Of a stretch of 64,000 nt of DNA, positions 1 through 64,000 are shown piece after piece. A program made the position numbers and the translations under genes. The DNA is from Escherichia phage ES17. The notes under the pieces were generated by a model. The model did not search any database, was not told the origin of the DNA, and saw only the letters and a program-made list of their open reading frames with translations. Positions within the stretch are counted from its first letter, which is position 1. Each line of letters opens with the position of its first letter. The stretch lies in the sequence record NC_070984.1, one strand, 5' to 3'.

Positions 1-59
1 GGCCTTTCTCTCACTCTTTAAAGGGGAACTAAATAAACGGGTAGGTAATGAATAGGATG

Positions 60-105
60 GTATACACGGGGAAAGAATAACGGGGAGTAGGCACGGGGAA
101 AGGTG
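60..105. repeat. Iteron-like direct repeats: CACGGGGAAAG x2 (65..75, 92..102) plus ACGGGGAG (80..87) in purine-rich non-coding left end
   Basis: Exact 11-nt repeat copies 27 bp apart with a third partial copy between; inverted C-rich counterparts CCCTTTTTT / CCCCCTTTTT at about 142..173; no ORF. Confidence 0.5.
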
Positions 106-252
106 GAACGTTGAAAGGGAAGGTAAAGGCATTGCCAATAACCCTTTTTTAAATGAGGACTCCCCCTTTTTAGGAAACACGCGGCGAGCGGCTAGCCCCA
201 CTCGGTCAAATCAGAATTTTAAACTCTTATATATAAGGTTGAAAGAGAACTT

Positions 253-417
253 ATGTGGAAAATTAAGTTAATCATTAAGCAATTCAAATGTGATCATGAG
301 TACTATCGGATACGCAAAGCTTACGGGGATGAAAGAGTTCACACCCTTTATAAGTCCACTTGGAGATGTAGTAAATGTGGTAAGCTTAAGCACAGCACAT
401 GGATGGACAGACCTTAA
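253..417 (+). CDS. Small hypothetical protein (54 aa) with CxH...CxxC zinc-ribbon-like spacing
   Basis: ATG 253, TAA 415..417; below ORF-track size cutoff; translation MWKIKLIIKQFKCDHEYY...RCSKCGK; weak SD. Confidence 0.25.
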   Translation: MWKIKLIIKQFKCDHEYYRIRKAYGDERVHTLYKSTWRCSKCGKLKHSTWMDRP

Positions 418-506
418 CGTGACATGGCCTTTATGGGGGTGCCTTAATGTGAAGTAGTCATCAAAGATGACGTCCCCTTTATGTCTTAACTTTATCAGAG
501 GGATGT

Positions 507-647
507 ATGACTGAAGATGAATTAATGAACTTGATTAAAGTGTTCGGGTTTACATCAGAGGATACAGTGAACATGACAGAAGATGAATACGGTAGCTTCT
601 CTGAAGAAGACTACGAAAATGAATACAGGTACTCTCACGGGTGTTAA
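507..647 (+). CDS. Small hypothetical acidic protein (46 aa)
   Basis: ATG 507 preceded by conserved TTATCAGAGGG initiation-region repeat; below ORF-track cutoff. Confidence 0.25.
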   Translation: MTEDELMNLIKVFGFTSEDTVNMTEDEYGSFSEEDYENEYRYSHGC

Positions 648-714
648 TGTGATGTGGCCTTTACGGGTTGATCTTATGATGTGCCCTTTATACTTTTATT
701 CAGAGGATAAGAAT

Positions 715-825
715 ATGAGGTTTTTAAAAGAACTACACTCCTTGATTTATAAGGACATAGTGTACTCAGTATCCCGCAATGCATGGTTCTACCAAAAGGG
801 TGGCAACGGTGAATGGGTAGATTGA
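715..825 (+). CDS. Small hypothetical protein (36 aa)
   Basis: ATG 715 preceded by TTATTCAGAGGATAAGAAT repeat containing SD AGAGGA; in frame with ORF-track 583..825. Confidence 0.25.
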   Translation: MRFLKELHSLIYKDIVYSVSRNAWFYQKGGNGEWVD

Positions 826-848
826 ATCTTATTCAGAGGAGAAGAATT

Positions 849-1103
849 ATGAATTTAGTATTAGACTTTTTATCAGAGATGGTGCCTCGGTTCAGAACAG
901 AGACATACGCTTTTGTAGTCAATAGTGACTCTGAAGAAGGGATGGAAGCTACATGCTTAGGTCGACTTGTTGATTTAGATGATGAAACAGATTTCGATAT
1001 TACAATTGATGTAAGTAGTTTTGGTTGGCTCTTCTTCAGAGCATTCCGCACTTACAGAAAAGAAACATACAAAGATTACAGCAAGGGAGATACAAATGAA
1101 TAA
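849..1103 (+). CDS. Hypothetical protein (84 aa)
   Basis: ATG 849 preceded by third copy of TTATTCAGAGGAG repeat; in frame with ORF-track 813..1103; ATGAATAA overlap with next gene. Confidence 0.4.
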   Translation: MNLVLDFLSEMVPRFRTETYAFVVNSDSEEGMEATCLGRLVDLDDETDFDITIDVSSFGWLFFRAFRTYRKETYKDYSKGDTNE

Positions 1104-1728
1104 TTTAATCCAAGCGATGGACCTTAACGATTACAATTCACAGCTATGTCGCTCTGGTTGTAGCTTACAGCATTTAGAAACTATGGGAAATGTTTCAGGA
1201 TTGGCTGTACAAGATTTATATAGTGGAAGTATTCTTAAACCAACTATTACGGAGAAGAAAGATATGATGAGTTTAGTAGAACAATACCGTGGACTTCAAG
1301 TCGGTACTATTGGTGATAAATATGAGAACTACTACAAAGATCGCTCAAAAGTACTTGAAGAAGTTGCACGGGCTAAGCCTTCTACTCTGGAAGTAGTTGA
1401 ATATGAATCTACTAAACATGATCACCTCCCTGACTATGCTCGTGCAATGATTGAGATGATTGAAGAAGCTGAATATGAAATGCTCCATGATTACATTACC
1501 TCCAAAGATGAATGGCATCGTGATGTTCGAATCGAAGAGGATGGTACAGAAACAATTACGTGGATTCATAAGAGTGAGCTAGTAGACGACGCACTGCGAG
1601 ACTACGAAAAATTTTTGGTCGACGGCTCTATTCTTTTAGAGGAAGAGAAGGGTGCAGAACTTCCGTGGGAAGGTGAGACGATTGCTCTAGGTAAGATGTT
1701 TAACCTGTCCGTTGGTGATTGTAAGTAA
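1096..1728 (+). CDS. Hypothetical protein (210 aa)
   Basis: Internal ATG 1096 of ORF-track 1021..1728 with SD AAGGGAGA; followed by hairpin terminator. Confidence 0.5.
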   Translation: MNNLIQAMDLNDYNSQLCRSGCSLQHLETMGNVSGLAVQDLYSGSILKPTITEKKDMMSLVEQYRGLQVGTIGDKYENYYKDRSKVLEEVARAKPSTLEVVEYESTKHDHLPDYARAMIEMIEEAEYEMLHDYITSKDEWHRDVRIEEDGTETITWIHKSELVDDALRDYEKFLVDGSILLEEEKGAELPWEGETIALGKMFNLSVGDCK

Positions 1729-1733
1729 TGTTT

Positions 1734-1757
1734 GCCTCCGTTGGGAGGCTTTTTGTG
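1734..1757 (+). terminator. Rho-independent terminator-like hairpin
   Basis: GCCTCC-GTTG-GGAGGC stem-loop followed by TTTTTGTG, directly after stop at 1726..1728. Confidence 0.6.
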
Positions 1758-1784
1758 TTGTTGATAATGTAGAAGGAGTATAAA

Positions 1785-2258
1785 ATGTTTGGAGAAAACG
1801 GAGAACTCACGCCTGCACAGGTAGCTGAGGTTACAGGAAGATTACCCGGAGTAACGGAAGAACTCGAAAGCCGTGGTATGAACCCAAGCAATGGGAAGTT
1901 TCAAAAGGGAAATAAATTCGGACGACCCAGAGGTAGTAGAGGTAAACTGACACAATTAATGTTGGACCGTGTTGCTGCAAGTCATTTGTCTCCTGATGAA
2001 GTGTTAATTCAAATTTACGAAGATCCTAATATTCCACCTGATCTTAGATTCAAGGCTGCATCAAAAGTTGCAGATCTGGTATATCCTAAGGCGGCCTCTG
2101 TTGAAGTTAAGATTGAGGAAGAGAATGTAATCAACGAAGAATCATTGAATGCACAAATCAAGGACTTCTTGACTGGAGCACTTGGTATAGACGTTATGCC
2201 TCCAGAAGAAGACAACTCTGAGGACGCTGAAAAGGGGGAGGAAGCGGACGAGAGTTAA
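1785..2258 (+). CDS. Putative terminase small subunit / DNA-binding protein (157 aa)
   Basis: Immediately upstream of terminase large subunit; HTH-like N-terminus (LTPAQVAEVTGRLPGV), basic middle, acidic C-terminal tail; SD GAAGGAG; assignment positional. Confidence 0.3.
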   Translation: MFGENGELTPAQVAEVTGRLPGVTEELESRGMNPSNGKFQKGNKFGRPRGSRGKLTQLMLDRVAASHLSPDEVLIQIYEDPNIPPDLRFKAASKVADLVYPKAASVEVKIEEENVINEESLNAQIKDFLTGALGIDVMPPEEDNSEDAEKGEEADES

Positions 2259-2419
2259 GTAAAGGAAACAGGGAGCTGTCGAAGATCATCTGATTAACAA
2301 TCTAAGGATTGTTATAGTTTTATTGCCACGATGTTCTTTTGCAGTGTACCCTTGTAGTGGAGAGGGGAGGTTCTTTGACGAAGGGACTTTCCCTTTTCTA
2401 TTTTTAAACTGGAGGAAGC

Positions 2420-3961
2420 ATGTCATTAGATAAACAAATTTATGAAGCTCTAACTGGTAACAATCTTAGTGTAGAGGAAAAGAAAGCACTATTGAATATG
2501 TTGAAAGAGCGTGACCAATGGAGGAAGTATAATAAGATTTTGTCTTTCAAGGCGTATGACTTCCAAAAGAAATTTTATGCAGCAGGATTGAAGCATCGCT
2601 TTAGATTCTTGTGTGCAGCGAACCGTGTTGGTAAATCTTATAGCGAGGCATACGAGTTTGCTTGTCATGTCACAGGTCGCTACCCAACTTGGTGGACAGG
2701 GTATAAATTTAAAAGACCTATCTTAGCATGGGCAGTTGGTATTACAGGGGATTCCACAAGGAAAGTATTGCAAAAGGAATTGTTTGGTACACCTATCGGA
2801 AAGGATACAAATTTATTGGGGACAGGTGTCATTCCTCGTGATGCTATCGTCATTGACACGATAGAACGAGATGGTAACAAACTTCAAATCGTACAAATCA
2901 AACATCAAAATGAAAGAGGGGAGTTTGACGGTTTAAGTACATTAGAATTCCGCTCAACCCAACAGGGTGAACACACATTGATGGGTGCAACAGTTGACTA
3001 CATTTGGTTAGACGAAGAAGATCCATACGAGTCTATGGCTATATTCGCACAGTGCGTCACACGTACACTCACAACTAAAGGTCTAGTTACAATTACAGCT
3101 ACACCAGAGAACGGTTTAACTGAACTGGTAGATAAATTTATGAAAGGTGAAGGGGATGAGAACACAGGTTCTCTATATTTCCAGAATGCTTCTTGGTGGG
3201 ATGCTCATGCAGACCTAGGTGGACATATCACTGACCAAGATATAAAAGATATGACTGAAGGTATTCCAGCGTGGCAGTTAGAGATGCGTTCGAAAGGTAT
3301 GCCATTGTTAGGAAGTGGTTTGATATATGATGTATCGGATGACACAATTAAATGTGAACCATTCGAAATTCCGGATACGTGGAAACGTGTCTGTGCAATT
3401 GATATTGGTATTGATCACCCAACTGCTGCTGTTTGGACAGCTTACGATGCAAACACTGATACTATCTATGTTTACGACTCGTATAAAGAAGGTGGCTTTA
3501 CTCCAGTGTATCATGCTCCAGCTATTAATGGTCGTGGTCAGTGGATTCCTGTCATCCTACCGCATGATGCGGACAATATTGAGAAAGGTAGTGGTTCATC
3601 TGTTGCTCAATTCTATAAAAATGCAGGAGTTAACGTACAGAGTGAGACCTTCTACAACAAAATTGGAATGGATGGTAAAAAGAACTTCTTTGTAGAACCG
3701 GGAATCACAGATATCCGAGAAAGAATGATGAGTGGACGCTTTAAAATCTTTAACACAGCCGCTAACGCTAAGCTATTCGAAGAGAAAGCTAGATATCACC
3801 GTAAGGTTGGTAAGATTATTAAAGAACATGATGACTTAATGGATGCAATGCGCTATTCAGCGTGCTCTGTTACACATCGTGGTCGCTCTAAGCATGACGT
3901 TAGCTACGGAAGTGCTTCTCTGTATGAGGCAAACGTAAGCAGATGGAATCAGAGTTACTAA
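2420..3961 (+). CDS. terL: Terminase large subunit
   Basis: 513 aa; Walker A-like AANRVGKS; C-terminal RNaseH-like nuclease signature CAIDIGIDHPTAAVW; SD GGAGGAAG; followed by portal-sized ORF. Confidence 0.85.
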   Translation: MSLDKQIYEALTGNNLSVEEKKALLNMLKERDQWRKYNKILSFKAYDFQKKFYAAGLKHRFRFLCAANRVGKSYSEAYEFACHVTGRYPTWWTGYKFKRPILAWAVGITGDSTRKVLQKELFGTPIGKDTNLLGTGVIPRDAIVIDTIERDGNKLQIVQIKHQNERGEFDGLSTLEFRSTQQGEHTLMGATVDYIWLDEEDPYESMAIFAQCVTRTLTTKGLVTITATPENGLTELVDKFMKGEGDENTGSLYFQNASWWDAHADLGGHITDQDIKDMTEGIPAWQLEMRSKGMPLLGSGLIYDVSDDTIKCEPFEIPDTWKRVCAIDIGIDHPTAAVWTAYDANTDTIYVYDSYKEGGFTPVYHAPAINGRGQWIPVILPHDADNIEKGSGSSVAQFYKNAGVNVQSETFYNKIGMDGKKNFFVEPGITDIRERMMSGRFKIFNTAANAKLFEEKARYHRKVGKIIKEHDDLMDAMRYSACSVTHRGRSKHDVSYGSASLYEANVSRWNQSY

Positions 3962-3966
3962 AGTAA

Positions 3967-3996
3967 GGGGGAGGTTTGTCCTCCCTTCTTTTATTT
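3967..3996 (+). terminator. Terminator-like hairpin between terminase and portal genes
   Basis: GGGAGG-TTTGT-CCTCCC stem-loop followed by TTCTTTTATTT. Confidence 0.5.
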
Positions 3997-4022
3997 AAGC
4001 TATCAACCGAGGGAGAGAATCG

Positions 4023-6266
4023 ATGGCTAAGCAAAAATATAGTGAAGAGGTGTTGGACGAGTTACGTGTTGACCTTCAACGTCGTTTTAATTACGCTCAA
4101 GGTTACGTGGACATGGCTGTTAAGGGCTATGCTCGTGAAGCTTGGGAATATTTCTATGGTAACTTACCTGCACCAGTAACTGCTGGCAGCTCTAGTTGGG
4201 TAGATCGTACTGTTTGGGAATCTGTTAACGGTACATTGCAAGATATTATTAACGTATTCTGTTCTGGTGATGAAGCAGTTACTTTCGTAGCTGACAACCA
4301 ACAGGATTCTGATGCTGCTGATGTAGCAACTAAACTAGTTAACCAAATTCTTCTGCGTGATAATCCGGGATACAATATTATCTCTTCTGCTGCACAAGAA
4401 TGTCTAGTTACTCGTAACTCTTTTATCAAGTATTATTGGGATGAACAAACTTCTACTCAAACTGAAGAAGCTGAAGGTGTACCACCGGAAGCATTGGCTG
4501 CATATGTTCAGGGATTAGAAGCTGGTGGACTCAAGAATCTGGAAATCTTCACTGAAGAAAATGAAGATGGTACAGTGGATGTTAAAGTTACTTACGAACA
4601 AACTGTTAAACGTGTGAAAGTTGAATATGTCCCTTCAGAGCAAATCTTTGTTGACGAACATGCTACCTCTTTTGCAGATGCACAATACTTCTGTCATCGT
4701 GTTCGTCGTTCTAAAGAAGATCTGGTTGCTATGGGCTTCCCTAAAGACGAGATTGAAGCATTCAACGACTGGACAGACACGATGGATACTACTCAATCTA
4801 CAGTTGCTTGGTCTCGTACTGACTGGCGTCAGGATATTGATGCTGATATTGGTACAGATACCGAAGATATTGCTTCTATGGTTTGGGTTTACGAGCACTA
4901 CATTCGTACTGGTGTTCTAGATAAGAATAAAGAGTCTAAACTCTATCAGGTTATTCAAGCTGGTGAGCATATCCTTCACACTGAAGAAGTAACTCACATT
5001 CCGTTTGTAACCTTCTGTCCGTATCCGATTCCAGGCTCCTTCTATGGTCAATCGGTCTATGACATTACGAAAGATATTCAAGATTTACGTACCGCGTTAG
5101 TTCGTGGTTATATTGATAACGTCAACAATGCTAACTATGGTCGATACAAAGCTCTTGTTGGTGCATACGACCGTCGCTCTCTGCTTGATAACCGTCCCGG
5201 TGGAGTGGTTGAAATGGAACGTCAGGACGCTATTGACCTGTTCCCATACCATAACCTACCTCAAGGTATTGACGGCCTCCTAGGCATGTCTGAGGAGCTT
5301 AAAGAGACACGTACAGGTGTAACCAAACTAGGCATGGGTATCAACCCTGATGTGTTTAAGAATGATAACGCTTATGCAACTGTAGGCTTGATGATGAATG
5401 CTGCACAGAACCGTCTCCGTATGGTGTGTCGTAACATTGCTCACAACGGTATGGTTGAATTGATGCGTGGTATTTACAACCTTATCAGAGAAAATGGTGA
5501 AGTCCCTATCGAGGTACAAACCCCTCGCGGTATGATTCAGGTAAATCCGAAACAATTACCAGCTCGTCACAATCTCCAAGTTGTTGTAGCTATCTCTCCT
5601 AATGAGAAAGCAGAACGTGCACAGAAACTGATTAGCTTGAAACAGCTGATTGCAGCAGATGCACAGTTAGCACCTCTCTTTGGTTTGGAGCAAGACCGTT
5701 ACATGACTGCACAGATCTTTGAGTTGATGGGTATTAAAGATACACATAAATACCTTCTGCCTCTGGAACAGTATCAACCTCCAGAACCTTCTCCGATGGA
5801 AATCCTCCAGCTCGAGATGACTAAAGCACAGGTTGAGAACGTACAGGCTTCTTCTCAGAAGATGATTGCTGATGCATTCGACCAACGTGAACGTACTACA
5901 TTCGAACAGCAGAAAGCTGCGGATGAGTTAAGTCTGCGTCAGGAAGAGTTGCAGTTCAAGCAAGAAAATGCAGCAGATGCTATGACTCTGGAAAACCGTA
6001 AAGAAGATAACAATGCTACTCTGGAACAAGCTAAGCACAAGTTAGCTCTTATGCAACAGCAGGTCCGTCAGTATGAATCTGTACTGAAAGAATTGCAGAT
6101 GGTTATGTCTCATCAGGTAGACCAAGAGAAGATTGTTCAGCAAGCTCGTGTTCAGGACAAAACTTTGGAACTCCAAAAGAAAGAAGCTAATGTAACTAAG
6201 AAAGAGCAACAAGCTTCTCTCAAAGATTCACGGATTCCAGGCAAACGTCTTGGAAGTAAAAAGTAA
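4023..6266 (+). CDS. Portal protein (putative)
   Basis: 747 aa directly downstream of terL, upstream of scaffold and capsid; C-terminal Q/E/K-rich coiled coil; SD GAGGGAGAG; positional assignment. Confidence 0.6.
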   Translation: MAKQKYSEEVLDELRVDLQRRFNYAQGYVDMAVKGYAREAWEYFYGNLPAPVTAGSSSWVDRTVWESVNGTLQDIINVFCSGDEAVTFVADNQQDSDAADVATKLVNQILLRDNPGYNIISSAAQECLVTRNSFIKYYWDEQTSTQTEEAEGVPPEALAAYVQGLEAGGLKNLEIFTEENEDGTVDVKVTYEQTVKRVKVEYVPSEQIFVDEHATSFADAQYFCHRVRRSKEDLVAMGFPKDEIEAFNDWTDTMDTTQSTVAWSRTDWRQDIDADIGTDTEDIASMVWVYEHYIRTGVLDKNKESKLYQVIQAGEHILHTEEVTHIPFVTFCPYPIPGSFYGQSVYDITKDIQDLRTALVRGYIDNVNNANYGRYKALVGAYDRRSLLDNRPGGVVEMERQDAIDLFPYHNLPQGIDGLLGMSEELKETRTGVTKLGMGINPDVFKNDNAYATVGLMMNAAQNRLRMVCRNIAHNGMVELMRGIYNLIRENGEVPIEVQTPRGMIQVNPKQLPARHNLQVVVAISPNEKAERAQKLISLKQLIAADAQLAPLFGLEQDRYMTAQIFELMGIKDTHKYLLPLEQYQPPEPSPMEILQLEMTKAQVENVQASSQKMIADAFDQRERTTFEQQKAADELSLRQEELQFKQENAADAMTLENRKEDNNATLEQAKHKLALMQQQVRQYESVLKELQMVMSHQVDQEKIVQQARVQDKTLELQKKEANVTKKEQQASLKDSRIPGKRLGSKK

Positions 6267-6275
6267 GGACGTCGA

Positions 6276-6512
6276 ATGAACATTAGGCATCAATTCAATA
6301 AAGAGCACGCCGCCGCTTTGGCGGCTCTCAATCTTAACGGCAGTCTTGACGCAGCATTAGAGGCATTGAAAGAAAGACTCATGACAGAGATCGTACAAAC
6401 CGAACCTCATGAGAATAAGAAACGCGAAGATTGTTATCAAAAGTATAAAATGGTGGGTAGCTTAAAAGAGGTCATAAAAGCTGCTATCAATAGTGCAGGA
6501 GATGTTTCATAA
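6276..6512 (+). CDS. Hypothetical protein (78 aa)
   Basis: ORF between portal and scaffold genes; stop overlaps start of next gene. Confidence 0.4.
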   Translation: MNIRHQFNKEHAAALAALNLNGSLDAALEALKERLMTEIVQTEPHENKKREDCYQKYKMVGSLKEVIKAAINSAGDVS

Positions 6513-7588
6513 TGCCACAAGATAATTATATTGACCCGAACGATTTTAAATCTTTCCTCCAACTGGATGACCTGAAAGGTTCTTTCAAAGAAGAACTCGG
6601 TCGATTAGAATCTGAACAAGAACCAGAAGTGGACATTGACGATGAGTTCCCGGAAAAAGACGGTGACGATTTCGACTTTGATACCGACCTTCTCGGTGAA
6701 AGCGATGAGCTTAAGTTCGAAGATGAAGATGGTTGGGAAGATCGTGAAGAGGAAGGCGAAGTCGAAGAAGATGAAGACGAATCCTCTGAAGCAGAAGAAC
6801 AAGAGGAAGAAGATTCAAGCGATGCAGAGTATGAAGATGATTCTGCTGACGGTGAAGGTGAAGTCTTTGATGTAGACTACGAAACCGTTATCACCCTTCC
6901 TGATGGACGTGAGATGACTATTGAAGAACTTTCTAATGGCTATCTTACTGGTGCTGATATGACAGAACGAGAATCAACTCTTCAGCGTCATATGGAAGCA
7001 TTCGAGGAACGTGTAGTAGGTTTGAAGGATGTATTAGAACTAGCGTCTTTAGAAGCAGACCGAGTAATTGAAGATTATAACGGTTTTGATTGGGACAAGC
7101 TTGCAGTAGAAGATCCTCAAGCATATGTTGAAAACAAACGTTTCCTAGAGAAGTACACAGCTCGCCGTCAACAGCTTGAACAGGCTCAGGTCCGTATTAA
7201 GCAGGAAGCAGCAGCTAAAGAGCAGGAAGCTTTCCAAGCCAAGAGTATTGAATGTGTTAATATTCTGAAACGTGAGATTCCAAATTGGGATGAAAACTTA
7301 TATCAAAACTTAATGCAATACGCAATTGACTTAGGTGCTACTGAAGAAGAAGTATTGAAGGAAAACCGTCCGTCTATTTTCCTAGCTCTCCATAAAGCAT
7401 ACCAATTTGATAAAGGTAAGCAACAGGTGATGGCTAAGATTAAACGTCCCGGTGCTCCACGCAAGGTTGTGAAGTCTGATGCTGCAAAGTCTCGCACTTC
7501 CAATAAGCCCGACAACGCTAAGGTTGCCAAGGCATTCGCAGAGGGTCGCGTTAGTCACGAAGACGCATTCAAATTCCTCGTAGATTAA
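6512..7588 (+). CDS. Scaffolding protein (putative)
   Basis: 358 aa between portal and capsid; extremely acidic N-terminal half (EDEDGWEDREEEGEVEEDEDESSEAEEQEEEDSSDAEYEDD), helical/coiled-coil C-terminal half. Confidence 0.55.
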   Translation: MPQDNYIDPNDFKSFLQLDDLKGSFKEELGRLESEQEPEVDIDDEFPEKDGDDFDFDTDLLGESDELKFEDEDGWEDREEEGEVEEDEDESSEAEEQEEEDSSDAEYEDDSADGEGEVFDVDYETVITLPDGREMTIEELSNGYLTGADMTERESTLQRHMEAFEERVVGLKDVLELASLEADRVIEDYNGFDWDKLAVEDPQAYVENKRFLEKYTARRQQLEQAQVRIKQEAAAKEQEAFQAKSIECVNILKREIPNWDENLYQNLMQYAIDLGATEEEVLKENRPSIFLALHKAYQFDKGKQQVMAKIKRPGAPRKVVKSDAAKSRTSNKPDNAKVAKAFAEGRVSHEDAFKFLVD

Positions 7589-7629
7589 TCGACAAATTAA
7601 ATTATTAATAGTATAGGAGCTAACATAAC

Positions 7630-8688
7630 ATGGCTAATCCAACTTTATTTGTATCGTATGACCAGAATGGTAAAAAACTTTCTTTTGCTAACTGGATTTC
7701 TGTTCTGTCCCCTCAGGATACCCCGTTCGTATCTATGACCGGTAAAGAGTCTATTAACCAGACTATCTTTAGCTGGCAGACCGATGCACTGGCAAGCGTT
7801 GACGGTAATAACGCACACGTCGAAGGCTCTCGTGCTGAAGACGGCGAAATGAAACCGACTGTTATCAAATCTAACGTTACTCAGATTCTGCGTAAGGTTG
7901 TTCGTGTTTCTGATACTGCTAACACCACCGCTAACTACGGTCGTGGTCGTGAACTGATGTATCAGTTGGAGAAGAAAGGTAAAGAGATCAAGCGTGACCT
8001 CGAGAAAATCCTTCTGTCCGGTCAGGCTCGTACCGATGTTCTGGCTGACCAGTATCTGACTAACTCCGCAGCTGATCCTGCTGTTGCTGGTCTGAATGAC
8101 ACCCATGCAGCTCGTAAGACTGGTGCATTCCAGTTCCTGTGTGCTCACGGCGGTCTTGCTGGTGGCGTTGTTGACAAGACCAAGAATGGTCCTGCTGACC
8201 CGGATACTGGTGCAGTAACTGTTAAAGTTGCACAGAATGCTTCTAACCCGACCACTAACATTGGTTTCGACGAAGCTGATATCTTTGATATGACTCTGCA
8301 ACTGTATACCGCTGGTTCTGAAGCAGATATCATCATGATTAACCCGGCTCATGCTAAGATCTTTGCTGGTCTGCAAGAAAATACTCAGGGTTCACGTAAG
8401 CGTATCTTTGAGAACACCAAGCAGTTCATCTACGAAGTTAACAGCATCACTGACCCGCTGGGCCAGAGCTACAAAATCATCGTTAACCGTTGGATGCCTA
8501 CCGATGCAGTTTACTTCTTCCGTAGCGCTGACTGGACCCAGATGGTTCTACGTGCTCCGAAACGTACTGAACTGGCTAAAGACGGTTCTTACGAGAAGTG
8601 GATGATTGAAATGGAAGTTGGTCTGCGTCACCGCAACCCGTATGCTTCCGGCGTTCTGTTCACTGCTGCGGGAAAGGTGGCGGCGTAA
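7630..8688 (+). CDS. Major capsid protein (putative)
   Basis: 352 aa after scaffold; strong SD TAGGAGCT; codon choice typical of highly expressed genes; Ig-like ORF immediately downstream. Confidence 0.7.
   Translation: MANPTLFVSYDQNGKKLSFANWISVLSPQDTPFVSMTGKESINQTIFSWQTDALASVDGNNAHVEGSRAEDGEMKPTVIKSNVTQILRKVVRVSDTANTTANYGRGRELMYQLEKKGKEIKRDLEKILLSGQARTDVLADQYLTNSAADPAVAGLNDTHAARKTGAFQFLCAHGGLAGGVVDKTKNGPADPDTGAVTVKVAQNASNPTTNIGFDEADIFDMTLQLYTAGSEADIIMINPAHAKIFAGLQENTQGSRKRIFENTKQFIYEVNSITDPLGQSYKIIVNRWMPTDAVYFFRSADWTQMVLRAPKRTELAKDGSYEKWMIEMEVGLRHRNPYASGVLFTAAGKVAA
8670..8676 (+). other. Candidate -1 programmed ribosomal frameshift heptamer G_GGA_AAG near 3' end of capsid gene
   Basis: X_XXY_YYZ slippery pattern in capsid frame (codons GGA AAG = Gly Lys); -1 frame is open from 8610 through 9212; possible downstream hairpin ACAGT-GTG-ACTGT at 8695..8707. 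Confidence 0.45.
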
Positions 8689-8699
8689 CAGTAGACAGT

Positions 8700-9212
8700 G
8701 TGACTGTTAGCCCTGCGTCTTTAGCAAGCCTAGAGACAGGGGCTACTCGGCAGTTCACTGCAAGCGCGGAGAAAAGTGATGGTTCTACCGAAACAACTGG
8801 CTTTACTTGGTCAGTGACAGGAGGTGGTTCTATCACTCAGTCGGGTTTGTATACTGCCCCGAGTGCGTCTCAATCCACTGATGTATCCATTACTGCAACT
8901 TTAGAAGGTGTTTCTGGTACAGCAACCATTTCTGAAATTGTTGCTCCTACTCCTACTATTGTGAGTCGTGGGCCAATTACAGGTAAAGTAGGTGGTACTA
9001 CCACTAACTTCAACACCATGTTTACTGTAACTAATTCTATTGCTGATGATTACACACTTGTTGTAACTCCCGCAGAAGCTGGTACAATAAGCGCTAATAA
9101 TTCGTTAAAATTAGATGCTGCTGCAAGTGGCGAAGTTACTGTTCAAGCAAGTTTGACAGCTGACCCGTCCATCAATGCAACATGCACTTTTACTGGTGTA
9201 ACACCTGCTTAA
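8700..9212 (+). CDS. Ig-like (Big_2-type) domain ORF, probably expressed as C-terminal extension of the capsid protein
   Basis: GTG-initiated ORF without SD; -1 frame relative to capsid gene, open from 8610; Big_2-like pattern TGATRQFTASAEKSDGSTETTGFTWSVTGGGSITQSGLYTAPSASQSTDVSITATLEGVSGTATI. Confidence 0.5.
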   Translation: MTVSPASLASLETGATRQFTASAEKSDGSTETTGFTWSVTGGGSITQSGLYTAPSASQSTDVSITATLEGVSGTATISEIVAPTPTIVSRGPITGKVGGTTTNFNTMFTVTNSIADDYTLVVTPAEAGTISANNSLKLDAAASGEVTVQASLTADPSINATCTFTGVTPA

Positions 9213-9220
9213 AAACTAGA

Positions 9221-9250
9221 CCCTGCCTTCGGGCGGGGTTTTTTCGTTTT
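9221..9250 (+). terminator. Rho-independent terminator
   Basis: CCCTGCC-TTCG-GGCGGGG hairpin followed by TTTTTTCGTTTT, just after Ig-like ORF stop. Confidence 0.7.
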
Positions 9251-9270
9251 AAGACCTATACAAGCTAGTG

Positions 9271-9284
9271 TGTAATGTATATTC
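9271..9284 (+). promoter_or_regulatory. Phage promoter-like motif TGTAATGTATATTC
   Basis: TAATGTATA at 9273..9281, about 40 nt upstream of ATG 9315; same motif recurs at 24475, 34394 (+) and 34202, 45843 (- strand). Confidence 0.5.
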
Positions 9285-9314
9285 TTTGTCTACATACAAC
9301 AAGGAGGACAACCT

Positions 9315-10067
9315 ATGGCGATGCCAGATGTGGCCTATCCGATTAACACGTATGGCTGGCTTAAGAAAGCTGTTGCCTTGTGGGCCGATCGGGACGATGA
9401 CGAATTTGTTAATCAAATTCCAAACTTTATTAACTTTGCAGAGAAAGAGGTTTATCGTAACTTACGTATTCCTCCTCTGGAAAAAGAAGTGTATTTAGAT
9501 ATTAAAGATGGAGTGGCTTATATTCCTCCTGATTACTTAGAAGCTCAATGGATGATGAGAGCCAAAGATGGTACAATCTTCCAAGTAACATCTCCTGAGG
9601 AGATAAGCTATCGGAGACAGCACGGGGCTATTAACTCTTCACATTGGAATAACCAACCTGTTAATTTTGCACGGTTTGGAGCACGTTTCTTATTCTATCC
9701 TAGAATAAATGCAGATGTTCCGCATTACCCTGATGATGGTAGTCCGATTGTTCCAGCGGAGAGTTCGGTAATCTTGAGTTATTATGCAGATCCTCCAGAA
9801 TTTCACGAAGATGGTGATACAAGTGCGATTCTTACCATTGCACCAGAGCTTCTTTTATATTTTACTCTGAGGCATGCATGTTTATTTGTTCAAGATGATA
9901 ATGGGGTTCAAAAGTGGTCTGCTTTAGGTAAGGCTATTCTTGACGAGCTAGTAGAACAGAATAAGAAACAAGAGTACTCAGGTTCACCTATTGCAATTCC
10001 GAATAACATGACTCGACTTCAGAGCAGCCTGCCTGATATTTATGGTATTCGTACTTCTCGTCTATAA
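9315..10067 (+). CDS. Virion structural protein (possible head-tail adaptor)
   Basis: 250 aa; first gene after capsid terminator and promoter motif; SD AAGGAGGA; function positional only. Confidence 0.4.
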   Translation: MAMPDVAYPINTYGWLKKAVALWADRDDDEFVNQIPNFINFAEKEVYRNLRIPPLEKEVYLDIKDGVAYIPPDYLEAQWMMRAKDGTIFQVTSPEEISYRRQHGAINSSHWNNQPVNFARFGARFLFYPRINADVPHYPDDGSPIVPAESSVILSYYADPPEFHEDGDTSAILTIAPELLLYFTLRHACLFVQDDNGVQKWSALGKAILDELVEQNKKQEYSGSPIAIPNNMTRLQSSLPDIYGIRTSRL

Positions 10068-10076
10068 GGAGATAAT

Positions 10077-13000
10077 ATGATCGTTTATAACAACCAAGCA
10101 CCTAAGAATGTTAACAATGTAGGACAATTTGGAGCTACTGAGGGAACTATTGGTGCTTATAAATCAGCAGCTGAATATGCAGCAGACTCTAAATATTGGG
10201 CATTGTTGTCCCAAACTAAATACTCCTCAGTAGAGGAGATTTTGGCTGAAGTAGAACGTCTGTATGCTCAAGGTCATCTACTGGAAGAAGACATTAAACA
10301 ACTCAAGAGTGACTTTGAGTCACAAGAACAAGTGCTCTTAGGTTTGATTCAATCCACAGGAACTGCAATTGACAACACCAATGCAGCAACTGAGCTTTCA
10401 AAAGAGGCAACTCAAAACGTTCTAGCACAACTTGACATTATCTCTAACATGACAGTTCAAACAACGCTTCTTCCTCCGGGAAGCCTAGCTACGGGGTCTT
10501 ATGATAATGCAACAGGTGTCTTTGCTTTTGGTATTCCAGAAGGTAAACCGGGGCGTGATGGTACTGACGGAACAATCGGTGATATTGGAAGCGTTCCTGT
10601 TGGTACCCCTGTTGTTGATGACTATGGTTTCTATGTAGATAAAGATGATGGTGGTTTATACCGAGCTGACATGTCAGATATTGCCAACTTGATTCCATCT
10701 GTTCGATCTGTTTCAATCAATGGCGGCGCTGAACAAACAGGTTCAGTGGTTTTTGATTCTGTCTCCACATTCAATGGACGTAAGGGTGCTGTAGTTCCTG
10801 CTACTGGAGACTACACAGCTGCTCAAGTGGGAGCTTTTAGTGTAACTAATAACCTATCCGAAATAACCGACACAAGTGCAGCTATTACAAATATTGGACT
10901 CGCTGAGCATGGGATTGGTAGCCCTACCTTAACCAAAGTGAAGGCTATGGACTGGCAAACATTTAATTTTGTCAATGGAGGTAACTATTCAGTATTAATG
11001 TCGAATATTACAAATGCCCCTGCTGAGATAAATTATCCTGCCAATTATGGGTTATATCTTGAAGTCATTGGCGTAGTTACAGGAGGAGGTGAGGTACGAG
11101 TGGTGCCAGGGACAAACAATAATAACTACTACTCAGTTTTCTCTGTAAGCTGGACTGGAGGAGTTGGTTCCCGAGTATTTACAGTACGAGAAGAGCTGTC
11201 TTCCGCTCGCCCTGTGACTATCTCTCAGGGTGGCACAGGGGCAACTACTGCAAGTGCTGCACGTACTAAACTTGGTTTAGGTTTGGTTTCCACTGAATCA
11301 ATTGTACCTATTACCAAAGGTGGTACAGGAGCTACTTCATCAGAGAATGCTCGACTAGCTCTAGTTGCAGCTAAGAGTGGTGATAACTCTGATATCACCT
11401 CGATGACCAACAAGGTTACTTTCACACAATCTCCAGTAATTCCTGATGCTGTAGATGATAATGACGCGGTTGCTTTGAGACAGTTGCATACAAGTGAAGC
11501 AGATTTGCTGGCAAGGCTGAAAAGTAGTAATGCAGGTGAAGGTGCATCCCTTATTACCTTTGAAAATGGTAATTCTGTTGAGAGTCTTTCCAGTAAAGAT
11601 GGGGCTAAAAACATTGGCAGTGGTGAGAGAAGTTTGCTTGTCCGTAACAACGACATTAAGCATTCAGGAGATTTCCCTACCTTACAAGCTGCGGTAAATG
11701 CATCGTTACCAAAAAACGACTTAATTGTTTCCCCCGGTGAATACAGTGAAGCGATTACTATTGGTAGTACACAGTTAAAGGGTGTTGGTGGAGCCACGGT
11801 ACTGAAAGCTCCGTCAAACTTTACAGACACTATTCAGGTTAAGGCATCTACGCCTCATTGGCAATTCCGCCATAGTGGTGGTTTTGCTATAGATGGTTCT
11901 GGGACAACCGGGGCTGTAGGTATTAGTTTTGACCCGACCGACCAATATGCTGGTCGTCACAACTTTAGTGACGTATACATCCATAACATTAACAAGGCCA
12001 TTCAGAAACCTTCCGGGAATATAGGTAATACATGGAAAGGCATTGGCGTGCAAGGTTGTGACTGGGGTTACTGGGCACAGTCTGCTTCTGAGATGCACTT
12101 AGGCTCTGACACCCTTCAGAACATGCACTTTGATGGTATTAGCACTTACTGTGTTTACTTGAACGCTACAACAGGAGAAGCGCCTGGTACATTCGGAGGT
12201 GGTGTAGGCGGCTGGTGGATTAAAGATAGTATTATGGAAGCCTCTGGCGGTGGTGGTATTTACCTCAAGAACAAGGATGGTGACTGCCCTACTGCCCCAT
12301 GTGGTGTATCCAATGTATGGATGGAAGCTATCGCTACTACTCCAGCTATTAATGTAGATGGTGTATCTCAGAAGCCTCGTGTCCTTAAACTTATTGATAC
12401 CAGTATCTTCTTTGCAGAGTACACATACCTTAATAACGTAGAGCTTCAGAACTCCAACCTTGTTACTTATGGCTGCCGAGTAGATAATTCAGATGGCCAC
12501 ATGGATATCTCTGTAGATGCCAACAGCAGTTTTGTGGCTGATCAATTGTACCTGAATGGTAGCTCCGGCAAAGATGTAATGGTACGTTCTGTAGCGGCTC
12601 AGACAGGCAAGATTGGGCAAAGCTGGACACCTAATATGAGTATGCGTGGATACCTGCCGGAAGGATACATCTATCGTGTACCTGGTAATAAGCTGGTAGT
12701 TAAACCCTTCGATGGAGGTACTGCTGAATTTAGTGGTACGGCAAGCAGCACTGGGAGTTTGCAGCCACAAGGCCAGTTATCTCAGAGCTGCATGTACTTC
12801 GAAATCCCTGGTGCTGCTGAGTATGAGCTTACTGGTGCTGCATTTCAGATAACTTCCGGTAACTGGTATGTATGGGGCATTAGCACTGAACTGGTACAGG
12901 GAACCCCTACAAACTTCCGCATCGGTGGAGATATCAATGTAGGTGAAGTATTTACTAAGGGGGGCCAGTGGGTGAGTACCTTTGGTGTAGCTCAGGCTAG

Positions 13001-13142
13001 TGCTTCCGGTTCAGTGAACCTGCGCCTAAGTACAGCCGGTACAGGCGGAGTAGTCCTACGCCTCGCTGATTACTTCGTAGCGGAGTTCACTACTCAGGCA
13101 GAGGCTATGCGCTTCGCTAATAGTAGACGTGCCCTGCGTTAA
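10077..13142 (+). CDS. Tail fibre / tailspike protein
   Basis: 1021 aa; N-terminal coiled coil; repeated tail-fibre motif ISQGGTGATTASAARTKLGL and ITKGGTGATSSENARLAL; central/C-terminal region with beta-helix-like pattern (NDIKHSGDFPTLQAAVNASLPKNDLIVSPGEYSEAITIG). Confidence 0.65.
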   Translation: MIVYNNQAPKNVNNVGQFGATEGTIGAYKSAAEYAADSKYWALLSQTKYSSVEEILAEVERLYAQGHLLEEDIKQLKSDFESQEQVLLGLIQSTGTAIDNTNAATELSKEATQNVLAQLDIISNMTVQTTLLPPGSLATGSYDNATGVFAFGIPEGKPGRDGTDGTIGDIGSVPVGTPVVDDYGFYVDKDDGGLYRADMSDIANLIPSVRSVSINGGAEQTGSVVFDSVSTFNGRKGAVVPATGDYTAAQVGAFSVTNNLSEITDTSAAITNIGLAEHGIGSPTLTKVKAMDWQTFNFVNGGNYSVLMSNITNAPAEINYPANYGLYLEVIGVVTGGGEVRVVPGTNNNNYYSVFSVSWTGGVGSRVFTVREELSSARPVTISQGGTGATTASAARTKLGLGLVSTESIVPITKGGTGATSSENARLALVAAKSGDNSDITSMTNKVTFTQSPVIPDAVDDNDAVALRQLHTSEADLLARLKSSNAGEGASLITFENGNSVESLSSKDGAKNIGSGERSLLVRNNDIKHSGDFPTLQAAVNASLPKNDLIVSPGEYSEAITIGSTQLKGVGGATVLKAPSNFTDTIQVKASTPHWQFRHSGGFAIDGSGTTGAVGISFDPTDQYAGRHNFSDVYIHNINKAIQKPSGNIGNTWKGIGVQGCDWGYWAQSASEMHLGSDTLQNMHFDGISTYCVYLNATTGEAPGTFGGGVGGWWIKDSIMEASGGGGIYLKNKDGDCPTAPCGVSNVWMEAIATTPAINVDGVSQKPRVLKLIDTSIFFAEYTYLNNVELQNSNLVTYGCRVDNSDGHMDISVDANSSFVADQLYLNGSSGKDVMVRSVAAQTGKIGQSWTPNMSMRGYLPEGYIYRVPGNKLVVKPFDGGTAEFSGTASSTGSLQPQGQLSQSCMYFEIPGAAEYELTGAAFQITSGNWYVWGISTELVQGTPTNFRIGGDINVGEVFTKGGQWVSTFGVAQASASGSVNLRLSTAGTGGVVLRLADYFVAEFTTQAEAMRFANSRRALR

Positions 13143-13168
13143 GAGTAATGACATTACTATAAGCAAAA

Positions 13169-13184
13169 CCCCGCTTAGGCGGGG
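13169..13184. terminator. Hairpin CCCCGC-TTAG-GCGGGG after tail fibre gene (terminator-like, weak U-tract)
   Basis: Perfect 6-bp GC stem with tetraloop 27 nt after stop; T-run interrupted. Confidence 0.4.
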
Positions 13185-13368
13185 TTAGCTTCCATAGGGT
13201 AGTTGTTTTCCCTGATGTAGTGGAATTTATCGGAGACAATGAGCTGGCTGCTTTGTTGCATTCTGATAAATAGTTCATAACTCCCCTTCGAGGCCTTTAG
13301 TAGTAAGTACCTTTAGTAAGTAATGAAACTAATATATCCCAAGAGGTTAATACATAGGAGACAGATAA

Positions 13369-13587
13369 ATGAAAATGATGAAACAAGCTGCATATGGTTT
13401 AATATGCTTAGGCGCAGGTGTTGTGGTATCCACCGCAGTTCCTGTAGGCGCAGTTCATCCATTAGTTACAGCACCTTCTCCAGTAGAGAAGCTTAGCTCT
13501 CAATGTAAACAGAGAACAATTCAAAATAACCTAGTTGTTATTTGTCCTGATGCTGAATCTAACGCTCTGAGAAAGATACTACCTTAA
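13369..13587 (+). CDS. Small secreted/membrane protein (72 aa), possible lysis-associated protein
   Basis: N-terminal hydrophobic segment AAYGLICLGAGVVVSTAVPVGAV after MKMMKQ; two Cys in C-terminal part; immediately upstream of lysozyme gene; SD TAGGAGACAG. Confidence 0.4.
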   Translation: MKMMKQAAYGLICLGAGVVVSTAVPVGAVHPLVTAPSPVEKLSSQCKQRTIQNNLVVICPDAESNALRKILP

Positions 13588-13616
13588 TTTAAAGGGACCA
13601 CAAAAGGAGGTTAGAA

Positions 13617-14108
13617 ATGGATAACGCCGCATTGCCACCTGTACAATTAAACTTAAGCCCAGCTGGAATGGAATTCATTATGAAGCATGAAGGTATGAGA
13701 ACCAAGGCTTATAAAGATTCCGCAGGCATCTGGACGATATGTGTAGGGGCTACGCGCGATATGAATGGTTATCCGGTTAGACAAGGATTAACGTATTCTA
13801 TAGAGGATTGTCTAGCTCTGCTAGATAGAGACACACAAGACTCTGTTCGTGCTACTCAGAAGAACATAAAAGTTCCTTTACTAGTTCATGAGTTTGATGC
13901 ACTCACTTCTTTCAATTTTAATGTTGGAAGTGGTGCTTTGAGCACATCTAAGTTAAGGAAGGTTATCAATGGAGATGTTAAAGGGGATATTTATTCCGAA
14001 TTTCTTCGTTGGGATAAGATAACGGTCAAGGGAGTGAAGCAGAGAAGTCAGGGTCTTCATAACAGAAGGGTTGCAGAAGCTGATCTTTATACCGAAGGTA
14101 AATATTAA
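13617..14108 (+). CDS. Lysozyme (GH24 / T4-lysozyme-like muramidase)
   Basis: 163 aa; catalytic-triad context KHEGMRTKAYKDSAGIWTICVGATRD (Glu, Asp, Thr) as in T4 lysozyme; SD AAGGAGG. Confidence 0.85.
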   Translation: MDNAALPPVQLNLSPAGMEFIMKHEGMRTKAYKDSAGIWTICVGATRDMNGYPVRQGLTYSIEDCLALLDRDTQDSVRATQKNIKVPLLVHEFDALTSFNFNVGSGALSTSKLRKVINGDVKGDIYSEFLRWDKITVKGVKQRSQGLHNRRVAEADLYTEGKY

Positions 14109-14120
14109 TGGAGGTGCCTC

Positions 14121-14924
14121 TTGGCTATTGAAACTAATGCGGTAGTAGTTACCGACTTAAACCCACTCTATCCTCGTGATAGAGATTATATCTATGAAGG
14201 TGCAGCCCAGCTGCGCCTAGTTAAGCAAGTATTACAGAACACATTCCCCAACTTAACTGAGCCTATGACTGTAAACTCTGACACACTAGCTGCTATCTCT
14301 GACAAGATCTCTTTTGCTGGTGACTATATGGATGTTGGTGGTTTGATGATTAAGAATGGTACAGCAGGTACTGGTAATAACGACTTTACCACCAAAGCCC
14401 AAATGGAATCTTTTATGCTCAACTGGATGCAGAATAAGATTTACAGGGTTGGGTCTTATTACATCACTGAGGAAGATATTAACCCGGGAGATTCTACATC
14501 TTTAGGGTTTGGTATCTGGACACAAGTTACTGGTGTTATCATGGGTGCTGGGGTTGTGACCCCTGATGGGACAGTCCCTAATGCTCAGCGTGTGGAGTTT
14601 ACTGCTGGTGCTACAGGTGGTCGTGTTTACAACACAGTTAAGACAGAGAACCTGCCATTGACTACAATCTCTGGTTCAAGTTTTTCTCTTTCTAACTATA
14701 CACACTCACATACTACATCATTTGGACGTGGAGATGCAAGTGGACATAACAGCTCACCTAACTGGTATAATCCGGGGGTTAGTTATTCTGTTGCATCAAG
14801 TTCTGATACTCACACCCACACCATTACAGGTGATGCAACATTTGGCTATGATGATGTATCTCGTCAACCTATAAATACGTTACCACCCTTCCGTGCAGCA
14901 TATATCTGGAGACGTATCAGTTAA
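14121..14924 (+). CDS. Tail fibre/collar-like structural protein
   Basis: 267 aa; apparent TTG start with SD GGAGG 6 nt upstream; His/Thr-rich SHTTSFGRGDASGH...SSSDTHTHTITGD; C-terminus NTLPPFRAAYIWRRIS resembles tail-collar domain ends. Confidence 0.45.
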   Translation: MAIETNAVVVTDLNPLYPRDRDYIYEGAAQLRLVKQVLQNTFPNLTEPMTVNSDTLAAISDKISFAGDYMDVGGLMIKNGTAGTGNNDFTTKAQMESFMLNWMQNKIYRVGSYYITEEDINPGDSTSLGFGIWTQVTGVIMGAGVVTPDGTVPNAQRVEFTAGATGGRVYNTVKTENLPLTTISGSSFSLSNYTHSHTTSFGRGDASGHNSSPNWYNPGVSYSVASSSDTHTHTITGDATFGYDDVSRQPINTLPPFRAAYIWRRIS

Positions 14925-14933
14925 GGAGGAAGT

Positions 14934-17891
14934 ATGGCTCTTTACCCAATAAAATCTTTGGGTGCGGTTGGTGTTATTGCCGACCAATCTCCTACAGATC
15001 TGGCTCCTAATGCATTTACTAATGCAATTAATGCTCGGTTTGTAGAACAGCGTGTGTTTAAGACGGGGGGCTCTGCCCCTCTTTCTTACGTTGAAAGTGA
15101 TAAAGAAATAAGACCATTATCATTCACTTCAATGCCTTTTGACTACTTCAGTGCTAACAATAGTTTCTTACTGGTAGGTACAGATAAGAGTATTTTTAGA
15201 TTAAATAATGAATCTATGGTTGATGTTAGTCGAAGAGTGGCTACAGTCACCAAAAAAGCAGTATCTTATGTCAAGATAAACCCCGTACTAACAGAGATCG
15301 TCCCTAAAGAAACATCTGTTATTATGAATCTTAATGAAAGCAAGGTTCTCGAGGTATCTCTTCTTCCAGAAGGTGTTGTTACTCCATCCCTTGTGTGGGA
15401 GGTTAGTAATCCCTCCTATGGTTCAATATTAGTTGACCCTGATGATAGTAAGAAAGCTACATTGAGTGTCTTATCTAATGAGGGTAGCTTTACTGTCACT
15501 GTCTCTAATGAAGATGAATCTGTAACTACCAGTATCTCCGTAAAGGTTGTTGATTCTGATTCTGGTATCTTCCTTAACCGGGACTCTGTTCAACTTCGTA
15601 AAGGTGGAACAACCACACTTACAGCAACAACCAGCAAGACCCCACTAACGTGGACTTCTTCTAACCCGTCCATTATATCTGTGGCGCCTAATGGTGACAC
15701 TACTACAGCAATATTAACCGCTCAAGGAGTAGGTAATGCACTGATAACAGTAAGCAATGGGTCTAAAACCTCGGAATGCTCTGTTAGTGTTATCAATCAG
15801 ATTGACAGTATATCTTTAAGTCAAACAGATTTACAAATTAACCGTGGGACGTCATATGTCTTATACTCTAGTTTAATTCCATCAAATGCTGCAAATCAGA
15901 GAATAACTTGGACTTCCTCTAACCCAAATATCGCCACTGTTTCGGGAACAGGTCTTCAAGGAACTGTCTCTGGGTTAACTGCTGGGTTTACAGTTATAAC
16001 AGCAACTACGGAAGAAGGTGAAAGGACCGCCACCTGTAACGTCAGGGTTGAGTTATCAAGTAGGGCCCTTTTTTCTGCTGCATCAGCTCCTTCTGAAGAA
16101 CCTAGTTCTACGGATTCAGATATTGACACCTCATCTATGTCAGAGGGCAATGCTTTTTATGACTATTCTATGGTTGATGGTGTTGAAGCCTATTCTATAA
16201 ATGAAGTCATGTCTAGGTCAACTCAGCTTGAATCCTTAACTCTTGACATTGTGGATACTGAAATTGATGTTGGAGATGAGTTAGTAATAACTGCAACGGC
16301 ATTCCCTGAAGGGGAGTACCTTTATAATTGGGTGGTAGATCAGCCGGGGTATATATCCTCTACTTCCACTACCGACTCTTCCTTTACCTTAACTGCTATT
16401 AAGACTGGCAAAGTGAAGATAACCTGCACTGCTAGTCAAGTAGCTCGTAGAGACTATGAAGCATTTGAGAAGTATCCTTGGTATAATACGATTATCTCTA
16501 ACTGCGCAGTATTCACTACTCACTACGAAACCCCTCAAGTAAAAGAGTTTGCCTCTGAGTATTTCACAGATCTTCCGGGGTGGGGTGAGCAGACAATAGT
16601 AGATGCTAATGGGAACCCTTCTGTTGTAAAATATAACTGGAAGTGCGAAAGGATTCGTGCATTTAATAATCGTCTATTTGCTCTTAATATGCGAGAGTCT
16701 AATGCATCAGGAGTTACTACTCACTACCCTCTTCGACTTCGCTGGTCTAACTATGCTAATGAGAATAAGGCACCTACTTTATGGGATGATTTTGCTTATG
16801 ATAGATATGTGACTTCAGATTTAGCAGCAAATGTTGTAGGTCAAACTGAGGCTCTAGAAAATGGATATGCCGGATACATAGATTTAGCTGACTCAAACGG
16901 TAGCTTAGTCGAAATTCTTCCTCTTAAGGATTATCTATTTATCTATACGGAGTTTGAGACTTACATTGGATCCCCAACTAACAACACATATCAACCTCTA
17001 ATGTTCAAGAAGCTCTTCAACGACTCTGGAATCTTAGCACCTGAGTGTGTAGTTGAAGTTGAGAGCGGACATTTCGTGGTCACTCAGAATGATGTTATTC
17101 TACACAATGGTGCAACCAAGAAGTCTATTGCATCTAACAGGGTCAAGAATATGCTTATCAACGAAGTGTGTTTAGTAAACCCTTTGGCTACTAAAGTTCA
17201 TCTTCACCAAGACAAGAAGGAAGTGTGGATTCTTTATGTAGGACCCGGAGAACCTGCTGGGAGCTTTGCTTGTACGAAAGCCGCTGTATGGAACTATGAG
17301 TTTGATACGTGGTCTTTCCGTACAATCCCATTCTCTCATTGTATTGGTTTAGTCGATCCTCCTACTTTAGAGAAAGGTCCTACTTGGGTTGATTTCCAAG
17401 AGTACACTTGGGATGACCCTTCAATCAGTGAACTTGTGTGGAGAAAGGATTCTACTAACTTCCGTCAGAGAGTTACTGTAGTAGGTTCTTGGATGAAAGG
17501 TTTTTACCAAGTGGACATAGGTCCTTATGACTACTCTTATGATAGGCTGAATGATATTGTTGTCAAAAAGCCCCTAGAGATGAGACTGGAAAGAACTGGT
17601 ATAGATTTTGACAACGTAACTAATGAATGGAATCAAAAGCACATAAACCGATTCCGTCCACAAGTAACCGGGTCAGGTACGTACATATTCCAAGCTGGTG
17701 GTAGTCAGTATTCGGATCAAGAGGATAGGCATATTCATAGTGAAAAGTCTTATACAATTGGTGTGGACAGACATGTAGGTGTCCGACTGAACCATCCGTA
17801 TCTATTCTATAATGTTATAGATAATGATGTTAACAGTAATGCAGCAATCAATGGTCTAACTATTGAGTTTGCTGTTGGCGGGCGAAGATAA
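14934..17891 (+). CDS. Large tail/virion protein with three Ig-like (Big_2) domains
   Basis: 985 aa; three Big_2-like segments (e.g. ...PLTWTSSNPSIISVAPNGDTTTAILTAQGVGNALITVSNGSKTSECSVSV); SD AAGGAGGAAG. Confidence 0.55.
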   Translation: MALYPIKSLGAVGVIADQSPTDLAPNAFTNAINARFVEQRVFKTGGSAPLSYVESDKEIRPLSFTSMPFDYFSANNSFLLVGTDKSIFRLNNESMVDVSRRVATVTKKAVSYVKINPVLTEIVPKETSVIMNLNESKVLEVSLLPEGVVTPSLVWEVSNPSYGSILVDPDDSKKATLSVLSNEGSFTVTVSNEDESVTTSISVKVVDSDSGIFLNRDSVQLRKGGTTTLTATTSKTPLTWTSSNPSIISVAPNGDTTTAILTAQGVGNALITVSNGSKTSECSVSVINQIDSISLSQTDLQINRGTSYVLYSSLIPSNAANQRITWTSSNPNIATVSGTGLQGTVSGLTAGFTVITATTEEGERTATCNVRVELSSRALFSAASAPSEEPSSTDSDIDTSSMSEGNAFYDYSMVDGVEAYSINEVMSRSTQLESLTLDIVDTEIDVGDELVITATAFPEGEYLYNWVVDQPGYISSTSTTDSSFTLTAIKTGKVKITCTASQVARRDYEAFEKYPWYNTIISNCAVFTTHYETPQVKEFASEYFTDLPGWGEQTIVDANGNPSVVKYNWKCERIRAFNNRLFALNMRESNASGVTTHYPLRLRWSNYANENKAPTLWDDFAYDRYVTSDLAANVVGQTEALENGYAGYIDLADSNGSLVEILPLKDYLFIYTEFETYIGSPTNNTYQPLMFKKLFNDSGILAPECVVEVESGHFVVTQNDVILHNGATKKSIASNRVKNMLINEVCLVNPLATKVHLHQDKKEVWILYVGPGEPAGSFACTKAAVWNYEFDTWSFRTIPFSHCIGLVDPPTLEKGPTWVDFQEYTWDDPSISELVWRKDSTNFRQRVTVVGSWMKGFYQVDIGPYDYSYDRLNDIVVKKPLEMRLERTGIDFDNVTNEWNQKHINRFRPQVTGSGTYIFQAGGSQYSDQEDRHIHSEKSYTIGVDRHVGVRLNHPYLFYNVIDNDVNSNAAINGLTIEFAVGGRR

Positions 17892-17897
17892 TACTAA

Positions 17898-17925
17898 GGG
17901 AGCTTCGTGCTCCCTTTTCTTGTTT
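17898..17925 (+). terminator. Rho-independent terminator
   Basis: GGGAGC-TTCGT-GCTCCC hairpin followed by TTTTCTTGTTT directly after stop. Confidence 0.7.
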
Positions 17926-17941
17926 ATTATAAGGAGGGTCT

Positions 17942-18910
17942 ATGGGTGCTGGTGGCTTTCGTAAGAATACCGGAAGAAACAACACAACACAACCTTATAG
18001 TGTGGGCTTTCTAAACACCTCTGAGAGTGTAGAAACCAATAACGTTGCAATATATGATGAACTCCAGAACATTAGCACTGCAACCAATCAAATGTTCCAA
18101 GCTATAGATGAAATCCACGAGGAGATTGATGTTCGTATTAAAGCTCTTCATGCTATGAATTTGCAATTCGATGAATTAGAGAACCGTGTTACAACAGAGA
18201 TTGAGACTGCCATTGCAGATATCATAACACAAATGGGTAATCTATCCACTGATGATATTTGGGATAACTCTGTTCAGCCTCCTGTTAAGTTAGATTCAAC
18301 TATGTCTGGTATTAAGACTTCTATAGAAGGCAATACAGCATCTATTCAAACTGTCGAAGGCATTGTCAATGATCAAGGACAAGAGATTGCCCTTATTCAG
18401 TCTGATTTAACTAACGGGACAGGTAGTGCTTCTCAATATATGAAACTCACTGAATATGAAGCTACTTGGGGAGTAAATTCCACAGTAAATGGAAAGACAG
18501 CAGGAGTAAAACTGACAAATAATGGTTCTGTAAGCCAATTCCAAGTCACAGCTGATAAGTTTGTGGTATCTGATGGCACATCAGGAAGTACTCCCTTCAA
18601 GGTTGAGAATGGAAGGGCTGTTATGGAGTTTGCTGATATTACTAATGTCAATATTACAACAGCTCAAATAGCAACAGCTAGGATTGAATGGGCACAGATT
18701 GATAATGTTAGTATAACAAATGCACAAATCACAAGTCTCTCCGCTGATAAGATAACGGCTGGGTCTATGTCAGGGACTAATTGGCGTCTTACAGTTGGCG
18801 GTGACTTTGTTTTAGGTGGAACAGGTGGTGCACAATTATGGATGAATGGAAACAGAATAGATTTCTACGACGGAAGTGGTGCTCTAAGAATTAGAATAGG
18901 GAGTTGGTAA
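17942..18910 (+). CDS. Virion structural protein (322 aa)
   Basis: SD AAGGAGGG; coiled-coil N-terminus, beta-rich C-terminus; within structural operon. Confidence 0.45.
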   Translation: MGAGGFRKNTGRNNTTQPYSVGFLNTSESVETNNVAIYDELQNISTATNQMFQAIDEIHEEIDVRIKALHAMNLQFDELENRVTTEIETAIADIITQMGNLSTDDIWDNSVQPPVKLDSTMSGIKTSIEGNTASIQTVEGIVNDQGQEIALIQSDLTNGTGSASQYMKLTEYEATWGVNSTVNGKTAGVKLTNNGSVSQFQVTADKFVVSDGTSGSTPFKVENGRAVMEFADITNVNITTAQIATARIEWAQIDNVSITNAQITSLSADKITAGSMSGTNWRLTVGGDFVLGGTGGAQLWMNGNRIDFYDGSGALRIRIGSW

Positions 18911-18911
18911 T

Positions 18912-19943
18912 ATGGCATATGGAATATGGACACAACCAGTAGGGCCGGGGCCAGCAACCCCCGCTCCCTTGTTTATTGATAGCGGAAGTACTTTCCCTCA
19001 GTTCAAGAATAGTATAAGAGGGAGCTTTAACTTTAATGGAGCTGGGAGATCTTTCCCTATTAGTGGATGGGATGGCAGTGGTCAGATAGTTATTGTTCCT
19101 ACCGGTTCTTTATGCTGGCAATGGGAAGTCCCTCCTAACCTAGTTCCTGATGTTTATTGTGTGAATAATATCTATGTAGAAAACAACTCCTCTTTTAGAG
19201 TTACTCTGAATCAGAACCCCGGTAGTAATCCACTATTCGATTGTGGGTTCAACGTATATCAAATATGGCCTAGAGCGGATAGGAATTATGGAATTACCTT
19301 TTCTAATACAGCAGACTACTTCTCAATATCTGACAGTGGGGTCGTCGGTCAATGTATTTGGGCTTGGCAGGGGACCATAAACAATGCCCTTCAGATACCA
19401 AATATCGGTGGGTTCAATATGACCAATGCTGTTGTGTTTGCTAATTGGTCTGATGGAGGGGTAGGACTATCTTATACCTCTGATGACAGGGTTATTCGCG
19501 TCTATCAGAACAGACCCTATGTCAACGGAAACACTAATGAAGGAGGGTCTGTCTTTGCGAGGGTTGCCGTATTCTGTAACGGAGCTGGTGTTCCTGAGCA
19601 TAATGGAGGTTTGAATATTTACTCTCCGGGTACCACACAATGTGTCTTCTCTACTAACAGAACACCTTTCACTGTGGATACTTTTATAGGATCAGGAGGT
19701 GGTAACACGGGAATGTCATACCCCATGATACCTCTTACCTCTGGGATAGGTGCAATAAAAGGCCGAGGCAGTGGATGGAGATATCAGCAAATGAGATCTC
19801 ACACAATGAGTGGTTCTACGATAGGAACTGGCTATGGAAGGTATTTGTTTCAGTGGGATCAAAATTACGACCTAGGAGCTGATACTGTAGTTAATTTATC
19901 AGTCCCTGTAATAAATGCAGCTAAGGTTTTTGCTGGACTATAA
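18912..19943 (+). CDS. Virion structural protein (343 aa)
   Basis: Gly/Asn-rich beta-type sequence; translationally coupled to upstream gene. Confidence 0.45.
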   Translation: MAYGIWTQPVGPGPATPAPLFIDSGSTFPQFKNSIRGSFNFNGAGRSFPISGWDGSGQIVIVPTGSLCWQWEVPPNLVPDVYCVNNIYVENNSSFRVTLNQNPGSNPLFDCGFNVYQIWPRADRNYGITFSNTADYFSISDSGVVGQCIWAWQGTINNALQIPNIGGFNMTNAVVFANWSDGGVGLSYTSDDRVIRVYQNRPYVNGNTNEGGSVFARVAVFCNGAGVPEHNGGLNIYSPGTTQCVFSTNRTPFTVDTFIGSGGGNTGMSYPMIPLTSGIGAIKGRGSGWRYQQMRSHTMSGSTIGTGYGRYLFQWDQNYDLGADTVVNLSVPVINAAKVFAGL

Positions 19944-19955
19944 CAAGGAGATATT

Positions 19956-20738
19956 ATGGCAATTAAAATGGGTATTGAAGAACTAGACCCAATGGTTCAA
20001 CAGGCTTCAAAGAAGTATGGGATTCCTGCTGCTTTGATTCATGCTGTAATCCAAAGAGAGTCTAGTGGTCGTCCTACAGTAGCTTCTGGAACTGGTCCTG
20101 TAGGTTTAATGCAAATCAGTAAAGGGTTGGCTAAAGACTACGGATATAAATTGGAAGATAGATTGGACCCAGCAAAGAATATTGATATGGGTGCTCGGTA
20201 TATCAGAGACAACCTAAAAGCTTTTAACGGTGACGTCAAGAAAGCAATGGTTGGTTATTCAGAAGGTATCGGCGGAGCTAAGCAAATGTTCGCTGGTAAA
20301 AGAGGGTTTACTCCACAGGCTCTTGATTCAATGAACAATAAACACTTTCTTCCTTTCTATGGTGATGCAGCTTCTCAGATTGCTAACCCTATTGGAGCTT
20401 TGCAAGCTGTTCAACCAGTTAACCAGTTTAGTCCGGATACTCTTGATAGAGAGAAGGCTGCTCAAGCTCCGACTCAGGCAGAAATTGCTGCTTCTAAGAC
20501 TGGTGCTTTAGGCGGCAATCCAGTAGAGTTTTACTCTGATGAAGCACAGGAAGGAGAAGATCAGAAGCCTCAACAGAACTTTGGTAATGCAGTATTAGGA
20601 GTAGCTGCTATGCTTGCTGGTAAACCTCCTACTTCTCAAACAGTTCAGAGGGCAAGTGCACCACATGCAGCAGGTTCTCAGTACAGTCCACAAACACAAG
20701 CAGTGCTCAGACGTTTGGCTAGCATTGGTGTGAAGTAA
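19956..20738 (+). CDS. Virion-associated lytic transglycosylase (SLT domain)
   Basis: 260 aa; SLT signature AALIHAVIQRESSGRPTVASGTGPVGLMQIS with catalytic Glu in ES motif; SD AAGGAGA. Confidence 0.8.
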   Translation: MAIKMGIEELDPMVQQASKKYGIPAALIHAVIQRESSGRPTVASGTGPVGLMQISKGLAKDYGYKLEDRLDPAKNIDMGARYIRDNLKAFNGDVKKAMVGYSEGIGGAKQMFAGKRGFTPQALDSMNNKHFLPFYGDAASQIANPIGALQAVQPVNQFSPDTLDREKAAQAPTQAEIAASKTGALGGNPVEFYSDEAQEGEDQKPQQNFGNAVLGVAAMLAGKPPTSQTVQRASAPHAAGSQYSPQTQAVLRRLASIGVK

Positions 20739-20757
20739 TAATCGTTAAGGAGGACTT

Positions 20758-21810
20758 ATGTCTTTATTTGGAAAATCAGCTTCTAGCAAAACCACAGTGG
20801 CTCCTTCCTCTCAGGTTGATGCCCTGCTGAAGCAGATTGTTGCTAATGCTCAGAATATGCAGAACAACGATCAGGGTTTTATTTCCCAACAGCTGGCTGG
20901 GTTCAATGGCAACCAACAAGGTGCTCTGAATAACTTAGCAGCTTCCACAACTCAAAAACAATTGGCTAATATGTACACACCTCGTACACAGCAAGGATTG
21001 GACCAACTAAATGCTCTTGCCCAACAGTATCAGAATATTGTTAATAGTGGTGGAGTGACGGCTGAAGGGGTTAATAACTTTAGTAAAGGTTTGAATAACT
21101 CAGCTCTTGCACAAGCTACTAGCAAAGCAGCTTCTAATGTCTCTCTTGGTAATGGCTCTGACTCTGGCTCTCTCCGTAGGGCTGCGGCTCAAGGGGCTGC
21201 TTTGAATGGTGCTAACACTAACCTGTCTCGTACTATCAGTGGCAAGAATATGGGGATCAGTGCTCTTCAACAAGACCAAAACTTCCAGAGAGGCTTACTT
21301 GGTGCTCAGTCAGGGTTAGCTGGACAGAATCTCAATCTTGGTGCTCAAGGTGTTCAGGCAACTCAACAGGCTATTCAGAATCAGCTCATGGCTGGTAATT
21401 TACAACAGCAGCAAGCTCAGGCTCAAGCTGATATCAATTGGCAGAACGCTATTGGCTCTCAGCAGTATGGATGGAATCAGCTTAACAACCAGCTTAATGT
21501 ACTAAACAGTGTAAGTCCAATGGCTGGATACACAATTAAGAATGCTGCTCCGGGAGTTAATGTTGGACAGCAGCTCCTAGGTGCTGGTATCACTGGATTA
21601 GGTATTGCAGGTCGTATGGGTGCTTTCTCTCCTAATCAACAGACTCAGAATGCTTGGAGTTCCTATAACAACTCAGGTGGGCAATCTGGAATGGCTGGTC
21701 CTATGATTGGGGGTTCTAATCTTTCTCAACAGAGAGGTCAGTCTAACTGGTTATCCACAGCAGGTAGTAATATCTTAGGTGGTGTCTTAGGGGCATTTGG
21801 AGCAAACTAA
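20758..21810 (+). CDS. Internal virion protein, Gln/Asn/Gly-rich (paralog A)
   Basis: 350 aa; N-terminus MSLFGKSASSKTT... paralogous to next gene; SD AAGGAGGA. Confidence 0.5.
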   Translation: MSLFGKSASSKTTVAPSSQVDALLKQIVANAQNMQNNDQGFISQQLAGFNGNQQGALNNLAASTTQKQLANMYTPRTQQGLDQLNALAQQYQNIVNSGGVTAEGVNNFSKGLNNSALAQATSKAASNVSLGNGSDSGSLRRAAAQGAALNGANTNLSRTISGKNMGISALQQDQNFQRGLLGAQSGLAGQNLNLGAQGVQATQQAIQNQLMAGNLQQQQAQAQADINWQNAIGSQQYGWNQLNNQLNVLNSVSPMAGYTIKNAAPGVNVGQQLLGAGITGLGIAGRMGAFSPNQQTQNAWSSYNNSGGQSGMAGPMIGGSNLSQQRGQSNWLSTAGSNILGGVLGAFGAN

Positions 21811-21822
21811 AGGAGAATATCT

Positions 21823-22791
21823 ATGTCACTTTTTGGTGGAGGCGGAAGTAAAACTACTTCCCAAATGATTCGTCCTGAATACATTCAACAGTATATTGAC
21901 CAGCTTAATAAGCAGATTGGTAATACCAGTTCAGGGGATTATGTTTATCGAGATAATGTAGGGTTTAATAATAACCAGACAGAGGCACTTAACAACTTAG
22001 CACAATCTGGTGCTCTAGGAACTCTCTCACAGCAGTATATGGATGCAGCAGGTCAAGGGTTAGGGTATCTAGATAATGCCTATAAAGGCTATCAGAGCCT
22101 CTCTGGACAAGGTGGGATTACTGGAGAACAGATTGGTGCTCTCGCTGGTCAATTATATGATGATGACGCTGTGCAAGCAGCCATTACAGCTAATAATGAA
22201 CAAGTTCAACAGAATCTAGCACGTAATGCTCTTCCTCAGTTAGCTCAGCAGTATGCTGGTCAGCAAGGTTCAGGTGCTCGTATGGCTAAATCTTTTGCCC
22301 AAGGTGATGCTCTGAATCAGATGCAAGGGCAAGCAACAGATATTACCAACAGTGCCTATAACTCGGCTATTAGTCAAGCTGAAAGCATTCTCTCTGGTAA
22401 TAGACAGAATCAGGCAGCTGCTCTCTCTGGTCTTTCTACTATTGGTTCTAACCTTTCTAACCTAGGTCAGCAGGGTGCTAATTTGTCTCAACAGCAAATG
22501 ATGAATCAATGGAATGCAGGATTGCAGCAACAACAGCAACAACAGAATGAATATGATAATGCCTACCAGAATGCTCAGAACGCAGCTAATTGGGGATGGC
22601 AAGATATCAACAACCAACTCGGTGCAGCAGGTGTACTTAACGGTGCTCTCGGACAAACTACAACCACTAAAACCTCTGGTGGCAAAGGTGGTTTCCTTGG
22701 TGGAGCTATGAGTGGTTCAGCAGCAGGCTCTTCCTTTGGGCCTTGGGGTGCATTAGCTGGGGGTCTAATCGGTGGGTTGGCTAGTACTTAA
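21823..22791 (+). CDS. Internal virion protein, Gln-rich with poly-Q tract (paralog B)
   Basis: 322 aa; N-terminus MSLFGGGGSKTTS...; shares N-terminal pattern with 20758..21810; SD AAAGGAGA. Confidence 0.5.
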   Translation: MSLFGGGGSKTTSQMIRPEYIQQYIDQLNKQIGNTSSGDYVYRDNVGFNNNQTEALNNLAQSGALGTLSQQYMDAAGQGLGYLDNAYKGYQSLSGQGGITGEQIGALAGQLYDDDAVQAAITANNEQVQQNLARNALPQLAQQYAGQQGSGARMAKSFAQGDALNQMQGQATDITNSAYNSAISQAESILSGNRQNQAAALSGLSTIGSNLSNLGQQGANLSQQQMMNQWNAGLQQQQQQQNEYDNAYQNAQNAANWGWQDINNQLGAAGVLNGALGQTTTTKTSGGKGGFLGGAMSGSAAGSSFGPWGALAGGLIGGLAST

Positions 22792-22804
22792 TTAGGAGAT
22801 AAAT

Positions 22805-24454
22805 ATGCAACAGACAACTTACGCTCAGGTCAGAAGTCGTGACCCGAGAAATACTTTCTATGGTGTTAATCCGGGAGCGGCTTCGGCCTCTCCTTATATG
22901 GCTAGACCCGTTCAGACAGCAGATATTTCTATGTATCAACGACCTGCTGTACCTGCTGGGTTATCTGCTCTTGTAGGTCAAACTTCAGTTGATTATCAGA
23001 ATATGTTGAATCCTGTTCAGAGTAATGGTCTTCCTTCTGACATTCCGAATGATGTACAACCTCAATCACAACAGGCTGTAACTCTTCCTGAGTTTGAGAA
23101 CCAAGAAACCATGCAAGCTGCTGGACTTTCTCCTTCTGCTATTCCTCAAGAATCAGAACCTCTTCCGGTAACACCTCCTACTAAACCGCTAGAAGCTGGT
23201 CCTATGGAGTTTACTCCTTCTCAGGTAGAACAGGCACAAGGTGTGATTAACACTCTTGCTCAAGGACAAGACACTGGTGATGGAATGGCTGCTGCTACTC
23301 GTGCTAAAGATCAAGAGCGTGTTAACAACGATATCTTGCAAGTTGCGAAAGCTAAAGACCCTTCAGAAGCTTGGAACAAACTACAGAAAGAACCATTCTA
23401 TCAGAACTCTAGTTTCTATACAGGTTTGATGGGTGTAGGTCTTTCCATTATGTCAGGTAAGTCTCCTATTGAAGCTTTCCAGATTGGTCAGGGAATGGCT
23501 AATCAGGATGAGACTAAGAAGCAACTGGAAGCTAACCGTGATGCCTTGATTGAACAAGGCTTCTCTCAAGACTCGATCGCAGCTGCTATTGCTAACGGAG
23601 ACCCGTCTCTACTGAAGATGAGAGCTGTAGACCCTGCTCAGAAAGAAGCGCTGTATGCTGCTCGTGAAGAACGACAAAATGCTGAATGGGATAGACGTCA
23701 ACAGATTCAAGAGCAAACTATGCGTGAGCGTGCTGATGAAACTCGTCGTGCCGCTGAAGAAAGAGCTAACATGAACTTTGAACGTCAGAAAGAGTTGATT
23801 GGTTATCGTGATAAGGTTAAGGCTGAACGTGCTGAACAAGCTGCTCAGAGTTTTAACTTTAACCCGAAAGAAGTTCGTCTTGCTCAGAATACAGCTGAAG
23901 GTACGGTTGCTAAGCAGTGGGCAGAGAAAGGTGGCCTGTTTAACCAGTCTAACAAAGACTTGGATTTGGCTGATAAAGCTGTTAAGGATAAAGACTATCA
24001 GACAGCTCGTTCTGCTTACATGCAGGCTATCATGAACTCTGCAAGAGCTGAAATCGGTGCTACTCGTTCTCTTACCGAAGAAGACTTAGGGCACTTTGCA
24101 GAAGACCCATCAATCTTCGTTCGTGTTGGCAACAAGTTTGCACTGAAATCTGGATGGCGTCCTACTGATTCTGCTCTTGCTTATGCTCGTAAGCAAGCTA
24201 ACGTTGGTCACACCTCTGCAATGAAAGGTGTTGCTGATGCTAAGAGAGCTACGATTGAAGCTTACATCGGTTCTGGTATGGATAAGAAGAGAGCTACTGC
24301 ATTGGTTAACCGTGCAATCCCTTCTGGTGGTTTCTATGACCCTCTAGGTGTTTTCTCTGAACAAGCAGAAGAAGCAGTTGGTGGTGCAGTAACCAATCCT
24401 AAGCTTAATGGTGCTTTATCAGCTGTCGAAGACACTAGCTGGTTCACTCAATAA
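22805..24454 (+). CDS. Internal virion protein (549 aa)
   Basis: SD TAGGAGA; Pro/Gln-rich N-terminus, helical C-terminus; within virion gene block. Confidence 0.45.
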   Translation: MQQTTYAQVRSRDPRNTFYGVNPGAASASPYMARPVQTADISMYQRPAVPAGLSALVGQTSVDYQNMLNPVQSNGLPSDIPNDVQPQSQQAVTLPEFENQETMQAAGLSPSAIPQESEPLPVTPPTKPLEAGPMEFTPSQVEQAQGVINTLAQGQDTGDGMAAATRAKDQERVNNDILQVAKAKDPSEAWNKLQKEPFYQNSSFYTGLMGVGLSIMSGKSPIEAFQIGQGMANQDETKKQLEANRDALIEQGFSQDSIAAAIANGDPSLLKMRAVDPAQKEALYAAREERQNAEWDRRQQIQEQTMRERADETRRAAEERANMNFERQKELIGYRDKVKAERAEQAAQSFNFNPKEVRLAQNTAEGTVAKQWAEKGGLFNQSNKDLDLADKAVKDKDYQTARSAYMQAIMNSARAEIGATRSLTEEDLGHFAEDPSIFVRVGNKFALKSGWRPTDSALAYARKQANVGHTSAMKGVADAKRATIEAYIGSGMDKKRATALVNRAIPSGGFYDPLGVFSEQAEEAVGGAVTNPKLNGALSAVEDTSWFTQ

Positions 24455-24470
24455 GACCTAAGTCCTGCCT

Positions 24471-24486
24471 TCTATAATGTATATAG
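24471..24486 (+). promoter_or_regulatory. Phage promoter-like motif TCTATAATGTATATAG
   Basis: TAATGTATA at 24475..24483, about 40 nt upstream of ATG 24522 (SD AAAGGAGA). Confidence 0.5.
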
Positions 24487-24521
24487 GGGGTAGGACATTT
24501 TTATTTATAAAAGGAGACGTT

Positions 24522-27500
24522 ATGGCTAACATTAAACCGTGGGAAGAAGCTTCCAAAGCTCCTGCGTATCTGAATGCCTCTCCGGAGCAACAAGCTCAAA
24601 TGAGAGAACAATATAAGGCAGCAGGTGGCTCTATTCCTGAGGAACAACCAGTAGCACAACCACAACAAGAAGAACGTGGTGCTATAGGTGAGTTTGCTCA
24701 AGGTGTGTCAAATGCTCTTCAATCTGGTGGTGCAAATATTGCAGCTAGTGCTGCTAAAGGTATTGGTGGTTTAGTTGAGATTGGTGAGAATCTAGCTGGA
24801 GCACAAACTAGTTATGGTAAGCGTATCCAAGAGAACTCTCAGAATCTTCTGAAAGAACGTATGGATAAGATTGAGGATGGGATTGGTAAAACTGTCGGTC
24901 AGTATGCTGGCGTTGCTGGTGATATCGGTTTGACAGTTGCTAACCCATTGGCTGCTGCTGCTATCATCGCAGGTCGTGAGACAGGTCGTGCATATGCAGA
25001 CCAAACCCCTGAAGAGGGAGAAGATAAGTCTATTCTAGATGCAGCCTTAGTTGGTGGTGCTAACTATGCGGCTCAGAGAATCCTTCCGGGTGCTGTCGGT
25101 ACAGCTGAGTCCACACTTGGACGTATTGGTCAGAACGTTGCTAGTAACGCAGTGGCTGGTGCTAAAGGTGGCGCTCTTGTGGGTGCTGCTGAAGCTCAGA
25201 ACAAGCATGGAGATGATACAACCTTTGCTAATGTATTAGAGGGTGCTATCGAAGAAGGTGCTATGGGTGCTGCATTCGGTGGTGCAGTTGGTGGAGTTCA
25301 TGGTTTGATTAGCCGTCCAGATTCTGCTGTCTTCAAGAATACTCCAGAGTATGCGAAGACTGATATTGCTGCTGATGATGAACTAATTCGTAGTGCTAAG
25401 AATATTGATGAACTGAAAGAAGCTTACTCTAAAGCTGAAACTGCTAACGCTGCTTCTGCTCTGAATCTTCTGGATGAGAATGGATTCCGTATTACAGATG
25501 CTGTTGCTGTGGATTCTCCTGCTGCTCAGCGTATTCTTAATACTGACCAAGCTCGTGCTGAGAAAGCTGCTTCTGTTCAGAAAGAACATTCCAACATTCC
25601 GGGCCTTAATCCTTTAGCTTCTCCTGCTAAGACTCGTGGTAAAGCATTTGCTGATAATGAGCACAACCAGAAGCAGGCTGTTGCTATGAAGGATGCAATG
25701 GCTGACTACACCAAAGACAACACGAAAGCTCTTACAGATGTTCTAGATAACCTAGACCGTGAATTAACTTCTCTCCGAGCTTCTGGTGATTTTACTGGTA
25801 GTCCGATTGATATTAAGAATCGTACACAAGCTGACCGTGATTTCATTGATGCTTACAAGACTTTCTACAATGAAGCAAATCGATTCAAAGCTCGTGAAGG
25901 TGAAGATTTTAATAACTTTGTAGAGAAAGCTACTGAACTACAGAAGATGGCTGATAATGTTTCTCCAGAGATGAAGAAAGCTATCGGTGGGTTGAAGAAA
26001 CTGAAAGGTATGCCTGAAGGTTTTAATCCTATTCAAGATGCTTATACTCTGAACAATACAGCTAAATTCATGAGCAACCAAGATCGTGGTTGGACTTCCT
26101 TGACTGATGATGGATTCCGTGAAGCTTCTTCACCTAGTCTGGTAATGAACACTCTTGGTGCTGCTAAGTATGCTCTGAATCGCTTCTCTTCTCAGCGTGC
26201 TCGTTCTCAACGTGTTAAGCAACAAGAATCTAACAGTGAAGCTATCCGCTCTCTTGCTCGTGGTGATTTGGAAGTTGCTCGTGCTAAATCTACTGCTGAT
26301 GAAGCTCGTGCTAAGATGGAAGAAGAACCAGTTGTTGATGACATTAAATTTAAGACGCAAAATGACGTAGAAACCGAACCGGTTCGGGAGCCTTCTTCTA
26401 GTACTGTGACGGAAGAAAATCTTCCTTCTTCTACTCCTCAAGAGACTCCTCTTACAGCTCGTGATTTAGTTGCGCAAAGACGCGCTATCCGTCAGGCTGA
26501 ACAGCGTCGCGCTGAAGAAGAGGCATTGGCTGCTCAAGAAGCTCCGGTCGAACAGGCTCCACAGGCTGAACCTCTCCCTGCTCGTAACCCTCTAGAGGAG
26601 CGTCGTGCAATGGAACAGCAACGTGCTCAAGAAGAGGCCGCACAGGCTCCAGAACCTACCGTAGAGGAACCAACAGTCAAAGCTGAGCCATTACCTGCCC
26701 GTGCTCCTAAAGCTCCTAAGGAAGCTGTACAGGACGTTAAACCGGCAAGTGGTGTAGAACGTTTAGCTGCTATGTCTAGTGCTGCTCGTCAGGCTACTAA
26801 AGATCGTGCAGAACGCTTTGCTCGTTCTCTGTACTCTAAGGCTGCTAAAGCTAAAGCTACTGCTGAAAACTTCTTGGCTTATAAAGGTGATCCTAAGGAA
26901 CTGATGCGTCGTATTCGTCAGGAAGATAATGCTATCAACACTGAACGTCATGAAGAAATGGCTCGTAACCAGTTGGCTTCTCAGCAAGGTATTGCTACTG
27001 CTAAGAACAACACTGTACGAACTAATTTTGCTGAATGGGTTAAGGAACGTGGTCTGCCAGAAGACATTGCTACTAAGGCATTACGTGCTGAAGAGAAAGG
27101 TTTAGGTGGGAACGTAACTAACTTGGATAGTCTGAAACGTCGTGCTGAAAGGTTGTATCAGAAGCAGCGTGAAGATGAGTTTGATAGACTGTACCAACAA
27201 GCTCTAGAAGAGAATAAAGCTTTCGATAACAAGAATGCTCCTAAGCTGGTTGACCAGAAGAAAGAGCTTCAGTCTGAGATTGATACTTTGATTGATGCAG
27301 AACCTTTACGTCCTGCTCAGAAAGACGCTATGCGTAAATTGATGAATGACTTTGTAGATGGAAAGTTTAAATCTTCAGAGAAGGCTGGTAGGGAAGAGGC
27401 TTTGGAAGTTGGTCAGATGAAGGATATTTGGGATGGGTTTATTAACACCTATAACAGAGAAGTGAATGCCTTCAACAAAGCTAACAAGAACTCTCAGTAC

Positions 27501-28943
27501 GAAGCTGCTGCTAAGCATTTACAGGCTCGTGAAGAACGTCTTGCTACACTCAGGAAAAAGGCTCAGGCTCGTTCGGATGCTAAAGCTGCTGTTGAGAATG
27601 AACGTAAAACTCTAGAGGCTATTGCAGCTCAGAAGAGTGAGATTGAGAAGATGATGGAAGGTTTACCTAAACCTGTTCGTGAGGCTCAGGAATCTCGTAC
27701 ACTGAAACAGTTGGCTGCTCACCACGATAAGAACTCTCCAGTTCCTCCAGAGAAGTTCCGTAGTTATATTGAACGTATTCACAACGCCGAGTCAGATTAC
27801 CTTGATCGTCAGCGCCGTTTGACTGATGCAGAGGAAGATGCTCGTCAGGCTAAGTGGAACAAGATGTATGAACAAGCGGAAGAGATGAACCGTAAGTTTG
27901 ATGTGGACAAGAGAGTTAAGCGCAGTGAAGAGCTTAAAGCGGCCCAAGAGCGTGAGAATGACCTTATGGCAGTACAACGTCAACGTGATGACATTCATCG
28001 CCGCCTGATGCGTACTATGGAAGATAAGGGCATATCTAGAGAGGATGCTGAAGCATTTGCTGGTTCCTATATGGATAACCGTTATGCACTTCTTGAGAAG
28101 CCTATGACTCCTACTGAACATCAGAATGCTCGTTCTCGTATCGAAGCTGATGTTGAGAAGTTTGCTAAGAAGTACGAATCAATGACTCCTATCGAGAAAG
28201 AGATTGTTAAGGTTACTGGAGATACTGAAGGTAAGCTTGATAACTTGGATGCGGATACTAGGAAGGCTATTGAGGAGGCTCAGAAGGTTGACTCTGATAT
28301 TAAGAAACTGCAAGAGGAAGAGTTGGAGATGGAGAAGATTCGTTCTGCTCTGCCTGATGATGAAAGATCTCAAGCAAATTCTGATATCTTGGAAAGCATT
28401 AAACAACAGGAAGAGGTCTTTGCTGATAAAGTAGAGAAAGCTTTCTTGAGTGGGAAGAGCTTGGATGAGTTGGCTAGTGTGGCTGAAGTTTTAGACAGGG
28501 TTCATGGTGCAGATAAGGCTGGTAACAACCGTCGCTTTGTACGTGCATTGCAGACTGCTGCTGAAAACAAGAAGAAGTATGGTGATAATCCAGTAGCTTG
28601 GTTTAGTGCTGATGATTACTCTGCCATTGCTAAACTTGGTGCTTCTTCCGCAGGTGGTAACAAATCCAGAGCACTGGAGAAGATCTTTGGTTCTACAGCT
28701 GAACAGGCTAAGAGTAAGTTGCTTGGTAGGGATGATGTAGCGAAGATGAGACGTGTGATTGAAGATAACCCTGATATTAAGATTCCTTCTTACAAGACAA
28801 CGAATCGTACTGAGTACTTGCAGTTCTTGGAGAAGTTTAATGACGAAGGGAAGCCTAAGATTAAACGTGGCTCATTGTCAGAGAAGCTTGAACGCAGTAA
28901 GCGTCAATCGAGACTCCGTGTAAGAGTTCGACCTAAGGAGTGA
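24522..28943 (+). CDS. Giant internal virion / ejection protein (1473 aa)
   Basis: Start moved to ATG 24522 with SD AAAGGAGACG; Ala/Glu/Lys/Arg-rich mostly helical sequence with internal short repeats (AEPLPARNP / AEPLPARAP); last gene of rightward structural operon. Confidence 0.55.
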   Translation: MANIKPWEEASKAPAYLNASPEQQAQMREQYKAAGGSIPEEQPVAQPQQEERGAIGEFAQGVSNALQSGGANIAASAAKGIGGLVEIGENLAGAQTSYGKRIQENSQNLLKERMDKIEDGIGKTVGQYAGVAGDIGLTVANPLAAAAIIAGRETGRAYADQTPEEGEDKSILDAALVGGANYAAQRILPGAVGTAESTLGRIGQNVASNAVAGAKGGALVGAAEAQNKHGDDTTFANVLEGAIEEGAMGAAFGGAVGGVHGLISRPDSAVFKNTPEYAKTDIAADDELIRSAKNIDELKEAYSKAETANAASALNLLDENGFRITDAVAVDSPAAQRILNTDQARAEKAASVQKEHSNIPGLNPLASPAKTRGKAFADNEHNQKQAVAMKDAMADYTKDNTKALTDVLDNLDRELTSLRASGDFTGSPIDIKNRTQADRDFIDAYKTFYNEANRFKAREGEDFNNFVEKATELQKMADNVSPEMKKAIGGLKKLKGMPEGFNPIQDAYTLNNTAKFMSNQDRGWTSLTDDGFREASSPSLVMNTLGAAKYALNRFSSQRARSQRVKQQESNSEAIRSLARGDLEVARAKSTADEARAKMEEEPVVDDIKFKTQNDVETEPVREPSSSTVTEENLPSSTPQETPLTARDLVAQRRAIRQAEQRRAEEEALAAQEAPVEQAPQAEPLPARNPLEERRAMEQQRAQEEAAQAPEPTVEEPTVKAEPLPARAPKAPKEAVQDVKPASGVERLAAMSSAARQATKDRAERFARSLYSKAAKAKATAENFLAYKGDPKELMRRIRQEDNAINTERHEEMARNQLASQQGIATAKNNTVRTNFAEWVKERGLPEDIATKALRAEEKGLGGNVTNLDSLKRRAERLYQKQREDEFDRLYQQALEENKAFDNKNAPKLVDQKKELQSEIDTLIDAEPLRPAQKDAMRKLMNDFVDGKFKSSEKAGREEALEVGQMKDIWDGFINTYNREVNAFNKANKNSQYEAAAKHLQAREERLATLRKKAQARSDAKAAVENERKTLEAIAAQKSEIEKMMEGLPKPVREAQESRTLKQLAAHHDKNSPVPPEKFRSYIERIHNAESDYLDRQRRLTDAEEDARQAKWNKMYEQAEEMNRKFDVDKRVKRSEELKAAQERENDLMAVQRQRDDIHRRLMRTMEDKGISREDAEAFAGSYMDNRYALLEKPMTPTEHQNARSRIEADVEKFAKKYESMTPIEKEIVKVTGDTEGKLDNLDADTRKAIEEAQKVDSDIKKLQEEELEMEKIRSALPDDERSQANSDILESIKQQEEVFADKVEKAFLSGKSLDELASVAEVLDRVHGADKAGNNRRFVRALQTAAENKKKYGDNPVAWFSADDYSAIAKLGASSAGGNKSRALEKIFGSTAEQAKSKLLGRDDVAKMRRVIEDNPDIKIPSYKTTNRTEYLQFLEKFNDEGKPKIKRGSLSEKLERSKRQSRLRVRVRPKE

Positions 28944-28952
28944 TAAAAGAAA

Positions 28953-28990
28953 AGCCCCAACCGAAAGGAAGGGGCTTTATTTGTTTCTAA
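28953..28990 (+). terminator. Terminator at convergence point of the two transcription arms
   Basis: AGCCCC-(12-nt loop with CCGAAAGG)-GGGGCT hairpin followed by TTATTTGTTTCT. Confidence 0.65.
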
Positions 28991-29132
28991 GTTTTAAAAA
29001 CCATCAAATTCGTCATACATCCCAATTCTCTTCAGAAGTCTGGATGTTCATCTTCAAAGCATCCTGAGATGCCTCCGTAGAACCAATCTGATTTATTGCC
29101 AAGAATGACAACTTCTTCATTCATATACCCTC

Positions 29133-29294
29133 CTAGATTGTGTTTATAAAATTAGTAAGTTTCTCTTCACTTTCATCAAAAGCTTTTCCAGCTGCTTCCA
29201 TCTCCCAAGTATCGGCATTGTCAATAAAGCTCTGAGCTTCTAATAGGTCGTGGATTAAGTCGAAGAGTTTATTTTTATCTGCTTGTGTGATCAT
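29133..29294 (-). CDS. Small hypothetical acidic protein (53 aa)
   Basis: ATG at 29294 (reverse strand), stop 29133..29135; below ORF-track cutoff. Confidence 0.25.
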   Translation of the reverse strand: MITQADKNKLFDLIHDLLEAQSFIDNADTWEMEAAGKAFDESEEKLTNFINTI

Positions 29295-29302
29295 GTCAGT
29301 TC

Positions 29303-29530
29303 CTAGATTAAATCGTAATACTGAATAATGTCAGAGAGTTTGAACTCTCGAATCTCATCTTTCTCTACATCTATCGCTGTCATAATCCAACAAGGTTTGC
29401 CACCGTTATGAAAACGGGAGCTAGCAACGGAGGTTCGGAGTGGAATAACGGACCGGTCAGCAACCTCGCCTCTCCAATTGCGATAGCGAAAGCGAAGCAC
29501 TTGTTGCGTAGATTTTTGACCATCACTCAT
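29303..29530 (-). CDS. Hypothetical protein (75 aa)
   Basis: Internal start (MSDGQ...) of ORF-track 29303..29671 with SD AAGGAA; upstream extension would overlap the HNH gene. Confidence 0.4.
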   Translation of the reverse strand: MSDGQKSTQQVLRFRYRNWRGEVADRSVIPLRTSVASSRFHNGGKPCWIMTAIDVEKDEIREFKLSDIIQYYDLI

Positions 29531-29924
29531 TTCCTTTTTTGAATTGTTTTCTTGCATCATTCTCTTCTTTTGTTTTAATCTTATGACAAGGGTCTTTACA
29601 CAGAACCTGAAAACCTTCTTTCTCACACAGAGCACGAGAGATGATCTCATCCCAAGTGGCTTCATGGTCAAGAGGAACTATAGGCTCTATGTGGTCAATA
29701 GCCATATCCTTTACAGGGTGGTCAGAACCACACATGGCACACTTAAAGTGCATTGCCAGTCTACCTGTCTTTGGATTAATCTTCTGCTCTGTCTTGGCGT
29801 CTGCTAGTGCATCGAACATGGGCTTCCACTTTCTAGTCAGAGAACGAATCCCTGACTTGATAAAAGAATTGTAACGAGCTTCAGTCCACATTCCAGAGCA
29901 TCTAGTCTTCTCAGCCTTCGCCAT
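29523..29924 (-). CDS. HNH endonuclease
   Basis: HFKCAMCGSDHPVKDMAIDHIEPIVP...CKDPCHKIK: HNH His-Me finger with Cys pairs. Confidence 0.75.
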   Translation of the reverse strand: MAKAEKTRCSGMWTEARYNSFIKSGIRSLTRKWKPMFDALADAKTEQKINPKTGRLAMHFKCAMCGSDHPVKDMAIDHIEPIVPLDHEATWDEIISRALCEKEGFQVLCKDPCHKIKTKEENDARKQFKKGNE

Positions 29925-30102
29925 AACCTACACTCATATCATCTTCTTCCCATACACGTTTATCTACTCGGTGTGATACTTTTTCACGTTTTTCTTTAAT
30001 ATAGCGGTTGCCTAATTCGTGGCTATATTTAATACGCTGCTCTTTACGAGATTCACGGTTGGAGGAGTTTTCATCATATGAACGATAATCAAATTTACCC
30101 AT
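29911..30102 (-). CDS. Small basic hypothetical protein (63 aa)
   Basis: Lys/Arg/Glu-rich ORF in tight operon context. Confidence 0.35.
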   Translation of the reverse strand: MGKFDYRSYDENSSNRESRKEQRIKYSHELGNRYIKEKREKVSHRVDKRVWEEDDMSVGYGEG

Positions 30103-30115
30103 TATAATATCCTTA

Positions 30116-30934
30116 TTACCAAGATTTATCTAACCATGTCCAGTCGAACAGGTCTTCCGGAGTCTGACCAACAAAGAGCAGCCGAGCATTCTCAAGCATC
30201 TTCTCTTCATCTTCAGTATCGAACTTCTTATAATATTCCATTCGTACTATATGATACATGGTCCATCTATCTGTAACACCAGCCAACAGACTAGCTGCTG
30301 CTTTCTTCCCTATTCCTTGACGTCGAAGCTGAAGCTTACCACCCCACATAACCTCTTTACGTTCCCCACATCCGGGGATGTTATCCGTACCATCTCCAAT
30401 CAACATTTGATAGAAGAAGTTTTGCCATGAAACTAAATCAGATACGTAATGAGGAGGGACTTCTTTCTGTCTTTCTCCACAAGCCCAGCGATAATGCCAT
30501 CCGGGAGTTATCAACAAATCCTTGTCTCTAGTACAGATGATAGTATTCTTATCCCTACGTTGCCTTTCAGCTAGTGCATCATCAGCCTCTCTCCCAAAGA
30601 CCTCAATGTATTCGTACTTGGCTTTAATGTAATCACCAACGTTTTGCCAGTGAAAAGGTCTTTCTCCGGGAGGTCTGTTTGCCTTGTAGTCTTGTTGCTT
30701 AGCAACATCGAAACGGAAGTTACCGCCTTCGCTGAAGTAGAATACAACCTTACTACAACCCGAGCGAGCTATAATTGTATCAATCTTGTACTGAAGTCGT
30801 TCAATCATGAAATTGTAATCAACTGGAACACGTCCTGTGTCAAGGAAGGGATGCTCCTGAGTAAGAGCACCCACTTCATACCGAAGAACGTCAGCGTCCA
30901 CTATAGCAACTTCAGGGAGCTTAACTTCTTCCAT
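30116..30934 (-). CDS. 5'-3' exonuclease / flap endonuclease (FEN, T5 D15-like)
   Basis: Motifs VFGREADDALA, TRDKDL and MLIGDGTDNIPGCG typical of the PIN-like 5' nuclease family; start placed at ATG 30934 with SD AGGA. Confidence 0.8.
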   Translation of the reverse strand: MEEVKLPEVAIVDADVLRYEVGALTQEHPFLDTGRVPVDYNFMIERLQYKIDTIIARSGCSKVVFYFSEGGNFRFDVAKQQDYKANRPPGERPFHWQNVGDYIKAKYEYIEVFGREADDALAERQRRDKNTIICTRDKDLLITPGWHYRWACGERQKEVPPHYVSDLVSWQNFFYQMLIGDGTDNIPGCGERKEVMWGGKLQLRRQGIGKKAAASLLAGVTDRWTMYHIVRMEYYKKFDTEDEEKMLENARLLFVGQTPEDLFDWTWLDKSW

Positions 30935-31810
30935 AAATATCATCCTGAGCTTGAGCAATAATCCAATCTAGGTCTGATACTGCTGATTCAATAGTTGAGT
31001 CATTAAACAGTAGATATGTTTTTCTCTGTTCGCCTTCAATATACGAGCGAGAATCTCTATCAAAAGAACAACCATCTCTAAGAACTTGGACAACTTGGAC
31101 ATTGAAATTCTTTTCTAGTTCTCGTACCTCTGCATCAAAGCCTCCGTCAGTGAAAACAATAATGTCGTCCTGACCCAGCCCTTCTTGTTTGATGCTCTCT
31201 ACAGCAAGATTCCCCATATGGTTGTTGCCAAACATAGGTTTTAAGAAGTCTTCACTTGTAGAAATCATCAAATCTCTTACAGACTTCCCTCCCCATTCTG
31301 GTCTAGGCTTTTCTTTCCATTCACGATCTTCATAGAGTGCTAGAAAGTTTTCTAGAGGCATACCCAATGCAGCAGCAGCTACATTATACATCGGCTCCTT
31401 GAAAGACTTGGTTGAATATCCATGATGGTATGAGTGTGCATTTACCCAAGCACTAGCTATCGTATCTTTACCACAACCCGGAGGCCCATTAAGAATTACC
31501 ACTAAAGGTTTATATTGGGAGCATTCCACCATATTAGTCAGTGCTGGATTGCCTTGAGATTCCATTTCTAATTGCTCCGTGTGGTCATGTGAGTAGTCTA
31601 CTGGAGAAGTTTTGTTACCAGTAACTTTAGGTAAAATCGCTCTAGTTGTTTCTACGTATTTACCGCCATCAATATTGATTTGAAACTCTACAAGCTCATT
31701 CTGTAACTCATATCCTGATAAGTTGGATAGCTCCTCCAACTCATCTCTGACGAAATTTAAATGTTTGATTTTAATTGCAAGAGCTTTCTTTAAAACTTTT
31801 ACCTCTTCAT

Positions 31811-31814
<4 letters not shown>
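30921..31814 (-). CDS. P-loop nucleotide kinase (dNMP kinase-like) with N-terminal coiled-coil extension
   Basis: Walker A VVILNGPPGCGKDT (GKDT as in T4 gp1 dNMP kinase), Walker B-like DIIVFTDGG; ATGA overlap with upstream gene. Confidence 0.55.
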
Positions 31815-33104
<1,290 letters not shown>

Positions 33105-33349
33105 AATGCATCTCTTTATAAATAGTTTCCGTGTTCTTCTTCCAGTTAGATAAACCGGTAAGAACCCTCTGAGCAACTTCATCAGCTGCCCTACTTCTTT
33201 CAATCTCTAACTCTTGCTGGTGCTTCTCTTTGTCCAGATTACTGCTGTCTGTTTGGTACTCGTTAAACTTCATACCACCAAAGAATACAAGAGCTGAGAA
33301 AATGATAAACCCTATATTATCACTTAATGTACTTTGCATACTGTCTCCA

Positions 33350-33373
33350 ACGAAAAAGCCACCCGAAGGTGGC
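33350..33373 (-). terminator. Rho-independent terminator (reverse strand)
   Basis: On - strand GCCACC-TTCG-GGTGGC followed by TTTTTCG; located after SSB-like gene. Confidence 0.65.
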
Positions 33374-33395
33374 TAAGCTATAACAAGGAGAGTTA

Positions 33396-34142
33396 TCAGA
33401 AAGGCGAATCGTTATCATCTTCATAAGTAGAAGCAGGCTCTTTATCAATCGTAGGAATTGAAGGAGTAGCTTCTTTCTGTTCTGTTTCAGAAGCACGAGT
33501 AATTTCACGACCAGCCAGAGGCATGTTCTTAGCGTCATTAGCTTGAGTAAGCAGATTGCGCTGGAACGGGAACATCAGTTGATAAGATGCTACGTTCTCG
33601 TCGGTTTCAGCATACGGTTCGAAGAATACCAGAGGACTACGAGCTTCACCAACTGCTGCACGATATTTAGTTGGGATTGGAGAAATGGTCTTGATGGAGT
33701 TTTTAACTTCACCAGCTTTGTTAGTGTAAGAGTTAACCAGAATGTTAACAGGCTGACCTAACAGAACATCCTTGAACCAAGACAGATCACCTTTCAGTGC
33801 TTGAATACTTGGGTCAACCATCTTGCAAAGATCAAGAATACCAGAGTTCTTAGCTCGTGGGTTTACATCATAGCTCTTGAACTGGCAAGCCGGACGTGGT
33901 TCTAATGCCTTACCATCGGAATCTTTACCAGTAGCATCAACACCAATCAGCTCGAAAGCTAAATCCATACGGAAAGCCGGATTCTTAGGAGTTACTGCTT
34001 TGGTCTTCGGGTCAATCCAAGGGTCACGATTGTGAACACCCAAACCTACTACACGAACGATACGTGCTTCGTATTCACCATCAGGGATTACATCGTAGTT
34101 GGATTTACGGGAAGAAGTTGCGATAGTTGGAATCATAGACAT
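33396..34142 (-). CDS. Single-stranded DNA-binding protein (T7 gp2.5-like, putative)
   Basis: 248 aa ending in acidic tail ...TYEDDNDSPF (SSB-type C-terminus with terminal Phe); strong SD AAGGAAA; TAATGTATA promoter motif directly upstream. Confidence 0.5.
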   Translation of the reverse strand: MSMIPTIATSSRKSNYDVIPDGEYEARIVRVVGLGVHNRDPWIDPKTKAVTPKNPAFRMDLAFELIGVDATGKDSDGKALEPRPACQFKSYDVNPRAKNSGILDLCKMVDPSIQALKGDLSWFKDVLLGQPVNILVNSYTNKAGEVKNSIKTISPIPTKYRAAVGEARSPLVFFEPYAETDENVASYQLMFPFQRNLLTQANDAKNMPLAGREITRASETEQKEATPSIPTIDKEPASTYEDDNDSPF

Positions 34143-34195
34143 AGTGTAATTTCCTTATTTAATTTGAAAGATTGTTGCTCTCTTTGAGCGGTTAT

Positions 34196-34214
34196 GTATA
34201 ATATACATTACATA
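34196..34214 (-). promoter_or_regulatory. Phage promoter-like motif (reverse strand) upstream of SSB-like gene
   Basis: Reverse complement of 34202..34210 is TAATGTATA; about 60 nt upstream of start codon at 34142. Confidence 0.5.
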
Positions 34215-34389
34215 TATAGTGTAGGAACTACCGGAAGGTAGTAGGTTTTGTCCAAACAAAAGTCTCTTTAGAATTATTTGTTGGAGATTGTCTCTTATAA
34301 ACCCGAGACTGCCTAGCAGTTACATAAGCTCTAGCTTTTTCTGTAGCTGCATACTTATGGTTAAATTTCATGGTAGTATATCTCTAAGT

Positions 34390-34405
34390 GCTATAATGTA
34401 TATAA
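34390..34405 (+). promoter_or_regulatory. Orphan promoter-like motif CTATAATGTATATAAG on + strand inside a - strand intergenic region
   Basis: TAATGTATA at 34394..34402; no + strand ORF downstream; possible non-coding/antisense transcript. Confidence 0.35.
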
Positions 34406-34704
34406 GTTATAGCTGATAAAGTTATTGCACGGGACTGACGACGATAAGGCGCAGACGACAATCTCTCATAAGTTTGTAAGAAATTGAGAGACTACCGGAA
34501 GGGCAGGAGCCACCTGCGAGATAAAAATAGAGAATTAAGGAATCCTTGATTTAGGTTGTAGGGACTCCTAGGGACTTTGATTCTCTATTTAAAAGAATAT
34601 TAATTACTTATTACCTAAATAATTAACTAACTTACTTAAACCAAATTCAATAAGAATAGATAAAAAGATTATTCCTAAGAAAGCTAAAAAGTAAAGGATA
34701 TAAG

Positions 34705-34869
34705 TTACCATTCAAGTAAACCTTTAAAGTTAGATTTTTCTACTATCCTCTGATAACGAAGATTAGAATCAGCTTGTTTCTTTAACATCTCATTATATTG
34801 ATCTCTGATAGAGTCTTTATGTACTACAGGTTCTTTAAATAACGAGATCTTGTTCTTTTCTTCTTTCAT
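34705..34869 (-). CDS. Hypothetical protein (54 aa)
   Basis: Internal start (MKEEKNK...) with SD AGGAAGG; ORF-track longer form overlaps upstream gene. Confidence 0.3.
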   Translation of the reverse strand: MKEEKNKISLFKEPVVHKDSIRDQYNEMLKKQADSNLRYQRIVEKSNFKGLLEW

Positions 34870-35338
34870 CAAAGACCTTCCTAATCTCTTGCAGAGAAAC
34901 AGCTTTATAGTTAATTTGCTCCATTGATGTACAGAAATATCTCCAATCATCAATTACGTGGTTATGAGTATGAGCATAAATATTAAACTTCCCTCTCATC
35001 TCATCAGTGTGAATAGGAATATGAGTTACCCAAAACTCTTTATATTTATAATCACCAGAGATTCTACGGAAGACTTTCATCATATCAGGGAGAAGTTCTA
35101 ACCTGTCATGGTTCCCTAAGACTAGATGCTTCTCTCCTCTTACTTCAGCGATGATATCAAGGGCATACTTTTCAAACACCCAATCACCGGTAAAGAAGAT
35201 TTTATCACGTTTAGTTACATGATCAAATGCAGCTAGGATTGCTTTGTCATGTTCTTCGATGGTTTTAAATTGCTTACGAAAACTACAGATGTTGCGATGG
35301 CCTAAGTGACCATCCCCTGCAAAATAAACTTCAGCCAT
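34835..35338 (-). CDS. Calcineurin-like metallophosphoesterase (Ser/Thr protein phosphatase family)
   Basis: Motifs GDGHLGH, FFTGDWV, LVLGNHD, HTH: classic GDxHG...GDxxD...GNH[DE] metallophosphatase signature. Confidence 0.8.
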   Translation of the reverse strand: MAEVYFAGDGHLGHRNICSFRKQFKTIEEHDKAILAAFDHVTKRDKIFFTGDWVFEKYALDIIAEVRGEKHLVLGNHDRLELLPDMMKVFRRISGDYKYKEFWVTHIPIHTDEMRGKFNIYAHTHNHVIDDWRYFCTSMEQINYKAVSLQEIRKVFDERRKEQDLVI

Positions 35339-35347
35339 AAAGACCTC

Positions 35348-35563
35348 TTAGATAGTACACCCATCACAAGTTAAGTCACCTAGCAGGGACAGGGAAAGTA
35401 ATCTGGATTGCTCATCGCTGTATAGTTGATCAATCTCTTCTTTAAGTTTTGCCAACTCCATAAAGTTAATGAGCTGACCATGTTCGAGGCAGTATGTTTT
35501 TAGTACGAACAAAACTTCAGCGTTGGTTGAGTCTTCACTTGAGTATTTATCAATGTATTCCAT
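35348..35563 (-). CDS. Hypothetical protein (71 aa)
   Basis: ORF in operon context. Confidence 0.4.
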   Translation of the reverse strand: MEYIDKYSSEDSTNAEVLFVLKTYCLEHGQLINFMELAKLKEEIDQLYSDEQSRLLSLSLLGDLTCDGCTI

Positions 35564-35565
35564 TT

Positions 35566-35787
35566 TTATGCCACATCTCCTTGTTTGTTGTTAATAATAT
35601 CCAGTGCTGTATAAGCTTTACCTGTTCCTAAGTATTCCAAAACTGGAGGACTCTTCTTTTCTTCAGCGACTACATAAGGTGTGATCTTCCCTTTCAGTAC
35701 AGCCTGAGATGCTTTAGCACTGTCTTCAGAGGTATGAATAGTAGTAAGCCCTTTCTTTCCAATTCTATAAGTGTGAACCCAAATCAT
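35566..35787 (-). CDS. Hypothetical protein (73 aa)
   Basis: ORF in operon context; start overlaps stop of upstream small ORF (ATGA). Confidence 0.4.
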   Translation of the reverse strand: MIWVHTYRIGKKGLTTIHTSEDSAKASQAVLKGKITPYVVAEEKKSPPVLEYLGTGKAYTALDIINNKQGDVA

Positions 35788-35951
35788 TCTTCTTCCTCAT
35801 ATTCCCAATTTCTTTCATAATATCCAGAGTTATAGTTTAGGGCGCACTTCTCGGCCTCTTCTATGTCGTCGGTGTTTAGGATATTCACCCACCCTCCAGC
35901 TTCATCAAAACCTTCTTCTTCCTCGTTAATCCATACACTATATTTCTTCAT
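35784..35951 (-). CDS. Small acidic hypothetical protein (55 aa)
   Basis: ATG at 35951 overlapping stop of upstream gene (ATGA) and stop overlapping next start: translational coupling; below ORF-track cutoff. Confidence 0.35.
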   Translation of the reverse strand: MKKYSVWINEEEEGFDEAGGWVNILNTDDIEEAEKCALNYNSGYYERNWEYEEEE

Positions 35952-36340
35952 CGAATCACCAAAGGCTCTTCAGAGTACACAGGAGCGGCTATTTCTACAG
36001 GAGGTGCTGCCCTAAGGTCATTAAGTCTTACGCCCTTCAGCATACCGTCTAGGTGGTCCTTTTTGGGGATTCCAACAGGGAAGTCATCAATCCAGATATC
36101 GACGAAGAAGCCTAACTGTCGACACACCTCATCCTTCTGCACACCATTACAAAAGATGACAGGGATTTGCAGGGTCTCTGCATCATAGAGGATATCCACG
36201 TTATCATAACCATTAGGCTCTGAGAAACGGAAAGTCACGAATCTTACATCATGTCCATACCCTTTCATCAATCCTATCACATCTCTCCACAGTCGTCTGT
36301 CTGCTGTGTAAGTGTCATCATAATCTAAACCAATATTCAT
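35948..36340 (-). CDS. HAD-like phosphatase/nucleotidase (putative)
   Basis: First ATG at 36340 (ORF-track TTG start lies inside terminator hairpin); N-terminal MNIGLDYDDT fits HAD motif I DxDxT; weak call. Confidence 0.3.
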   Translation of the reverse strand: MNIGLDYDDTYTADRRLWRDVIGLMKGYGHDVRFVTFRFSEPNGYDNVDILYDAETLQIPVIFCNGVQKDEVCRQLGFFVDIWIDDFPVGIPKKDHLDGMLKGVRLNDLRAAPPVEIAAPVYSEEPLVIR

Positions 36341-36356
36341 GTCAAACCCTTTAGAC

Positions 36357-36381
36357 AAGAAAAGCCGCCCGAAGGCAGCTT
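36357..36381 (-). terminator. Terminator-like hairpin (reverse strand)
   Basis: On - strand GCTGCC-TTCG-GGCGGC (one G-U pair) followed by TTTTCTTG. Confidence 0.5.
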
Positions 36382-36386
36382 CTTAT

Positions 36387-36563
36387 TTAACTGTTCACTT
36401 TAGCTTCAAGTGTTTCGTTTTCAATACTCAAGTCAATCACTACACCAGTAAGCTCAACGACTGCTTGGCGAAGGGCATCTTTACCCATAGAGTGTACTTG
36501 AGATAAGAAGAAAGCTTTACCTTCTTCAGTGGATAGGGTTTCTTTTAATTCAGAAGCAGTCAT
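36387..36563 (-). CDS. Small hypothetical protein (58 aa)
   Basis: ATG 36563; stop followed immediately by terminator hairpin; below ORF-track cutoff. Confidence 0.3.
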   Translation of the reverse strand: MTASELKETLSTEEGKAFFLSQVHSMGKDALRQAVVELTGVVIDLSIENETLEAKVNS

Positions 36564-36572
36564 TGATATTCC

Positions 36573-36767
36573 TTATGTTATGTTATAAATTCGCATGATT
36601 GTACCACCGGTTAGTTCAATTTCGGCAATCTTCTCATCTCGTTCTAAATCTGTATACACTAGCACATTCTCAAATACACCTGTTGCGTCAGTATAAAGGA
36701 TGTTATACTTCGGAGGTGGCTTACGGTAGATACCTTCCATCACTCTTTCTCCTCTCGTTCTTTCCAC
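36573..36767 (-). CDS. Hypothetical protein (64 aa)
   Basis: ORF in operon context. Confidence 0.35.
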   Translation of the reverse strand: MERTRGERVMEGIYRKPPPKYNILYTDATGVFENVLVYTDLERDEKIAEIELTGGTIMRIYNIT

Positions 36768-36923
36768 AGTTCAGCAAGTTCTAAATAAAACTCAGCTTCA
36801 TCAGGACGTCCTTGTTCATTACAGATGGCGCTCTGACGATAACACCAATCCGATGGCATCTCTTCCACTTCAATCTCCTTGTTACGAACCAATCAATAAG
36901 AATAGTTCATTCATCTTATTTAT

Positions 36924-37115
36924 TCACTCTACCAATGCAGGTACTTCTATCCTTTTAACTGTGAATGACTTGTTTGGAAACTTTCGAACTAGCTCTGCTG
37001 CTTTGGTTATTGCTAAGTTCTCTGTCTCAAAGATACACAGTTGACCATTTAATGCTACGAGAGTGGAGCCACCACTGTAGATGGCCCAAGATTGATAATA
37101 ACCACGAACACTCAT
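36924..37115 (-). CDS. Hypothetical protein (63 aa)
   Basis: ORF directly downstream of DNA polymerase gene. Confidence 0.35.
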   Translation of the reverse strand: MSVRGYYQSWAIYSGGSTLVALNGQLCIFETENLAITKAAELVRKFPNKSFTVKRIEVPALVE

Positions 37116-37123
37116 AACTCACC

Positions 37124-38968
37124 TTAGTGCGTATGCATCCAGTTAAGTCCAATCTGACAATCAGAGGCCAGAGGACATTCCATATTCAAATACTCACCAG
37201 CCTTCTTAACACAAAGCTCGGTGTGCTCTTTGAGTTTCTGTACATCGTTACGATTAACTGAGAACTGGCCCTCGTCGTGCATATCAATTACCTTAGCACA
37301 ACGAACTCCATCCTTCTCAATCCACTTGTTAAGGAACATCATAGCGTATTTCATAACAACAGCACCAGCACATTGCAGGAGAGTGTTAAGTGCTTTATGA
37401 ACCATAACTTTACCAGTGGCATCTCGTCTCATTGTAATCTTACGACCATCAACACCAATCAAGTATCCTTGAGCAGCTTTCTCTGTCATACGATCAATGA
37501 GGATTGCAATACATGGGTTCTCTGCCAAGAAACGTGCTCGCATCACTGAACCTTCGTCAGCCCCACCACCTACAATTGAGCCAAGCTTAGCGTCGCCAGC
37601 ACCGTAGTTGAATGCATAGATAAACGTTTTAGCATTGTCACGAGTAGGAAGACCAGCAAGTTTCTGGTTGTGGGAGTGGATATCACCTTCAAGGAGAATA
37701 TCACGATACATAATAGCAGAAGCTAAACCACGTTCTGCCAGAGCTTTCTTAGCTGGGTTGTTCTCTTCAATTGCCTCAGCAAGCATATCCCTACACTCTT
37801 TAATGAGGTAGTGAGCGAGCATACGAAGTTCAAGTCCAGAACCATCATACCCTAAGAATACTTCTTTACCAGCGGGTATGTAATATTTGTAAGCACCTAT
37901 AGGTTTATCTTTCTTCCCCGGCTTACCTTTCTCGTAAATTACGTTAGTACCTTTTCGTATATAACAACCATCAGGAACAACGTTAGTAATAACGAAAGGA
38001 CGAGAGTGATCACTGTCTGAGTTATAGTCAGACTCAAACAAACTGCGACACTCGTGACCAAACAGACCACGGGAGGGAATATTAACCACGATACGATGTT
38101 TGAATCGAAAAGTCGGCGTAGCGCAGCTGTTAGCTTCTGCCGAAAGTTTACCATCTTCGCGTTCCTTTGCTATGAGTCCACTGATAAGACCTAGCCTGTG
38201 AGCCGCTACAACGCGTCTCTTAAGCAAACTTCCGACACTCCCTAGCTCACCCCCTAACCCTTCTTCAAGAGTCTCCTCGAGGTTTGTAGGAGCTGTAGGC
38301 CACTTGTTTGATGTGGCTAGTGCTTTCTTAATCTCATCAAACGTTACAGGATTACGGCGATTAGGGTTCAACCCCAAACCAAATACGTAAGCCTTCATGT
38401 AATTCTTAGTCTTAAACCTGAAATGCTTTTCTAAGAACTTCTTAATATCAGCGTCAACCATCTCGGCTGTCTGCTTCTGCTTAGCATTGCCTCGCATCCA
38501 AGCAGTATACCATGCTTGGTACGTTCCATACTTTCTCATATCTTTCTTGATTTCGAAAGTATTCCAAGGCTTCTTAGATACGTTAAACTCTGGAGGAAGA
38601 AAGCCTTCATCCATAAGAGCTTCTTTAACTCGTGCATCTTTCGATGGGTCAAAGTCTACGTATTCGACACAGGTGAAAGCTCCACCAATATCTTCTCTCT
38701 TCAGCCCAACCCTATCACAATAGGCTTGAGGCCACTTCTGCAAAGCTCCAGACTTCTTAAACGGCTTCATATAAGTAGAGCCATCTAATCTCATCTTAGG
38801 TAAGAGAGGAATCAACTCTCTGTCAATATTAACAATAATCTCTTTAAGGAGGTGAACATACCACCGAGCATTTCTTCGGTTGAAACTCACTCCGTGCTTT
38901 GCTTGCTTAGAGATTATATCAGCGACAGTCATCTCTGTCAAAAATGGAAGAGCGTCCGGGTTGCTCAC
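37124..38968 (-). CDS. DNA polymerase, family A, polymerase domain only
   Basis: Motif A YDGSGLELRMLAHY, motif B KTFIYAFNYGAGDAKLG, motif C VIDMHDEGQF; no DxE exonuclease motifs in the N-terminal region; GTG start with SD AAGGAG. Confidence 0.85.
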   Translation of the reverse strand: MSNPDALPFLTEMTVADIISKQAKHGVSFNRRNARWYVHLLKEIIVNIDRELIPLLPKMRLDGSTYMKPFKKSGALQKWPQAYCDRVGLKREDIGGAFTCVEYVDFDPSKDARVKEALMDEGFLPPEFNVSKKPWNTFEIKKDMRKYGTYQAWYTAWMRGNAKQKQTAEMVDADIKKFLEKHFRFKTKNYMKAYVFGLGLNPNRRNPVTFDEIKKALATSNKWPTAPTNLEETLEEGLGGELGSVGSLLKRRVVAAHRLGLISGLIAKEREDGKLSAEANSCATPTFRFKHRIVVNIPSRGLFGHECRSLFESDYNSDSDHSRPFVITNVVPDGCYIRKGTNVIYEKGKPGKKDKPIGAYKYYIPAGKEVFLGYDGSGLELRMLAHYLIKECRDMLAEAIEENNPAKKALAERGLASAIMYRDILLEGDIHSHNQKLAGLPTRDNAKTFIYAFNYGAGDAKLGSIVGGGADEGSVMRARFLAENPCIAILIDRMTEKAAQGYLIGVDGRKITMRRDATGKVMVHKALNTLLQCAGAVVMKYAMMFLNKWIEKDGVRCAKVIDMHDEGQFSVNRNDVQKLKEHTELCVKKAGEYLNMECPLASDCQIGLNWMHTH

Positions 38969-38984
38969 TTTATACTCCTTTAAA

Positions 38985-39398
38985 TTATTGGTAAAGTAAA
39001 TCTGTAAATGCTTGGTTATCTTCTACTACATCCAAGGATGTGGAATCAACAGCATATGTTCTCATTGCTGCATTTGTTTGTGCCCAAGTAGATTGAGAAT
39101 AAGAAGACCTAACTTCACGAGGCTGTTCTCGTACCAGATGAGCCACAACCCTCTGATTAGCAACTTCTTCTCTTTCTCTAATAGCTCTCTGAATGTAGGC
39201 CAGCTTCATACCCCAAGCTTCTTCAAACTCTTGAGGGTGTTTATCGCTGATAACCACATACTGACGTTCAGGAATACCAGAGCGAATCTCTGATAATAAT
39301 TCATGGAACAAATCTAGTTCATGTTCAGTGAGATTCATTTCGATATCATCCCACTTGAGAACTAAGAAACGGTTTTGGTGTCTAGCTGGTAATGGCAT
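38985..39398 (-). CDS. Hypothetical protein (137 aa)
   Basis: ORF in operon context. Confidence 0.4.
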   Translation of the reverse strand: MPLPARHQNRFLVLKWDDIEMNLTEHELDLFHELLSEIRSGIPERQYVVISDKHPQEFEEAWGMKLAYIQRAIREREEVANQRVVAHLVREQPREVRSSYSQSTWAQTNAAMRTYAVDSTSLDVVEDNQAFTDLLYQ

Positions 39399-39399
39399 C

Positions 39400-39558
39400 C
39401 TACTCCACCTCTACTTCAATGTAAGTTCTCTCACCGACGTCATCTTTTAAGACCCATGACTTGGCATCTTCTTCAGACTTAAAAGCTTTCACAACGCTGT
39501 AACCACCTTCCCATTCATCACCGAACCAGCGCTGTCCTACGTAAATGTATTCTTTCAT
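39400..39558 (-). CDS. Small hypothetical protein (52 aa)
   Basis: ATG 39558; fills gap between flanking genes; below ORF-track cutoff. Confidence 0.3.
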   Translation of the reverse strand: MKEYIYVGQRWFGDEWEGGYSVVKAFKSEEDAKSWVLKDDVGERTYIEVEVE

Positions 39559-39561
39559 TAC

Positions 39562-39846
39562 TCAACCTTTTGGGAGTGGCATCAAAAATTCCATAGCAGA
39601 TTTAATCTCATTATTGATTCGTGAATCACGATAAGAGATAAACTTACCTTTGCTATCACGTAACATCACATGGGTTCTGGCTGTTTTGTGAGGGAGCAAT
39701 GTGATACTAGTTGGAATAGCATCAATCCCTACAGCGTATTTGTCAATAGTCTTACTTTCAGCCAACAGATAAGACCAAGTACGCGGTTTCTGCTCCGGGC
39801 GGTTAGGGTATGTGTCCCGAATTTGAACCATAGCTAACTTATTCAT
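39562..39846 (-). CDS. Hypothetical protein, tandem paralog 1
   Basis: Shares TARTxVxLRxxxGKFISY...E-L-P-PKG pattern with adjacent gene 39848..40102. Confidence 0.45.
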   Translation of the reverse strand: MNKLAMVQIRDTYPNRPEQKPRTWSYLLAESKTIDKYAVGIDAIPTSITLLPHKTARTHVMLRDSKGKFISYRDSRINNEIKSAMEFLMPLPKG

Positions 39847-39847
39847 A

Positions 39848-40102
39848 TTAAACTCCTTTAGGGAATGGGATGAGATTTTCTACTGCAACACGGAAAGATT
39901 TTTCTACGTTCTTATTCTTATAAGAGATAAATTTTCCATCAGCTCCTCGAAGGAGTACGTTAGTGCGAGCTGTATTTGGGTTTTGTTGAATCATAGAACG
40001 AATGATGTTCTCTGAACCTCTATGCTTATTGGTGAATTTCCAACTGATAGTTTTACCGGTACGAGTTACATCAATGATATTTACGATTTTTACAATAGAC
40101 AT
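39848..40102 (-). CDS. Hypothetical protein, tandem paralog 2
   Basis: NTARTNVLLRGADGKFISY...ENLIPFPKG, paralogous to 39562..39846. Confidence 0.45.
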   Translation of the reverse strand: MSIVKIVNIIDVTRTGKTISWKFTNKHRGSENIIRSMIQQNPNTARTNVLLRGADGKFISYKNKNVEKSFRVAVENLIPFPKGV

Positions 40103-40171
40103 ATTTATTACCTAAGAAGTTTAATTTGGTTTATATAAAAGAAAAGGCCACCTGATTAGGCAGCCTTTGTT

Positions 40172-40465
40172 CTAGAGACGAAGCCAAGTTTGATAGTCAG
40201 CTTCAGTGTAATGGTTGTTTCGAGAGTTGTTTTTCATTTCCTTGAGAGTAGCTCTCAGGTCAATGTTATGCTCTCTCCTTGTTCTATTCGGGTCTGTATC
40301 TTCTAATAGATGGGAGTGATCACTACAAGAGTAGTGCTTATAGTGGTCCCTGTATCCTCTACTTGGAGAATACTTGGTCATTAAAGTTGCAACTCTTTTT
40401 ACACCCTCTGCTTTACAGAATTTACAATAAGTGTGAATTGTACATCTTTTTGTTTCTGCTGACAC
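40172..40465 (-). CDS. Cys/His-rich hypothetical protein (putative zinc-binding)
   Basis: CTIHTYCKFCKAEG...HYSCSDHSH pattern. Confidence 0.4.
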   Translation of the reverse strand: MSAETKRCTIHTYCKFCKAEGVKRVATLMTKYSPSRGYRDHYKHYSCSDHSHLLEDTDPNRTRREHNIDLRATLKEMKNNSRNNHYTEADYQTWLRL

Positions 40466-40475
40466 TATAACCTCT

Positions 40476-40790
40476 TTATGAGCTTAAAGCTCCTTTGCGT
40501 GCTCCAGCTGCTTTTCCAGCTCGATCACCACTTTTGCCGCCGTTTGAACGGTTTGAGCTGACTGATTCAACACGTAAGTTGCTTGACGCATTAGAGCCTC
40601 CAGACTTGACAGCTCGTTTGTGTCCAACGTCTTTACCTCTGACAGCAGCTTTTCCATCGCGCTTTTCAACGATGCGACGTGCACGGTGGCGCTGAGCATC
40701 TCCGCTCTTGCTCCCAATTCCCGTTTCACCGCGCTTGATCGCAGTCCTTCTTTCTTGTGCATAGTCTCTTTTTCCTACATGATCTGCCAT
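40476..40790 (-). CDS. Highly basic low-complexity protein (104 aa)
   Basis: Lys/Arg/Gly/Ser-rich; SD AGGAG 8 nt upstream of ATG; an alternative same-strand frame (40484..40762) is also open. Confidence 0.4.
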   Translation of the reverse strand: MADHVGKRDYAQERRTAIKRGETGIGSKSGDAQRHRARRIVEKRDGKAAVRGKDVGHKRAVKSGGSNASSNLRVESVSSNRSNGGKSGDRAGKAAGARKGALSS

Positions 40791-41119
40791 TAGATTTCTC
40801 CTGATTCTCTTTGATTAAAGGTGTGGATGGCGTGGCAATTAGCACACAATATCCTGCACTTCCTCATCTCTTCTTTTACTTGAGATAAAGATCTGGTGTG
40901 CCCTTTGGAGAGTTCGAATGACTTAGTTAATGGATTTAAATGATCAAACTGAAGAGCAGATGCGTGGCCCTTAAAGCCACACTCAGAGCATCCATAGAAT
41001 GTTTTAACTCTACGGATAAAAGCTAGTTGCCTAACTCTTCTTTTCTCGTTATCTGCCTTTCTCTTATCTCTATTTCCTGGGTCGGCCCATCTACACGAGT
41101 CATTGCAAAACCTCTGCAT
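40790..41119 (-). CDS. HNH endonuclease
   Basis: CSECGFKGHASALQFDHLNP...CANCH. Confidence 0.75.
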   Translation of the reverse strand: MQRFCNDSCRWADPGNRDKRKADNEKRRVRQLAFIRRVKTFYGCSECGFKGHASALQFDHLNPLTKSFELSKGHTRSLSQVKEEMRKCRILCANCHAIHTFNQRESGEI

Positions 41120-41207
41120 TATATACTTCGTTACAAATGGTACCTTACAGGTTTCACATTCCTTGTGGTATGTTGCTATTTGGACCCCCTTGTGTGAACT
41201 ATAAGAA

Positions 41208-41657
41208 TCAACTCTCTTCTAGTATAATCCTGTACATTGCTTCCTGAGCATCTTTCATATCTACATATGGACCAAGCACCTCACTATCTTTTCTGATGAA
41301 CCAATCACCTTCTTTGAATATCAGAGATACGTGAACATCTTTATTATTTGCTTTGACTGCTCGCCCCCATGCTGGGTTATGTCGGGATAAATTATCAATA
41401 TGACAATTATCAGTGCGCCCATCCAGATGGTGTAAATAAGATTGAGGCCACTGGCCTGTCTCTTTATACCATACGGCTTTCTTCAATTCAACAATGCCAC
41501 ATGGTAGTCCTATGTATAGGATATTAGGCTGTAAGCTAAAATTATACCACTTAGATGTGAAAGGGATTAGAGGTTCCCTTTTGGTGAAAAACATCGGCCC
41601 CTCTCGAATGTATTCTAGACTATCTATACACTTCAAAATCTTTTCACTATAAAGCAT
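41208..41657 (-). CDS. HNH-family endonuclease (HNH_3-like)
   Basis: LHHLDGRTDNCHIDNLSRHNPAWG motif. Confidence 0.6.
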   Translation of the reverse strand: MLYSEKILKCIDSLEYIREGPMFFTKREPLIPFTSKWYNFSLQPNILYIGLPCGIVELKKAVWYKETGQWPQSYLHHLDGRTDNCHIDNLSRHNPAWGRAVKANNKDVHVSLIFKEGDWFIRKDSEVLGPYVDMKDAQEAMYRIILEES

Positions 41658-42397
41658 TAACTGTTTACCTTTTCCATAGCTTTAACAATAGCTTTACAGA
41701 AACCAGAACGAACAATGTCATCCGATTCGCCGTCTACAATCTCAGCGAACTCATACAGATCATGTTCATCAATAAAGTTAGTAGCCCAAGTAAGACCGCT
41801 CTCACGACCACGCATATCATGCTGGTTAGTATCACCCATGCAGAACAGCTGAGAGGTTTCTCCCAATCGAGTCATGATTGAGAAGGCTTCATCTTTAGTG
41901 GTGTTCTGGAACTCATCAACAATAACAATAGCATCATTGAAAGAACGACCACGGAGATATTCCAGAGGTACGAACTCGATGTTACTGTTACCGAGCTGGC
42001 ATTCATAGAACCCCTTACCATATCGCTGAGTAATAACATCAATGATAGGCATCAGGTAAGGTTCAAACTTCTCACGCATTCCTCCCGGAAGTAACCCAAG
42101 AGAGTTGCCCATGCCGACAGAAGGGCGACTCAGAATGATCTTCTGAATCTTACCGCTCTTCAGTGCATCAATAACTGTGGAAGTGATTACAAAGGTCTTA
42201 CCACAGCCCGCAGGAGCGTCTGTGAACACAACTTGTTTAGTCTTAATAGCATTGAGTAGCTCAGACTGAAACTGGTTCTGAGGGACTACAGGCTTTGCTA
42301 AAACCACCTCTTCATACTCTCGCTTACCTTTACGAGTAACAAGTGCTTCCCGACGAAGGTCTTTCCGTGATTCTTTCCGTGATTGACGACGACTCAT
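41657..42397 (-). CDS. phoH: PhoH-like ATPase
   Basis: Walker A TDAPAGCGKTF, Walker B VIVDEFQN, PhoH-like spacing and length (246 aa). Confidence 0.85.
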   Translation of the reverse strand: MSRRQSRKESRKDLRREALVTRKGKREYEEVVLAKPVVPQNQFQSELLNAIKTKQVVFTDAPAGCGKTFVITSTVIDALKSGKIQKIILSRPSVGMGNSLGLLPGGMREKFEPYLMPIIDVITQRYGKGFYECQLGNSNIEFVPLEYLRGRSFNDAIVIVDEFQNTTKDEAFSIMTRLGETSQLFCMGDTNQHDMRGRESGLTWATNFIDEHDLYEFAEIVDGESDDIVRSGFCKAIVKAMEKVNS

Positions 42398-42579
42398 TTA
42401 CGCTCTCCAATTTCTTCGTAATGACACTCAGTAGTTAAGCAGTCTTTACAGATTGCTGTATAAACCCTGACGTTAGTAAATCGTTTGTTCTCCCCTTTGG
42501 TTGGAGAGCCTTTGGCAAGCTCTCTGATAACCTTGTTACTTAAATGAAGGTTTGTTCCTTCACATTTAGAGCACTTCAT
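42394..42579 (-). CDS. Small zinc-ribbon protein (61 aa)
   Basis: CSKCEG...CKDCLTTECH Cys pairs. Confidence 0.4.
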   Translation of the reverse strand: MKCSKCEGTNLHLSNKVIRELAKGSPTKGENKRFTNVRVYTAICKDCLTTECHYEEIGERK

Positions 42580-42895
42580 GGTTCATATCTTTATGAATCC
42601 TGTAAACAGCTGTCGCCATACAAGCAACAGCCTCGTTGTGTGGGAGGTGCATCCCTGTAGAACCATCCCAATCTTTGAACTCATTGTCAAAGACTCCGGT
42701 AGGCTCTGGATATAGAGCTTGCAGCTCCACTAGATCATTAGCAACTTGTTGCCATTTATCATCAGACCAGATAGGGTCATCCAACCAGTAATACAAATAG
42801 GAATGGATGATCAATTGCTTTCTATGCCGATTGATTACTTCAGCGGGACTTATCTCACTTCCATTTGAAGTCCTAAATGTATTACTGTCAATCAT
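42566..42895 (-). CDS. Hypothetical protein (109 aa)
   Basis: ORF in operon context. Confidence 0.4.
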   Translation of the reverse strand: MIDSNTFRTSNGSEISPAEVINRHRKQLIIHSYLYYWLDDPIWSDDKWQQVANDLVELQALYPEPTGVFDNEFKDWDGSTGMHLPHNEAVACMATAVYRIHKDMNHEVL

Positions 42896-43077
42896 TTCAC
42901 AACCTTAAATTTGAATGTTGTTGGGTGATAATAATGCAACCTATTGATAGTGTGCTTTGTTTCGAGATATATCCTGCAAGAGTGGCACATGACATGGGTC
43001 AGACCAGTTACAGGGTTAGGTTTGAAGTTGGCGACAGGCTTCTCTTTCTTACAGAAGCTACAGACTTTCTTTTCCAT
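42892..43077 (-). CDS. Small zinc-finger protein (61 aa)
   Basis: Start at internal ATG (MEKKVCSFCKK...CHSC) with SD GGAGAA. Confidence 0.4.
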   Translation of the reverse strand: MEKKVCSFCKKEKPVANFKPNPVTGLTHVMCHSCRIYLETKHTINRLHYYHPTTFKFKVVK

Positions 43078-43291
43078 CTTTTCTCCAGTGGTCAACGAAT
43101 TGCTGAAACACCTTATGGTCGAATGTGAAACCACGAGCAATCCCACACTCTACGAAAGTAGAAGGCATATAGTCTACATCATCTTTAGATGTATGACCAT
43201 AAACTTGAATAAGCTTTTTAATCTTATCCTTCTCTCTTCGAGGAAGCATCCTAAATGCCTCCTGAATATCTGTAATATGTTTGATTTTCAT
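43058..43291 (-). CDS. Hypothetical protein (77 aa)
   Basis: ORF in operon context. Confidence 0.4.
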   Translation of the reverse strand: MKIKHITDIQEAFRMLPRREKDKIKKLIQVYGHTSKDDVDYMPSTFVECGIARGFTFDHKVFQQFVDHWRKDGKESL

Positions 43292-43307
43292 CAGAAAGCC
43301 TCTGATA

Positions 43308-43964
43308 TTAACTCTCCAAAGTTTTCTTCAGAGCTGCCCATGAGATTGGGTAGAGCTTAGCCATCTCTTCATCTACGGATTTAGCAAACACTCGAACTTC
43401 ATATTGAGCGTGAGATGAGAGTCGCTGACGACACAACTCAAACCAGCCATACAAAGAACCAGTCCACACCCACTCAGTGATCATCCCCTGAGGAAGAACA
43501 AATCGAGCTTGCTCTGGTGCAATAAATTCAATCAACTTGTCATATGTTGCTAGAGAAGCTTCATATGCATCGTTAATTAACATTAATGCTTCAGCTCGCT
43601 CTCCGTCGATGAGTTGAATCCCTGAACCTGCATGGAGGTCCGAAGGTCTCGCAAAAATCTCTTTAGGGATGAAGACTTCAACTGCTCCATCTTTATACCG
43701 CCGGGACATTTCGTTCCACGAGAATCCAACCTGATGCTTGCCCAACTGTCTCGCAATTGCGATAGGTGCTTTGCATCGGAAACTGACTTGCGGGTGTCGG
43801 AATGGAGTACAGTGTTTTTCCCGTGCAAGGAAGTTGATAAGTTTTGTGTCTCTCTCATTTAAGTCACCTTCTCGAACAACACCGAAAGATACTCTAGCTG
43901 CATTGACTACAGATTTGTCACTACCCATTGCTTCAATCAGTGTTGCTTGTAGTTGTTCGTTCAA
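43308..43964 (-). CDS. thyX: Flavin-dependent thymidylate synthase family protein (ThyX-like)
   Basis: ThyX-type pattern ARVSFG...HCTPFRH...SRRY...ARFVLPQGMITEWVWTGSLYGWFELCRQRLSSHAQYEVR; the canonical RHR motif position appears as KHQ (by-eye alignment); TTG start with SD AAGGAA. Confidence 0.7.
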   Translation of the reverse strand: MNEQLQATLIEAMGSDKSVVNAARVSFGVVREGDLNERDTKLINFLAREKHCTPFRHPQVSFRCKAPIAIARQLGKHQVGFSWNEMSRRYKDGAVEVFIPKEIFARPSDLHAGSGIQLIDGERAEALMLINDAYEASLATYDKLIEFIAPEQARFVLPQGMITEWVWTGSLYGWFELCRQRLSSHAQYEVRVFAKSVDEEMAKLYPISWAALKKTLES

Positions 43965-44403
43965 TTAAAAGTTCCTTTTTTCGATTCATGTAAACTTGAT
44001 GAGCTTCTTCGGCAGTTCCATACATACCTAGATGTATATCTACTTTATCAATACAAATAACAGCCCTATATCTAATAGTCCCTGATTTATATTTGACAAC
44101 CTTAACACCTTGAAGCCCTGTTTCCTTGTTTGATACCCTAGCCCCGAACTGGTTGTGGCAGTTTGTCGAGGTGTCCACCAATCTCAAGTTCTGTATTGAG
44201 TTGTTCTTCTTATTTCTATCGATATGGTCTATCTGAGAAGAAGGCCACTCTCCATAGTAAAAGAACCATGCCACTTTATGAGCTTTGTGTACTTTCCCTT
44301 TAAACCGCAGGGTTATGTACTTACTTCGAGTTCCTCCTAATTTCTTACCTTTTCGAAAGAACTCTCCAGTCTCAGGGATATACTCTAAATCATCGATTAA
44401 CAT
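43933..44403 (-). CDS. HNH homing endonuclease with AP2-like DNA-binding domain
   Basis: EWPSSQIDHIDRNKKNNSIQNLRLVDTSTNCHNQ (HNH) followed by AP2-like GVKVVKYKSGTIRYRAVI. Confidence 0.75.
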   Translation of the reverse strand: MLIDDLEYIPETGEFFRKGKKLGGTRSKYITLRFKGKVHKAHKVAWFFYYGEWPSSQIDHIDRNKKNNSIQNLRLVDTSTNCHNQFGARVSNKETGLQGVKVVKYKSGTIRYRAVICIDKVDIHLGMYGTAEEAHQVYMNRKKELLIERTTTSNTD

Positions 44404-44668
44404 TCAGAGCTGTATCTAAAAATGCTTTCAGGTTTGCTTCAGTCTGCATACCAGAGAGGCTGTAGTGTGCACCACTGTTACGGTCAGGCACAACGAAAGC
44501 AGGGATACTTCGTACACCATACTTAACAGCTTGTTCACGACCATCACCTTCAAGGATGTTAATCTCTTCCACTTCTACATCAAACTCCTTAACAACCTTC
44601 TCAAAGGTAGGAGCCATTGCTTTACATGGAGCACACTGATCACTATAAAACTTAATTACTTTAGGCAT
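44390..44668 (-). CDS. Thioredoxin/glutaredoxin-like protein
   Basis: 92 aa with active-site CAPC (CxxC) in thioredoxin-fold context YSDQCAPCKAMAPTFEKV. Confidence 0.7.
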   Translation of the reverse strand: MPKVIKFYSDQCAPCKAMAPTFEKVVKEFDVEVEEINILEGDGREQAVKYGVRSIPAFVVPDRNSGAHYSLSGMQTEANLKAFLDTALNVNR

Positions 44669-44676
44669 GTAAATCC

Positions 44677-44856
44677 TTATGCAGTCAGGAGGTGAAGCAG
44701 GAATGGGATAACAACAGCTACGATAACCATGATAGTTGATGCTGTTTGAATCTCACCTTTCTTATCAGGAGTTTCTTCAATAAGCTTACCAGAAGCCCAA
44801 TAAATACCACCACCAATAAAGATAGCCCAAATACCCCATACGATTGCTGATAACAT
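44677..44856 (-). CDS. Small membrane protein with two predicted TM helices (59 aa); holin candidate
   Basis: MLSAIVWGIWAIFIGGGIYWASG...TIMVIVAVVIPFLLHLL; below ORF-track cutoff. Confidence 0.3.
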   Translation of the reverse strand: MLSAIVWGIWAIFIGGGIYWASGKLIEETPDKKGEIQTASTIMVIVAVVIPFLLHLLTA

Positions 44857-44917
44857 ATATCTATATCCTTATAAATAAGTTCGCCCCACCTCGGGTTAGG
44901 AGACAGGGCGGAGGTTT

Positions 44918-45481
44918 TTAGTAAGACACGTCACCACTTGAATGGGACATGTTGCTCTTGACGAAGTAGCAATACTTGCCAAGACCTTCATTAATTTCTT
45001 GAAGCATACTCTGATCGACAGGGTAGGTGGCTAAATCACCATCAAACTCATCCATCTTCTCAATAATACACATCAAGGTCATGCACATATCAGAGAGCAT
45101 ACCGTCCATGTCTAGATCAGCGTTACCCTCTGAGAACCAAGCATGAGAGAGGTAGTTAGCTGCTGTAGCATCCACTTTAACACAGTGGTAACGCATACGT
45201 TCAGCAATACGATCTCCTACCTGTCGTGCGTAATCTTCCAGCTCATCAAACATACCATGAACACCCTGAAATCCTGCACCAGAGACGTTCCAGTGGTAGT
45301 TTTTAGCTTTGATATGCAAGAGTTCCATGTTAGCTTGTAAGCAGCTCAGGATGTGTTCTAGGCTGTTTGCACTAATCATGCCTTGCATTGTTTCAAGGCG
45401 AGAGATTGAAAGCTCAGACCGGTCTAACATACTATAACTGTCACGACCAATCTCAGGTAAATCAAAGACATTCTTATGCAT
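44918..45481 (-). CDS. dps: Dps-like ferritin (DNA protection during starvation family)
   Basis: Dps signature KAKNYHWNVSGAGFQGVHGMFDELEDY...DRIAERM and C-terminal YFVKSNM; start at ATG 45481 with SD GGAGAAAA. Confidence 0.7.
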   Translation of the reverse strand: MHKNVFDLPEIGRDSYSMLDRSELSISRLETMQGMISANSLEHILSCLQANMELLHIKAKNYHWNVSGAGFQGVHGMFDELEDYARQVGDRIAERMRYHCVKVDATAANYLSHAWFSEGNADLDMDGMLSDMCMTLMCIIEKMDEFDGDLATYPVDQSMLQEINEGLGKYCYFVKSNMSHSSGDVSY

Positions 45482-45803
45482 TTGGGTTTTCTCCATCAAG
45501 TTCAACTGAATTAGCAACATTACGTGCAATATTATCCATTACCTGCTGGGTAATTACGATGCAGTTCTGTGGATCTACTGACTTAGAACGCCCCATTTCA
45601 GGGTCATACACCTTAACTCGCTTAGCAGTTGAACCTGTAACCTGAAGAACCTTCAACAGATATCCCTGATTACCGATAGACCAAGCAACAACATCACGAT
45701 TCTTGATAAAGCGACCAAGCATATCACGATGATAAAACTGTTGCATCACCTTGGATTTTGTAATCTCTTCAGTGGGCGGGGCCACTTTACTCAAATCTAA
45801 CAT
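45474..45803 (-). CDS. Hypothetical protein (109 aa)
   Basis: Promoter-like motif about 40 nt upstream. Confidence 0.4.
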   Translation of the reverse strand: MLDLSKVAPPTEEITKSKVMQQFYHRDMLGRFIKNRDVVAWSIGNQGYLLKVLQVTGSTAKRVKVYDPEMGRSKSVDPQNCIVITQQVMDNIARNVANSVELDGENPNA

Positions 45804-45839
45804 AACTCTCTCCTGTAAAATACAAATTCTTATTGTACT

Positions 45840-45855
45840 CTATATACATTTGAGA
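45840..45855 (-). promoter_or_regulatory. Phage promoter-like motif (reverse strand), AAATGTATATAG variant
   Basis: Reverse complement of 45841..45852 reads CAAATGTATATA, one mismatch to TAATGTATA; upstream of gene starting at 45803. Confidence 0.4.
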
Positions 45856-45875
45856 GTTACCATATCTACTACCAA

Positions 45876-46085
45876 TCAGTAGTAAATTACTTTAGACATA
45901 AAAGAACCAGTGTTAGGGTCTTCATGCCAGCGATGTATGTCAGCGCTTTTTACTATTGTGCCCAGAGTCTTCAACTGTTTCTTAGCAATACGAGCCTCTT
46001 TGCGAGTGTCAAACAATTTGATGCTATCTTTTCTCATGTGTTGCTCAAGATCCCAAACAACATGAATAGCCCACATCTTTTTCAT
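45876..46085 (-). CDS. Hypothetical protein, paralog of adjacent gene
   Basis: 69 aa; resembles 46085..46294 (basic middle, C-terminal aromatic ...VIYY vs ...KVHY). Confidence 0.4.
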   Translation of the reverse strand: MKKMWAIHVVWDLEQHMRKDSIKLFDTRKEARIAKKQLKTLGTIVKSADIHRWHEDPNTGSFMSKVIYY

Positions 46086-46294
46086 TAGTAATGCACCTTT
46101 CCGCTGATATAAACACGACCAGAAGAATACTCCTTGGCCTTATGAATACTGATGCTCTTAGTTAAGTCTACATTGAACATAGACTTTTTAAAATCTCGAG
46201 CTTGTTGGCGAGTGGGTAGTGCAGTCATAGTCATGCCACCTGATGCCCACTTAATCTTTGCTAACCAAAATTGTCTCATAGTGATTGGTCTCAT
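46085..46294 (-). CDS. Hypothetical protein, paralog of adjacent gene
   Basis: 69 aa; ATGA-type overlap with downstream gene. Confidence 0.4.
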   Translation of the reverse strand: MRPITMRQFWLAKIKWASGGMTMTALPTRQQARDFKKSMFNVDLTKSISIHKAKEYSSGRVYISGKVHY

Positions 46295-46335
46295 TTTACT
46301 AAACTCTTTAAATATTATTACTATGGATTATAACA

Positions 46336-46557
46336 TTAGGTCTCGATAAGGCGACTAGTATCATAACCGACATACGGAGATATTAGATTATTCTCAGGAG
46401 CAGTCCCTCGACAAGCAATAACAATATCATATTTCCCAGAGCCGTGAACTTCGTGGAAGATTTCAACTGCCTTATCTTTTTCAGTGGAGAATTGTATCGG
46501 ATACACTTCACCTCTTTTGTAGGGGACTATAACATAAAGATCTACTGTTTTATGCAT
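46336..46557 (-). CDS. Hypothetical protein (73 aa)
   Basis: ORF in operon context. Confidence 0.4.
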   Translation of the reverse strand: MHKTVDLYVIVPYKRGEVYPIQFSTEKDKAVEIFHEVHGSGKYDIVIACRGTAPENNLISPYVGYDTSRLIET

Positions 46558-46761
46558 ACCTCACTGCTCCATTTCACTATCGTTTGACCAAACTAGGCTG
46601 TGATGTTTGAATTCACCTTTCAGCTCCTTAGTATGATTACTGTCAAGTTGGGTTTGTTTAACAATCAACCCCACATCAAATTCTGATACAGACTTCTCTC
46701 CTTCTTCTAAGTTGTTGTTATAAACACTTCACAGAAGCTCGGTCATTTTTTCATTAGTCAT

Positions 46762-47271
46762 CTATCTTTCATCCACATTAAAGGATAGGTGAAGCCTACT
46801 TCTCATAGACTTCGCTAGGAGTTTTGCCTCTTCAAGAGTTTTCACTCCATATACAGACTCACGTTTACCATCTTTTTGAATAGATACACAGAATGTCCCG
46901 CCCTTCTCTTGGTAGACATTCTTAACTCCTAGTTTGTTATCAACCCTTGTCTTAGCATTCTGACTGTTCTCAGAGTGATAGCACTTTCTCAGGTTAGTTT
47001 CTTCTAGGTTTTCTCTGTTACCATCGGCATGATCTATTTGATATTCATCCGATAAATCCTCACCAGTATAAAGAACAAAAAGAATCCTATGATTGTGGAC
47101 ATGAACTCCTCCTAAGGGAATTTGATAATATCCATCTTTTGTGAGCTTGCCAGCAGGTTTACCTACTATATCATTAGCAAACTTACTAGGCTTCCTTTTC
47201 CAAGAAAGCCCTGAAGGTGATGACATGTCTATGTTAAAGAGATCAACTACTTCATCATAGCATATCAGCAT
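46762..47271 (-). CDS. HNH homing endonuclease with AP2-like domain
   Basis: HNHRILFVLYTGEDLSDEYQIDHADGNRENLEETNLRKCYHSENSQN plus AP2-like GVKNVYQEKGGTFCVSIQ; start at internal ATG 47271 with SD GGTGG; paralog of 43933..44403. Confidence 0.7.
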   Translation of the reverse strand: MLICYDEVVDLFNIDMSSPSGLSWKRKPSKFANDIVGKPAGKLTKDGYYQIPLGGVHVHNHRILFVLYTGEDLSDEYQIDHADGNRENLEETNLRKCYHSENSQNAKTRVDNKLGVKNVYQEKGGTFCVSIQKDGKRESVYGVKTLEEAKLLAKSMRSRLHLSFNVDER

Positions 47272-47809
47272 GATTTGTTCCACCAAAAGCTTTTGTTGGC
47301 CCTTGTTGGTTATTATATGAACCTTTCGTTGCGTAGCTGTCCTCTTCGGATGAAGAGTGTTTAAAGAATTCCATTTGACCAATACGCATTCCCGGTTTGA
47401 TCAGCAGAGAGTGATGCTGTAGAACATTCTTGAATTCCATAGTTAACTGGCTACCATGCCAACCGCCGTCAGCATGACCAGCGTGCATGTGCTCTAAGAA
47501 ACAACGACCAACAGTGGACCGTAGCATGAAATCGCAGCTAATATTATCTGGCAGATTGAATGTCTCCATTGTATGAGCCAAGAAACACTCACCCGGTTTG
47601 ATCACTAACCCTTCCTCTGGAATCATAACCTCATTGAAGTTAGGAGATTCTTTAGCAGAGATATCAACAACCCCGTTAGCTGCACCTTCCATTAGAACGC
47701 GATCTCCAATACGAACATCAATGCTGGAGGAATTAACAGCTGAGTGTGGTGCATCAATAACACCATCATCAATTAATTTATGTAACTCTGGACTTCCTAG
47801 TAAACTCAT
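47255..47809 (-). CDS. dcd: dCTP deaminase / dUTPase-fold enzyme
   Basis: 184 aa; N-terminal pattern ...LIDDGVID...SSIDVRIGDRV typical of dCTP deaminase. Confidence 0.75.
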   Translation of the reverse strand: MSLLGSPELHKLIDDGVIDAPHSAVNSSSIDVRIGDRVLMEGAANGVVDISAKESPNFNEVMIPEEGLVIKPGECFLAHTMETFNLPDNISCDFMLRSTVGRCFLEHMHAGHADGGWHGSQLTMEFKNVLQHHSLLIKPGMRIGQMEFFKHSSSEEDSYATKGSYNNQQGPTKAFGGTNHADML

Positions 47810-47818
47810 TCTTATTCC

Positions 47819-49132
47819 TTAGTTATTTGTTTCCATGTCAAAAGAGATTCCACGACCCGCTTCATCGGCAAACCGAACTGTACGGGTTTGAGGTTCTAAT
47901 ACTTCAGGGTTGTTAGCAATAAAGCGATCAGCGAGACTATCTCCCAAATCTTGTTCCATACCTTCATCAGTCCAGATAACACGAGAAGGGGCGTTGATAT
48001 CACCAACAGCGAAACCCTGACCAGAGAACTGACGTGCGCTAACAGTTAAGCCGTTTGGTCGACCACGAGAGGGTCTAGCCATCCATCGCTCCATAGAATC
48101 ACTTGTAATACCAAGAGCTTCTTCAAAAGATGTTCTACGAGTAGGGCTTTCTCTTCGTGACTCTTGTGCTCGACGCATTGCAGGGGCTACAAACACCCCT
48201 TCAATTGCATTGTGTCGGTTAGGTTCCTCTTCTCGACCAAGCAGATCACCACCCGTGTTAGTCGTTAAATTTGTCAACCCCTCAGACCAATACGCATGAA
48301 TCTGACCAGAACCGTGAAGACTAGACATAATCTGAATCTCTTCATAAGGGATTCCAAAGAATCGACTCATGTCTCGGTTAACACAATATAGAGCACTTGT
48401 TGTATCTTCAATAAGAGAAACCTGACCTAATCCATTGACTAGATGACTAACTGGCTGAGGTGTGGGAAGATATCGAGTTTGGGCCATGTATTGATGCGCA
48501 ACTGCTGGAGAGGAAAATCTCAACACTTGTGAGTTAGGCCACTTCTTGTGAACATACCTGATTTCACGACTAGAGACAACCACTGGACAAGGGGAAGTCA
48601 TAGCCAAATATCCGTGAGAAGTCATGAATAAGTTGTCAAGAGTCATCGCACCACGGCACATCATAGGAAAATTATCCAATACCTCTTCAATAGAAGTAGG
48701 ATAATTAAACATGAATTGGATACGAACCCCATTCCACTGAAACTCAATAATATCAGTGAATGTTAATTGAGAACCCCCAGCATAGGATTCGTTTGTAGCT
48801 TCAGCAAGAAGTGATGCATATTCAATATCTTGTGACTCTAGCCATTCCTTCACATTACTTTCAATCTCCCGTCCAAGCTCTTGCCAACGATCAGTTGGGA
48901 TGAAAGTGTTTTGAGTTCTTGGTGTTTGTCCTCTGACAATAAAGATATCAATGTCATGTGGAGCTATGTTATTAAGGACAGCATCACGAACAGCCCCACC
49001 AGTAATGATGGGACAGATACCATCTGGAATCAAGTTGTTGTTAATCAACTGTTCAATGAAGTGACGACCAACAGTGATATCAGGTTGTTGAGCAACCTTA
49101 TCTTCAATTTGGTTAATCGGGATAACAATCAT
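47819..49132 (-). CDS. Pol-beta-superfamily nucleotidyltransferase with CCA-adding-enzyme/poly(A)-polymerase-like head motif
   Basis: ITGGAVRDAVLNNIAPHDIDIFIV matches GGxVRD...DxD head-domain signature; about 300 aa C-terminal region of unknown function; start at ATG 49132. Confidence 0.5.
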   Translation of the reverse strand: MIVIPINQIEDKVAQQPDITVGRHFIEQLINNNLIPDGICPIITGGAVRDAVLNNIAPHDIDIFIVRGQTPRTQNTFIPTDRWQELGREIESNVKEWLESQDIEYASLLAEATNESYAGGSQLTFTDIIEFQWNGVRIQFMFNYPTSIEEVLDNFPMMCRGAMTLDNLFMTSHGYLAMTSPCPVVVSSREIRYVHKKWPNSQVLRFSSPAVAHQYMAQTRYLPTPQPVSHLVNGLGQVSLIEDTTSALYCVNRDMSRFFGIPYEEIQIMSSLHGSGQIHAYWSEGLTNLTTNTGGDLLGREEEPNRHNAIEGVFVAPAMRRAQESRRESPTRRTSFEEALGITSDSMERWMARPSRGRPNGLTVSARQFSGQGFAVGDINAPSRVIWTDEGMEQDLGDSLADRFIANNPEVLEPQTRTVRFADEAGRGISFDMETNN

Positions 49133-49133
49133 T

Positions 49134-49691
49134 TTACATTTTCCAATATAATGAAGGTGGGTCGTAAGGGTCAAATCCCGTGAGTTCACACAAGAAAAGA
49201 TAAACCTTAACAGTTAAGTTAACGTCCTGTTCACAATAAGTAAACATATCTTCAGTGAAAGCATCCCATGCTTCCTCTTGCTCACCATAATCGCCCTTAA
49301 GTTCTCCTAAGAACTCACCCCACTGCTTCAAACCATGACCCCTTGGGCCACGTCTAGGGTCGCCTTTCGGATACTCAGGACTGTCACCAATACGGTCAGG
49401 TTTAAGATATCGACTAAGACATAAAGTGTCGAAGACGTTAAAACGATAGTTAATCAGATTGGGATACATCTTCTTCAGAGCACAAAGGTCGAAGTCAATA
49501 ATATTGTGACCCACCAGTACATCTGCTTCTGTAAGTTTACGAATCCCATCTTCAATTTGGTGAGGCCGATAGCCCCACCTTTCACCAGTTTCAACATCGA
49601 AGATATAAATACACCATACTTTAGTTATGTCATCGTACAGTGCATTACTCTCGATATCGAATGCAAACACTTTCTTCTTTTTCTTTACCAC
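49134..49691 (-). CDS. DnaQ-like 3'-5' exonuclease, stand-alone proofreading domain
   Basis: Exo I FAFDIES, Exo [11 protein letters not shown], Exo III YCEQDV; encoded about 10 kb upstream of the polymerase domain gene. Confidence 0.8.
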
Positions 49692-51475
49692 GGTGAAGCT
49701 CCATCTGCTTGGTTGACGAGAGAAGCTGCATCCTCTCCGTTAGTTAAAACGAATGGATTATCTTCATCAACTTCAAAGTCTTCCCTTTCTACAAGTCTCC
49801 CGGTTTCACTGATATACTTAGTATAGCAGACACCTGTCTGACCGTAGTTACGTTCTTTCAGTAATCGAATGACTGAGAGGTTCTTAGCTAAGCCATCAGC
49901 TTGCTTGTCACGCTCAAAGCCAATGATACACTGACACCAACGCATAAGAGAACGAGAGCCAGTGAACTGCACTTCACGTACCTGTCCACCTTCTTCATGA
50001 GGAGCACCACCTGCCGGAGCATTAAGGTGAGATAGCACGAAAGCGGTAAAGTCTAATTCTTTGCACATACCAGCAAGCTCGGAAGCAATCTTACTGATTT
50101 CAGTGTTAATCTCTGAAGGTGTTAAATGGGACACCAGAGCGGTAATGTTATCAAGGATGATGAACTTACACTGGTTTTCAACTACCCAGAAACGGATACA
50201 CTGTTTAATGTCTTCCCATTCATTCTGTCCGAAGTTGTCATACAAGAAGAATTTGTCTGCATAACGAAGTGCTTCATTACGCAAATCCTCCTCATCATAT
50301 TCAACATCAGGTCGGTGGAAAGGAATTGATGCCGACTTACCAGCAATGTTCTTAACAGACATGCCTACCTTCTCTTCCAAGAAGAAGCCACCTCCATTAA
50401 AACCATGTTCTAAGCACAGATGAGCAACCAGCTCATGAGCAATGAGTGTTTTACCACTCCCTACTCCACCACCAATTGCTACCACCTCTCCCCATCGAAT
50501 ACCGAAGGTCATCTCATTCAGAGTCTTCCACGGATATGGGATACCCCACTCCGCTTTCTTCAGAGCATCATCAAGGCAATCAAAGATTGTTACAGCACCA
50601 GCAGGAGATTCCCGCTTTGCTGAGTACTTGAGAATGTTGAATAACTCTTGACCACGACCAGACAGAAGCATGTCATTCGCATCCTTAATCTCTTTCTCCA
50701 CACCGTTGTATGGGAAAGTTCCTTTAGGAATACGAGCAAACTTAACATGAGGGAATAAAGAACGACCTTTTGTTAAAGCTATCTCACCTGCATCATCGTT
50801 GTCCATGCAGAGCACAACCTCCTCAAAACCATTTACGAAGTCTCGATTACGAGACAACACAGAAGAGATTGAACCTGCACCGAACGGTAAAGAAACACAT
50901 GCTGGTTTGATGTTTGTTGCATTTGTAAAAGCTGTAAGGACATGGAAACCTGACATACAGGATAGCGGGTCTTCAAAAATGAACAGCTTCTTGTTGTACA
51001 CATCTCCACGTTGAGCTTGTGCCATACCAAACAAATCTGCTTCTTTCACACTGCCGACGTAATAGAACTTCTTACTATCTAGCAGCTTAACCTCATAACC
51101 AACGATGTTTCCATCACGTTCACGAGGAAAGAAGTAGCTGTCTGGTGTCTGACCATCAGTTTGACTGAGACCAATACGACACTCAAACCGCTCTGATACA
51201 GCTTTAGGGATTAAACGGCGAGTGAGTTCACCCTGAGGAAGCTCTAAGCAATCATCTAAGACTTCTCTCAACTCTTCAGGGGATAACTCTTTCTTCTCGT
51301 TTGGAGTAGGTGTAGTGCCCTTTTCGAACACTTCGTAATTCCCACAACGGTTACAACTTCCCCACTCCTCACCAGTCTCTTCGTTACGGAAGAGAATCAT
51401 GTGGTTGTGGGTTTTATCACGACCATGAGAGATACATTCCTTACAACCTGTGTCTCCCAAAATGATCTTTGACAT
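49685..51475 (-). CDS. DNA primase-helicase (T7 gp4-like)
   Basis: N-terminal Cys4 zinc ribbon CKECISHG...CNRCGNY; TOPRIM DxD ([12 protein letters not shown]); DnaB-family Walker [10 protein letters not shown]. Confidence 0.85.
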
Positions 51476-51501
51476 GCTCTTCCTCCTTGGAATCCTTGAG
51501 C

Positions 51502-51705
51502 TTAGTAGAACGAACGAATTTCATCCCACACTTGTTCCTGTTCTTTCCTATAAAAAGAAAGTTGGGTCTTGAACATCTCCACTGATGATTCAAAGTTTTT
51601 GGTTTGTGCAGCTTCAACGAAACGTTCATGTCGGTTGATTTTGCACCGTAGCATTAAATACTTGGCTTCAAGTCTCCGAAGAGCCTGCCTTTTCTCAAGA
51701 TTCAC
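51502..51705 (-). CDS. Hypothetical protein (67 aa)
   Basis: Basic helical ORF between GGACT-like gene and primase-helicase. Confidence 0.35.
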   Translation of the reverse strand: MNLEKRQALRRLEAKYLMLRCKINRHERFVEAAQTKNFESSVEMFKTQLSFYRKEQEQVWDEIRSFY

Positions 51706-52114
51706 TTTTCAGATACTCTGACCAGTCGCCAGATTCAACCAGAATATCTTGTTCTTCGTCGATATGATAAATCCAAGCGATAACAGTTTCACCTGAGTCC
51801 ATCTTAACAGCAATCTGAGTACGCTGATAGAAGCTGTCTTCAGGGCTACGTTTGTTGTAACCTTCCAGACGGTCATACGGACCTTCCAGACCTGCTTTGT
51901 CAGTAGCAAACACTTCTACACGAACAGGCTTATTGTTATTGCTGTGTGCGAGAGAGATGCTCGGGAAGTAGGAACCACCGTAACGGAACAGATCGAAGTT
52001 GTCTTCAGTCCAACCTTCACCAATTGACTTAGCACCAGCTCGGTCATTAACTAAATAGTTAGCTTGACCACGACGAAGAGAACCATAAGTTGCTACGTAA
52101 ATTACTTCTGACAT
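51695..52114 (-). CDS. Gamma-glutamyl cyclotransferase-like protein (AIG2/GGACT fold)
   Basis: YVATYGSLRRGQANY (YGSL motif), LDRLEGY, VIAWIYHI characteristic of AIG2/GGACT family. Confidence 0.65.
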   Translation of the reverse strand: MSEVIYVATYGSLRRGQANYLVNDRAGAKSIGEGWTEDNFDLFRYGGSYFPSISLAHSNNNKPVRVEVFATDKAGLEGPYDRLEGYNKRSPEDSFYQRTQIAVKMDSGETVIAWIYHIDEEQDILVESGDWSEYLKSES

Positions 52115-52183
52115 TATCTATACCTTTGTTGGTTTGTTTAGTTTATCCGAACTAGCCTCATCTTTCGAAGAGGCTAAAGCAGA

Positions 52184-52369
52184 TTACTCTGTAATAAAGA
52201 TTTTGATTACACCGCAGATTGCTGCACTTTCAAACACTGCAACAGCTTCACTTCCTTGAAAGAAGGCCACTTTGCCATCAGAGAAGTTAAACATGTCAGC
52301 ATCGAGGTCCATTGCTCGCATCTCACCAGCTGCATTGGTATCTTTAAACAGAACTTTATACTTATTCAC
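52184..52369 (-). CDS. Hypothetical protein (61 aa)
   Basis: ORF within amide-ligase operon. Confidence 0.35.
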   Translation of the reverse strand: MNKYKVLFKDTNAAGEMRAMDLDADMFNFSDGKVAFFQGSEAVAVFESAAICGVIKIFITE

Positions 52370-52614
52370 AGATATGTTACTCCCTTGTCTTGTTGTGCTT
52401 CAGTGATGATACGCTCTACACATTCCATAGAGTACTTATCACCACGTTTTAGGAAAGTTACAATTGCAGAGAATTGATTACCAATCATTCGCTGATTAGT
52501 AATACCCAACTCCTCACACAATTTACGCAACTCTTTACGAGAGCCTACAATAAGAGGCTCTTTTTGTTCCATCATTCCATTTTGTACTAGATCTTCCAAT
52601 GAAAACATATCCAT
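52366..52614 (-). CDS. Hypothetical protein (82 aa)
   Basis: ORF within amide-ligase operon; overlaps neighbours by 4 nt. Confidence 0.4.
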   Translation of the reverse strand: MDMFSLEDLVQNGMMEQKEPLIVGSRKELRKLCEELGITNQRMIGNQFSAIVTFLKRGDKYSMECVERIITEAQQDKGVTYL

Positions 52615-52620
52615 ATATCC

Positions 52621-53823
52621 TTAGTAGTTTACAACAGTGCCATCATTCAGGGTAAGGTTATTAATCTGCAACACACGACCAAGCTGACGATCACTAATTG
52701 GTGCGTTCCATCCAGAGCGGTAGAAGTTACGACCACAGAAGAACAAGATCACATTACTTGCTACAGTTGAACCATTTTCAGGATGCTTGATGTTAGCGAT
52801 ATAATAACCACGACGCAGATTACGACGGGTTACAGGGTTGATCTCTAACCCTTGCTCTTCAACCTGCATTATTTCAGGGACAGGCTCCGAAGACTCTTCA
52901 ACAACTGGCTCGGAGCTTTCCGCTGATAGTGCGTAATCCTCATCACCTGCTGGTGAAAATGTTTCTTCCACTTCTTCCACGGGAAGTTCGTATGCAACAC
53001 GGTAGTCAGGCTCAACACCAGAGAAGCTCTTAACAAACTCAACGATGTTGTGAGTGTAGGTTTCCAGAGTTGTGCCAGTCAGGCCCGGAGCTGTATTAAC
53101 TTCCAGAACCCAAGCGTTAGTACCTTTGCTAATCAGGTCAACAGCACCGAAGTTCAAACCCAGAGCAGATACAGCTTTGTGAGCTTGAATCAGAACTTGA
53201 TCAGGAGGCGCTTCAGTGAAGGAGTTAGAATAAACCCAACCAGTATGATGGTTACGAATATCTTCACGATAGCTTTCCAGTTCACGATAACCATTACGAC
53301 GAATCTTCTTCTGAACGTAAGTGATAACACCTTCGAACACATGAACACGCCATTCACGACGTGGGCCTTGGATGCCTTTGGTGTACAGAGGAGCATCCGC
53401 AACACCTTCTCGCGGAAGACGAACAGTGATCCCCTCACCAGAGTGACCAGTCAAGGTTGCACGTTCATAAACAATTTCATTCCGGTTCCAGTTCTGAGCT
53501 ACTTCACGATCTACGGTGTATTCAACAGTTTTGACTTCAGCTAAACGCAGTGCGTTAAATGCTGCAACTTTGTTAGCGGCTCGGTTCAAGGCAACCACAG
53601 AGTTCAATACAGTTGCACCGCCAAAGAAAGAATCATTATATCGACGGTTTCCGTAGTTGACAACAATATCACCAACTCGAGAACGATAACGAGAACCCTC
53701 TGATACCAGAGACATTACGTTAGCATTTAGTCGAAGTTCCTGAATCTTAGTGTTAATTGCAGAAGTAAGTTCACGAACTGAATCAGAAGGGCCATAAGGA
53801 AGAACACGGATACGAGTAGTCAT
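52621..53823 (-). CDS. ATP-grasp ligase (RimK/glutathione-synthetase-like) with C-terminal extension
   Basis: 400 aa; ATP-grasp patterns EWRVHVFEGVITYVQKK, GLNFGAVDLISKGTNAWVLEVNTAPGL; C-terminal about 110 aa unknown. Confidence 0.65.
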   Translation of the reverse strand: MTTRIRVLPYGPSDSVRELTSAINTKIQELRLNANVMSLVSEGSRYRSRVGDIVVNYGNRRYNDSFFGGATVLNSVVALNRAANKVAAFNALRLAEVKTVEYTVDREVAQNWNRNEIVYERATLTGHSGEGITVRLPREGVADAPLYTKGIQGPRREWRVHVFEGVITYVQKKIRRNGYRELESYREDIRNHHTGWVYSNSFTEAPPDQVLIQAHKAVSALGLNFGAVDLISKGTNAWVLEVNTAPGLTGTTLETYTHNIVEFVKSFSGVEPDYRVAYELPVEEVEETFSPAGDEDYALSAESSEPVVEESSEPVPEIMQVEEQGLEINPVTRRNLRRGYYIANIKHPENGSTVASNVILFFCGRNFYRSGWNAPISDRQLGRVLQINNLTLNDGTVVNY

Positions 53824-53825
53824 TG

Positions 53826-54050
53826 TTAGATACCTTTAAGTTTAAGAATTTCGTTACGAGTTTTTTGAATCTGAGCTTCAATTTCGAAGTAGTCATTGAA
53901 CGCATCGTTCTCTACTTCATCGGATGGTGCATCAATCAGACCGAAAGCGAACGGATACAGCTTTCGCTGCTCCGTTACCAATTCGATATGAACTCCTATG
54001 TAATACTGTAGGAGAGTAATCTTCGGTTTCTTAGGAACCAGATTTGACAT
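53826..54050 (-). CDS. Hypothetical protein (74 aa)
   Basis: ORF within amide-ligase operon. Confidence 0.35.
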   Translation of the reverse strand: MSNLVPKKPKITLLQYYIGVHIELVTEQRKLYPFAFGLIDAPSDEVENDAFNDYFEIEAQIQKTRNEILKLKGI

Positions 54051-54264
54051 GAGGTTCTACCTTAATGCCTTTGATTTTTACATAATCAGCAAGCACGTTG
54101 TTGATCACCGTTGGGAAAGGAACCTCAACCTGTGTTTCAAGTACTTGACCAATACCAGCTTGCATCCACTTCTGGATTGCACGAAGGTTATCACATCCTG
54201 TGCTCGTCATCGGGATACGTCGAGTAGTTACAACGTTATCCAGCATCATCTTACGAATTTCCAT
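54031..54264 (-). CDS. Hypothetical protein (77 aa)
   Basis: ORF within amide-ligase operon. Confidence 0.35.
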   Translation of the reverse strand: MEIRKMMLDNVVTTRRIPMTSTGCDNLRAIQKWMQAGIGQVLETQVEVPFPTVINNVLADYVKIKGIKVEPHVKSGS

Positions 54265-54266
54265 AC

Positions 54267-56297
54267 TTAACCTCTATTCAATGAACATTTAGGAGAATTA
54301 CAATAAACTTGATTCATAGAACCAAGCGTACAACTTTCAGCATCGCGCCACGGAATCTGCTTAAAACACTCTGAGCAGTATCCGAGGGTTGACCACATTG
54401 CTTTGGTGAAGTCAGTGCTTCGGTTTCCGTCGAAGCTGACGACAGTTTTGCGGAGAGCTGTTCGTGATTCAGGAAACACACCTGCTTTCTCAGCAGGTTC
54501 CTCCTTTTTTGGCTTAGTTGAGATTGCAAAAATACTGTTGCTACGTTTCTCAACATAAGCATCAACAACATCCTCCAGAGTGATGCCTGTCTGTTTCGCT
54601 GAGGAAGGTAATACAGTCATACGACCGATCATATCTTCAGTTACACGTAAAGCGAATTCAGGACGACGGGCGTTTGTTGTATCTGTTGCTTTAATCCAGA
54701 CATAACCATCTTTGATCGTAGCATTAGACACTTTCTTCTTTACTTCTACAGCGCAGACTTTACAGATATCTTCACCACGAAGACGACTAAGTTCATCATC
54801 GAACTCATTCTCTGTTTTAACTTCACCGCAGATTTCACAAACACCAATAGGAGTTTCCTCCTCTTCTTCCTCTTTAGGTTTAGTCAAACCTTCCAGACAT
54901 TCAGGATGCCAATAGCACTGATATGCGAAGACTGCTTTAGGTGCATCCTTCCAATCAATGTGCTTATCACAACCACCACAATCACCATGAGAGTGCGCTT
55001 CCCAGAATTTACGAGTGATAGTAACACCATTCTTGTTGACGAAACTATCATTCATATCAAAAGGGATATCATCATCGAAGTCAGCAGTAGTTGACTCAGG
55101 CTCCTTTTTCTCCAGAGATGGGTCAACAAAACGACCTGCTGTGATCACTAAACGGACCATAGCATTGACTTCGGAGATGCAGGATACTGTCCCACGGTAA
55201 ACAATTTTAGGGTCTTTCAGGGCATCCTGATAAGCCTTAATGTCTACGTTATGAACATCACCTTCGATATACTCTTGAGATTTCTCATCGTAGATATAAC
55301 CAATCATCTTACCACGAGAAGGAACAGCACCGGCAGTTGCATAAGGAACAAACTCATGCGGAGTGATTTCCACAGTCATATCGCGGCGAATATCAATGTT
55401 TCGATCGCTTGCGATTTTGTTTTGACTTACCACTGCGTTTCTTCGACGAACGTCTGCCGCTGTCACACCCGGCTTCGTGTCGTAAGGATTGCTTGTACTG
55501 CTTTTTGAGGAACTTTGATAGTTGCTTTGGCTGTAATTGTTCGAGTAGTAATTGCCCCAACGATTGACTACCGTAAAAACCGGAAGCTCGTGGGCGACCT
55601 CTTCAACCAGTGTCATGCTGTTATTAGACATGTCAAAGATATACTCTGTACCAACTTTACACTCAAAATGCTCATCAATACGGTTCTTGTGAGACTTCGA
55701 ACGCTTCAGAATCCACATCAGCATATCTTCTTCAGAAGCGCCAAACCAATCTCTGTTACAACGTGCGAGATGGAAAGGACGCTCTTCGTTACGAATGATA
55801 TGAAGGCGGTTATCAGAAGCATCATGCCAGATTAAGGTGAAAGCACCATCCAGCTTTTGAATAGTCTCTGCTGCACCAATAGTGTTAATAGAGTGGCAGA
55901 TGTTCTCACTATCTACCTCGAAGTTTTTACTGTCAGGTAACAGGTCTTGGTCCATCAAGGTTCCATTATGAACCAGAGTGATGTTACCATGTTGGAAAGG
56001 ATGGGCGTTCTTGGCGTTAACTGCACCTTTCGTTGCATGACGGCTGTGACCAACAATCCATGAAGGTGCTACAGTGTAAGCTGTTTCACCAGTGGTGTGC
56101 TTCTTGTACTCATCTTGTAGGATGAATGCGAAAGAAGGAAGAGCTTCTTTATAAGTGAAGACTTCCTTAGTACTTTTACGCTGACCAAAGATACCGGAGG
56201 AATGTTGTCCTCGGAATACTCCAGCATAAAAGAGTTGGTTAAATACGTCTAAATCAGTGCTTGACAGATTACCGCCAGCTAATACGATGCCACAAAT
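54267..56297 (-). CDS. Class-II (Ntn) glutamine amidotransferase domain protein with Cys-rich zinc-ribbon C-terminal region; probable ATT start codon
   Basis: Reading frame is open from stop at 56301..56303; N-terminus (ATT)CGIVLAGG...FRGQHSSGIFGQRK matches Ntn GATase N-terminal Cys nucleophile; SD AGGTGG 7 nt upstream of ATT at 56295..56297; no ATG/GTG/TTG in frame before 55958; three CxxC clusters in C-terminal half. Confidence 0.6.
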   Translation of the reverse strand: MCGIVLAGGNLSSTDLDVFNQLFYAGVFRGQHSSGIFGQRKSTKEVFTYKEALPSFAFILQDEYKKHTTGETAYTVAPSWIVGHSRHATKGAVNAKNAHPFQHGNITLVHNGTLMDQDLLPDSKNFEVDSENICHSINTIGAAETIQKLDGAFTLIWHDASDNRLHIIRNEERPFHLARCNRDWFGASEEDMLMWILKRSKSHKNRIDEHFECKVGTEYIFDMSNNSMTLVEEVAHELPVFTVVNRWGNYYSNNYSQSNYQSSSKSSTSNPYDTKPGVTAADVRRRNAVVSQNKIASDRNIDIRRDMTVEITPHEFVPYATAGAVPSRGKMIGYIYDEKSQEYIEGDVHNVDIKAYQDALKDPKIVYRGTVSCISEVNAMVRLVITAGRFVDPSLEKKEPESTTADFDDDIPFDMNDSFVNKNGVTITRKFWEAHSHGDCGGCDKHIDWKDAPKAVFAYQCYWHPECLEGLTKPKEEEEEETPIGVCEICGEVKTENEFDDELSRLRGEDICKVCAVEVKKKVSNATIKDGYVWIKATDTTNARRPEFALRVTEDMIGRMTVLPSSAKQTGITLEDVVDAYVEKRSNSIFAISTKPKKEEPAEKAGVFPESRTALRKTVVSFDGNRSTDFTKAMWSTLGYCSECFKQIPWRDAESCTLGSMNQVYCNSPKCSLNRG

Positions 56298-56376
56298 TTT
56301 CTAATCCACCTGAAGGGTAAACCCTTTCATCTAATTAACCTTTAAATTGTGCCCCTTTATCAGAGGCACCCATTGA

Positions 56377-57480
56377 TTACAGCGCTTGCTCTAACTGATT
56401 TTCCAGATGGTCTGGAATGTACCCTGTGATATTGCTATCACTGTGACCTGACTCACGTAGTAAGTCAAAAATAGCACGGATACGCTGTTCTGGAGCGTGT
56501 CTTACTTGAGATAGGTCTGCTGTACGAAGCATAACCAAAATCTCTTGGTACAAGTTGTTAGCGTTCCCTCGGACATACCCAAGGAAGCCATAGAAGTCTG
56601 ACATAAGACGTAAGTCAACAAGAGCCTCTCCGTTGGAGTTGGTTCGACGTAAACGAATACGACCAGACTGTTCTACTTCATGAGAACGGCAATACAAAAC
56701 ATCACGGGCCATACAATATCCTGAATGCAAATCAGATTCATCCAGATTGTAATCCAGAGGAAGGTAAGGAAGCATTGGGGCAAATCGTACAGTATTTAAG
56801 TGCTCAATAAACTGATCATTGCTCATATCTGCGTTATCTAAAGCCAGCTTCTTCAACATCAAGAAGCGGTTAACCAGATTGAGAAGTTGACCACGTTTCC
56901 ACTTAGGCTCACTGATACGGAACTCAATTGAACCGTATTGGGCAAGTGGCAGAAGGTTCAGAGATGTATATTTATCCCATGAACGAACCAGACGGTTGAA
57001 GAATTCTTCACCATCGTAGTTAAATGCGTCAGAGGCATTCATTACCTGTGCTTGTACCACTGCAAACGCAGGGCAGAAATTGCTACGGTAACGATGGTAG
57101 CCTGAACACTTGAACAGCATCTTTTCATAGAAGGTCCAAGCAAGGATGGTCTTCTTGAGGATATTACTATCAGCATCCCTCATATCCATATGAACGTGAG
57201 TAGAGCAACGCCAAGTCCCCTCGGCGTGCGATTCAGCTACTGCTTCACTCAGGTTGTTGATAGCGTCTAACAACTCCTGTCCGTTGTAAGGTCGTGAACA
57301 TACCATTTCACAACCGTTACGCAGGGAACCATCCTCTGTGCAATCCCACATATCTGCTTCGATATGTTCAGAACCTTCGAGTTCAAGTTCAATACCGACA
57401 CCGCACTGAAGTGCAATTGAACTATGCGCCTCAGTTAAACGACCTTCTCGATATCCAAAAGTTTGCGCTACAGTTGTCAT
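56377..57480 (-). CDS. Glutamine-synthetase-fold amidoligase (COOH-NH2 ligase family)
   Basis: 367 aa; LQCGVGIELELEG (ExE metal-binding strand), DGSLRNGCEMV, STHVHMD (HxH). Confidence 0.6.
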   Translation of the reverse strand: MTTVAQTFGYREGRLTEAHSSIALQCGVGIELELEGSEHIEADMWDCTEDGSLRNGCEMVCSRPYNGQELLDAINNLSEAVAESHAEGTWRCSTHVHMDMRDADSNILKKTILAWTFYEKMLFKCSGYHRYRSNFCPAFAVVQAQVMNASDAFNYDGEEFFNRLVRSWDKYTSLNLLPLAQYGSIEFRISEPKWKRGQLLNLVNRFLMLKKLALDNADMSNDQFIEHLNTVRFAPMLPYLPLDYNLDESDLHSGYCMARDVLYCRSHEVEQSGRIRLRRTNSNGEALVDLRLMSDFYGFLGYVRGNANNLYQEILVMLRTADLSQVRHAPEQRIRAIFDLLRESGHSDSNITGYIPDHLENQLEQAL

Positions 57481-58094
57481 AACGAATCCACCAACGTAAT
57501 ATTATAATTGCTAAGGTTTTCAGAGATGTGATGAAAATGCTCCAGAAGTCGCATCGGTTGTTGACCATAAGAGTCACGAGGTGCTTCCAGATCTACCTGA
57601 CCTACCAGTGCACCTTTATAATGCACTTTACCATCTGTAGGATTGATGTAAATATAACGAGTAACCAATCCATCAAATTCAGGATTGAACAGACTGTAAA
57701 CCATTTCACCAGAGATCGAACGACCAATTCCAGGAGCGTTTCGAATCTTGTTACCCATCAAACCCTTCGCTCTCTGACGAACAGGGTTGATATGAGTCCA
57801 GCTTACAGTGTTACCGTTATGGAACAGATAACCAACATCAGGTGATTCAAGAATCAAGGTTGGGTCGAACACTGGAATATTCATCGTAGTGTTTCGGAGA
57901 TTCCCATGCTCGTTCTTGTACCACTGCTCTACAACAAAATACAGAGCCTGTTCTGCTTCATGCGAGAAGTCATCGCTGCGGAAGTTACCGCTCTGCTCAA
58001 CACCAATCACAAAACACGGAAGGTTGATATTGCCTGCTCGTTTAGCAATCCATGTACCATTATAGTAATGAGAAAAATCAGCTACTAAGCTCAC
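57477..58094 (-). CDS. Hypothetical protein (205 aa) within amide-ligase operon
   Basis: ATGA overlap with upstream amidoligase gene. Confidence 0.45.
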   Translation of the reverse strand: MSLVADFSHYYNGTWIAKRAGNINLPCFVIGVEQSGNFRSDDFSHEAEQALYFVVEQWYKNEHGNLRNTTMNIPVFDPTLILESPDVGYLFHNGNTVSWTHINPVRQRAKGLMGNKIRNAPGIGRSISGEMVYSLFNPEFDGLVTRYIYINPTDGKVHYKGALVGQVDLEAPRDSYGQQPMRLLEHFHHISENLSNYNITLVDSL

Positions 58095-58103
58095 GATAAC
58101 CTC

Positions 58104-58910
58104 TTATGCTACCTGAAGGAGTTTGATCTGCTGGTCAGCTTCTTTAACGTTGTTCCCGTTAATGATTTCATGAAGCTTCTCAATCGGAAGGCGAGAGTGC
58201 AATGCCATCAGGGTGGACATATCACACTGCTGAACAACCTTGTCAACCTGATCGTAAACAAACTTACGGTTTTCACGATCACTAATCCAGAAGTTAGACA
58301 GAGAACGGTATTCAATACCATAGTCTTTATAACGGATTGCAGATGCTTTACCGTAGAGTTCTTTACGGCGAGTATCTTTGTCCATAATTACTGCTGGGAG
58401 AGACAGGAAGTAGTCACACAACACACCCAGCATCATCTGAGTTTGCAGAGTGATATCCAAAGCACCAACTACGCCAAGATGTACGTGACCACCGGCAGTA
58501 CGAAGTCCCTTATTCTGAGAAGTCGGGGATGGGTTTTTCTGACCAGTGAAGGCGTTGAAATCAGGAGTGCACCCGAAGATGAACGCTGATTCATTAAAGG
58601 TCTTCATTTCTTCTTCGGTGAAGATGTGAGAGCTAACACCCGGAGCTGTTTCCATGTCCAGTTTGTTCAGGACATTATTGGTAAGATCGATACCACGTTG
58701 CATGTTATCGTTAAACGCTTCAAAACCGCTCTGTGGGTCGATATCAAACTCAGCCAGTACGTTGTCCTCTTGAAGACGAACATCTTTAGCCAGAGTGATC
58801 TTATCGTCCTTAGAACAGCCTAATAGACCAGCTACAGAGGTGATGATACCATTACTGGTACGAACGAACATTTCAGGGTCAGAGCCGATAAGGAATTTGC
58901 GCTTAGTCAT
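58104..58910 (-). CDS. Second amidoligase-like protein (GS-fold, putative)
   Basis: 268 aa; FLIGSDPEMFV and GGHVHLGV resemble strand-Glu and HxH motifs of the amidoligase family; weaker than 56377..57480. Confidence 0.4.
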   Translation of the reverse strand: MTKRKFLIGSDPEMFVRTSNGIITSVAGLLGCSKDDKITLAKDVRLQEDNVLAEFDIDPQSGFEAFNDNMQRGIDLTNNVLNKLDMETAPGVSSHIFTEEEMKTFNESAFIFGCTPDFNAFTGQKNPSPTSQNKGLRTAGGHVHLGVVGALDITLQTQMMLGVLCDYFLSLPAVIMDKDTRRKELYGKASAIRYKDYGIEYRSLSNFWISDRENRKFVYDQVDKVVQQCDMSTLMALHSRLPIEKLHEIINGNNVKEADQQIKLLQVA

Positions 58911-59874
58911 TGTAATACTCCACTAGTTCAGAAAAGAGAGATGAGATTGTGTTACCAACTTCTTCAGGAGTAAGACCGGAATCTTCTCCAGTTCTTTGAA
59001 TCAGTCGGGCTATAAAGTTTTGTACTGTAATGTTTCCCAACTTGTCGTCTATGGTTTCACGTTTATGACCATGACAAGTGGACCAGAGTCTTAGCCACTC
59101 TGACATTGTTGCATATTCAGCTGGGTCTTGATCTTTAGCAAGAGCAAATCTTCGTAAGGTCTCTGGGTTATGGTTACGAACATAGCCGTTCTCATTGTAA
59201 CCAACACCAAAAGGGTTTTGAACCCATACTTGATTCGTGTATTCATCAGAGTCTACAACCAAAGGAAGGAATGCTGATGCTGGCATATTGTAGTTAATAA
59301 CAATAGATGTGCTCTCACTGCTCCCATTGGATCTTCCTTGTTGAGTCCACCCTCCAAAGAAGTCACGACCCAACCCAGCTAACACTAGAGCGATGCCGAT
59401 GCGTTTACGCTTCAGCCACTCTTCCCTGTCTTCAATTCCTTCTGCTAGGAAATCCATTCCACGATACTGCCCTTCCAGAATGCTACGGAAGAGCATAAGT
59501 CCTGTGAAGATCTGATCTGCTGGATGCTCACGAAGGTTGACAGCAACACTATTCGCTGAAGTGATCGTAAATACGTCACGATAGCAAGACATGGAGTTCA
59601 TAATGTCTGCTGTTTCAACTAAGTTCTTTTCGATATCAGATGTAACATGACCGTGAAAAGAGTGAGTCCAGTAATTCAACATCTCCAGTTGCAAGTTGAT
59701 ATCACGGTTGAAGCTACGATAGCGCCCTTCTTCCGTGATAACTTCACCATTAATGTCATTTACCCACTGGCCTTGCATGTGGTTGTGGATACCGAAGCAC
59801 CCACGACCTAAGAACTTCTGTTCCCCTAAATCCTGTTGAAGATTCAGAGGTACGATCGTTGTGGAGATTGACAT
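58903..59874 (-). CDS. Hypothetical protein (323 aa) within amide-ligase operon
   Basis: Overlaps downstream gene by 8 nt. Confidence 0.45.
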   Translation of the reverse strand: MSISTTIVPLNLQQDLGEQKFLGRGCFGIHNHMQGQWVNDINGEVITEEGRYRSFNRDINLQLEMLNYWTHSFHGHVTSDIEKNLVETADIMNSMSCYRDVFTITSANSVAVNLREHPADQIFTGLMLFRSILEGQYRGMDFLAEGIEDREEWLKRKRIGIALVLAGLGRDFFGGWTQQGRSNGSSESTSIVINYNMPASAFLPLVVDSDEYTNQVWVQNPFGVGYNENGYVRNHNPETLRRFALAKDQDPAEYATMSEWLRLWSTCHGHKRETIDDKLGNITVQNFIARLIQRTGEDSGLTPEEVGNTISSLFSELVEYYND

Positions 59875-59884
59875 AACTAACCTT

Positions 59885-61084
59885 TTATTTTCCTAAAAAT
59901 AATCCGCTCATAACACCATCCCACTCAGAGGATGGAATCACTGAATACTCCGAACTTTGGTCCAGAGTCCCACTACTAAATCGCTGAATAATGTTGTAGA
60001 TGTTGAACAGGTCTTTAGCCTCGGCACGAATGCCGTAGATTAACCTGTTAGCTGTTCTCTCATTTTTAGACACGCGACGGGTAAAGTTAATCAGAAGGTT
60101 GTCACATTTCAGGATTTCCGATTCACTCTCTACTAAGTCGGGGTGCATCACCGGCAAGAACATCGAGTTATTAACTCGTAATTCTGCTGTTTCATCATTC
60201 TCATAATGAATCCACTTAAAATCTTCATCACGGAAATGACCGCATCCATCCCTATACGACTGTTGACGCCAAGGCACTTGAAATGCTTCAGCATATTTAT
60301 CAGCCATACCAACTGTAAACAGTGACGCTGGGAAGATACAAGCATCCCAATCATTACCGACCAGAGTTGCTTTCGTTTCGCCCAAGAGGTTGGTGTAGGT
60401 GCTAACCATTCGTGAGTAAACGTAAGCCTGAAGGATTGTCCAGCCTTCAACCAACCATTTATGAAGGAAGGTTTCCACTTGGCTCTCTTCATCTTCACAA
60501 TAGAAGGTTCGGTCTAACATCAAATAGAACAGACAACGATCAGCAGGGATATTCTCAGTTGCTACCCCCATAAAACCTTTATCGTGCCAGCGTAAACAGG
60601 AGGGACGATCTTTGTCCACAAATGCTTCCATAGCTTCCAGTACAGCACGAGGTGTGGTTCGATGCTCAGGGTTTTTGTCGTTCCAACGTTCGATGTTGTT
60701 CTTAGGTGGCGTGTCTTCATCTTCATACGAACACCAACTTAAAGCTTCAGCTACATGCTTTTCATCACGCCAACGTCTAAAACCTAACATCTTCATATGA
60801 GTTCCAGAGTTCCAGATATGCTTGATTTTACACATATCCATCTCTCGGCTTAACAGGAACTCTTCCCCATCAGCACTACGAACGTTAGCTTCTTCATGCC
60901 ACACTCGAACGTGCATATTCCATCCATGAGTTGCCTCATACATGTTAGGGTCGAAGTAGTCATCGTACTCTTCATCGTCTTCATCAACGCCACCGTTATA
61001 GTTGCGAAGCTGAAGGAACCCATAACAAGGAGGGTTGACTGTTAAAACATTACCTTCAGTATCTTCTAATGTTACTGGAAACAT
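59885..61084 (-). CDS. Hypothetical protein (399 aa) within amide-ligase operon
   Basis: Large ORF, acidic N-terminus; no recognisable motif. Confidence 0.45.
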   Translation of the reverse strand: MFPVTLEDTEGNVLTVNPPCYGFLQLRNYNGGVDEDDEEYDDYFDPNMYEATHGWNMHVRVWHEEANVRSADGEEFLLSREMDMCKIKHIWNSGTHMKMLGFRRWRDEKHVAEALSWCSYEDEDTPPKNNIERWNDKNPEHRTTPRAVLEAMEAFVDKDRPSCLRWHDKGFMGVATENIPADRCLFYLMLDRTFYCEDEESQVETFLHKWLVEGWTILQAYVYSRMVSTYTNLLGETKATLVGNDWDACIFPASLFTVGMADKYAEAFQVPWRQQSYRDGCGHFRDEDFKWIHYENDETAELRVNNSMFLPVMHPDLVESESEILKCDNLLINFTRRVSKNERTANRLIYGIRAEAKDLFNIYNIIQRFSSGTLDQSSEYSVIPSSEWDGVMSGLFLGK

Positions 61085-61095
61085 TATACCAACCT

Positions 61096-61458
61096 CTATT
61101 GGTTTTTAATCAACTCAATCGACTTACGAATATAAAGAATATCTCGGAAGTTTCGATAGTTGTTCATAAATTGATGCTTCTGGAACTCAGCTTCTTCCAG
61201 AGCTTTCTTTGCTTCTGCGTAGTTTTTACGGGCAAGATGTACAACCCGCTCCGGTAACACGTTTGCACGATGGATTAGATACTTATGAGCTTTCATGTTA
61301 CTTTGCTCACGAGCAATCTTACCTTTAGCAACCTTGATACCATTTGCAATCCAAGCAAGTTCTTGCTCAAGCTCTTCGTTGGACATACCACCGAGGTTTG
61401 ATGCAACCTTGTTCAGAGTTTCAATATTAACGTTGCCCTTGATGGGACGTGTATTCAT
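61096..61458 (-). CDS. Hypothetical protein (120 aa)
   Basis: Helical, Lys/Glu-rich ORF. Confidence 0.4.
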   Translation of the reverse strand: MNTRPIKGNVNIETLNKVASNLGGMSNEELEQELAWIANGIKVAKGKIAREQSNMKAHKYLIHRANVLPERVVHLARKNYAEAKKALEEAEFQKHQFMNNYRNFRDILYIRKSIELIKNQ

Positions 61459-61460
61459 AC

Positions 61461-61613
61461 TTACTCCTGTTGTTTACACTCGTCAATAACCCACTGATAA
61501 GTGGATTGCCCAGAAAAGAAACACTGAATAAATCCAGATGTTCTCTGCGTTACCAGTGCTAGTGCACAAATCACTACCGCTGCTGCTAGCAGTTTTAAAT
61601 CTAATTTAGACAT
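61461..61613 (-). CDS. Small membrane-anchored protein (50 aa)
   Basis: ATG 61613 with SD GAGAGGA; N-terminal hydrophobic segment LKLLAAAVVICALALV; below ORF-track cutoff. Confidence 0.3.
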   Translation of the reverse strand: MSKLDLKLLAAAVVICALALVTQRTSGFIQCFFSGQSTYQWVIDECKQQE

Positions 61614-61630
61614 ATTTCCTCTCGTTGAAT

Positions 61631-61657
61631 TTAAAAAAGGACTCTCCGAAAAGAGTC
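61631..61657 (-). terminator. Terminator-like hairpin (reverse strand)
   Basis: On - strand GACTCT-TTTCGG-AGAGTC followed by CTTTTTT. Confidence 0.5.
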
Positions 61658-61848
61658 AAGCTTTAAATACAAAAAGATATTACCCAATATCTGTGGATAA
61701 CCTGCTCTTAAAATATCTATCCGACGGATGTTCGAGGAATGTTCCTCTCCCTAGCATCGGCCCCATACGGGAAATATATTAAGATTAGGTTAGTTGAGTC
61801 AGAATAACTCACATAGCCCTCCGAAGAAGGCTATAGGCGTTACTACAA

Positions 61849-62064
61849 CTAAAAATCACTTGATTTTACAAAATCATCACTAAGGATTTCGTCAATTTCT
61901 TTGTTAGTCAAGTCTTTCCTGAACCAACAACAAGGTACATCCACCCATTGACCAGAGTTGTTTTCTACAGAGCATCTATTGCCTGTCTTACTCTTGCACT
62001 TATAGGTCTTACCTTTGTCTAGACGGTAGTGTATTCTGTAAACGATCGACACAAGTGTTATCAT
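61849..62064 (-). CDS. Cys-rich small protein (71 aa)
   Basis: CKSKTGNRCS...VPCCWF. Confidence 0.35.
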   Translation of the reverse strand: MITLVSIVYRIHYRLDKGKTYKCKSKTGNRCSVENNSGQWVDVPCCWFRKDLTNKEIDEILSDDFVKSSDF

Positions 62065-62297
62065 TACTCGCCTTTCTTAGCACGATCTTTGGCAGTTTTG
62101 CCAGTGCGGATGCGATGAGAAACGTTAACCAGAGTGCCACCATCAACTACGGTAACGCTCTTGTTTTTAGCCAGATCGAACACAGTTTTCTCTGTGCCAC
62201 CCAAGCGAATTTGCTTAGGTTCGCTGAAGGTTTGGGTTGATTTGGATTGGAACTGGAACGGTTGACGGATTGCATCAATTGCACTTACTTTAGACAT
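62064..62297 (-). CDS. Hypothetical early protein (77 aa), possible member of small paralog family
   Basis: ...TVFDLAKNKSVTVVDGGTL... resembles downstream small paralogs. Confidence 0.35.
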   Translation of the reverse strand: MSKVSAIDAIRQPFQFQSKSTQTFSEPKQIRLGGTEKTVFDLAKNKSVTVVDGGTLVNVSHRIRTGKTAKDRAKKGE

Positions 62298-62325
62298 AGG
62301 GGAAATTCCTTAAAAAGTCATGGCT

Positions 62326-62347
62326 GCGTAGAGGGAATTCCCTACGC
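62326..62347. promoter_or_regulatory. Inverted repeat TGCGTAGAGGGAATTCCCTACGCA (core palindrome AGGGAATTCCCT)
   Basis: 12-bp perfect palindrome with flanking TGCGT/ACGCA arms in intergenic region; related GGGGAAATTCC at 62300..62310. Confidence 0.4.
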
Positions 62348-62530
62348 AAATTGGGCCGCCCACAGAGAGGCGTCATAGTACTAAAAGGAGGAGAGAAGAG
62401 GGCTTATTTAGCTACCTTTTTCTGTCCGTTTACAAACCAGATAATTGAACCGTCAGGCTGGCGTTGACCGAAGCCTTTCTGGTTGATCATATCATCATAA
62501 GAATATGCTTTTGTTTTCACTTACTTACCC

Positions 62531-62782
62531 TTACATCGGAGTTAAGATGATCTCTGCTTTGGCAAACTTCTCGCCAACTTCAAGAGTGTCAGAAACAGGA
62601 CGAGGTTCGCCTGTACCTAAATTAACTGCTCTGCGATATCCACCAGATAGAGGCATCATCAAATAAATGACCTGACTGTCATCATCTTTTAAAGTAAAGA
62701 TGTCAGCGGTTGACAGATCTTTAACAAAGAGTTTCTTTTTTTCTTTGTTGTGAACCTTAATATGTATCGTGCTCATTCTCAC
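62531..62782 (-). CDS. Small early protein, tandem paralog family member
   Basis: 83 aa; LFVKDLSTADIFTLKDDD... pattern shared with 62779..63504 genes. Confidence 0.4.
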   Translation of the reverse strand: MRMSTIHIKVHNKEKKKLFVKDLSTADIFTLKDDDSQVIYLMMPLSGGYRRAVNLGTGEPRPVSDTLEVGEKFAKAEIILTPM

Positions 62783-63024
62783 TCCTGAACCACAGACATA
62801 CGAATCATTTCTACCTGATCATCAAGACCTTTAACAGATAGTACACCTGTGGATAGATTCACTACAGGAACCCAGCCACTGGCTATACGGATGTTACCAG
62901 AAGCATTTTCAACCCTCATATAATACTGAGGAGAGGCACTTCCGTGCTGAACCATGAAGGGGTTTCCGGGAATGATTGTTTCCAATCGAACCGTATTATC
63001 CTTTTTCTTTGGGATGATTTTCAT
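62779..63024 (-). CDS. Small early protein, tandem paralog family member
   Basis: 81 aa; MKIIPKKKDNTVRLETIIPGNPF...; 4-nt overlap with neighbours. Confidence 0.4.
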   Translation of the reverse strand: MKIIPKKKDNTVRLETIIPGNPFMVQHGSASPQYYMRVENASGNIRIASGWVPVVNLSTGVLSVKGLDDQVEMIRMSVVQE

Positions 63025-63272
63025 TATGTATTATCCACCAAAAGTTCTGCCGACACAGGAATAACTCGACAATAAATAGAAGGTGCTGTTACATTGCCAT
63101 CAGACAGACGAAGAGTGATTGATCTGTCAGAGTTGATAGTAACGTTTGGACTTGCAGACACAGACCCTTTGACATACAGGGTTGCATTGTCAGGAAACTT
63201 AAACACAGCTCCGCTGGGAAGTGAGTTGAGGTCAACTGTAGTCACTTCTTCTTTCTTGTGAGTAATCTTCAT
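63024..63272 (-). CDS. Small early protein, tandem paralog family member
   Basis: Start at internal ATG (MKITHKKEEVTTVDLNSLPSGAVFKF...); ORF-track N-terminal extension overlaps upstream gene. Confidence 0.4.
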   Translation of the reverse strand: MKITHKKEEVTTVDLNSLPSGAVFKFPDNATLYVKGSVSASPNVTINSDRSITLRLSDGNVTAPSIYCRVIPVSAELLVDNT

Positions 63273-63273
63273 A

Positions 63274-63504
63274 TTATTTACCCTGAATAATAAGTTTAGA
63301 TTCGAACAGATCAACAGTATTGGACAAAGGGACAGGAAAGAAAATATCTTTAGGGTTCCGAACACACATTGCAGAATGCTCCCCTGTTTTTATCCAGAAT
63401 TTAGGGACTACATCGTCACCAGTAAAACGAAAAACATCTCCATTCTCCAAGTCAGAGAAAGTCTTGGAGGGTGTTTTGCTTTTTGGTACTAGCTCAAAAT
63501 TCAT
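63274..63504 (-). CDS. Small early protein, tandem paralog family member
   Basis: 76 aa; ...KTFSDLENGDVFRFTGDD... Confidence 0.4.
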   Translation of the reverse strand: MNFELVPKSKTPSKTFSDLENGDVFRFTGDDVVPKFWIKTGEHSAMCVRNPKDIFFPVPLSNTVDLFESKLIIQGK

Positions 63505-63512
63505 CTTGATTC

Positions 63513-63824
63513 CTATTTAAGTTTGAGGCTAATGTTAAGGTGCATACATGCTCTGTTCTGTACAGCAGCATAACTTCTACCGAGCATGTCAGCCATTCTC
63601 TGAATAGACATGAACCCAGCATTACGGATAAGGAACTGGTCCTCTTCTTCAGACCATTTAACTCGGATTGAAGCTCTTGATATGCCGAATTTAGTGCAAG
63701 CTGTGTTAACAGCATTCTCCGTTACATTCATAATCTGAGCTACTTCTTGAACCGAGTACTCTTTGATTAGTCTCCGAAGATTTTCAATCTGCATCGGAGT
63801 CCATATAGTTCTTCGTGCTTTCAT
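63513..63824 (-). CDS. DNA-binding protein with two HTH-like repeats (putative early transcription regulator)
   Basis: Repeated sigma-region-4-like/HTH segments SVQEVAQIMNVTENAVNTACTKFGI and SIQRMADMLGRSYAAVQNRACMHL; strong SD GGAGGA; first gene at right end. Confidence 0.45.
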   Translation of the reverse strand: MKARRTIWTPMQIENLRRLIKEYSVQEVAQIMNVTENAVNTACTKFGISRASIRVKWSEEEDQFLIRNAGFMSIQRMADMLGRSYAAVQNRACMHLNISLKLK

Positions 63825-64000
63825 ACATCCTCCAATTAATTGTTAAAACTATCAGGGGAGAACACTAGCTCTGGGCCACGCTGTAGATATCGGCCTACCT
63901 TCCACAGCTAATCAGCTAATATACTCCCCTAATAGTTTATGAATAGGGGGAGGGGACGAATCCTCCCTTATCCTATTAGTTAATATTGCATGTAAGATCT

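Follow-up and report, generated by a model that had tools for sequence, protein, structure and literature searches.

A divergent nucleotidyltransferase with a predicted class II-type head in the replication block of a phiEco32-like Kuravirus

What might a podophage do with a protein that has the catalytic head of a CCA-adding enzyme but is encoded among its DNA-replication genes? We addressed this question for a gene in a 64-kb stretch of phage DNA (hereafter the window), which belongs to a phiEco32-like Kuravirus, an E. coli podophage. Our preferred reading, to which we assign a probability of roughly one half on the basis of sequence and comparative analysis, is that the gene encodes an active nucleotidyltransferase that is linked to the replication module, has a substrate that is not tRNA-specific and possibly serves in counter-defence. 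The gene is already annotated in public records as a nucleotidyltransferase and is discussed in the BASEL-2 paper; since the gene and the label 'CCA-adding-enzyme-like nucleotidyltransferase' are both public, the finding adds little in itself. The interest lies in a conserved, apparently active class II-type head without the elements for tRNA and nucleotide specificity and, secondly, in the fact that the gene for this head adjoins the replicative helicase in several podovirus lineages.

The initial annotation had placed both the reading frame and the head motif, and translation confirmed the coordinates and the motif alike.

47819..49132, minus strand: whole coding sequence, ortholog of phiEco32 gp73 and SU10 CDS74, PHROG 12715 (open reading frame, PHROG match, identities)

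The open reading frame list and the translation give a protein of 437 amino acids plus stop. The frame as listed runs from 47819 to 49189 on the minus strand, with an in-frame ATG at 49132, 1 nt past the TAA that ends the 3'-5' exonuclease gene upstream; from this ATG a 437-residue product starting MIVIP is read. Since the N-terminal MI.IP is conserved in all members of the nucleotidyltransferase family, 49132 is the real start; the versions of 453-456 amino acids in some records are over-extended. The PHROG 12715 'nucleotidyltransferase' profile was matched end to end (E 2e-245; residues 1-437 aligned to positions 1-457 of the 457 in the profile), and the protein is 100% identical to a myPSH1131 protein, 99.8% identical to the SkaterBoy_Bas90 'nucleotidyltransferase' and 87.6% identical to phiEco32 phi32_73. 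SkaterBoy_Bas90 plates on E. coli K-12 whose O16 antigen has been restored. The myPSH1131 record contains two copies of the nucleotidyltransferase gene; no internal duplication was found within the 64-kb window.

The location in a replication block, as first proposed, was borne out by the gene order: primase/helicase, PolA 3'-5' exonuclease, nucleotidyltransferase and dCTP deaminase (DCD).

49685..51475, minus strand: T7 gp4-like primase/helicase, with a 7-nt overlap with the exonuclease gene (open reading frame; annotation in orthologous loci; DnaB_C in relatives)
49134..49691, minus strand: PolA-type 3'-5' exonuclease subunit, upstream (Pfam DNA_pol_A_exo1; junction sequence)
47255..47809, minus strand: dCTP deaminase, downstream, starting 9 nt past the nucleotidyltransferase stop (Pfam DCD, E 4.5e-32; junction sequence)

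The spacings of 1 nt and 9 nt to the flanking genes suggest that the nucleotidyltransferase is probably translationally coupled to them, and a promoter and terminator scan around the gene gave sites no commoner than in shuffled sequence. The protein is found in 96 phage records, compared with 98 records matching the 10-kb region, and the SU10 ortholog has been detected by mass spectrometry among the early gene products; the nucleotidyltransferase is a core Kuravirus gene, early/middle-expressed. An exhaustive profile search of 1.84 billion representatives returned only 36 clusters matching the family, the distant relatives being reached by this search alone, as word-indexed homolog searches gave only relatives of more than 73% identity within each genus. 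In members down to 21-28% identity, the genes still follow one another as GGACT, primase/helicase, exonuclease, nucleotidyltransferase, DCD, thioredoxin, ThyX, although this synteny is not independent evidence, because its carriers have a related T7-like replication module.

This gene order bears on the suggestion of Humolli et al. (2025) that the restriction resistance of the Gordonclarkvirinae may stem from a DNA-modification or unusual-nucleotide pathway in which the nucleotidyltransferase works with the adjacent dCTP deaminase. According to the BASEL-2 paper, which points to these two genes, RM resistance is strong and has no known modification or inhibitor behind it; the nucleotidyltransferase gene always lies beside DCD, thioredoxin and ThyX. 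We considered site avoidance as the cause of the RM resistance; it is strong for many palindromes, but the window retains 38 EcoRV, 8 EcoRI, 8 EcoKI and 108 EcoP1 sites, so that avoidance alone cannot account for the resistance, which speaks in favour of a modification. However, DCD and ThyX constitute the ordinary dTMP route, the presence of ThyX counts against dU-DNA, and the PHROG 1614 relatives in Autographiviridae adjoin a ligase or polymerase without a DCD partner. We also know of no base- or nucleotide-modifying pathway that employs a class II-type head. Furthermore, no modification of Kuravirus DNA is reported in the BASEL-2 paper, and on balance we consider a modification pathway unlikely.

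The preferred reading, an active nucleotidyltransferase, is suggested by the head itself.

48935..49006, minus strand: motif A of class II-type heads, residues 43-66, ITGGAVRDAVLNNIAPHDIDIFIV (G45 G46 R49 D50 D60 D62; translation)
48752..48754, minus strand: D127, candidate third catalytic carboxylate (family alignment column)

Residues 45-62 (GGAVRDAVLNNIAPHDID) align to GGAVRDALLGLPVKDRD of E. coli Cca, with GGxVRD followed about 10 residues on by DxD (GGAVRD...DRD in the Cca counterpart), and motif A was also aligned to that of the human and psychrophilic CCA enzymes. The initial view of a nucleotidyltransferase with a CCA/poly(A)-polymerase-like head was upheld to this extent, the protein being placed in the pol-beta superfamily with a motif and a predicted fold closest to class II enzymes. 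Profile searches, which had been proposed as a check, agreed with it in part: PHROG 12715 and PHROG 1614 were matched (the latter at E 1.6e-7, residues 35-155), but the Pfam PolyA_pol head (PF01743, residues 43-124, E 0.0022) scored 18.8 bits, below its gathering score of 23 (13.6-21.9 bits for the orthologs), and NCBIfam, like PADLOC, gave no match to the protein. PHROG 2244 'tRNA nucleotidyltransferase' was matched weakly (E 0.025, motif only).

G45, G46, R49, D50, D60 and D62 were invariant in 25 cluster representatives with identity down to 21%. Position 127 was D or E in 25/25 family representatives; it is followed by the invariant I128 and aligns with an Asp of Ralstonia phage DU_RP_I gp11. 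This combination of an invariant motif A with an always acidic position 127 argues for catalytic activity. Q139 (invariant, IQFM) was considered as a replacement for the third carboxylate and rejected, because in the Gad2-to-Cca alignment (Gad2 is compared below) its strand falls on FTCYA of Cca, which follows the flexible loop, rather than on EEYALAR.

Beyond the head, the initial annotation had seen about 300 residues without a motif. This description was retained only for residues 293-437, which are variable and of low confidence; the part up to about residue 290 is conserved, confidently folded and has family motifs of its own (IQxM, FP..C.G and R[DE]..Y..KK[WY]P).

48257..49132, minus strand: conserved folded nucleotidyltransferase core, residues 1-292 (AlphaFold2, dN/dS, conservation)
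47822..48256, minus strand: variable C-terminal tail, residues 293-437, R/E/G/A-rich and predicted disordered (pLDDT, indels, dN/dS)

With a 25-sequence family alignment, AlphaFold2 modelled the core with a mean pLDDT of 90.5 and a pTM of 0.87. Over most of residues 274-437, pLDDT was below 50. The core has a dN/dS of 0.11-0.135, and its conservation extends over three genera and to relatives from metagenomes. The tail has a dN/dS of 0.44-0.56, shows indels among orthologs and poor conservation, is absent in many distant family members and found no match in Pfam, the PDB or PADLOC.

Tail and carboxylates together could also fit a catalytically dead scaffold, in which the nucleotidyltransferase fold would do no more than bind nucleotides or nucleic acid, or act as an adaptor in the replisome, while the tail docks to a partner. 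The third carboxylate is not securely identifiable: E104 (IEYASLL) matches the Glu of Cca EEYALAR literally, but its column is E/Q/P/T/S/D across the family, and E130 is variable as well. Motifs B and D have been lost (see below), the predicted disordered tail is long, and the C-terminal residue is aromatic in 9 of the 24 family representatives (P 2e-4, uncorrected), which recalls known docking tails. Such C-terminal docking tails occur in T7 gp2.5, T7 gp4 and bacterial SSB. However, down to 21% identity, no representative departs from GG, R49, D50, D60 and D62 or from D/E at position 127, which is the conservation expected of a working active site, and a dead scaffold thus appears quite improbable.

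The head resembles class II enzymes in its fold, and departs from them in the elements by which these enzymes recognise their substrates.

48650..48670, minus strand: FPMMCRG (F155-G161), the counterpart of motif B in class II enzymes (RRDFTINA) and of FDFTVCMG in Gad2 (alignments)
48536..48568, minus strand: REIRYVHKKWP (R189-P199), a family motif and the counterpart of motif D in class II enzymes (EDxxRxLRxxRF) and of LRVQKY..KGY in Gad2 (hhalign and by-eye register)

The predicted model has the head-domain fold of class II enzymes, and each of its top 38 Foldseek matches in the PDB was a class II tRNA nucleotidyltransferase (E 5e-5 to 1e-3). The superposable part covers about 140-165 of the 292 residues, with a TM of 0.3-0.4 (0.19-0.32 when normalised to the target), and identity to class II enzymes (E. 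coli Cca and PcnB; PDB 1MIV, 3H37, 4WBY, 1OU5 and 3AQL) is 11-17%. When the PDB was searched by sequence, neither the single protein nor the family profile found anything significant, CCA enzymes surfacing only through a 30-residue motif at E of about 0.2. A stand-alone 'CCA-adding enzyme head domain', Streptococcus pneumoniae NP_344798.1 (PDB 2LA3), matched less well than class II enzymes of full length did; this cellular protein has no genomic context in common with the window gene.

In profile alignments made via Gad2-family proteins, motif B of E. coli Cca (RRDLTINA) corresponds to LDN-FPMMCRG, which keeps neither the arginines nor the Asp of RRD and has an invariant P156. The RRD of motif B makes the contacts to the ribose 2'-OH and the triphosphate, and the EDxxR of motif D is the protein template for C and A. 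Motif D of E. coli Cca, EDPLRVLRVARF, corresponds to PVVVSSREIRYVHKKW, in which the D and R positions are held by P and V/S; Y193 and K197 of this segment are invariant, and R189, H195 and K196 nearly so. This mapping combines an hhalign alignment of the Gad2 family to E. coli Cca with a Kuravirus-to-Gad2 register set by eye, the latter supported by the hhalign alignment of DU_RP_I gp11, whose corresponding segment is ...LKRIKRLAEKYP. As both motifs are replaced in the alignment, the arginines that sense the ribose are absent, and so are the D and R that template the base. Neither Pfam nor the predicted structure revealed a body or tail domain for binding tRNA or RNA, and PolyA_pol_RNAbd and tRNA_NucTran2 were not found in the Pfam search. 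Hence, judged by sequence and predicted structure, the protein is a divergent nucleotidyltransferase with a class II-type head and not a CCA-adding enzyme. Assignment to the CCA-adding or poly(A)-polymerase type in the fuller sense, as the initial annotation might be read, had to be given up with PolyA_pol below its gathering score, motifs B and D replaced, and body and tail missing.

The tRNA content of these phages points the same way with respect to tRNA maturation, a role that had been thought not obviously required on the grounds that no tRNA genes are evident in the window. ARAGORN indeed found 0 in the 64 kb, and the 3' half of the relatives' tRNA was also unmatched there. In phiEco32 and SkaterBoy_Bas90, a tRNA-Arg(UCU) lies about 16-17 kb further along, the equivalent spot being just past base 64000 of the window. 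The CCA of this single tRNA-Arg is encoded in the genome, so that tRNA maturation is not needed, which strengthens the original argument.

Repair of tRNA 3' ends would be a different matter: a minimal CCA- or A-adding activity might rebuild the ends of host tRNAs, or of the phage tRNA-Arg, trimmed by defence nucleases or exonucleases during infection. The nearest PDB structures are CCA-, CC- and A-adding enzymes, GGAVRD...DxD has the same form as motif A of Cca, some head-only relatives are labelled tRNA nucleotidyltransferase, and the weak PHROG 2244 match may be counted here too. However, the motifs for ribonucleotide choice and C/A templating are replaced, no body or tail is present to hold a tRNA (TM 0.3-0.4), PolyA_pol is below threshold in Pfam, where PolyA_pol_RNAbd and tRNA_NucTran2 gave no match, and the relatives' only tRNA already carries its CCA. 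In addition, the genes that flank it in a fixed order serve DNA replication and dNTP metabolism rather than RNA repair, and the E. coli host possesses a Cca of its own. No feature specifically favours repair of host tRNA 3' ends, and we regard tRNA repair in general as distinctly unlikely. We consider it equally unlikely that the protein is a poly(A) or poly(N) polymerase that tails RNA, be it transcripts of the host or phage or RNA primers, and so marks it to be degraded or processed.

The protein consists of a divergent PolyA_pol-like head and a family-specific helical subdomain (together residues 1-292), followed by the variable, predicted disordered tail of 145 residues, which may tether the nucleotidyltransferase to a partner. 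It belongs to a phage-restricted clade of head-only nucleotidyltransferases that takes in PHROG 1614 and, more distantly, Gad2. Under the preferred reading of a replication-linked, active nucleotidyltransferase, it would move a nucleotidyl group from an NTP or dNTP onto an acceptor, a 3'-OH or otherwise, whose choice does not depend on a tRNA-binding scaffold. Acting alongside replication, the enzyme would most plausibly shield replicating phage DNA or its intermediates or manipulate nucleotide species and, by analogy with Gad2, the outcome could be the evasion of nuclease-type host defences. An activity for the family could explain both the defeat of the Gabija nuclease by Gad2 and the restriction resistance of Kuravirus, and would correct the 'tRNA nucleotidyltransferase' labels on some head-only relatives.

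A wider proposal, which we hold to be doubtful, is that PHROG 12715, PHROG 1614 and Gad2 form one class of replisome-associated, template-independent phage nucleotidyltransferases whose activity blinds nuclease-type defences, be it by modification or capping of DNA 3' ends or replication intermediates or by a nucleotide product. If this were true, a core Kuravirus enzyme would account for the broad restriction and nuclease resistance of the subfamily.

By sequence, the nearest branch to the window protein is PHROG 1614, in Autographiviridae, with Gad2 more distant. In hhalign, the Kuravirus family aligned to DU_RP_I gp11 with a probability of 77% (E 2e-5, 144 columns), and a Foldseek search of BFVD matched many podovirus proteins of 170-250 amino acids, with a TM of up to 0.6 on the target. 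Members of PHROG 1614 (Pseudomonas phage LKD16 gp16, Ralstonia phage DU_RP_I gp11 and P. putida phage Emajogi gp22) have in common with the window protein the head motif GGA[LV]RD...D[IV]D[IV]F, an [IV]Q[LF][IM] strand, an F[DP]...[CA]R motif and a K[YW]P motif. In DU_RP_I, LKD16 and Emajogi the head-only gene lies directly beside the primase/helicase gene, as in the window; tblastn with DU_RP_I gp11 was too insensitive for a survey of the PHROG 1614 context, and LKD16 was taken by accession. Compared with these proteins of 170-250 residues, the Kuravirus family is longer in three places: about 35 residues are inserted behind the DxD strand (about 68-100, for the most part a single long helix), a helical subdomain is added at about 200-290, and the tail contributes 145 amino acids. 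The FD of PHROG 1614 is FP in the Kuravirus family, and the neighbours are an exonuclease and DCD in Kuravirus compared to a ligase or polymerase for PHROG 1614. The 'tRNA nucleotidyltransferase' labels carried by some head-only relatives (e.g., Caulobacter phage Lullwater) are misleading.

Gad2, a predicted nucleotidyltransferase, is genetically required to overcome Gabija; our literature search found no paper joining Kuravirus and Gabija. When bridging sequences were added to Gad2, hhalign with the Kuravirus family gave a probability of 97% (E 6.7e-11, 106 columns), and the corresponding Gad2 profile scored the window protein at 40-42 bits. One bridging protein, P0112, reached 60 bits with the strict Gad2 profile and 43 bits with that of the Kuravirus family, and a Gad2 homolog and the window protein both match PHROG 1614. 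A PF26128 'Gad2 (weak)' match, weak meaning E between 1e-5 and 1e-3, is on record for the 92%-identical ortholog P0004, a clear PF26128 match is on record for P0113, and about two-thirds of the close orthologs have the Gad2 tag. Direct orthology to Gad2 was given up in view of the strict profile (7 homologs, supplementary table 10 of the Gad2 preprint), on which the window protein scored about 0 (0.4) bits and no other family member exceeded 22 bits.

Like the window protein, Gad2 (Bacillus phage SPbetaL7 ORF159, with a Brevibacillus laterosporus prophage homolog) is phage-restricted, has a class II-like head and is without the templating D and R of motif D. Of the Gad2 invariants AGG, DxD, FD and R152, the window protein has TGG (AGG in orthologs), DxD and R189, whereas FD is replaced by FP, with P156 invariant, and the C-terminal domain of Gad2 (200 amino acids) is absent. 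That the window protein 'works like Gad2' would say little about it in advance. The gene for Gad2 is accessory and belongs to a variable anti-defence locus in SPbeta-like siphophages, whereas the window gene belongs to the core and keeps its place in the replication block, a pattern more typical of a housekeeping viral function.

The gene at 47819..49132 on the minus strand very probably encodes a divergent head-only nucleotidyltransferase of the class II type (CCA-adding enzyme/poly(A) polymerase), and not a CCA enzyme. The ORF ends at 47819 and opens with an ATG at 49132, giving 437 aa, and residues 43-66 of the translation read ITGGAVRDAVLNNIAPHDIDIFIV, in agreement with the ORF and head motif that the initial annotation had placed here. 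As the MI.IP N-terminus is conserved in every relative, some records, which open the gene at a GTG and give 453-456 aa, extend it too far. The TAA of the upstream gene precedes the ATG by one base, the downstream gene starts 9 nt past the stop, and a promoter and terminator scan around the gene returned sites no more numerous than in shuffled sequence; hence, the gene is internal to a tightly packed transcription unit, which it shares with replisome genes. The order is T7 gp4-like primase/helicase, PolA-type 3'-5' exonuclease subunit, nucleotidyltransferase and dCTP deaminase (DCD), with thioredoxin and ThyX further on. The located features are:

51695..59874, minus strand: phiEco32-type cluster of GGACT (gamma-glutamyl cyclotransferase-like), ATP-grasp, GATase, Amidoligase_2 and COOH-NH2 ligase genes, adjoining the replication block on its upstream side
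47819..49132, minus strand: nucleotidyltransferase gene
47255..47809: dCTP deaminase gene
46762..47382, minus strand: HNH_3 endonuclease ORF, immediately after, and as listed overlapping, the 3' end of the dCTP deaminase gene

The HNH gene is absent from this place in phiEco32 and SkaterBoy_Bas90 and present after dcd in KarlSchell_Bas89, and the ORF is likely a homing-endonuclease insertion.

The protein is 100% identical to that of Escherichia phage myPSH1131, 99.8% to a SkaterBoy_Bas90 'nucleotidyltransferase' and 87.6% to phi32_73 of phiEco32, and the 10-kb neighbourhood has matches in 98 phage records, nearly all Escherichia Gordonclarkvirinae, which together indicate that the window phage is a Kuravirus (phiEco32-like podophage). 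The whole protein matches PHROG 12715 'nucleotidyltransferase' (E 2e-245), so the gene is already known as an annotation; it is also discussed in the literature, in which we found no functional study of the phiEco32 gp73 family. For a phage genomicist, the sequence holds no surprise. The myPSH1131 record MG983840.1 contains two copies of the gene (47541-48914, annotated, and 51954-53264, unannotated) and repeats other gene blocks too (ATP-binding protein, ATP-grasp fragments), which suggests an assembly with artefactual duplications; no internal duplication was found in the window, whose first 200 bases have no match on the forward strand of this record.

Between Kuravirus, the KarlSchell_Bas89 type (probably Nieuwekanaalvirus; no genus is stated in its record) and the Suseptimavirus ECBP2 type, orthologs share 30-40% identity, confined to about residues 1-290, beyond which lies a variable tail with indels. 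The family is narrow: among 1.84 billion cluster representatives, searched exhaustively with a profile, only 36 clusters match at E <= 1e-3, and many distant members (21-33% identity) lack the long tail, being mostly 274-320 aa. The metal-binding motif is conserved; G45, G46, R49, D50, D60, D62, F64, Y117, I128, Q139, P156, Y193 and K197 are invariant in 25 representatives, and position 127 is D or E in all 25. AlphaFold2 with the family alignment gave a confident model of residues 1-292 (pLDDT 90.5, pTM 0.87); in the full-length model, pLDDT is below 50 across most of 274-437. The dN/dS values (0.11-0.135 for the core, 48257..49132; 0.44-0.56 for the tail, 47822..48256) point to strong purifying selection on the core and much more relaxed selection on the tail. 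Against phiEco32 and a 92%-identical contig, dS is 3-4-fold lower in the tail (0.10-0.13) than in the core (0.40-0.48), which could reflect mosaic recombination or nucleotide-level constraint. The last residue is W, F or Y in 9 of 24 family cluster representatives (binomial P 2e-4 against a 9.5% aromatic background, relatedness among representatives ignored), reminiscent of C-terminal docking tails in replisome proteins; in the window protein, the last residues are ...GISFDMETNN.

The second-best PHROG match is 1614 (E 1.6e-7), and a Foldseek search of BFVD returned many podovirus proteins of 170-250 aa (TM up to 0.6 on the target) labelled 'PolyA polymerase head domain' or 'nucleotidyltransferase', from phages including LKD16, phiAS7, PP2, Cd1, Ralstonia P-PSG-11 and Yersinia fHe-Yen3-01. 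Ralstonia phage DU_RP_I gp11, a PHROG 1614 member (E 1e-30), can be aligned over 144 columns with the Kuravirus family and lies between primase gp10 and DNA polymerase I gp12; in LKD16, nucleotidyltransferase gp16 follows primase gp14 and helicase gp15 and precedes ligase gp17, and in P. putida phage Emajogi gp22 adjoins primase/helicase gp23. Metagenomic relatives down to 21-28% identity keep the order GGACT, primase/helicase, exonuclease, nucleotidyltransferase, DCD, thioredoxin and ThyX. This synteny speaks for a function linked to replication or dNTP supply, or for co-expression with those genes at the least; since the carriers share a related replication module, however, the order is inherited and does not count as independent evidence.

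With DCD encoded next door, the protein might act jointly with it in a DNA-modification pathway, which we consider unlikely; the BASEL-2 paper describes Gordonclarkvirinae as remarkably resistant to restriction-modification (RM) without any known modification or inhibitor. The Amidoligase_2/GGACT cluster, which accompanies the gene in distant relatives (loci L011 and L014), could bear on this resistance. Palindromes are strongly avoided across the whole window (1..64000): six-base ones number 620, where base composition predicts 1071 and a Markov model 824; CTGCAG and GAGCTC are absent (17 and 16 expected), CCWGG occurs only 8 times and GATC 131 times versus 284. Site avoidance was nevertheless rejected as the cause of the RM resistance, since 38 EcoRV, 8 EcoRI, 8 EcoKI and 108 EcoP1 sites remain.

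In the PDB, the best 38 Foldseek matches are all class II CCA-, CC- or A-adding enzymes (E 5e-5 to 1e-3; TM 0.31-0.41 on the query and 0.19-0.32 on the target; 11-17% identity); hence, the head is of class II type, with little in common beyond it. Sequence searches of the PDB recognised only a 30-residue motif, Pfam PolyA_pol scored 18.8 bits (gathering score 23), no other Pfam domain was found and an NCBIfam search returned nothing. An hhalign comparison of the family of Gad2 (Gabija anti-defence protein 2) with E. coli Cca (probability 82%, E 1e-5, Cca residues 3-162) sets motif B RRDLTINA opposite Gad2 FDFTVCMG and motif D EDPLRVLRVARF opposite YPVVSALRVQKY. The alignment of the Kuravirus and Gad2 families spans FPMMCRG, and the Kuravirus segment PVVVSSREIRYVHKKW can be aligned by eye, gap-free, with Gad2 PIVSLLRVQKYKDKGY, while hhalign pairs it with ...LKRIKRLAEKYP of a PHROG 1614 protein. 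By these alignments, the Kuravirus protein lacks the motif B arginines and the D and R of EDxxR, which template C and A in class II enzymes, and it has neither the body nor the tail domain that holds the tRNA in class II tRNA nucleotidyltransferases. Judged on these features, the protein is not a CCA-adding enzyme. The initial annotation was thus right about the superfamily, but a CCA or poly(A) function is wrong or unsupported. It had also seen no tRNA gene in the window and no obvious need for tRNA maturation, and both points hold: ARAGORN finds no tRNA in the 64 kb, and the single tRNA-Arg(UCU) of phiEco32 and of Bas90, on the same strand 16-17 kb further along (an equivalent position just outside the window), has a genome-encoded CCA end in both, so that its maturation does not need CCA addition. 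Repair of tRNA 3' ends and RNA tailing are each improbable as its function.

Invariant Q139 was rejected as a substitute for the third carboxylate, as the Cca mapping puts its strand at Cca FTCYA, after the flexible loop. The candidates would be either E104 (IEYASLL), which matches Cca EEYALAR literally and is not conserved in the family, or the always-acidic position 127. A non-catalytic scaffold seems hardly probable beside the invariant head motif.

Precomputed Pfam annotation assigns PF26128 ('Gad2') to most close orthologs, graded 'weak' for a 92%-identical one. In SPbeta-like phages, Gad2 is the second anti-defence protein against Gabija: SPbetaL7 becomes sensitive to Gabija when Gad2 is knocked out, resistance returns with a Brevibacillus homolog, and by AlphaFold the protein is predicted to be a nucleotidyltransferase (bioRxiv 10.1101/2023.05.01.538930). 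Its mechanism was given as unknown as late as February 2026 (PMC12904381). An alignment joins the Kuravirus family to a set of Gad2 homologs from that preprint's supplementary tables plus four short bridging proteins from our own profile search (probability 97%, E 6.7e-11, 106 columns). Against a profile of only the seven paper-listed homologs, the window protein scores about 0 bits and no other family member exceeds 22 bits. Bridging protein P0112 reaches 60 bits with this strict Gad2 profile and 43 bits with that of the Kuravirus family, and Gad2 itself matches PHROG 1614 (E 2.3e-6). The Kuravirus protein is homologous to head-only phage nucleotidyltransferases, among them, as a remote relative, Gad2, whose counter-defence role is genetically proven, and these proteins appear to form a phage-restricted clade of class II-like heads with PHROG 1614 as the hub and the Kuravirus family and Gad2 as separate, divergent spokes.

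Functionally, we tentatively suggest that the protein would be an active nucleotidyltransferase using NTP or dNTP, with an acceptor other than specifically bound tRNA, and that it would work alongside phage DNA replication, where it might counter nuclease-type defences by shielding DNA ends or intermediates or by altering a nucleotide species, with the tail as a possible tether. For the classification and this function taken together, we estimate a probability of about 0.5.

P0112, a short Gad2-family nucleotidyltransferase, lies on a phage-like metagenomic contig (L018) with an Rnl2-type RNA ligase, NAMPT, an NMNAT-Nudix fusion and RNase T nearby; these surroundings of RNA repair and NAD salvage differ from those of the Kuravirus and PHROG 1614 proteins, which sit among replication genes. 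Gad2 has an invariant FD where the Kuravirus protein has FP, carries a C-terminal domain that the latter does not share, and is an accessory gene, whereas the Kuravirus nucleotidyltransferase is a core gene, in the same genomic niche as the small PHROG 1614-type proteins.

Follow-up and report, generated by a model that had tools for sequence, protein, structure and literature searches.

A phiEco32-type amidoligase cassette predicted to build an amide-linked adduct by way of a gamma-glutamyl intermediate

Escherichia phage ES17 carries a phiEco32-type amidoligase cassette, a set of genes that are inherited together, share one orientation and are expressed, and that encode soluble cytoplasmic enzymes. 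On a reading that we hold to be somewhat better than an even bet, its sequences point to a pathway in the cytoplasm that assembles an amide-linked adduct by way of a gamma-glutamyl intermediate, which is removed later. What speaks most strongly for an obligatory gamma-glutamyl amide intermediate is the near mutual exclusivity of two cassette enzymes, GGACT and Peptidase_C26. The cassette itself is already known from hundreds of phages and is the type example of PF14395, named in Pfam 'Phage phiEco32-like COOH.NH2 ligase-type 2' after phiEco32. It was first predicted from genomes in 2009 (Iyer 2009; also Hardies 2013, both as relayed in passages of PMC5498523 and PMC10580990), figures in PMC5498523 as a cassette conserved among podoviruses and in 2017 was labelled a "peptidoglycan modification cassette". 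A first-pass annotation of this DNA held that such phage neighbourhoods had been predicted only computationally, with no assigned product; our full-text literature search agrees, returning no report of a cassette product and earlier accounts that were all inferential. New here, from 92 loci, are the fixed core order, a 205-aa protein family that crosses cassette types and the exchange of GGACT for Peptidase_C26.

Gene content and conservation of the cassette

The window (the whole 64-kb stretch of DNA analysed) is from a Kuravirus, a phiEco32/SU10-like E. coli podophage (~96% identity), and positions 51695–61084 are the counterpart of phiEco32 genes 77–88. The first-pass annotation placed this array correctly on the minus strand, and every sequence motif it quoted is found in the translations, but it counted 13 genes where the ORF count gives 12. 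Its overlaps of 4–8 nt or gaps below 15 nt describe most junctions (overlaps of 4, 4 and 8 nt; gaps of 2, 2, 6, 9 and 10 nt) but not one 20-nt overlap or two wide junctions of 79 nt (56298–56376) and 69 nt (52115–52183). Two of its eight unknown ORFs have identities, the 82-aa ORF being the RNA-polymerase regulator gp79 and the 77-aa ORF belonging to DUF7195. ThyX (43308–43964, a normal Thy1-family protein) and dCTP deaminase (47255–47809), which it called adjacent along with a kinase, are real but 4–8 kb distant, and the window ORFs that were scanned include no kinase. The features are as follows.

51695–52114, minus strand: GGACT/AIG2-like gamma-glutamyl(amine) cyclotransferase (PF06094, E 3.6e-17; YGSL and LDRLEGY motifs)
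52184–52369, minus strand: 61-aa protein with a marginally hydrophobic C-terminus (phrog_8591, no function annotated)
52366–52614, minus strand: gp79 homologue, 82 aa, 81/82 identical to phiEco32 phi32_79
52621–53823, minus strand: RimK-like ATP-grasp ligase (residues 1–~270, then an acidic linker and an 82-aa C-terminal domain)
53826–54050, minus strand: 74-aa protein (phrog_13464, no function annotated)
54031–54264, minus strand: DUF7195 small protein, 77 aa (PF23825, E 4.7e-17)
54267–56297, minus strand: class-II (Ntn) glutamine amidotransferase (GATase), 676 aa (GATase_6 E 1.1e-14; GATase_7 E 3.6e-6)
56298–56376, minus strand: conserved GATase leader (upstream hairpin, 9-codon mini-ORF, small hairpin, Shine-Dalgarno AGGTGG, ATT start)
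56377–57480, minus strand: Amidoligase_2, a GS-like ATP-dependent carboxylate-amine ligase (PF12224, E 4.5e-8, 33.7 bits, cut-off 22)
57477–58094, minus strand: 205-aa core accessory protein, conserved N-terminus MSLxxDFxxYY
58104–58910, minus strand: COOH-NH2 ligase type 2, a glutamine-synthetase/GCS-like amidoligase (PF14395, E 2.2e-8, 34.1 bits, cut-off 25)
58903–59874, minus strand: X2, 323-aa protein with invariant C26-F-G, D120, R130, E187, Y231 and D276
59885–61084, minus strand: X1, 399-aa acidic protein, first large gene of the array

SU10 has an extra small gene after GGACT that is missing from the ES17 window. In 92 loci of widely differing phages, spanning at least three cassette architectures, four to six cassette genes stay together in the same order between wholly different flanks; that fixed order is COOH-NH2 ligase type 2, 205-aa protein, Amidoligase_2, GATase, ATP-grasp. 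The crAss-like Cellulophaga phage phi14:2 departs from it, with another enzyme order and no 205-aa protein. The cassette and the neighbouring primase/helicase each occur in 97 records, and every primase/helicase-bearing relative in the searched collection also has the cassette. COOH-NH2 ligase homologues reach 305 phage records and 553 IMG/VR contigs.

Mass spectrometry of SU10 detected the counterparts of GGACT (gp78), ATP-grasp (gp82, 6 peptides), GATase (gp85, 9 peptides) and Amidoligase_2 (gp86), and the cassette genes lie within the SU10 early block. In the LUZ24-like phage PaP3 the cassette orthologues p44 and p47 fall within ORFs 22–56, classed as middle, as are the replication genes. 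Neither a transmembrane segment nor a signal peptide was found in the cassette enzymes. Compared with ECBP2, the cassette diverges much faster (42–84% identity) than the adjacent replication gene (95%), a pace seen more often in genes of host interaction than in metabolic ones, which counts against the proposed pathway.

Enzyme families and a possible reaction sequence

The five enzyme families named in the first-pass annotation, and their shared theme of making or breaking gamma-glutamyl-type amide bonds, are borne out by profile searches. GGACT, GATase_6, Amidoligase_2 and COOH-NH2_lig exceed the gathering cut-offs; single-sequence matches of the ATP-grasp ORF fall under them (E 0.004 and 0.0096), but a profile of 28 orthologues matches the RimK structures 7qyr (E 5.9e-11) and 4iwx/5zct (E 4e-8), with D-Ala-D-Ala ligases next among solved relatives. 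Because it scores far under the RimK family cut-off (27.7 bits versus 143), the protein, which also matches phrog_2599 and phrog_20552, is not a RimK orthologue. Its invariant residues are K85, R121, G129, G131, E157, R159, H161, K173, D229, E241 and N243. The COOH-NH2 ligase retains DPE, K34, E54, R137, H142, H144, E200 and R202 over 10 lineages, and 28 Amidoligase_2 orthologues retain E31, E33, E35, S52-L-R54, E58, H95, H97, E119, R130, E186 and R188.

The GATase gene always comes after that of Amidoligase_2. Its product contains HSRHAT, NAHP, HNG and DSE motifs and matches the GlmS N-domain (E 3.7e-11), yet far under the family cut-off. The three CxxC clusters reported earlier correspond to three pairs of Cys motifs in the C-terminal ~450 aa, in which no acceptor domain was recognised.

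GGACT and Peptidase_C26 both take gamma-glutamyl groups off amines, and they act on free gamma-glutamyl amines whose alpha-amino group is also free rather than on residues bound in a protein. The Peptidase_C26 gamma-glutamyl hydrolase takes the place of GGACT in other cassettes: over all loci, GGACT occurs in 49 and Peptidase_C26 in 26, with both in 1. Among complete loci dereplicated at 70% identity, the counts are GGACT 18, Peptidase_C26 19, both 1 and neither 9 (Fisher p 1.6e-5), a p value that overstates independence, since the loci are phylogenetically clustered and the exclusivity represents few exchange events. The 9 cassettes with neither enzyme within the locus DNA covered run counter to a removal step common to all.

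The 205-aa protein, whose family occurs across cassette types, is a core component. Its predicted structure (pLDDT 94) is mostly beta strands with three short helices; no catalytic motif is evident in the sequence, and no enzyme-like structural relatives of the model were found. Subunits of this kind, conserved, beta-rich and without catalytic function, are more characteristic of systems that act on macromolecules than of those that act on small metabolites, and in that respect the protein fits the pathway less well.

From the observed family membership, catalytic residues, gene order, expression and GGACT/Peptidase_C26 exchange we infer how the reactions are ordered, what each ligase does and what the acceptor is. 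The three ligases would each activate a carboxylate with ATP and couple it to an amine, one of the resulting bonds being a gamma-glutamyl amide. The GATase most likely passes glutamine-derived ammonia to a carboxylate, which would be amidated. The presence of a separate gamma-glutamyl remover argues that this Ntn enzyme is a true ammonia donor and not a second hydrolase, although class-II GATase-fold proteins can be gamma-glutamyl hydrolases (EgtC is one weak match), so the assignment falls short of proof. GGACT would act last, releasing the gamma-glutamyl group as 5-oxoproline; glutamate would therefore be a temporary handle or protecting group, unless its release reflects product turnover. 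The 205-aa protein could be a non-catalytic adaptor or scaffold. The likeliest acceptor is a soluble cytoplasmic amine or peptide-like molecule, for instance an amino acid, a polyamine or a peptide precursor of the cell wall; next comes a protein, and DNA ranks last.

Alternative targets of the cassette

One unlikely but serious alternative is modification of peptidoglycan or the cell envelope: the enzymes would act on the side-chain peptides of murein precursors in the cytoplasm, where they would add residues or amidate them and trim gamma-glutamyl links. The surface of the infected cell would change as a result, which might exclude superinfecting phages or allow wall material to be recycled. 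Wall modification was put forward in the earlier accounts (Iyer 2009; Hardies 2013, through the same two papers) on purely inferential grounds. The D-Ala-D-Ala ligases, as nearest solved ATP-grasp relatives after RimK, are consistent with it, as are the named hosts of cultured cassette phages, all Gram-negative with similar murein chemistry. Bacterial wall peptides are also modified by pairs of ATP-grasp and class-II amidotransferase enzymes, namely D-Asp ligase with AsnH and, by analogy, MurT/GatD. However, the enzymes have no signal peptide or membrane segment, which leaves only precursors in the cytoplasm as possible targets, and Mur-ligase, transpeptidase and lipid-II-related genes were not found beside the cassette in the 92 loci. 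In gene-order maps, many loci have it upstream of primase/helicase and DNA polymerase genes, lysis genes were not found among Pfam-scanned neighbour families, and a short-cycle virulent phage profits little from remodelling a wall that is soon destroyed.

Protein tagging, in which a host or phage protein would receive glutamate or a short peptide from the RimK-like and GS-like ligases, is a fairly improbable reading modelled on RimK (ribosomal protein S6) and PafA (Pup). Here the 205-aa protein would be the substrate adaptor, its beta-rich, non-catalytic character and spread across cassette types suiting macromolecular recognition, and GGACT or Peptidase_C26 would recycle released gamma-glutamyl products. 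RimK enzymes are the closest solved ATP-grasp relatives, fast evolution of X1 and X2 would fit adaptation to host targets, and modification of host proteins has been suggested by the Aravind group for other families of phage ATP-grasp enzymes (PMC4431377). Yet the ATP-grasp ligase is not a RimK orthologue, the preference of GGACT and Peptidase_C26 for free gamma-glutamyl amines speaks against protein-bound substrates, and the cassette encodes no conserved protein with an acidic C-terminal tail that could be the substrate.

Decoration of a phage DNA base or dNTP precursor, which would explain the unusual restriction-modification resistance of these phages, has a slim chance. The cassette adjoins primase/helicase genes in several phage lineages and, in phi14:2, primase and uracil-DNA glycosylase; in viral metagenomes, genes of Pfam amidoligase and amidotransferase families are found together with genes for thymidine hypermodification (PMC8989533). 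Against this, DNA kinase, hydroxymethylase, transglycosylase, glycosyl- or aminoacyl-transferases to DNA and TET/JBP enzymes were not found in the scanned window ORFs or the commonest neighbour families, and ThyX is an ordinary member of its family. Ordinary restriction enzymes cut relatives' DNA: that of the cassette-bearing phage tf was cut by RsaI, HpaI, EcoRV, SmaI and HaeIII and then cloned, and restriction profiling was used to map phiEco32 termini. The window also strongly avoids restriction and methylation sites (observed versus expected: CCWGG 8 versus 99, PstI 0 versus 21, NcoI 0 versus 13, GATC 131 versus 282), as expected of DNA exposed to restriction and not of globally protected DNA. 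DNA base modification is thus the least supported of the three targets suggested by the first-pass annotation.

That the genes only happen to lie side by side in an early/middle transcription block is very unlikely, bordering on negligible: the enzyme genes are indeed interspersed with lineage-specific small ORFs and a regulator of unrelated function (gp79), and two intergenic gaps break the tight packing, but the shared order of four to six genes persists between unrelated flanks.

Accessory proteins and the GATase leader

X1 and X2 are lineage-restricted and fast-evolving, and they are possible carriers of specificity, as the first-pass annotation suggested. X1 had no match in Pfam, NCBIfam or annotated PHROG; tblastn found it in 96 records, all but three from Escherichia or Shigella phages, with identity falling from 90+% to 40–45% between genera (42% to ECBP2, versus 95% for the primase). 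A weak hhalign hint suggests X1–X2 paralogy, and the invariant residues of X2 indicate that it may be an enzyme. DUF7195 is conserved in the Kuravirus/Grimontviridae-type cassette and occurs in one LUZ24-like contig; in all it is present in 14/92 loci, with homologues in Vp_R1 and 3H10_20. Outside the E. coli phage group, homologues of the 74-aa protein occur only in the nearest metagenomic relatives of that group. The gp79 homologue lies inside the array but outside the amide chemistry: phiEco32 gp79 is a small RNA-polymerase-binding regulator (PMC8948821), and the gene is absent from 7-11-like and every non-Kuravirus-type cassette. The 61-aa protein has a top Kyte-Doolittle 19-residue score of 1.93.

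The predicted GATase start is an ATT codon (56297–56295) with the catalytic Cys right after it, and the ORF holds only if this ATT initiates translation. In 82/85 cassettes a Cys-Gly-hydrophobic motif comes immediately after an ATG, ATT or TTG codon, the codon being ATT in 12. The leader upstream has a folding z-score of just -1.77; it shows a compensatory change in hairpin 1 and 55 invariant bases in a row across Kuravirus, Suseptimavirus and KBNP1711.

The phiEco32-type amidoligase cassette of ES17

The 9.4-kb region at 51695-61084 on the minus strand is a phiEco32-type amidoligase cassette and shows no difference in kind from it. Its DNA is 95-96% identical over the full length to that of dozens of Kuravirus Escherichia phages (SU10, MN03, BASEL Bas90/91), and the 399-aa protein X1 is 94.7% identical to its phiEco32 counterpart. 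The region is equivalent to SU10 gp078-gp090 and phiEco32 genes 77-88, with the gene order of phi32_77-88. COOH-NH2_lig (PF14395), Amidoligase_2 (PF12224), a class-II glutamine amidotransferase (GATase) and an ATP-grasp protein occur together in one co-oriented array, syntenic with and nearly identical to that of the type phage phiEco32. The feature itself has been described before, and ES17 differs little from published phages. The principal elements of the cassette, in the direction of transcription, are as follows.

59885-61084, minus strand: X1, 399 aa
58903-59874, minus strand: X2, 323 aa
58104-58910, minus strand: COOH-NH2 ligase; Pfam PF14395, E 2.2e-8, above the curated cut-off
57477-58094, minus strand: 205-aa protein
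56377-57480, minus strand: Amidoligase_2; Pfam PF12224, E 4.5e-8, 33.7 bits against a cut-off of 22
56298-56376, minus strand: leader of the GATase gene, conserved above the flanking genes
54267-56297, minus strand: GATase; GATase_6, E 1.1e-14, 55 bits against a cut-off of 27
54031-54264, minus strand: DUF7195 protein, 77 aa
52621-53823, minus strand: ATP-grasp protein
52366-52614, minus strand: 82-aa protein, 81 of 82 residues identical to locus tag phi32_79
51695-52114, minus strand: GGACT, a predicted gamma-glutamyl cyclotransferase; PF06094, E 3.6e-17, 63.5 bits against a cut-off of 22.8

Directly after the cassette in transcription order come a small ORF, the primase/helicase gene (49685-51475) and the gene for the exonuclease subunit of a split DNA polymerase; the placement ahead of the primase/helicase is shared with the described cassette, as are the five enzyme families. 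The first-pass annotation had read the stretch as a tightly packed operon of 13 genes for amide-bond enzymes, and this observation is largely correct: the array is real at 51695-61084 on the minus strand, and all of the motifs quoted are found in its ORFs. We count 12 minus-strand ORFs rather than 13; SU10 possesses one extra small gene after GGACT that is absent from ES17. Tight packing holds for nine junctions (overlaps of 4, 4, 8 and 20 nt; gaps of 2, 2, 6, 9 and 10 nt) and fails at two, with 79 nt before the GATase gene and 69 nt before GGACT. A Pfam profile search recovers GGACT, GATase_6, Amidoligase_2 and COOH-NH2_lig, all above curated cut-offs, and the ATP-grasp call is borne out by the match of a 28-orthologue profile to solved RimK enzymes. 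Among the five interleaved proteins left without assignment, the 77-aa protein belongs to DUF7195 (E 4.7e-17), and those of 74, 205, 323 and 399 aa indeed lack an annotated family, as does a 61-aa protein.

Descriptions of the cassette go back to Iyer, Abhiman, Burroughs and Aravind (Iyer et al. 2009), to judge from its citation for phiEco32 in PMC10580990 and PMC11706807, and to Hardies et al. 2013, as referred to in PMC5498523. Duhaime et al. 2017, writing on RIO-1-like podoviruses, used the name "peptidoglycan modification cassette" for its seven genes, listed it as conserved in RIO-1, phiEco32, 7-11, PA11, tf, MR299-2, LUZ24, PaP3 and CW02, and suggested that a change of the cell surface prevents superinfection (PMC5498523). 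All published accounts of cassette function are inference, and the "peptidoglycan" label is a hypothesis rather than a result. The statement in the first-pass annotation that no product had been assigned is accurate: full-text searches up to mid-2026 turned up neither experiments on the cassette nor a product. PF14395 is itself named "Phage phiEco32-like COOH.NH2 ligase-type 2". To these accounts the present analysis adds the 205-aa protein as a core member across cassette types, an exchange between GGACT and a Peptidase_C26 enzyme (C26), and the leader of an ATT-initiated gene.

With the COOH-NH2 ligase found by tblastn in 305 phage records and at least 553 metagenome contigs recovered by an IMG/VR pattern scan, the cassette is among the most widespread enzyme sets of virulent phages without a known product. 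Coliphages, Pseudomonas therapy phages, marine podoviruses and a crAss-like phage are all among its carriers, and the hosts in the tblastn set include Escherichia, Pseudomonas, Vibrio, Aeromonas, Proteus, Salmonella, Cronobacter, Klebsiella, Citrobacter and Cellulophaga. Of 92 clustered loci, 88 have Amidoligase_2, 85 have the GATase, 81 have the COOH-NH2 ligase and 79 have the ATP-grasp protein. Where all are present, their order is constant: COOH-NH2 ligase, a protein of ~200 aa, Amidoligase_2, GATase, ATP-grasp. The only clearly different arrangement among the fetched loci is that of the crAss-like Cellulophaga phage phi14:2, in which the five enzymes are reordered, the 200-aa protein is missing and the cassette lies between genes for DNA primase and uracil-DNA glycosylase.

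Ligases, amidotransferase and a putative gamma-glutamyl step

Residues E31, E33, E35, E58, H95, H97, E186 and R188 of Amidoligase_2, which comprise the expected metal and phosphate ligands, do not vary among 28 sequences. In the PDB, neither sequence nor profile searches returned a solved relative of either glutamine synthetase (GS)-like ligase. The single ATP-grasp sequence scores below Pfam cut-offs, and the profile of 28 orthologues matches solved RimK structures (E 5.9e-11 and 4e-8) and then D-Ala-D-Ala ligases. Invariant K85, G129, G131, E157, R159, H161, D229, E241 and N243 place the protein in the ATP-grasp superfamily. It resembles RimK but is not a member of that family (27.7 bits against 143 for TIGR00768 and 20.5 against 331 for PRK10446), contrary to the annotation "ribosomal protein S6 glutaminyl transferase".

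The GATase possesses the HSRHAT, NAHP, HNG and DSE motifs of a glutaminase domain, and its start codon is an ATT (56297-56295) followed directly by the codon of the catalytic cysteine (ATT-TGT, 56297-56292); ordinary ORF finders miss the gene. The ATT is preceded by a stop codon two codons upstream and, at a distance of 8 nt, by a good Shine-Dalgarno sequence. The same Cys-Gly-hydrophobic motif follows an ATG, ATT or TTG codon in 82 of 85 cassettes; ATT starts are seen independently in three further cassette lineages (loci L005, L034 and L059). The leader contains 55 consecutive bases without any difference between three Gordonclarkvirinae lineages (Kuravirus, Suseptimavirus and KBNP1711), a 9-codon mini-ORF (ATGAAAGGGTTTACCCTTCAGGTGGATTAG) whose end is separated from the ATT by 3 nt and which spans the Shine-Dalgarno sequence of that start, and a small hairpin together with an upstream hairpin that bears a compensatory change in ECBP2. 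Such conservation suggests translational coupling or control of the rare-start gene.

A recognizable acceptor (synthase) domain was not found in the GATase, as residues ~230-676 gave no Pfam, NCBIfam or PDB sequence match, and lineages differ in how long this C-terminal part is, with total protein lengths from 279 to 680 aa. Scores of 42, 36, 25, 21 and 20 bits against NCBIfam equivalog cut-offs of 219-418 reject assignment as GlmS, PurF, AsnB or EgtC, and do not justify the GenBank annotation "glutamine-fructose-6-phosphate aminotransferase". Because adjacency to Amidoligase_2 is invariant, we infer that this ligase is the partner of the GATase. The GATase always comes right behind Amidoligase_2 and has kept its glutamine-binding motifs intact, which suggests that it would feed ammonia to a predicted GS-fold ligase.

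The best evidence available for the action of the pathway is the exchange of GGACT and C26. The GGACT protein, whose activity is predicted, has a YGSL motif and the conserved Glu of LDxxEGY. Zobellviridae-like cassettes lack GGACT and carry a protein of the Peptidase_C26/class-I amidotransferase fold (E 9.9e-17). Peptidase_C26 is the family of gamma-glutamyl hydrolases such as PuuD. Among all 92 loci, 49 have GGACT only, 26 have C26 only, one has both and 16 have neither; after filtering for at least four genes on both sides and dereplication at 70% Amidoligase_2 identity, the counts are 18, 19, one and nine, respectively, with a Fisher p of 1.6e-5 that ignores kinship. The loci are phylogenetically non-independent, so the pattern amounts to a few replacement events. 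Nonetheless, two unrelated enzymes that share removal of a gamma-glutamyl group from an amine, and that appear to occupy one functional slot, point to a pathway that would make a gamma-glutamyl amide which must later be cleaved. The exchange also renders it less likely that the Ntn-type GATase is just another hydrolase.

This proposed logic has precedents. In putrescine utilization, the GS-like ligase PuuA attaches the gamma-glutamyl group and the Peptidase_C26 hydrolase PuuD acts as its counterpart. The likeness lies in GS-fold gamma-glutamylation of an amine, modification, and freeing by a C26 hydrolase, which many cassettes carry. It is one of logic; the cassette has no oxidase or dehydrogenase, and its intervening steps would be further ligations and an amidation. 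In butirosin biosynthesis, the ATP-dependent ligase BtrJ adds a gamma-glutamyl protecting group that BtrG, an AIG2/GGCT-fold enzyme, removes as 5-oxoproline. By analogy, an ATP-grasp ligase and a predicted gamma-glutamyl cyclotransferase are paired in the cassette, but acyl carrier protein, decarboxylase and acyltransferase are missing. The glutathione/gamma-glutamyl cycle (GshA, GshB, GGT, GGCT) offers a similar set of folds, namely a GCL-like ligase, an ATP-grasp enzyme, an Ntn hydrolase-type enzyme and a gamma-glutamyl cyclotransferase; in contrast, the cassette gives no family-level match to GshA, GshB or GGT and has two GS-like ligases and an additional putative adaptor. RimK-family alpha-L-glutamate ligases share the ATP-grasp fold, conserved ATP/Mg residues and the best solved-structure match, whereas the phage protein lies far below family cut-offs, has another C-terminal domain and lacks RimA/RimB partners. 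A LysW-type carrier system was rejected because neither the small proteins nor the 205-aa protein has an acidic C-terminal Glu tail.

Accessory proteins and expression

A profile of the 205-aa protein connects the Kuravirus, Grimontviridae, Lahexavirus and LUZ24 versions, and also reaches the "v" family, which occupies the same position in marine and Zobellviridae-like cassettes. A HMMER search of 1.84 billion representatives returned 133 clusters, nearly all of 170-225 aa and aligned from residue 1, with a conserved MSLxxDFxxYY N-terminus and a C-terminus that is not conserved. By these comparisons the protein qualifies as a core component across cassette types. The AlphaFold model (103 sequences) has a pLDDT of 94.3 and consists mostly of beta strands; its matches are weak small-barrel ones in the PDB and members of its own family in BFVD. 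We read the modelled protein as a probable non-catalytic adaptor or scaffold. The longer phi14:2 amidoligase gave no match when searched for a fused 205-aa domain.

X1 and X2 are restricted to the phage supergroup of ES17 and are the fastest-evolving pair, with 42% and 52% identity, respectively, to their ECBP2 counterparts, against 95% for the primase. The X2 model is fair (pLDDT 73.8), with invariant Cys, Asp, Arg, Glu, Tyr and Asp residues, and no structural relative of it was found. Comparison of X1 and X2 with GS-like ligases by hhalign, with small alignments, gave no signal of divergent membership; the power of this comparison is low, because the two known GS-like families were also left unlinked by it. 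More broadly, between ECBP2 (locus L009) and window positions 49685-61084, the primase/helicase is 95% identical at the protein level and the cassette proteins are 42-84% identical, X1 being lowest and DUF7195 highest. On these identities, the contrast would stem either from rapid evolution or from recombination at the edge of the cassette.

The 82-aa protein is the homologue of phi32_gp79, a small protein to which the Severinov laboratory ascribes two activities: inhibition of the sigma-70 holoenzyme of the host RNA polymerase, and activation of the sigma factor of the phage. The same laboratory notes that 7-11 lacks the gene (PMC8948821). Literature numbering is inconsistent, with the homologue called gp73 in the SU10 paper (PMC4281155); we use gp79 after the locus tag and the original describers. 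Within the 92-locus set the gene lies amid the enzyme array only in the phiEco32 subgroup, and its absence from the 7-11-like locus and from all cassettes not of Kuravirus type indicates an insertion into the array, outside the chemistry.

The SU10 cassette lies in a block assigned as early by homology with phiEco32, and mass spectrometry of crude SU10 lysate detected gp82 (ATP-grasp), gp85 (GATase), gp78 (GGACT) and gp86 (Amidoligase_2), as well as gp91, the 120-aa upstream protein (PMC4281155). LUZ24-like PaP3 carries the cassette orthologues PaP3p44 and PaP3p47, and its ORFs 22-56, replication genes included, are classed as middle genes (PMC4707531). Given these four detected enzymes and the presence of the cassette in 97 of 97 records with the ES17 primase/helicase, it presumably contributes to infection. 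The gp36 phage-sigma promoter motif TAATGTATA was not found upstream of the cassette on the minus strand between 51 and 64 kb, and scans for sigma-70-like promoters and terminators gave matches no better than chance or uninterpretable. The cassette is preceded by a 50-aa ORF (61461-61613, minus strand) with a strongly hydrophobic N-terminus (Kyte-Doolittle 19-residue score of 2.28) and by a 120-aa basic protein. Just upstream of the 50-aa ORF, a terminator-like hairpin followed by a T-run (61657-61640, minus strand) sits within a 235-nt non-coding stretch, which may be the start of the transcription unit.

Candidate acceptors and neighbouring genes

None of the cassette enzymes has a membrane segment or signal sequence, which indicates cytoplasmic chemistry. 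Weighing DNA, protein and peptidoglycan as candidates, we favour a soluble amine or peptide-like acceptor, though with low confidence.

The case for DNA draws on the unexplained in vivo resistance of Gordonclarkvirinae to restriction-modification (RM) systems, on the location of the cassette among replication genes, and on Pfam-level co-occurrence in metagenomic thymidine-hypermodification clusters. Some of these clusters contain amidoligase and amidotransferase Pfam domains (Lee et al. 2021), and the cassette likewise lies in a block of DNA-metabolism genes; however, the defining dUMP hydroxymethylase, 5-HMUDK and aGPT-Pplase were not found in the scanned ORFs of the cassette region. Specifically, ~45 scanned minus-strand ORFs between 29.5 and 61.6 kb include none of these three and no TET/JBP dioxygenase, and a Pfam scan of the ten commonest unlabelled neighbour families gave no thymidine-hypermodification enzyme. 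No protein like a DNA kinase, hydroxymethylase, transglycosylase or TET/JBP enzyme turned up in either set, the kinase that the first-pass annotation had placed near the cassette did not appear in the scanned ORFs of the window, and, with regard to the dU-DNA idea of the BASEL paper, ThyX is an ordinary member of its family. Five common restriction enzymes cut the DNA of phage tf, which bears the cassette, and restriction profiling has served to map phiEco32. The window also strongly avoids restriction and methylation sites, a signature of DNA exposed to restriction. Relative to expectation from second-order Markov simulations over the whole 64 kb, under-represented sites are CCWGG (8 observed versus 99 expected), PstI (0 versus 21), NcoI (0 versus 13), BamHI (1 versus 11), KpnI (3 versus 13.5), GATC (131 versus 282) and EcoRI (8 versus 25.5); EcoRV (38 versus 20) and CAGCAG (93 versus 51) are over-represented.

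Tagging of proteins is suggested by the resemblance of the ATP-grasp enzyme to RimK and by the adaptor-like 205-aa subunit, but it fits poorly with GGACT and C26, which are enzymes of free gamma-glutamyl amines. Peptidoglycan modification can point to chemical precedent, but direct support for it is lacking and its biological rationale is weak in a virulent phage.

Beyond the preferred soluble acceptor, a speculative role for the product, to which we assign little probability, is that of a gamma-glutamyl-masked, amide-linked compound or tag directed against bacterial immunity. Conceivable forms are a sequence-limited adduct on DNA and an inhibitor of defence enzymes, small-molecule or protein-directed; the fast-evolving X1 and X2 and the beta-rich subunit would provide target recognition. 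If true, such a role would explain the indifference of Gordonclarkvirinae to RM systems without a known anti-restriction gene. The cassette is carried by tractable E. coli K-12 phages with unexplained restriction resistance (BASEL Bas86-93). If the product were identified, two orphan Pfam ligase families and one orphan fold would gain a function, and a cell-wall hypothesis that annotations have repeated untested for 15 years would be settled.

Several genes elsewhere in the window merit mention. A stand-alone 109-aa protein (42566-42895, minus strand) comprises nothing but the NAD+-binding Ia domain found at the N-terminus of NAD-dependent DNA ligase (PF22745, E 3.9e-35); in relatives it is annotated as "DNA ligase", although a ligase catalytic domain is missing. 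A 456-aa protein (47819-49189, minus strand) gives a weak match to the PolyA_pol/CCA-adding nucleotidyltransferase head domain (E 0.0023) and has a long C-terminal extension; it was found in the SU10 proteome (PMC4281155), the BASEL authors speculated on a link to DNA modification, and Vibrio phage WD615 also encodes a "tRNA nucleotidyl transferase" near its cassette. Four HNH-family homing-endonuclease-like genes are dispersed among the genes for replication and nucleotide metabolism; one of them lies directly upstream of ThyX, and another overlaps the dCTP deaminase region.

43933-44403, minus strand: HNH-family homing-endonuclease-like gene
41208-41657, minus strand: HNH-family homing-endonuclease-like gene
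46762-47382, minus strand: HNH-family homing-endonuclease-like gene
40790-41119, minus strand: HNH-family homing-endonuclease-like gene

Lastly, a 130-aa protein (31811-32203, minus strand) falls just short of the threshold for the SLOG-family YAcAr domain, with 26.4 bits (E 5.9e-6) where the cut-off is 28.2; this is a nucleotide-binding fold seen in conflict systems.

Follow-up and report, generated by a model that had tools for sequence, protein, structure and literature searches.

The analysed window is a stretch of 64,000 nucleotides of Escherichia phage ES17 (NC_070984.1). Its minus strand carries the orthologue of phiEco32 gp83, a glutamine amidotransferase gene, in which the codon directly before the catalytic cysteine is ATT. 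The features of the locus, from the end of this gene to the gene upstream of it, are as follows.

54267..56297, minus strand: glutamine amidotransferase gene, orthologue of phiEco32 gp83; 676 codons counted from ATT, then a stop codon.
55956..55958, minus strand: in-frame TTG, the start in several GenBank records, which would remove the Ntn domain.
56292..56294, minus strand: TGT, codon of the catalytic Cys1, from the alignment to GlmS, GFAT1, and PurF; invariant column of the family.
56295..56297, minus strand: ATT, proposed initiation codon, shared by 95 Gordonclarkvirinae records and Aeromonas phage BUCT695.
56306..56311, minus strand: Shine-Dalgarno (SD) sequence AGGTGG, 8 nt 5' of ATT; AGGCGG in BUCT695.
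56313..56326, minus strand: 5-bp hairpin AAGGG-TTTA-CCCTT from the centroid fold, ending 1 nt 5' of the SD.
56301..56330, minus strand: in-frame mini-ORF encoding MKGFTLQVD*, from sequence and translation.
56339..56343, minus strand: AAAGG, a weak SD-like sequence 8 nt 5' of the mini-ORF ATG.
56290..56346, minus strand: 57-nt invariant leader block TTTAAAGGTTAATTAGATGAAAGGGTTTACCCTTCAGGTGGATTAGAAAATTTGTGG, with 100% identity in 95 records and 91% in BUCT695.
56349..56369, minus strand: terminator-like hairpin, from folding, between the amidoligase stop codon and the leader.
56377..57480, minus strand: upstream amidoligase gene (Pfam Amidoligase_2), with its stop codon 79 nt before ATT.

Direct reading of the minus strand gives ATG (56330-56328) AAA GGG TTT ACC CTT CAG GTG GAT TAG (56303-56301) AAA ATT (56297-56295) TGT (56294-56292) GGC ATC GTA, which confirms the frame TAG AAA ATT TGT GGC ATC GTA reported in the first-pass annotation. 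The SD sequence AGGTGG described there is present 5' of the ATT; however, the gap between them is 8 nt and not 7 nt (ATTAGAAA). No in-frame ATG, GTG, or TTG occurs on the minus strand between the TAG and position 55958, where the TTG is the first canonical in-frame start, as had been claimed; its distance of 112 codons is correct when counted after the Cys codon and becomes 113 when counted after ATT. The open reading frame from this TTG (54267..55958) encodes 563 amino acids. The mini-ORF has nine codons, spans both the hairpin and the SD, and its TAG stop codon is positioned 3 nt 5' of ATT. AUU is a poor start codon; two out-of-frame codons, UUG (56295-93) and GUG (56293-91), overlap it and could compete.

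The N-terminal part of the protein, approximately 200 residues, is a class-II (Ntn) glutamine amidotransferase (GATase) domain, with Pfam scores of 55 bits for GATase_6 (cut-off 27) and 27.4 bits for GATase_7 (cut-off 25). The protein matches PHROG 4736 with an E-value of 6e-202, and the profile begins with M-C, which places Cys1 at profile position 2. A single-sequence search of the PDB returned no matches; a profile of the phage family was required for the alignment of Cys1 with Cys1 of GlmS (1xff), GFAT1 (7ndl), and PurF (1ecb), at E-values of about 1e-7. Residues C1, G2, R28, G29, N110, G111, and D128 are invariant in the phage-family alignment, and the RG and hnG columns of the profile match the RG and HNG of GFAT1 in the PDB profile alignment. 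The TGT codon follows directly 3' of ATT, which makes the catalytic cysteine the first residue past the initiator codon. Judged by the domain match, the active-site columns, and the position of the cysteine, the gene product is a class-II (Ntn) glutamine amidotransferase with predicted glutaminase activity. The PDB profile matches are confined to the N-terminal domain. The C-terminal part of about 430 residues is rich in CxxC pairs and contains no Pfam domain and no recognised synthase domain; SIS, PRTase, and Asn-synthetase domains were not found by Pfam in the 675-residue protein. The public name 'L-glutamine-D-fructose-6-phosphate aminotransferase' is unsupported, because the C-terminal SIS domains of the GlmS type are absent. 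The gene neighbours include amidoligase, COOH-NH2 ligase, and ATP-grasp genes.

The ATT start is not new as an annotation: the depositors of phiEco32 chose it in 2008 (EU330206), and the RefSeq record NC_010324 contains the same 2031-nt coding sequence starting at ATT. Gene callers picked the TTG in EK5, SU10, and others, and SU7 and BUCT695 are annotated from another, non-conserved ATG. The gene is truncated or fragmented in the records of EK5, SU10 (GenBank record), SU7, KBNP1711, BUCT695, and O4. Many public records of common coliphages therefore lose the catalytic domain through truncation or splitting, and gene callers limited to ATG, GTG, and TTG will make the same error in every phage with ATT or ATC at this position. 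The protein has been detected by proteomics of SU10, with a listed expected mass of 63.8 kDa that belongs to the TTG-start entry (PMC4281155); the detection is therefore uninformative about the N-terminus. The literature searched on ATT or AUU starts in phages and on the gene cluster, which did not extend to the phiEco32 genome paper (PMC2587145), contains nothing on the start codon. The first-pass annotation mentions neither the mini-ORF nor the previous annotation of the ATT start, nor the invariance of the leader, nor the recurrence of ATT and ATC in the family.

Strong purifying selection acts on the 112 codons that follow ATT (dN/dS of about 0.08). In comparisons with four other genus-level relatives, dN/dS over codons 1-112 is 0.07-0.09 with synonymous sites saturated, and the other two frames over the same codons are interrupted by stops, with ratios above 1. 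Among 54 surveyed IMG/VR homologous loci with a tblastn match beginning at Cys1, 44 have ATG directly before the Cys codon; the nearest ATG-type relatives share 60-65% protein identity. The comparison of homologues suggested in the first-pass annotation finds the ATT of the ATT-TGT arrangement kept in 95 of 95 Gordonclarkvirinae records and in BUCT695. As in starts of the infC type, the AUU occupies the homologous start position, is preceded by an SD at functional spacing, and is conserved among orthologues, and no canonical alternative keeps the protein intact. Coding constraint, Cys1 homology, the ATG homologues, the SD spacing, and the annotation from 2008 all support the previously proposed ATT-initiated product (M)CGIVLAGG, and AUU initiation is the best model for the start that the sequences provide.

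The leader is base-for-base identical in 95 of 95 Gordonclarkvirinae records, next to synonymous sites that are saturated, and also shows 100% identity in several metagenome contigs. In a comparison of three genera over the 64-kb window, no other perfectly conserved block outside ORFs of at least 70 amino acids reaches its length; the one around a match to the phi32_gp36 promoter consensus measures 34 nt. The mini-ORF of BUCT695 reads MKGLTLQAD*, in an unchanged frame and with both the ATG and the TAG kept; both substitutions within it are non-synonymous, and the SD is weakened to AGGCGG. The hairpin next to the SD has its 3' end at -16 in an objective hairpin scan, and the change in BUCT695 affects its loop only. 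The arrangement AAAGGTTAAT-NNN-ATG also forms the ribosome-binding site and ATG of the ATG-type homologue L082. The stem of the terminator-like hairpin varies among genera; its arms, read from the alignment, stay complementary. The fold of the whole leader is unexceptional (z = -1.4). An alternative hairpin of the minimum free energy fold, GGUUUACC/GGUGGAUU, which would sequester the SD, was not accepted as conserved: the two substitutions in BUCT695 disrupt adjacent pairs, and neither is compensated. A promoter match on the plus strand (56261-56288), a possible source of antisense RNA, was discarded, as it has no conserved -35 element in SU7. The 64-kb window shows no enrichment of the motif TTTAAAKGT. 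The invariance of all 57 nucleotides exceeds what an SD and a small hairpin should need, so that the function of the leader appears only partly explained.

Starts at ATT or ATC occur in at least seven lineages of the phage amidotransferase family. L053, L056, L058, and L081 are four additional, independent lineages with ATT, and ATC is the start in Pseudomonas phage O4. The arrangement GGAGGATTA[G/T/C]AAA-ATT-TGT is present in at least 13 more divergent metagenomic genes; because the pattern used to retrieve them contained ATT, these 13 cases do not measure the frequency of ATT. The SD is stronger in ATT/ATC leaders than in ATG-type leaders (-9.1 versus -7.0 kcal/mol, p = 8e-4). Of 19 ATT/ATC leaders, 13 have a hairpin of at least 5 bp ending at -18 to -11, compared with 3 of the 45 leaders of the ATG type (Fisher p = 8e-7); in the start-codon-blind surveys alone, such hairpins occur in 6 of 7 and 3 of 45 leaders, respectively (p = 3e-5). 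The stems of the SD-adjacent hairpins of other lineages are unrelated in sequence. In approximately half of the family, an ORF located upstream ends no more than about 7 nt from the start, and short ORFs of 8-9 codons stopping near the start are present in the leaders of Kuravirus, BUCT695, L081, and L115. Starts close to a termination site are equally common among ATG-type homologues; therefore, termination coupling is not specific to ATT.

It is possible, although rather unlikely, that the leader is kept mainly for a role other than translation of the amidotransferase, such as that of a processing site, of another DNA-level signal, or of an operator recognised by an RNA- or DNA-binding regulator, with the ribosome-binding site overlapping it. 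Such a role is compatible with initiation at ATT and is consistent with the identity of 57 of 57 nucleotides beside saturated synonymous sites and with the exceptional length of the block. Relatives also carry AAATGTAAA just upstream, which resembles the phi32_gp36 promoter consensus; however, this motif is degenerate in Kuravirus (TAAAGGTTA). No coding-strand promoter of the sigma-70 type was found, and an Rfam search of positions 56100-56500 at permissive E-values returned chance-level matches alone and no glutamine riboswitch. The leader is not repeated elsewhere in the 64-kb window, has no copy in 5,426 E. coli genomes, and in IMG/VR occurs in five Gordonclarkvirinae contigs only. Since the SD-adjacent hairpins of other lineages have unrelated stems, a structural role in initiation fits better than a sequence-specific site.

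The position of the mini-ORF, in frame with the GATase and provided with its own ATG and weak SD, raises the alternative that translation starts at the ATG at 56330 and reads through the UAG, and that the resulting 12-residue propeptide MKGFTLQVD-X-KI is cut autocatalytically to expose Cys1. Ntn enzymes can self-process, and the ATG, frame, and TAG of the mini-ORF are conserved in BUCT695. However, no suppressor tRNA is available: the 64-kb window encodes no tRNA, and the rest of the genome only tRNA-Arg(TCT). In none of the surveyed homologues does a canonical start add residues N-terminal to the cysteine; the start always abuts the Cys codon. At the position of the TAG, other ATT-type leaders carry TAT or TAC, and they lack a conserved upstream ATG; both changes in the BUCT695 mini-ORF are non-synonymous. 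Readthrough is therefore improbable. Frameshifting was rejected: followed by hand past GAT-TAG, the +1 frame and the -1 frame each meet a stop within 12 codons.

Translational bypass from the same ATG would use AAA (56327-25) as the take-off codon and AAA (56300-298) as the landing codon, past the hairpin and SD, and would give MKICGIV..., which requires processing. A loose resemblance to T4 gene 60 lies in the matching AAA codons, in the hairpin that begins within the first of them, and in an SD-like element located 5 nt ahead of the second. Bypass in T4 gene 60 involves matched take-off and landing codons, a stop right after the take-off codon, and a nascent-peptide signal. By contrast, the take-off codon in the phage leader is followed by GGG, which is neither a stop nor a rare codon, and the nascent chain would consist of two residues only and so provide no peptide signal. 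The repeated codon is missing from other ATT-type leaders, and the product would require an unprecedented removal of a tripeptide, which makes bypass very improbable.

An internal start, at the TTG at 55958 or another codon, would turn the upstream 113 codons into an untranslated relic of the Ntn domain. The TTG is the first canonical start in the frame and was chosen in EK5, SU10, and others, whereas the annotated start in SU7 and BUCT695 is a different, non-conserved ATG. The low dN/dS, the saturated synonymous sites, and the lack of stops over codons 1-112, together with the invariant catalytic residues, make an internal start highly unlikely. The probability that a sequencing or assembly error conceals an ATG, which is suggested by nothing but the rarity of ATT starts, is negligible: the ATT recurs in 95 independently sequenced records, in BUCT695, and in IMG/VR and several metagenome contigs, so that it is not a chance feature either.

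The explanation that probably accounts for the whole locus is an AUU-initiated Ntn amidotransferase with SD-directed initiation, removal of methionine to expose Cys1, and re-initiation from the mini-ORF. Most likely, the initiator tRNA is placed at the AUU (56297-56295) under the guidance of the SD AGGUGG 8 nt upstream, and the initiator methionine would then be removed, exposing the catalytic Cys1. Most ATT/ATC starts in the family come with a strong SD and an abutting hairpin, and this hairpin probably aids the ribosome in using the weak codon. By analogy with thrS-infC, ribosomes that end at the UAG of the mini-ORF probably re-initiate at the AUU, in addition to de novo SD-directed initiation. 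At the thrS-infC junction UAA-GGU-AUU, re-initiation and de novo initiation are reported to contribute about equally, with AUU being 6-8 times weaker than AUG (PMC3592434). As with infC, the weak start codon would lower the output and should make it sensitive to proofreading by IF3; a link between the AUU start and translational regulation is plausible. More tentatively, the hairpin, strong SD, A-rich spacer of 7-8 nt, and AUU or AUC before UGY (Cys) may together act as a cassette dedicated to the translational control of phage Ntn amidotransferase genes, maintained or exchanged across very divergent phages. The Kuravirus form of this cassette would reside in the 57-nt leader, with the mini-ORF feeding terminating ribosomes onto the AUU, and might make the dose of a potentially harmful glutaminase sensitive to IF3 or dependent on the stage of infection.

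The molecular biology of this group of phages has been little studied (PMC11990801). A family in which AUU and AUC starts have repeatedly arisen or spread, mostly together with a strong SD and a hairpin that abuts this SD, lends itself as a natural test set that could show how bacteria-type ribosomes use near-cognate starts and why a weak start is selected. The invariant 57-nt block is a compact candidate for a regulatory element.

The ATG-type homologues (7-11, GAP52, Proteus and Cronobacter phages, LUZ24, and Bjorn) share the gene, the position of Cys1, and the upstream amidoligase, often with a similar ribosome-binding site (GAGGATTATAAN), but differ in having ATG, a weaker SD, and usually no abutting hairpin. 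The phage enzyme resembles GlmS, GFAT, and PurF in the N-terminal catalytic cysteine right after the initiator codon and in the shared catalytic columns. Unlike GlmS, it has no SIS domain and ends in about 430 CxxC-rich residues without a Pfam domain. In B. subtilis PurF, from which an 11-residue propeptide is removed, and in glutamate synthase, residues before Cys1 are removed after translation, which would be analogous to the phage enzyme if the UAG were read through; however, none of the surveyed phage homologues has an extension before Cys1, and there is no suppressor tRNA. The closest parallel for the start itself is E. coli infC, which also begins with AUU and in which the upstream frame also stops 3 nt before it (UAA-GGU-AUU, compared with UAG-AAA-AUU in the phage). 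The product of infC is IF3, whereas that of the phage gene is a metabolic enzyme with no obvious autoregulatory loop. Furthermore, the upstream frame of infC is a full gene, thrS, whereas in the phage it is a nine-codon mini-ORF, and a hairpin abuts the SD.

The gene for the class-II (Ntn) glutamine amidotransferase (GATase) of ES17 occupies positions 54267–56297 of the minus strand. Its neighbours in a cluster transcribed leftward are an amidoligase gene (Pfam Amidoligase_2), a COOH-NH2 ligase gene of the phiEco32 type, and an ATP-grasp gene, for which the RimK-like matches in Pfam are under the curated cut-offs. The region is 100% identical to the Kuravirus genomes EK5, Ec3-ASingh, and FS2B, and 97.5% identical across 801 nt to phiEco32, in which gp83 is the orthologue. 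The product name 'fructose-6-phosphate aminotransferase' is unsupported. The C-terminal ~430 residues (54267–55600, minus strand) match no Pfam domain; several CxxC pairs and an acidic segment, KPKEEEEEE, occur in them. The amidoligase gene ends 79 nt upstream of the proposed ATT start of the GATase gene. It is followed by a terminator-like hairpin (56349–56369, minus strand) without a clear U-tract, the sequence of which varies among genera (GGGTGCC...GGGGCAC vs GGGCGC...GGGCGC) with the arms still complementary.

The minus strand reads ATG (56330) AAA GGG TTT ACC CTT CAG GTG GAT TAG (56303–56301) AAA ATT (56297–56295) TGT (56294–56292) GGC ATC GTA, which confirms the frame from TAG onwards described in the first-pass annotation. 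That description is otherwise accurate, but it omitted that the TAG ends a nine-codon ORF, which is in this frame and has an ATG of its own, and the AGGTGG motif that it placed 7 nt upstream of ATT is present with a spacing of 8 nt. Out-of-frame canonical starts on the same strand overlap ATT-TGT, TTG at 56295–56293 (eight-codon ORF) and GTG at 56293–56291 (four-codon ORF), and could compete with AUU. A sigma-70-like match on the plus strand (56261–56288, TTGACA-16-TACGAT, 10/12) lies inside the first GATase codons; its −35 element is not kept in SU7, and, if active, it would produce an antisense transcript across the leader.

Elements of the leader, from 5' to 3'
5'-most, minus strand: weak SD AAAGG
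56330, minus strand: ATG of the mini-ORF
56326–56313, minus strand: 5-bp hairpin AAGGG-UUUA-CCCUU
56311–56306, minus strand: SD AGGUGG
56303–56301, minus strand: UAG
Between UAG and AUU, minus strand: AAA
56297–56295, minus strand: AUU

Codons 1–112 of the GATase gene have a dN/dS of 0.07–0.09 in comparisons of ES17 with SU7, KBNP1711, ECBP2, and Bas87, with synonymous sites near saturation (pS ~0.7), and the other two frames, with 3 and 11 stops, have ratios >1. Pfam GATase_6 and GATase_7 both exceed their cut-offs. In a profile of eight phage homologues, the cysteine at position 1 aligns with Cys1 of E. coli GlmS, human GFAT1, and PurF (E ~1e-7), and the invariant columns are C1, G2, R28, G29, N110, G111, and D128. 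A match to PHROG 4736 places Cys1 at profile position 2. This evidence indicates that the N-terminal domain is translated, and thus that translation must start no later than the Cys codon.

A survey of IMG/VR that was blind to the start codon, with internal peptide motifs as the query, covered 72 loci. The comparison with homologous genes suggested in the first-pass annotation supports its model: ATG directly precedes Cys1 in 44 of the 54 loci with a tblastn match from Cys1, ATT in 7 (five Kuravirus-group contigs, L056, and L058), and GTG and TTG in 1 each. Two further loci, matched two codons late, have ATG-TGT by hand inspection. L053 and L081, among the 18 loci matched only from downstream of Cys1, have ATT before it. 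None of the surveyed homologues is extended from a canonical start further upstream. The nearest ATG-type relatives of the Kuravirus protein (L012, L013, L028–L030) are 60–65% identical to it. Outside the Kuravirus clade and Aeromonas phage BUCT695, ATT precedes Cys1 in L053, L056, L058, and L081, and ATC does so in Pseudomonas phage O4. The GATase N-terminus CGLVGVAG follows three different codons in O4 (ATC, preceded by a hairpin plus GGAGGA) and its close relatives PA11 (TTG) and PPAT (ATG). A metagenome scan for GGATTANAAAATTTGTGGNAT yielded another 13 or more GATase genes, highly divergent, with GGAGGATTA[G/T/C]AAA-ATT-TGT, a set chosen by ATT that gives no estimate of frequency. ATT and ATC types are dispersed among ATG types in a neighbour-joining tree. 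Genes with near-identical N-termini differ in start codon and whole upstream module (L081 ATT vs L082 ATG; L101 ATT vs L073 ATG), which suggests an exchange of 5' modules by recombination right at the start codon.

The 57-nt leader from TTTAAAGG to TGTGG (56346–56290) is 100% identical in 95/95 Gordonclarkvirinae records, covering Kuravirus, Suseptimavirus, and Nieuwekanaalvirus, and sequence variation returns right at both of its edges. Against the complete genomes of SU7 and KBNP1711, it is the longest perfectly conserved block (56 nt) of the whole 64-kb window outside ORFs of at least 70 residues. A sequence matching the phi32_gp36 promoter consensus (TAATGTATA) sits in a conserved block of 34 nt (9267–9300). 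Other perfect blocks in the same genomes are 78 nt (8765–8842, within a 170-residue ORF after the major capsid gene), 68 nt (13785–13852, within a 163-residue ORF), and 36 nt (34561–34596, outside any long ORF). The leader is 91% identical in BUCT695, the GATase domain of which is only 54% identical in protein. Two BUCT695 differences inside the leader, U to A in the hairpin loop and U to C in the SD, both alter the mini-ORF peptide (to MKGLTLQAD); therefore, the constraint is on nucleotides and not on the peptide. Base-for-base invariance is beyond the need of a simple ribosome-binding site, and could reflect a further role of the leader outside translation. The ribosome-binding site of the Kuravirus mini-ORF, AAAGGTTAAT-TAG-ATG, resembles that of L082, AAAGGTTAAT-CAA-ATG. 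Therefore, the leader may derive from an old ATG start behind which 33 nt with the hairpin, SD, TAG, and ATT were inserted in frame. About 20–40 nt upstream of the GATase start, 5' of the ribosome-binding site, L012, L013, and BUCT695 contain AAATGTAAA or AAATGTAAT, close to the phi32_gp36 consensus tAATGTAtA, where Kuravirus reads TAAAGGTTA (56338–56346).

Readthrough of the UAG, giving an autoprocessed propeptide, would use the mini-ORF ATG but is disfavoured: tRNA-Arg (anticodon TCT; EK5, L148, 13070–13145, outside the window) is the only tRNA in the genome, all surveyed homologues lack a propeptide, and TAT or TAC stands in place of the TAG in other ATT leaders. Initiation at TTG 55958, confirmed as the first canonical in-frame start after TAG, is contradicted by the selection acting on codons 1–112, since this start would indeed lose the Ntn domain. 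A sequencing error at ATT is excluded by its replication in 95 records. Frameshifting was also rejected, as both shifted frames (+1 and −1) run into stops within 12 codons of GAT-TAG, and so was a gene-60-like hop, the defining signals of which are missing. Position, homology, and SD spacing back the first-pass proposal of an ATT start as the simplest model, and this reading, well supported by the comparative evidence, is quite probably correct.

A set of 19 unique ATT/ATC leaders was compared with 45 ATG leaders. The ATT/ATC leaders have the stronger SD, with a mean energy of −9.1 vs −7.0 kcal/mol (p = 8e-4, ignoring phylogeny). A perfectly paired hairpin (≥5 bp) abutting the SD, with its 3' end 11–18 nt before the start and a strict G-U limit, occurs in 13/19 ATT/ATC vs 3/45 ATG leaders (Fisher p = 8e-7, ignoring phylogeny). 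Restricted to the blind surveys, the comparison gives 6/7 vs 3/45 (p = 3e-5, ignoring phylogeny); L056, the remaining ATT case, has a hairpin left out by the G-U limit. Control windows further upstream show no hairpin enrichment. The stems are unrelated in sequence, which argues for a structural role of the hairpin.

The phiEco32 records EU330206 (2008) and NC_010324 already begin the 2031-nt CDS at the same ATT, and BASEL phage Bas87 is annotated in line with them; therefore, the core finding is not new in public annotation. A literature search on this ATT start found no paper on the start codon and no experimental proof. Other records truncate or split the gene, beginning it at TTG, with two small spurious ORFs (EK5), at a non-conserved downstream ATG (SU7, BUCT695), still later, with a GlmS-like product name placed on the amidoligase (KBNP1711), or 36 codons late (O4). 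The infC-like mini-ORF arrangement, the complete invariance of the leader, the repeated ATT/ATC starts across the phage GATase family, and their association with a hairpin directly next to a strong SD appear to be undescribed so far. Their interest for the biology of translation initiation is moderate, and they can be put to practical use in annotating phages.

About half of the family, ATG and ATT types alike, have the stop of an upstream ORF at most ~7 nt from the start. In Kuravirus, BUCT695, L081, and L115 this ORF is a mini-ORF of 8–9 codons that begins right at the hairpin or just ahead of it and covers the hairpin and SD, which supports, but does not prove, a coupling role. At the E. 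coli thrS-infC junction UAA-GGU-AUU, as modelled by Osterman et al. (PMC3592434), re-initiation by terminating ribosomes is about equal to de novo SD-dependent initiation, and AUU is 6–8 times weaker than AUG. The stop-N3-AUU geometry is the same in the Kuravirus leader (UAG-AAA-AUU vs UAA-GGU-AUU), where a mini-ORF takes the place of the upstream gene.
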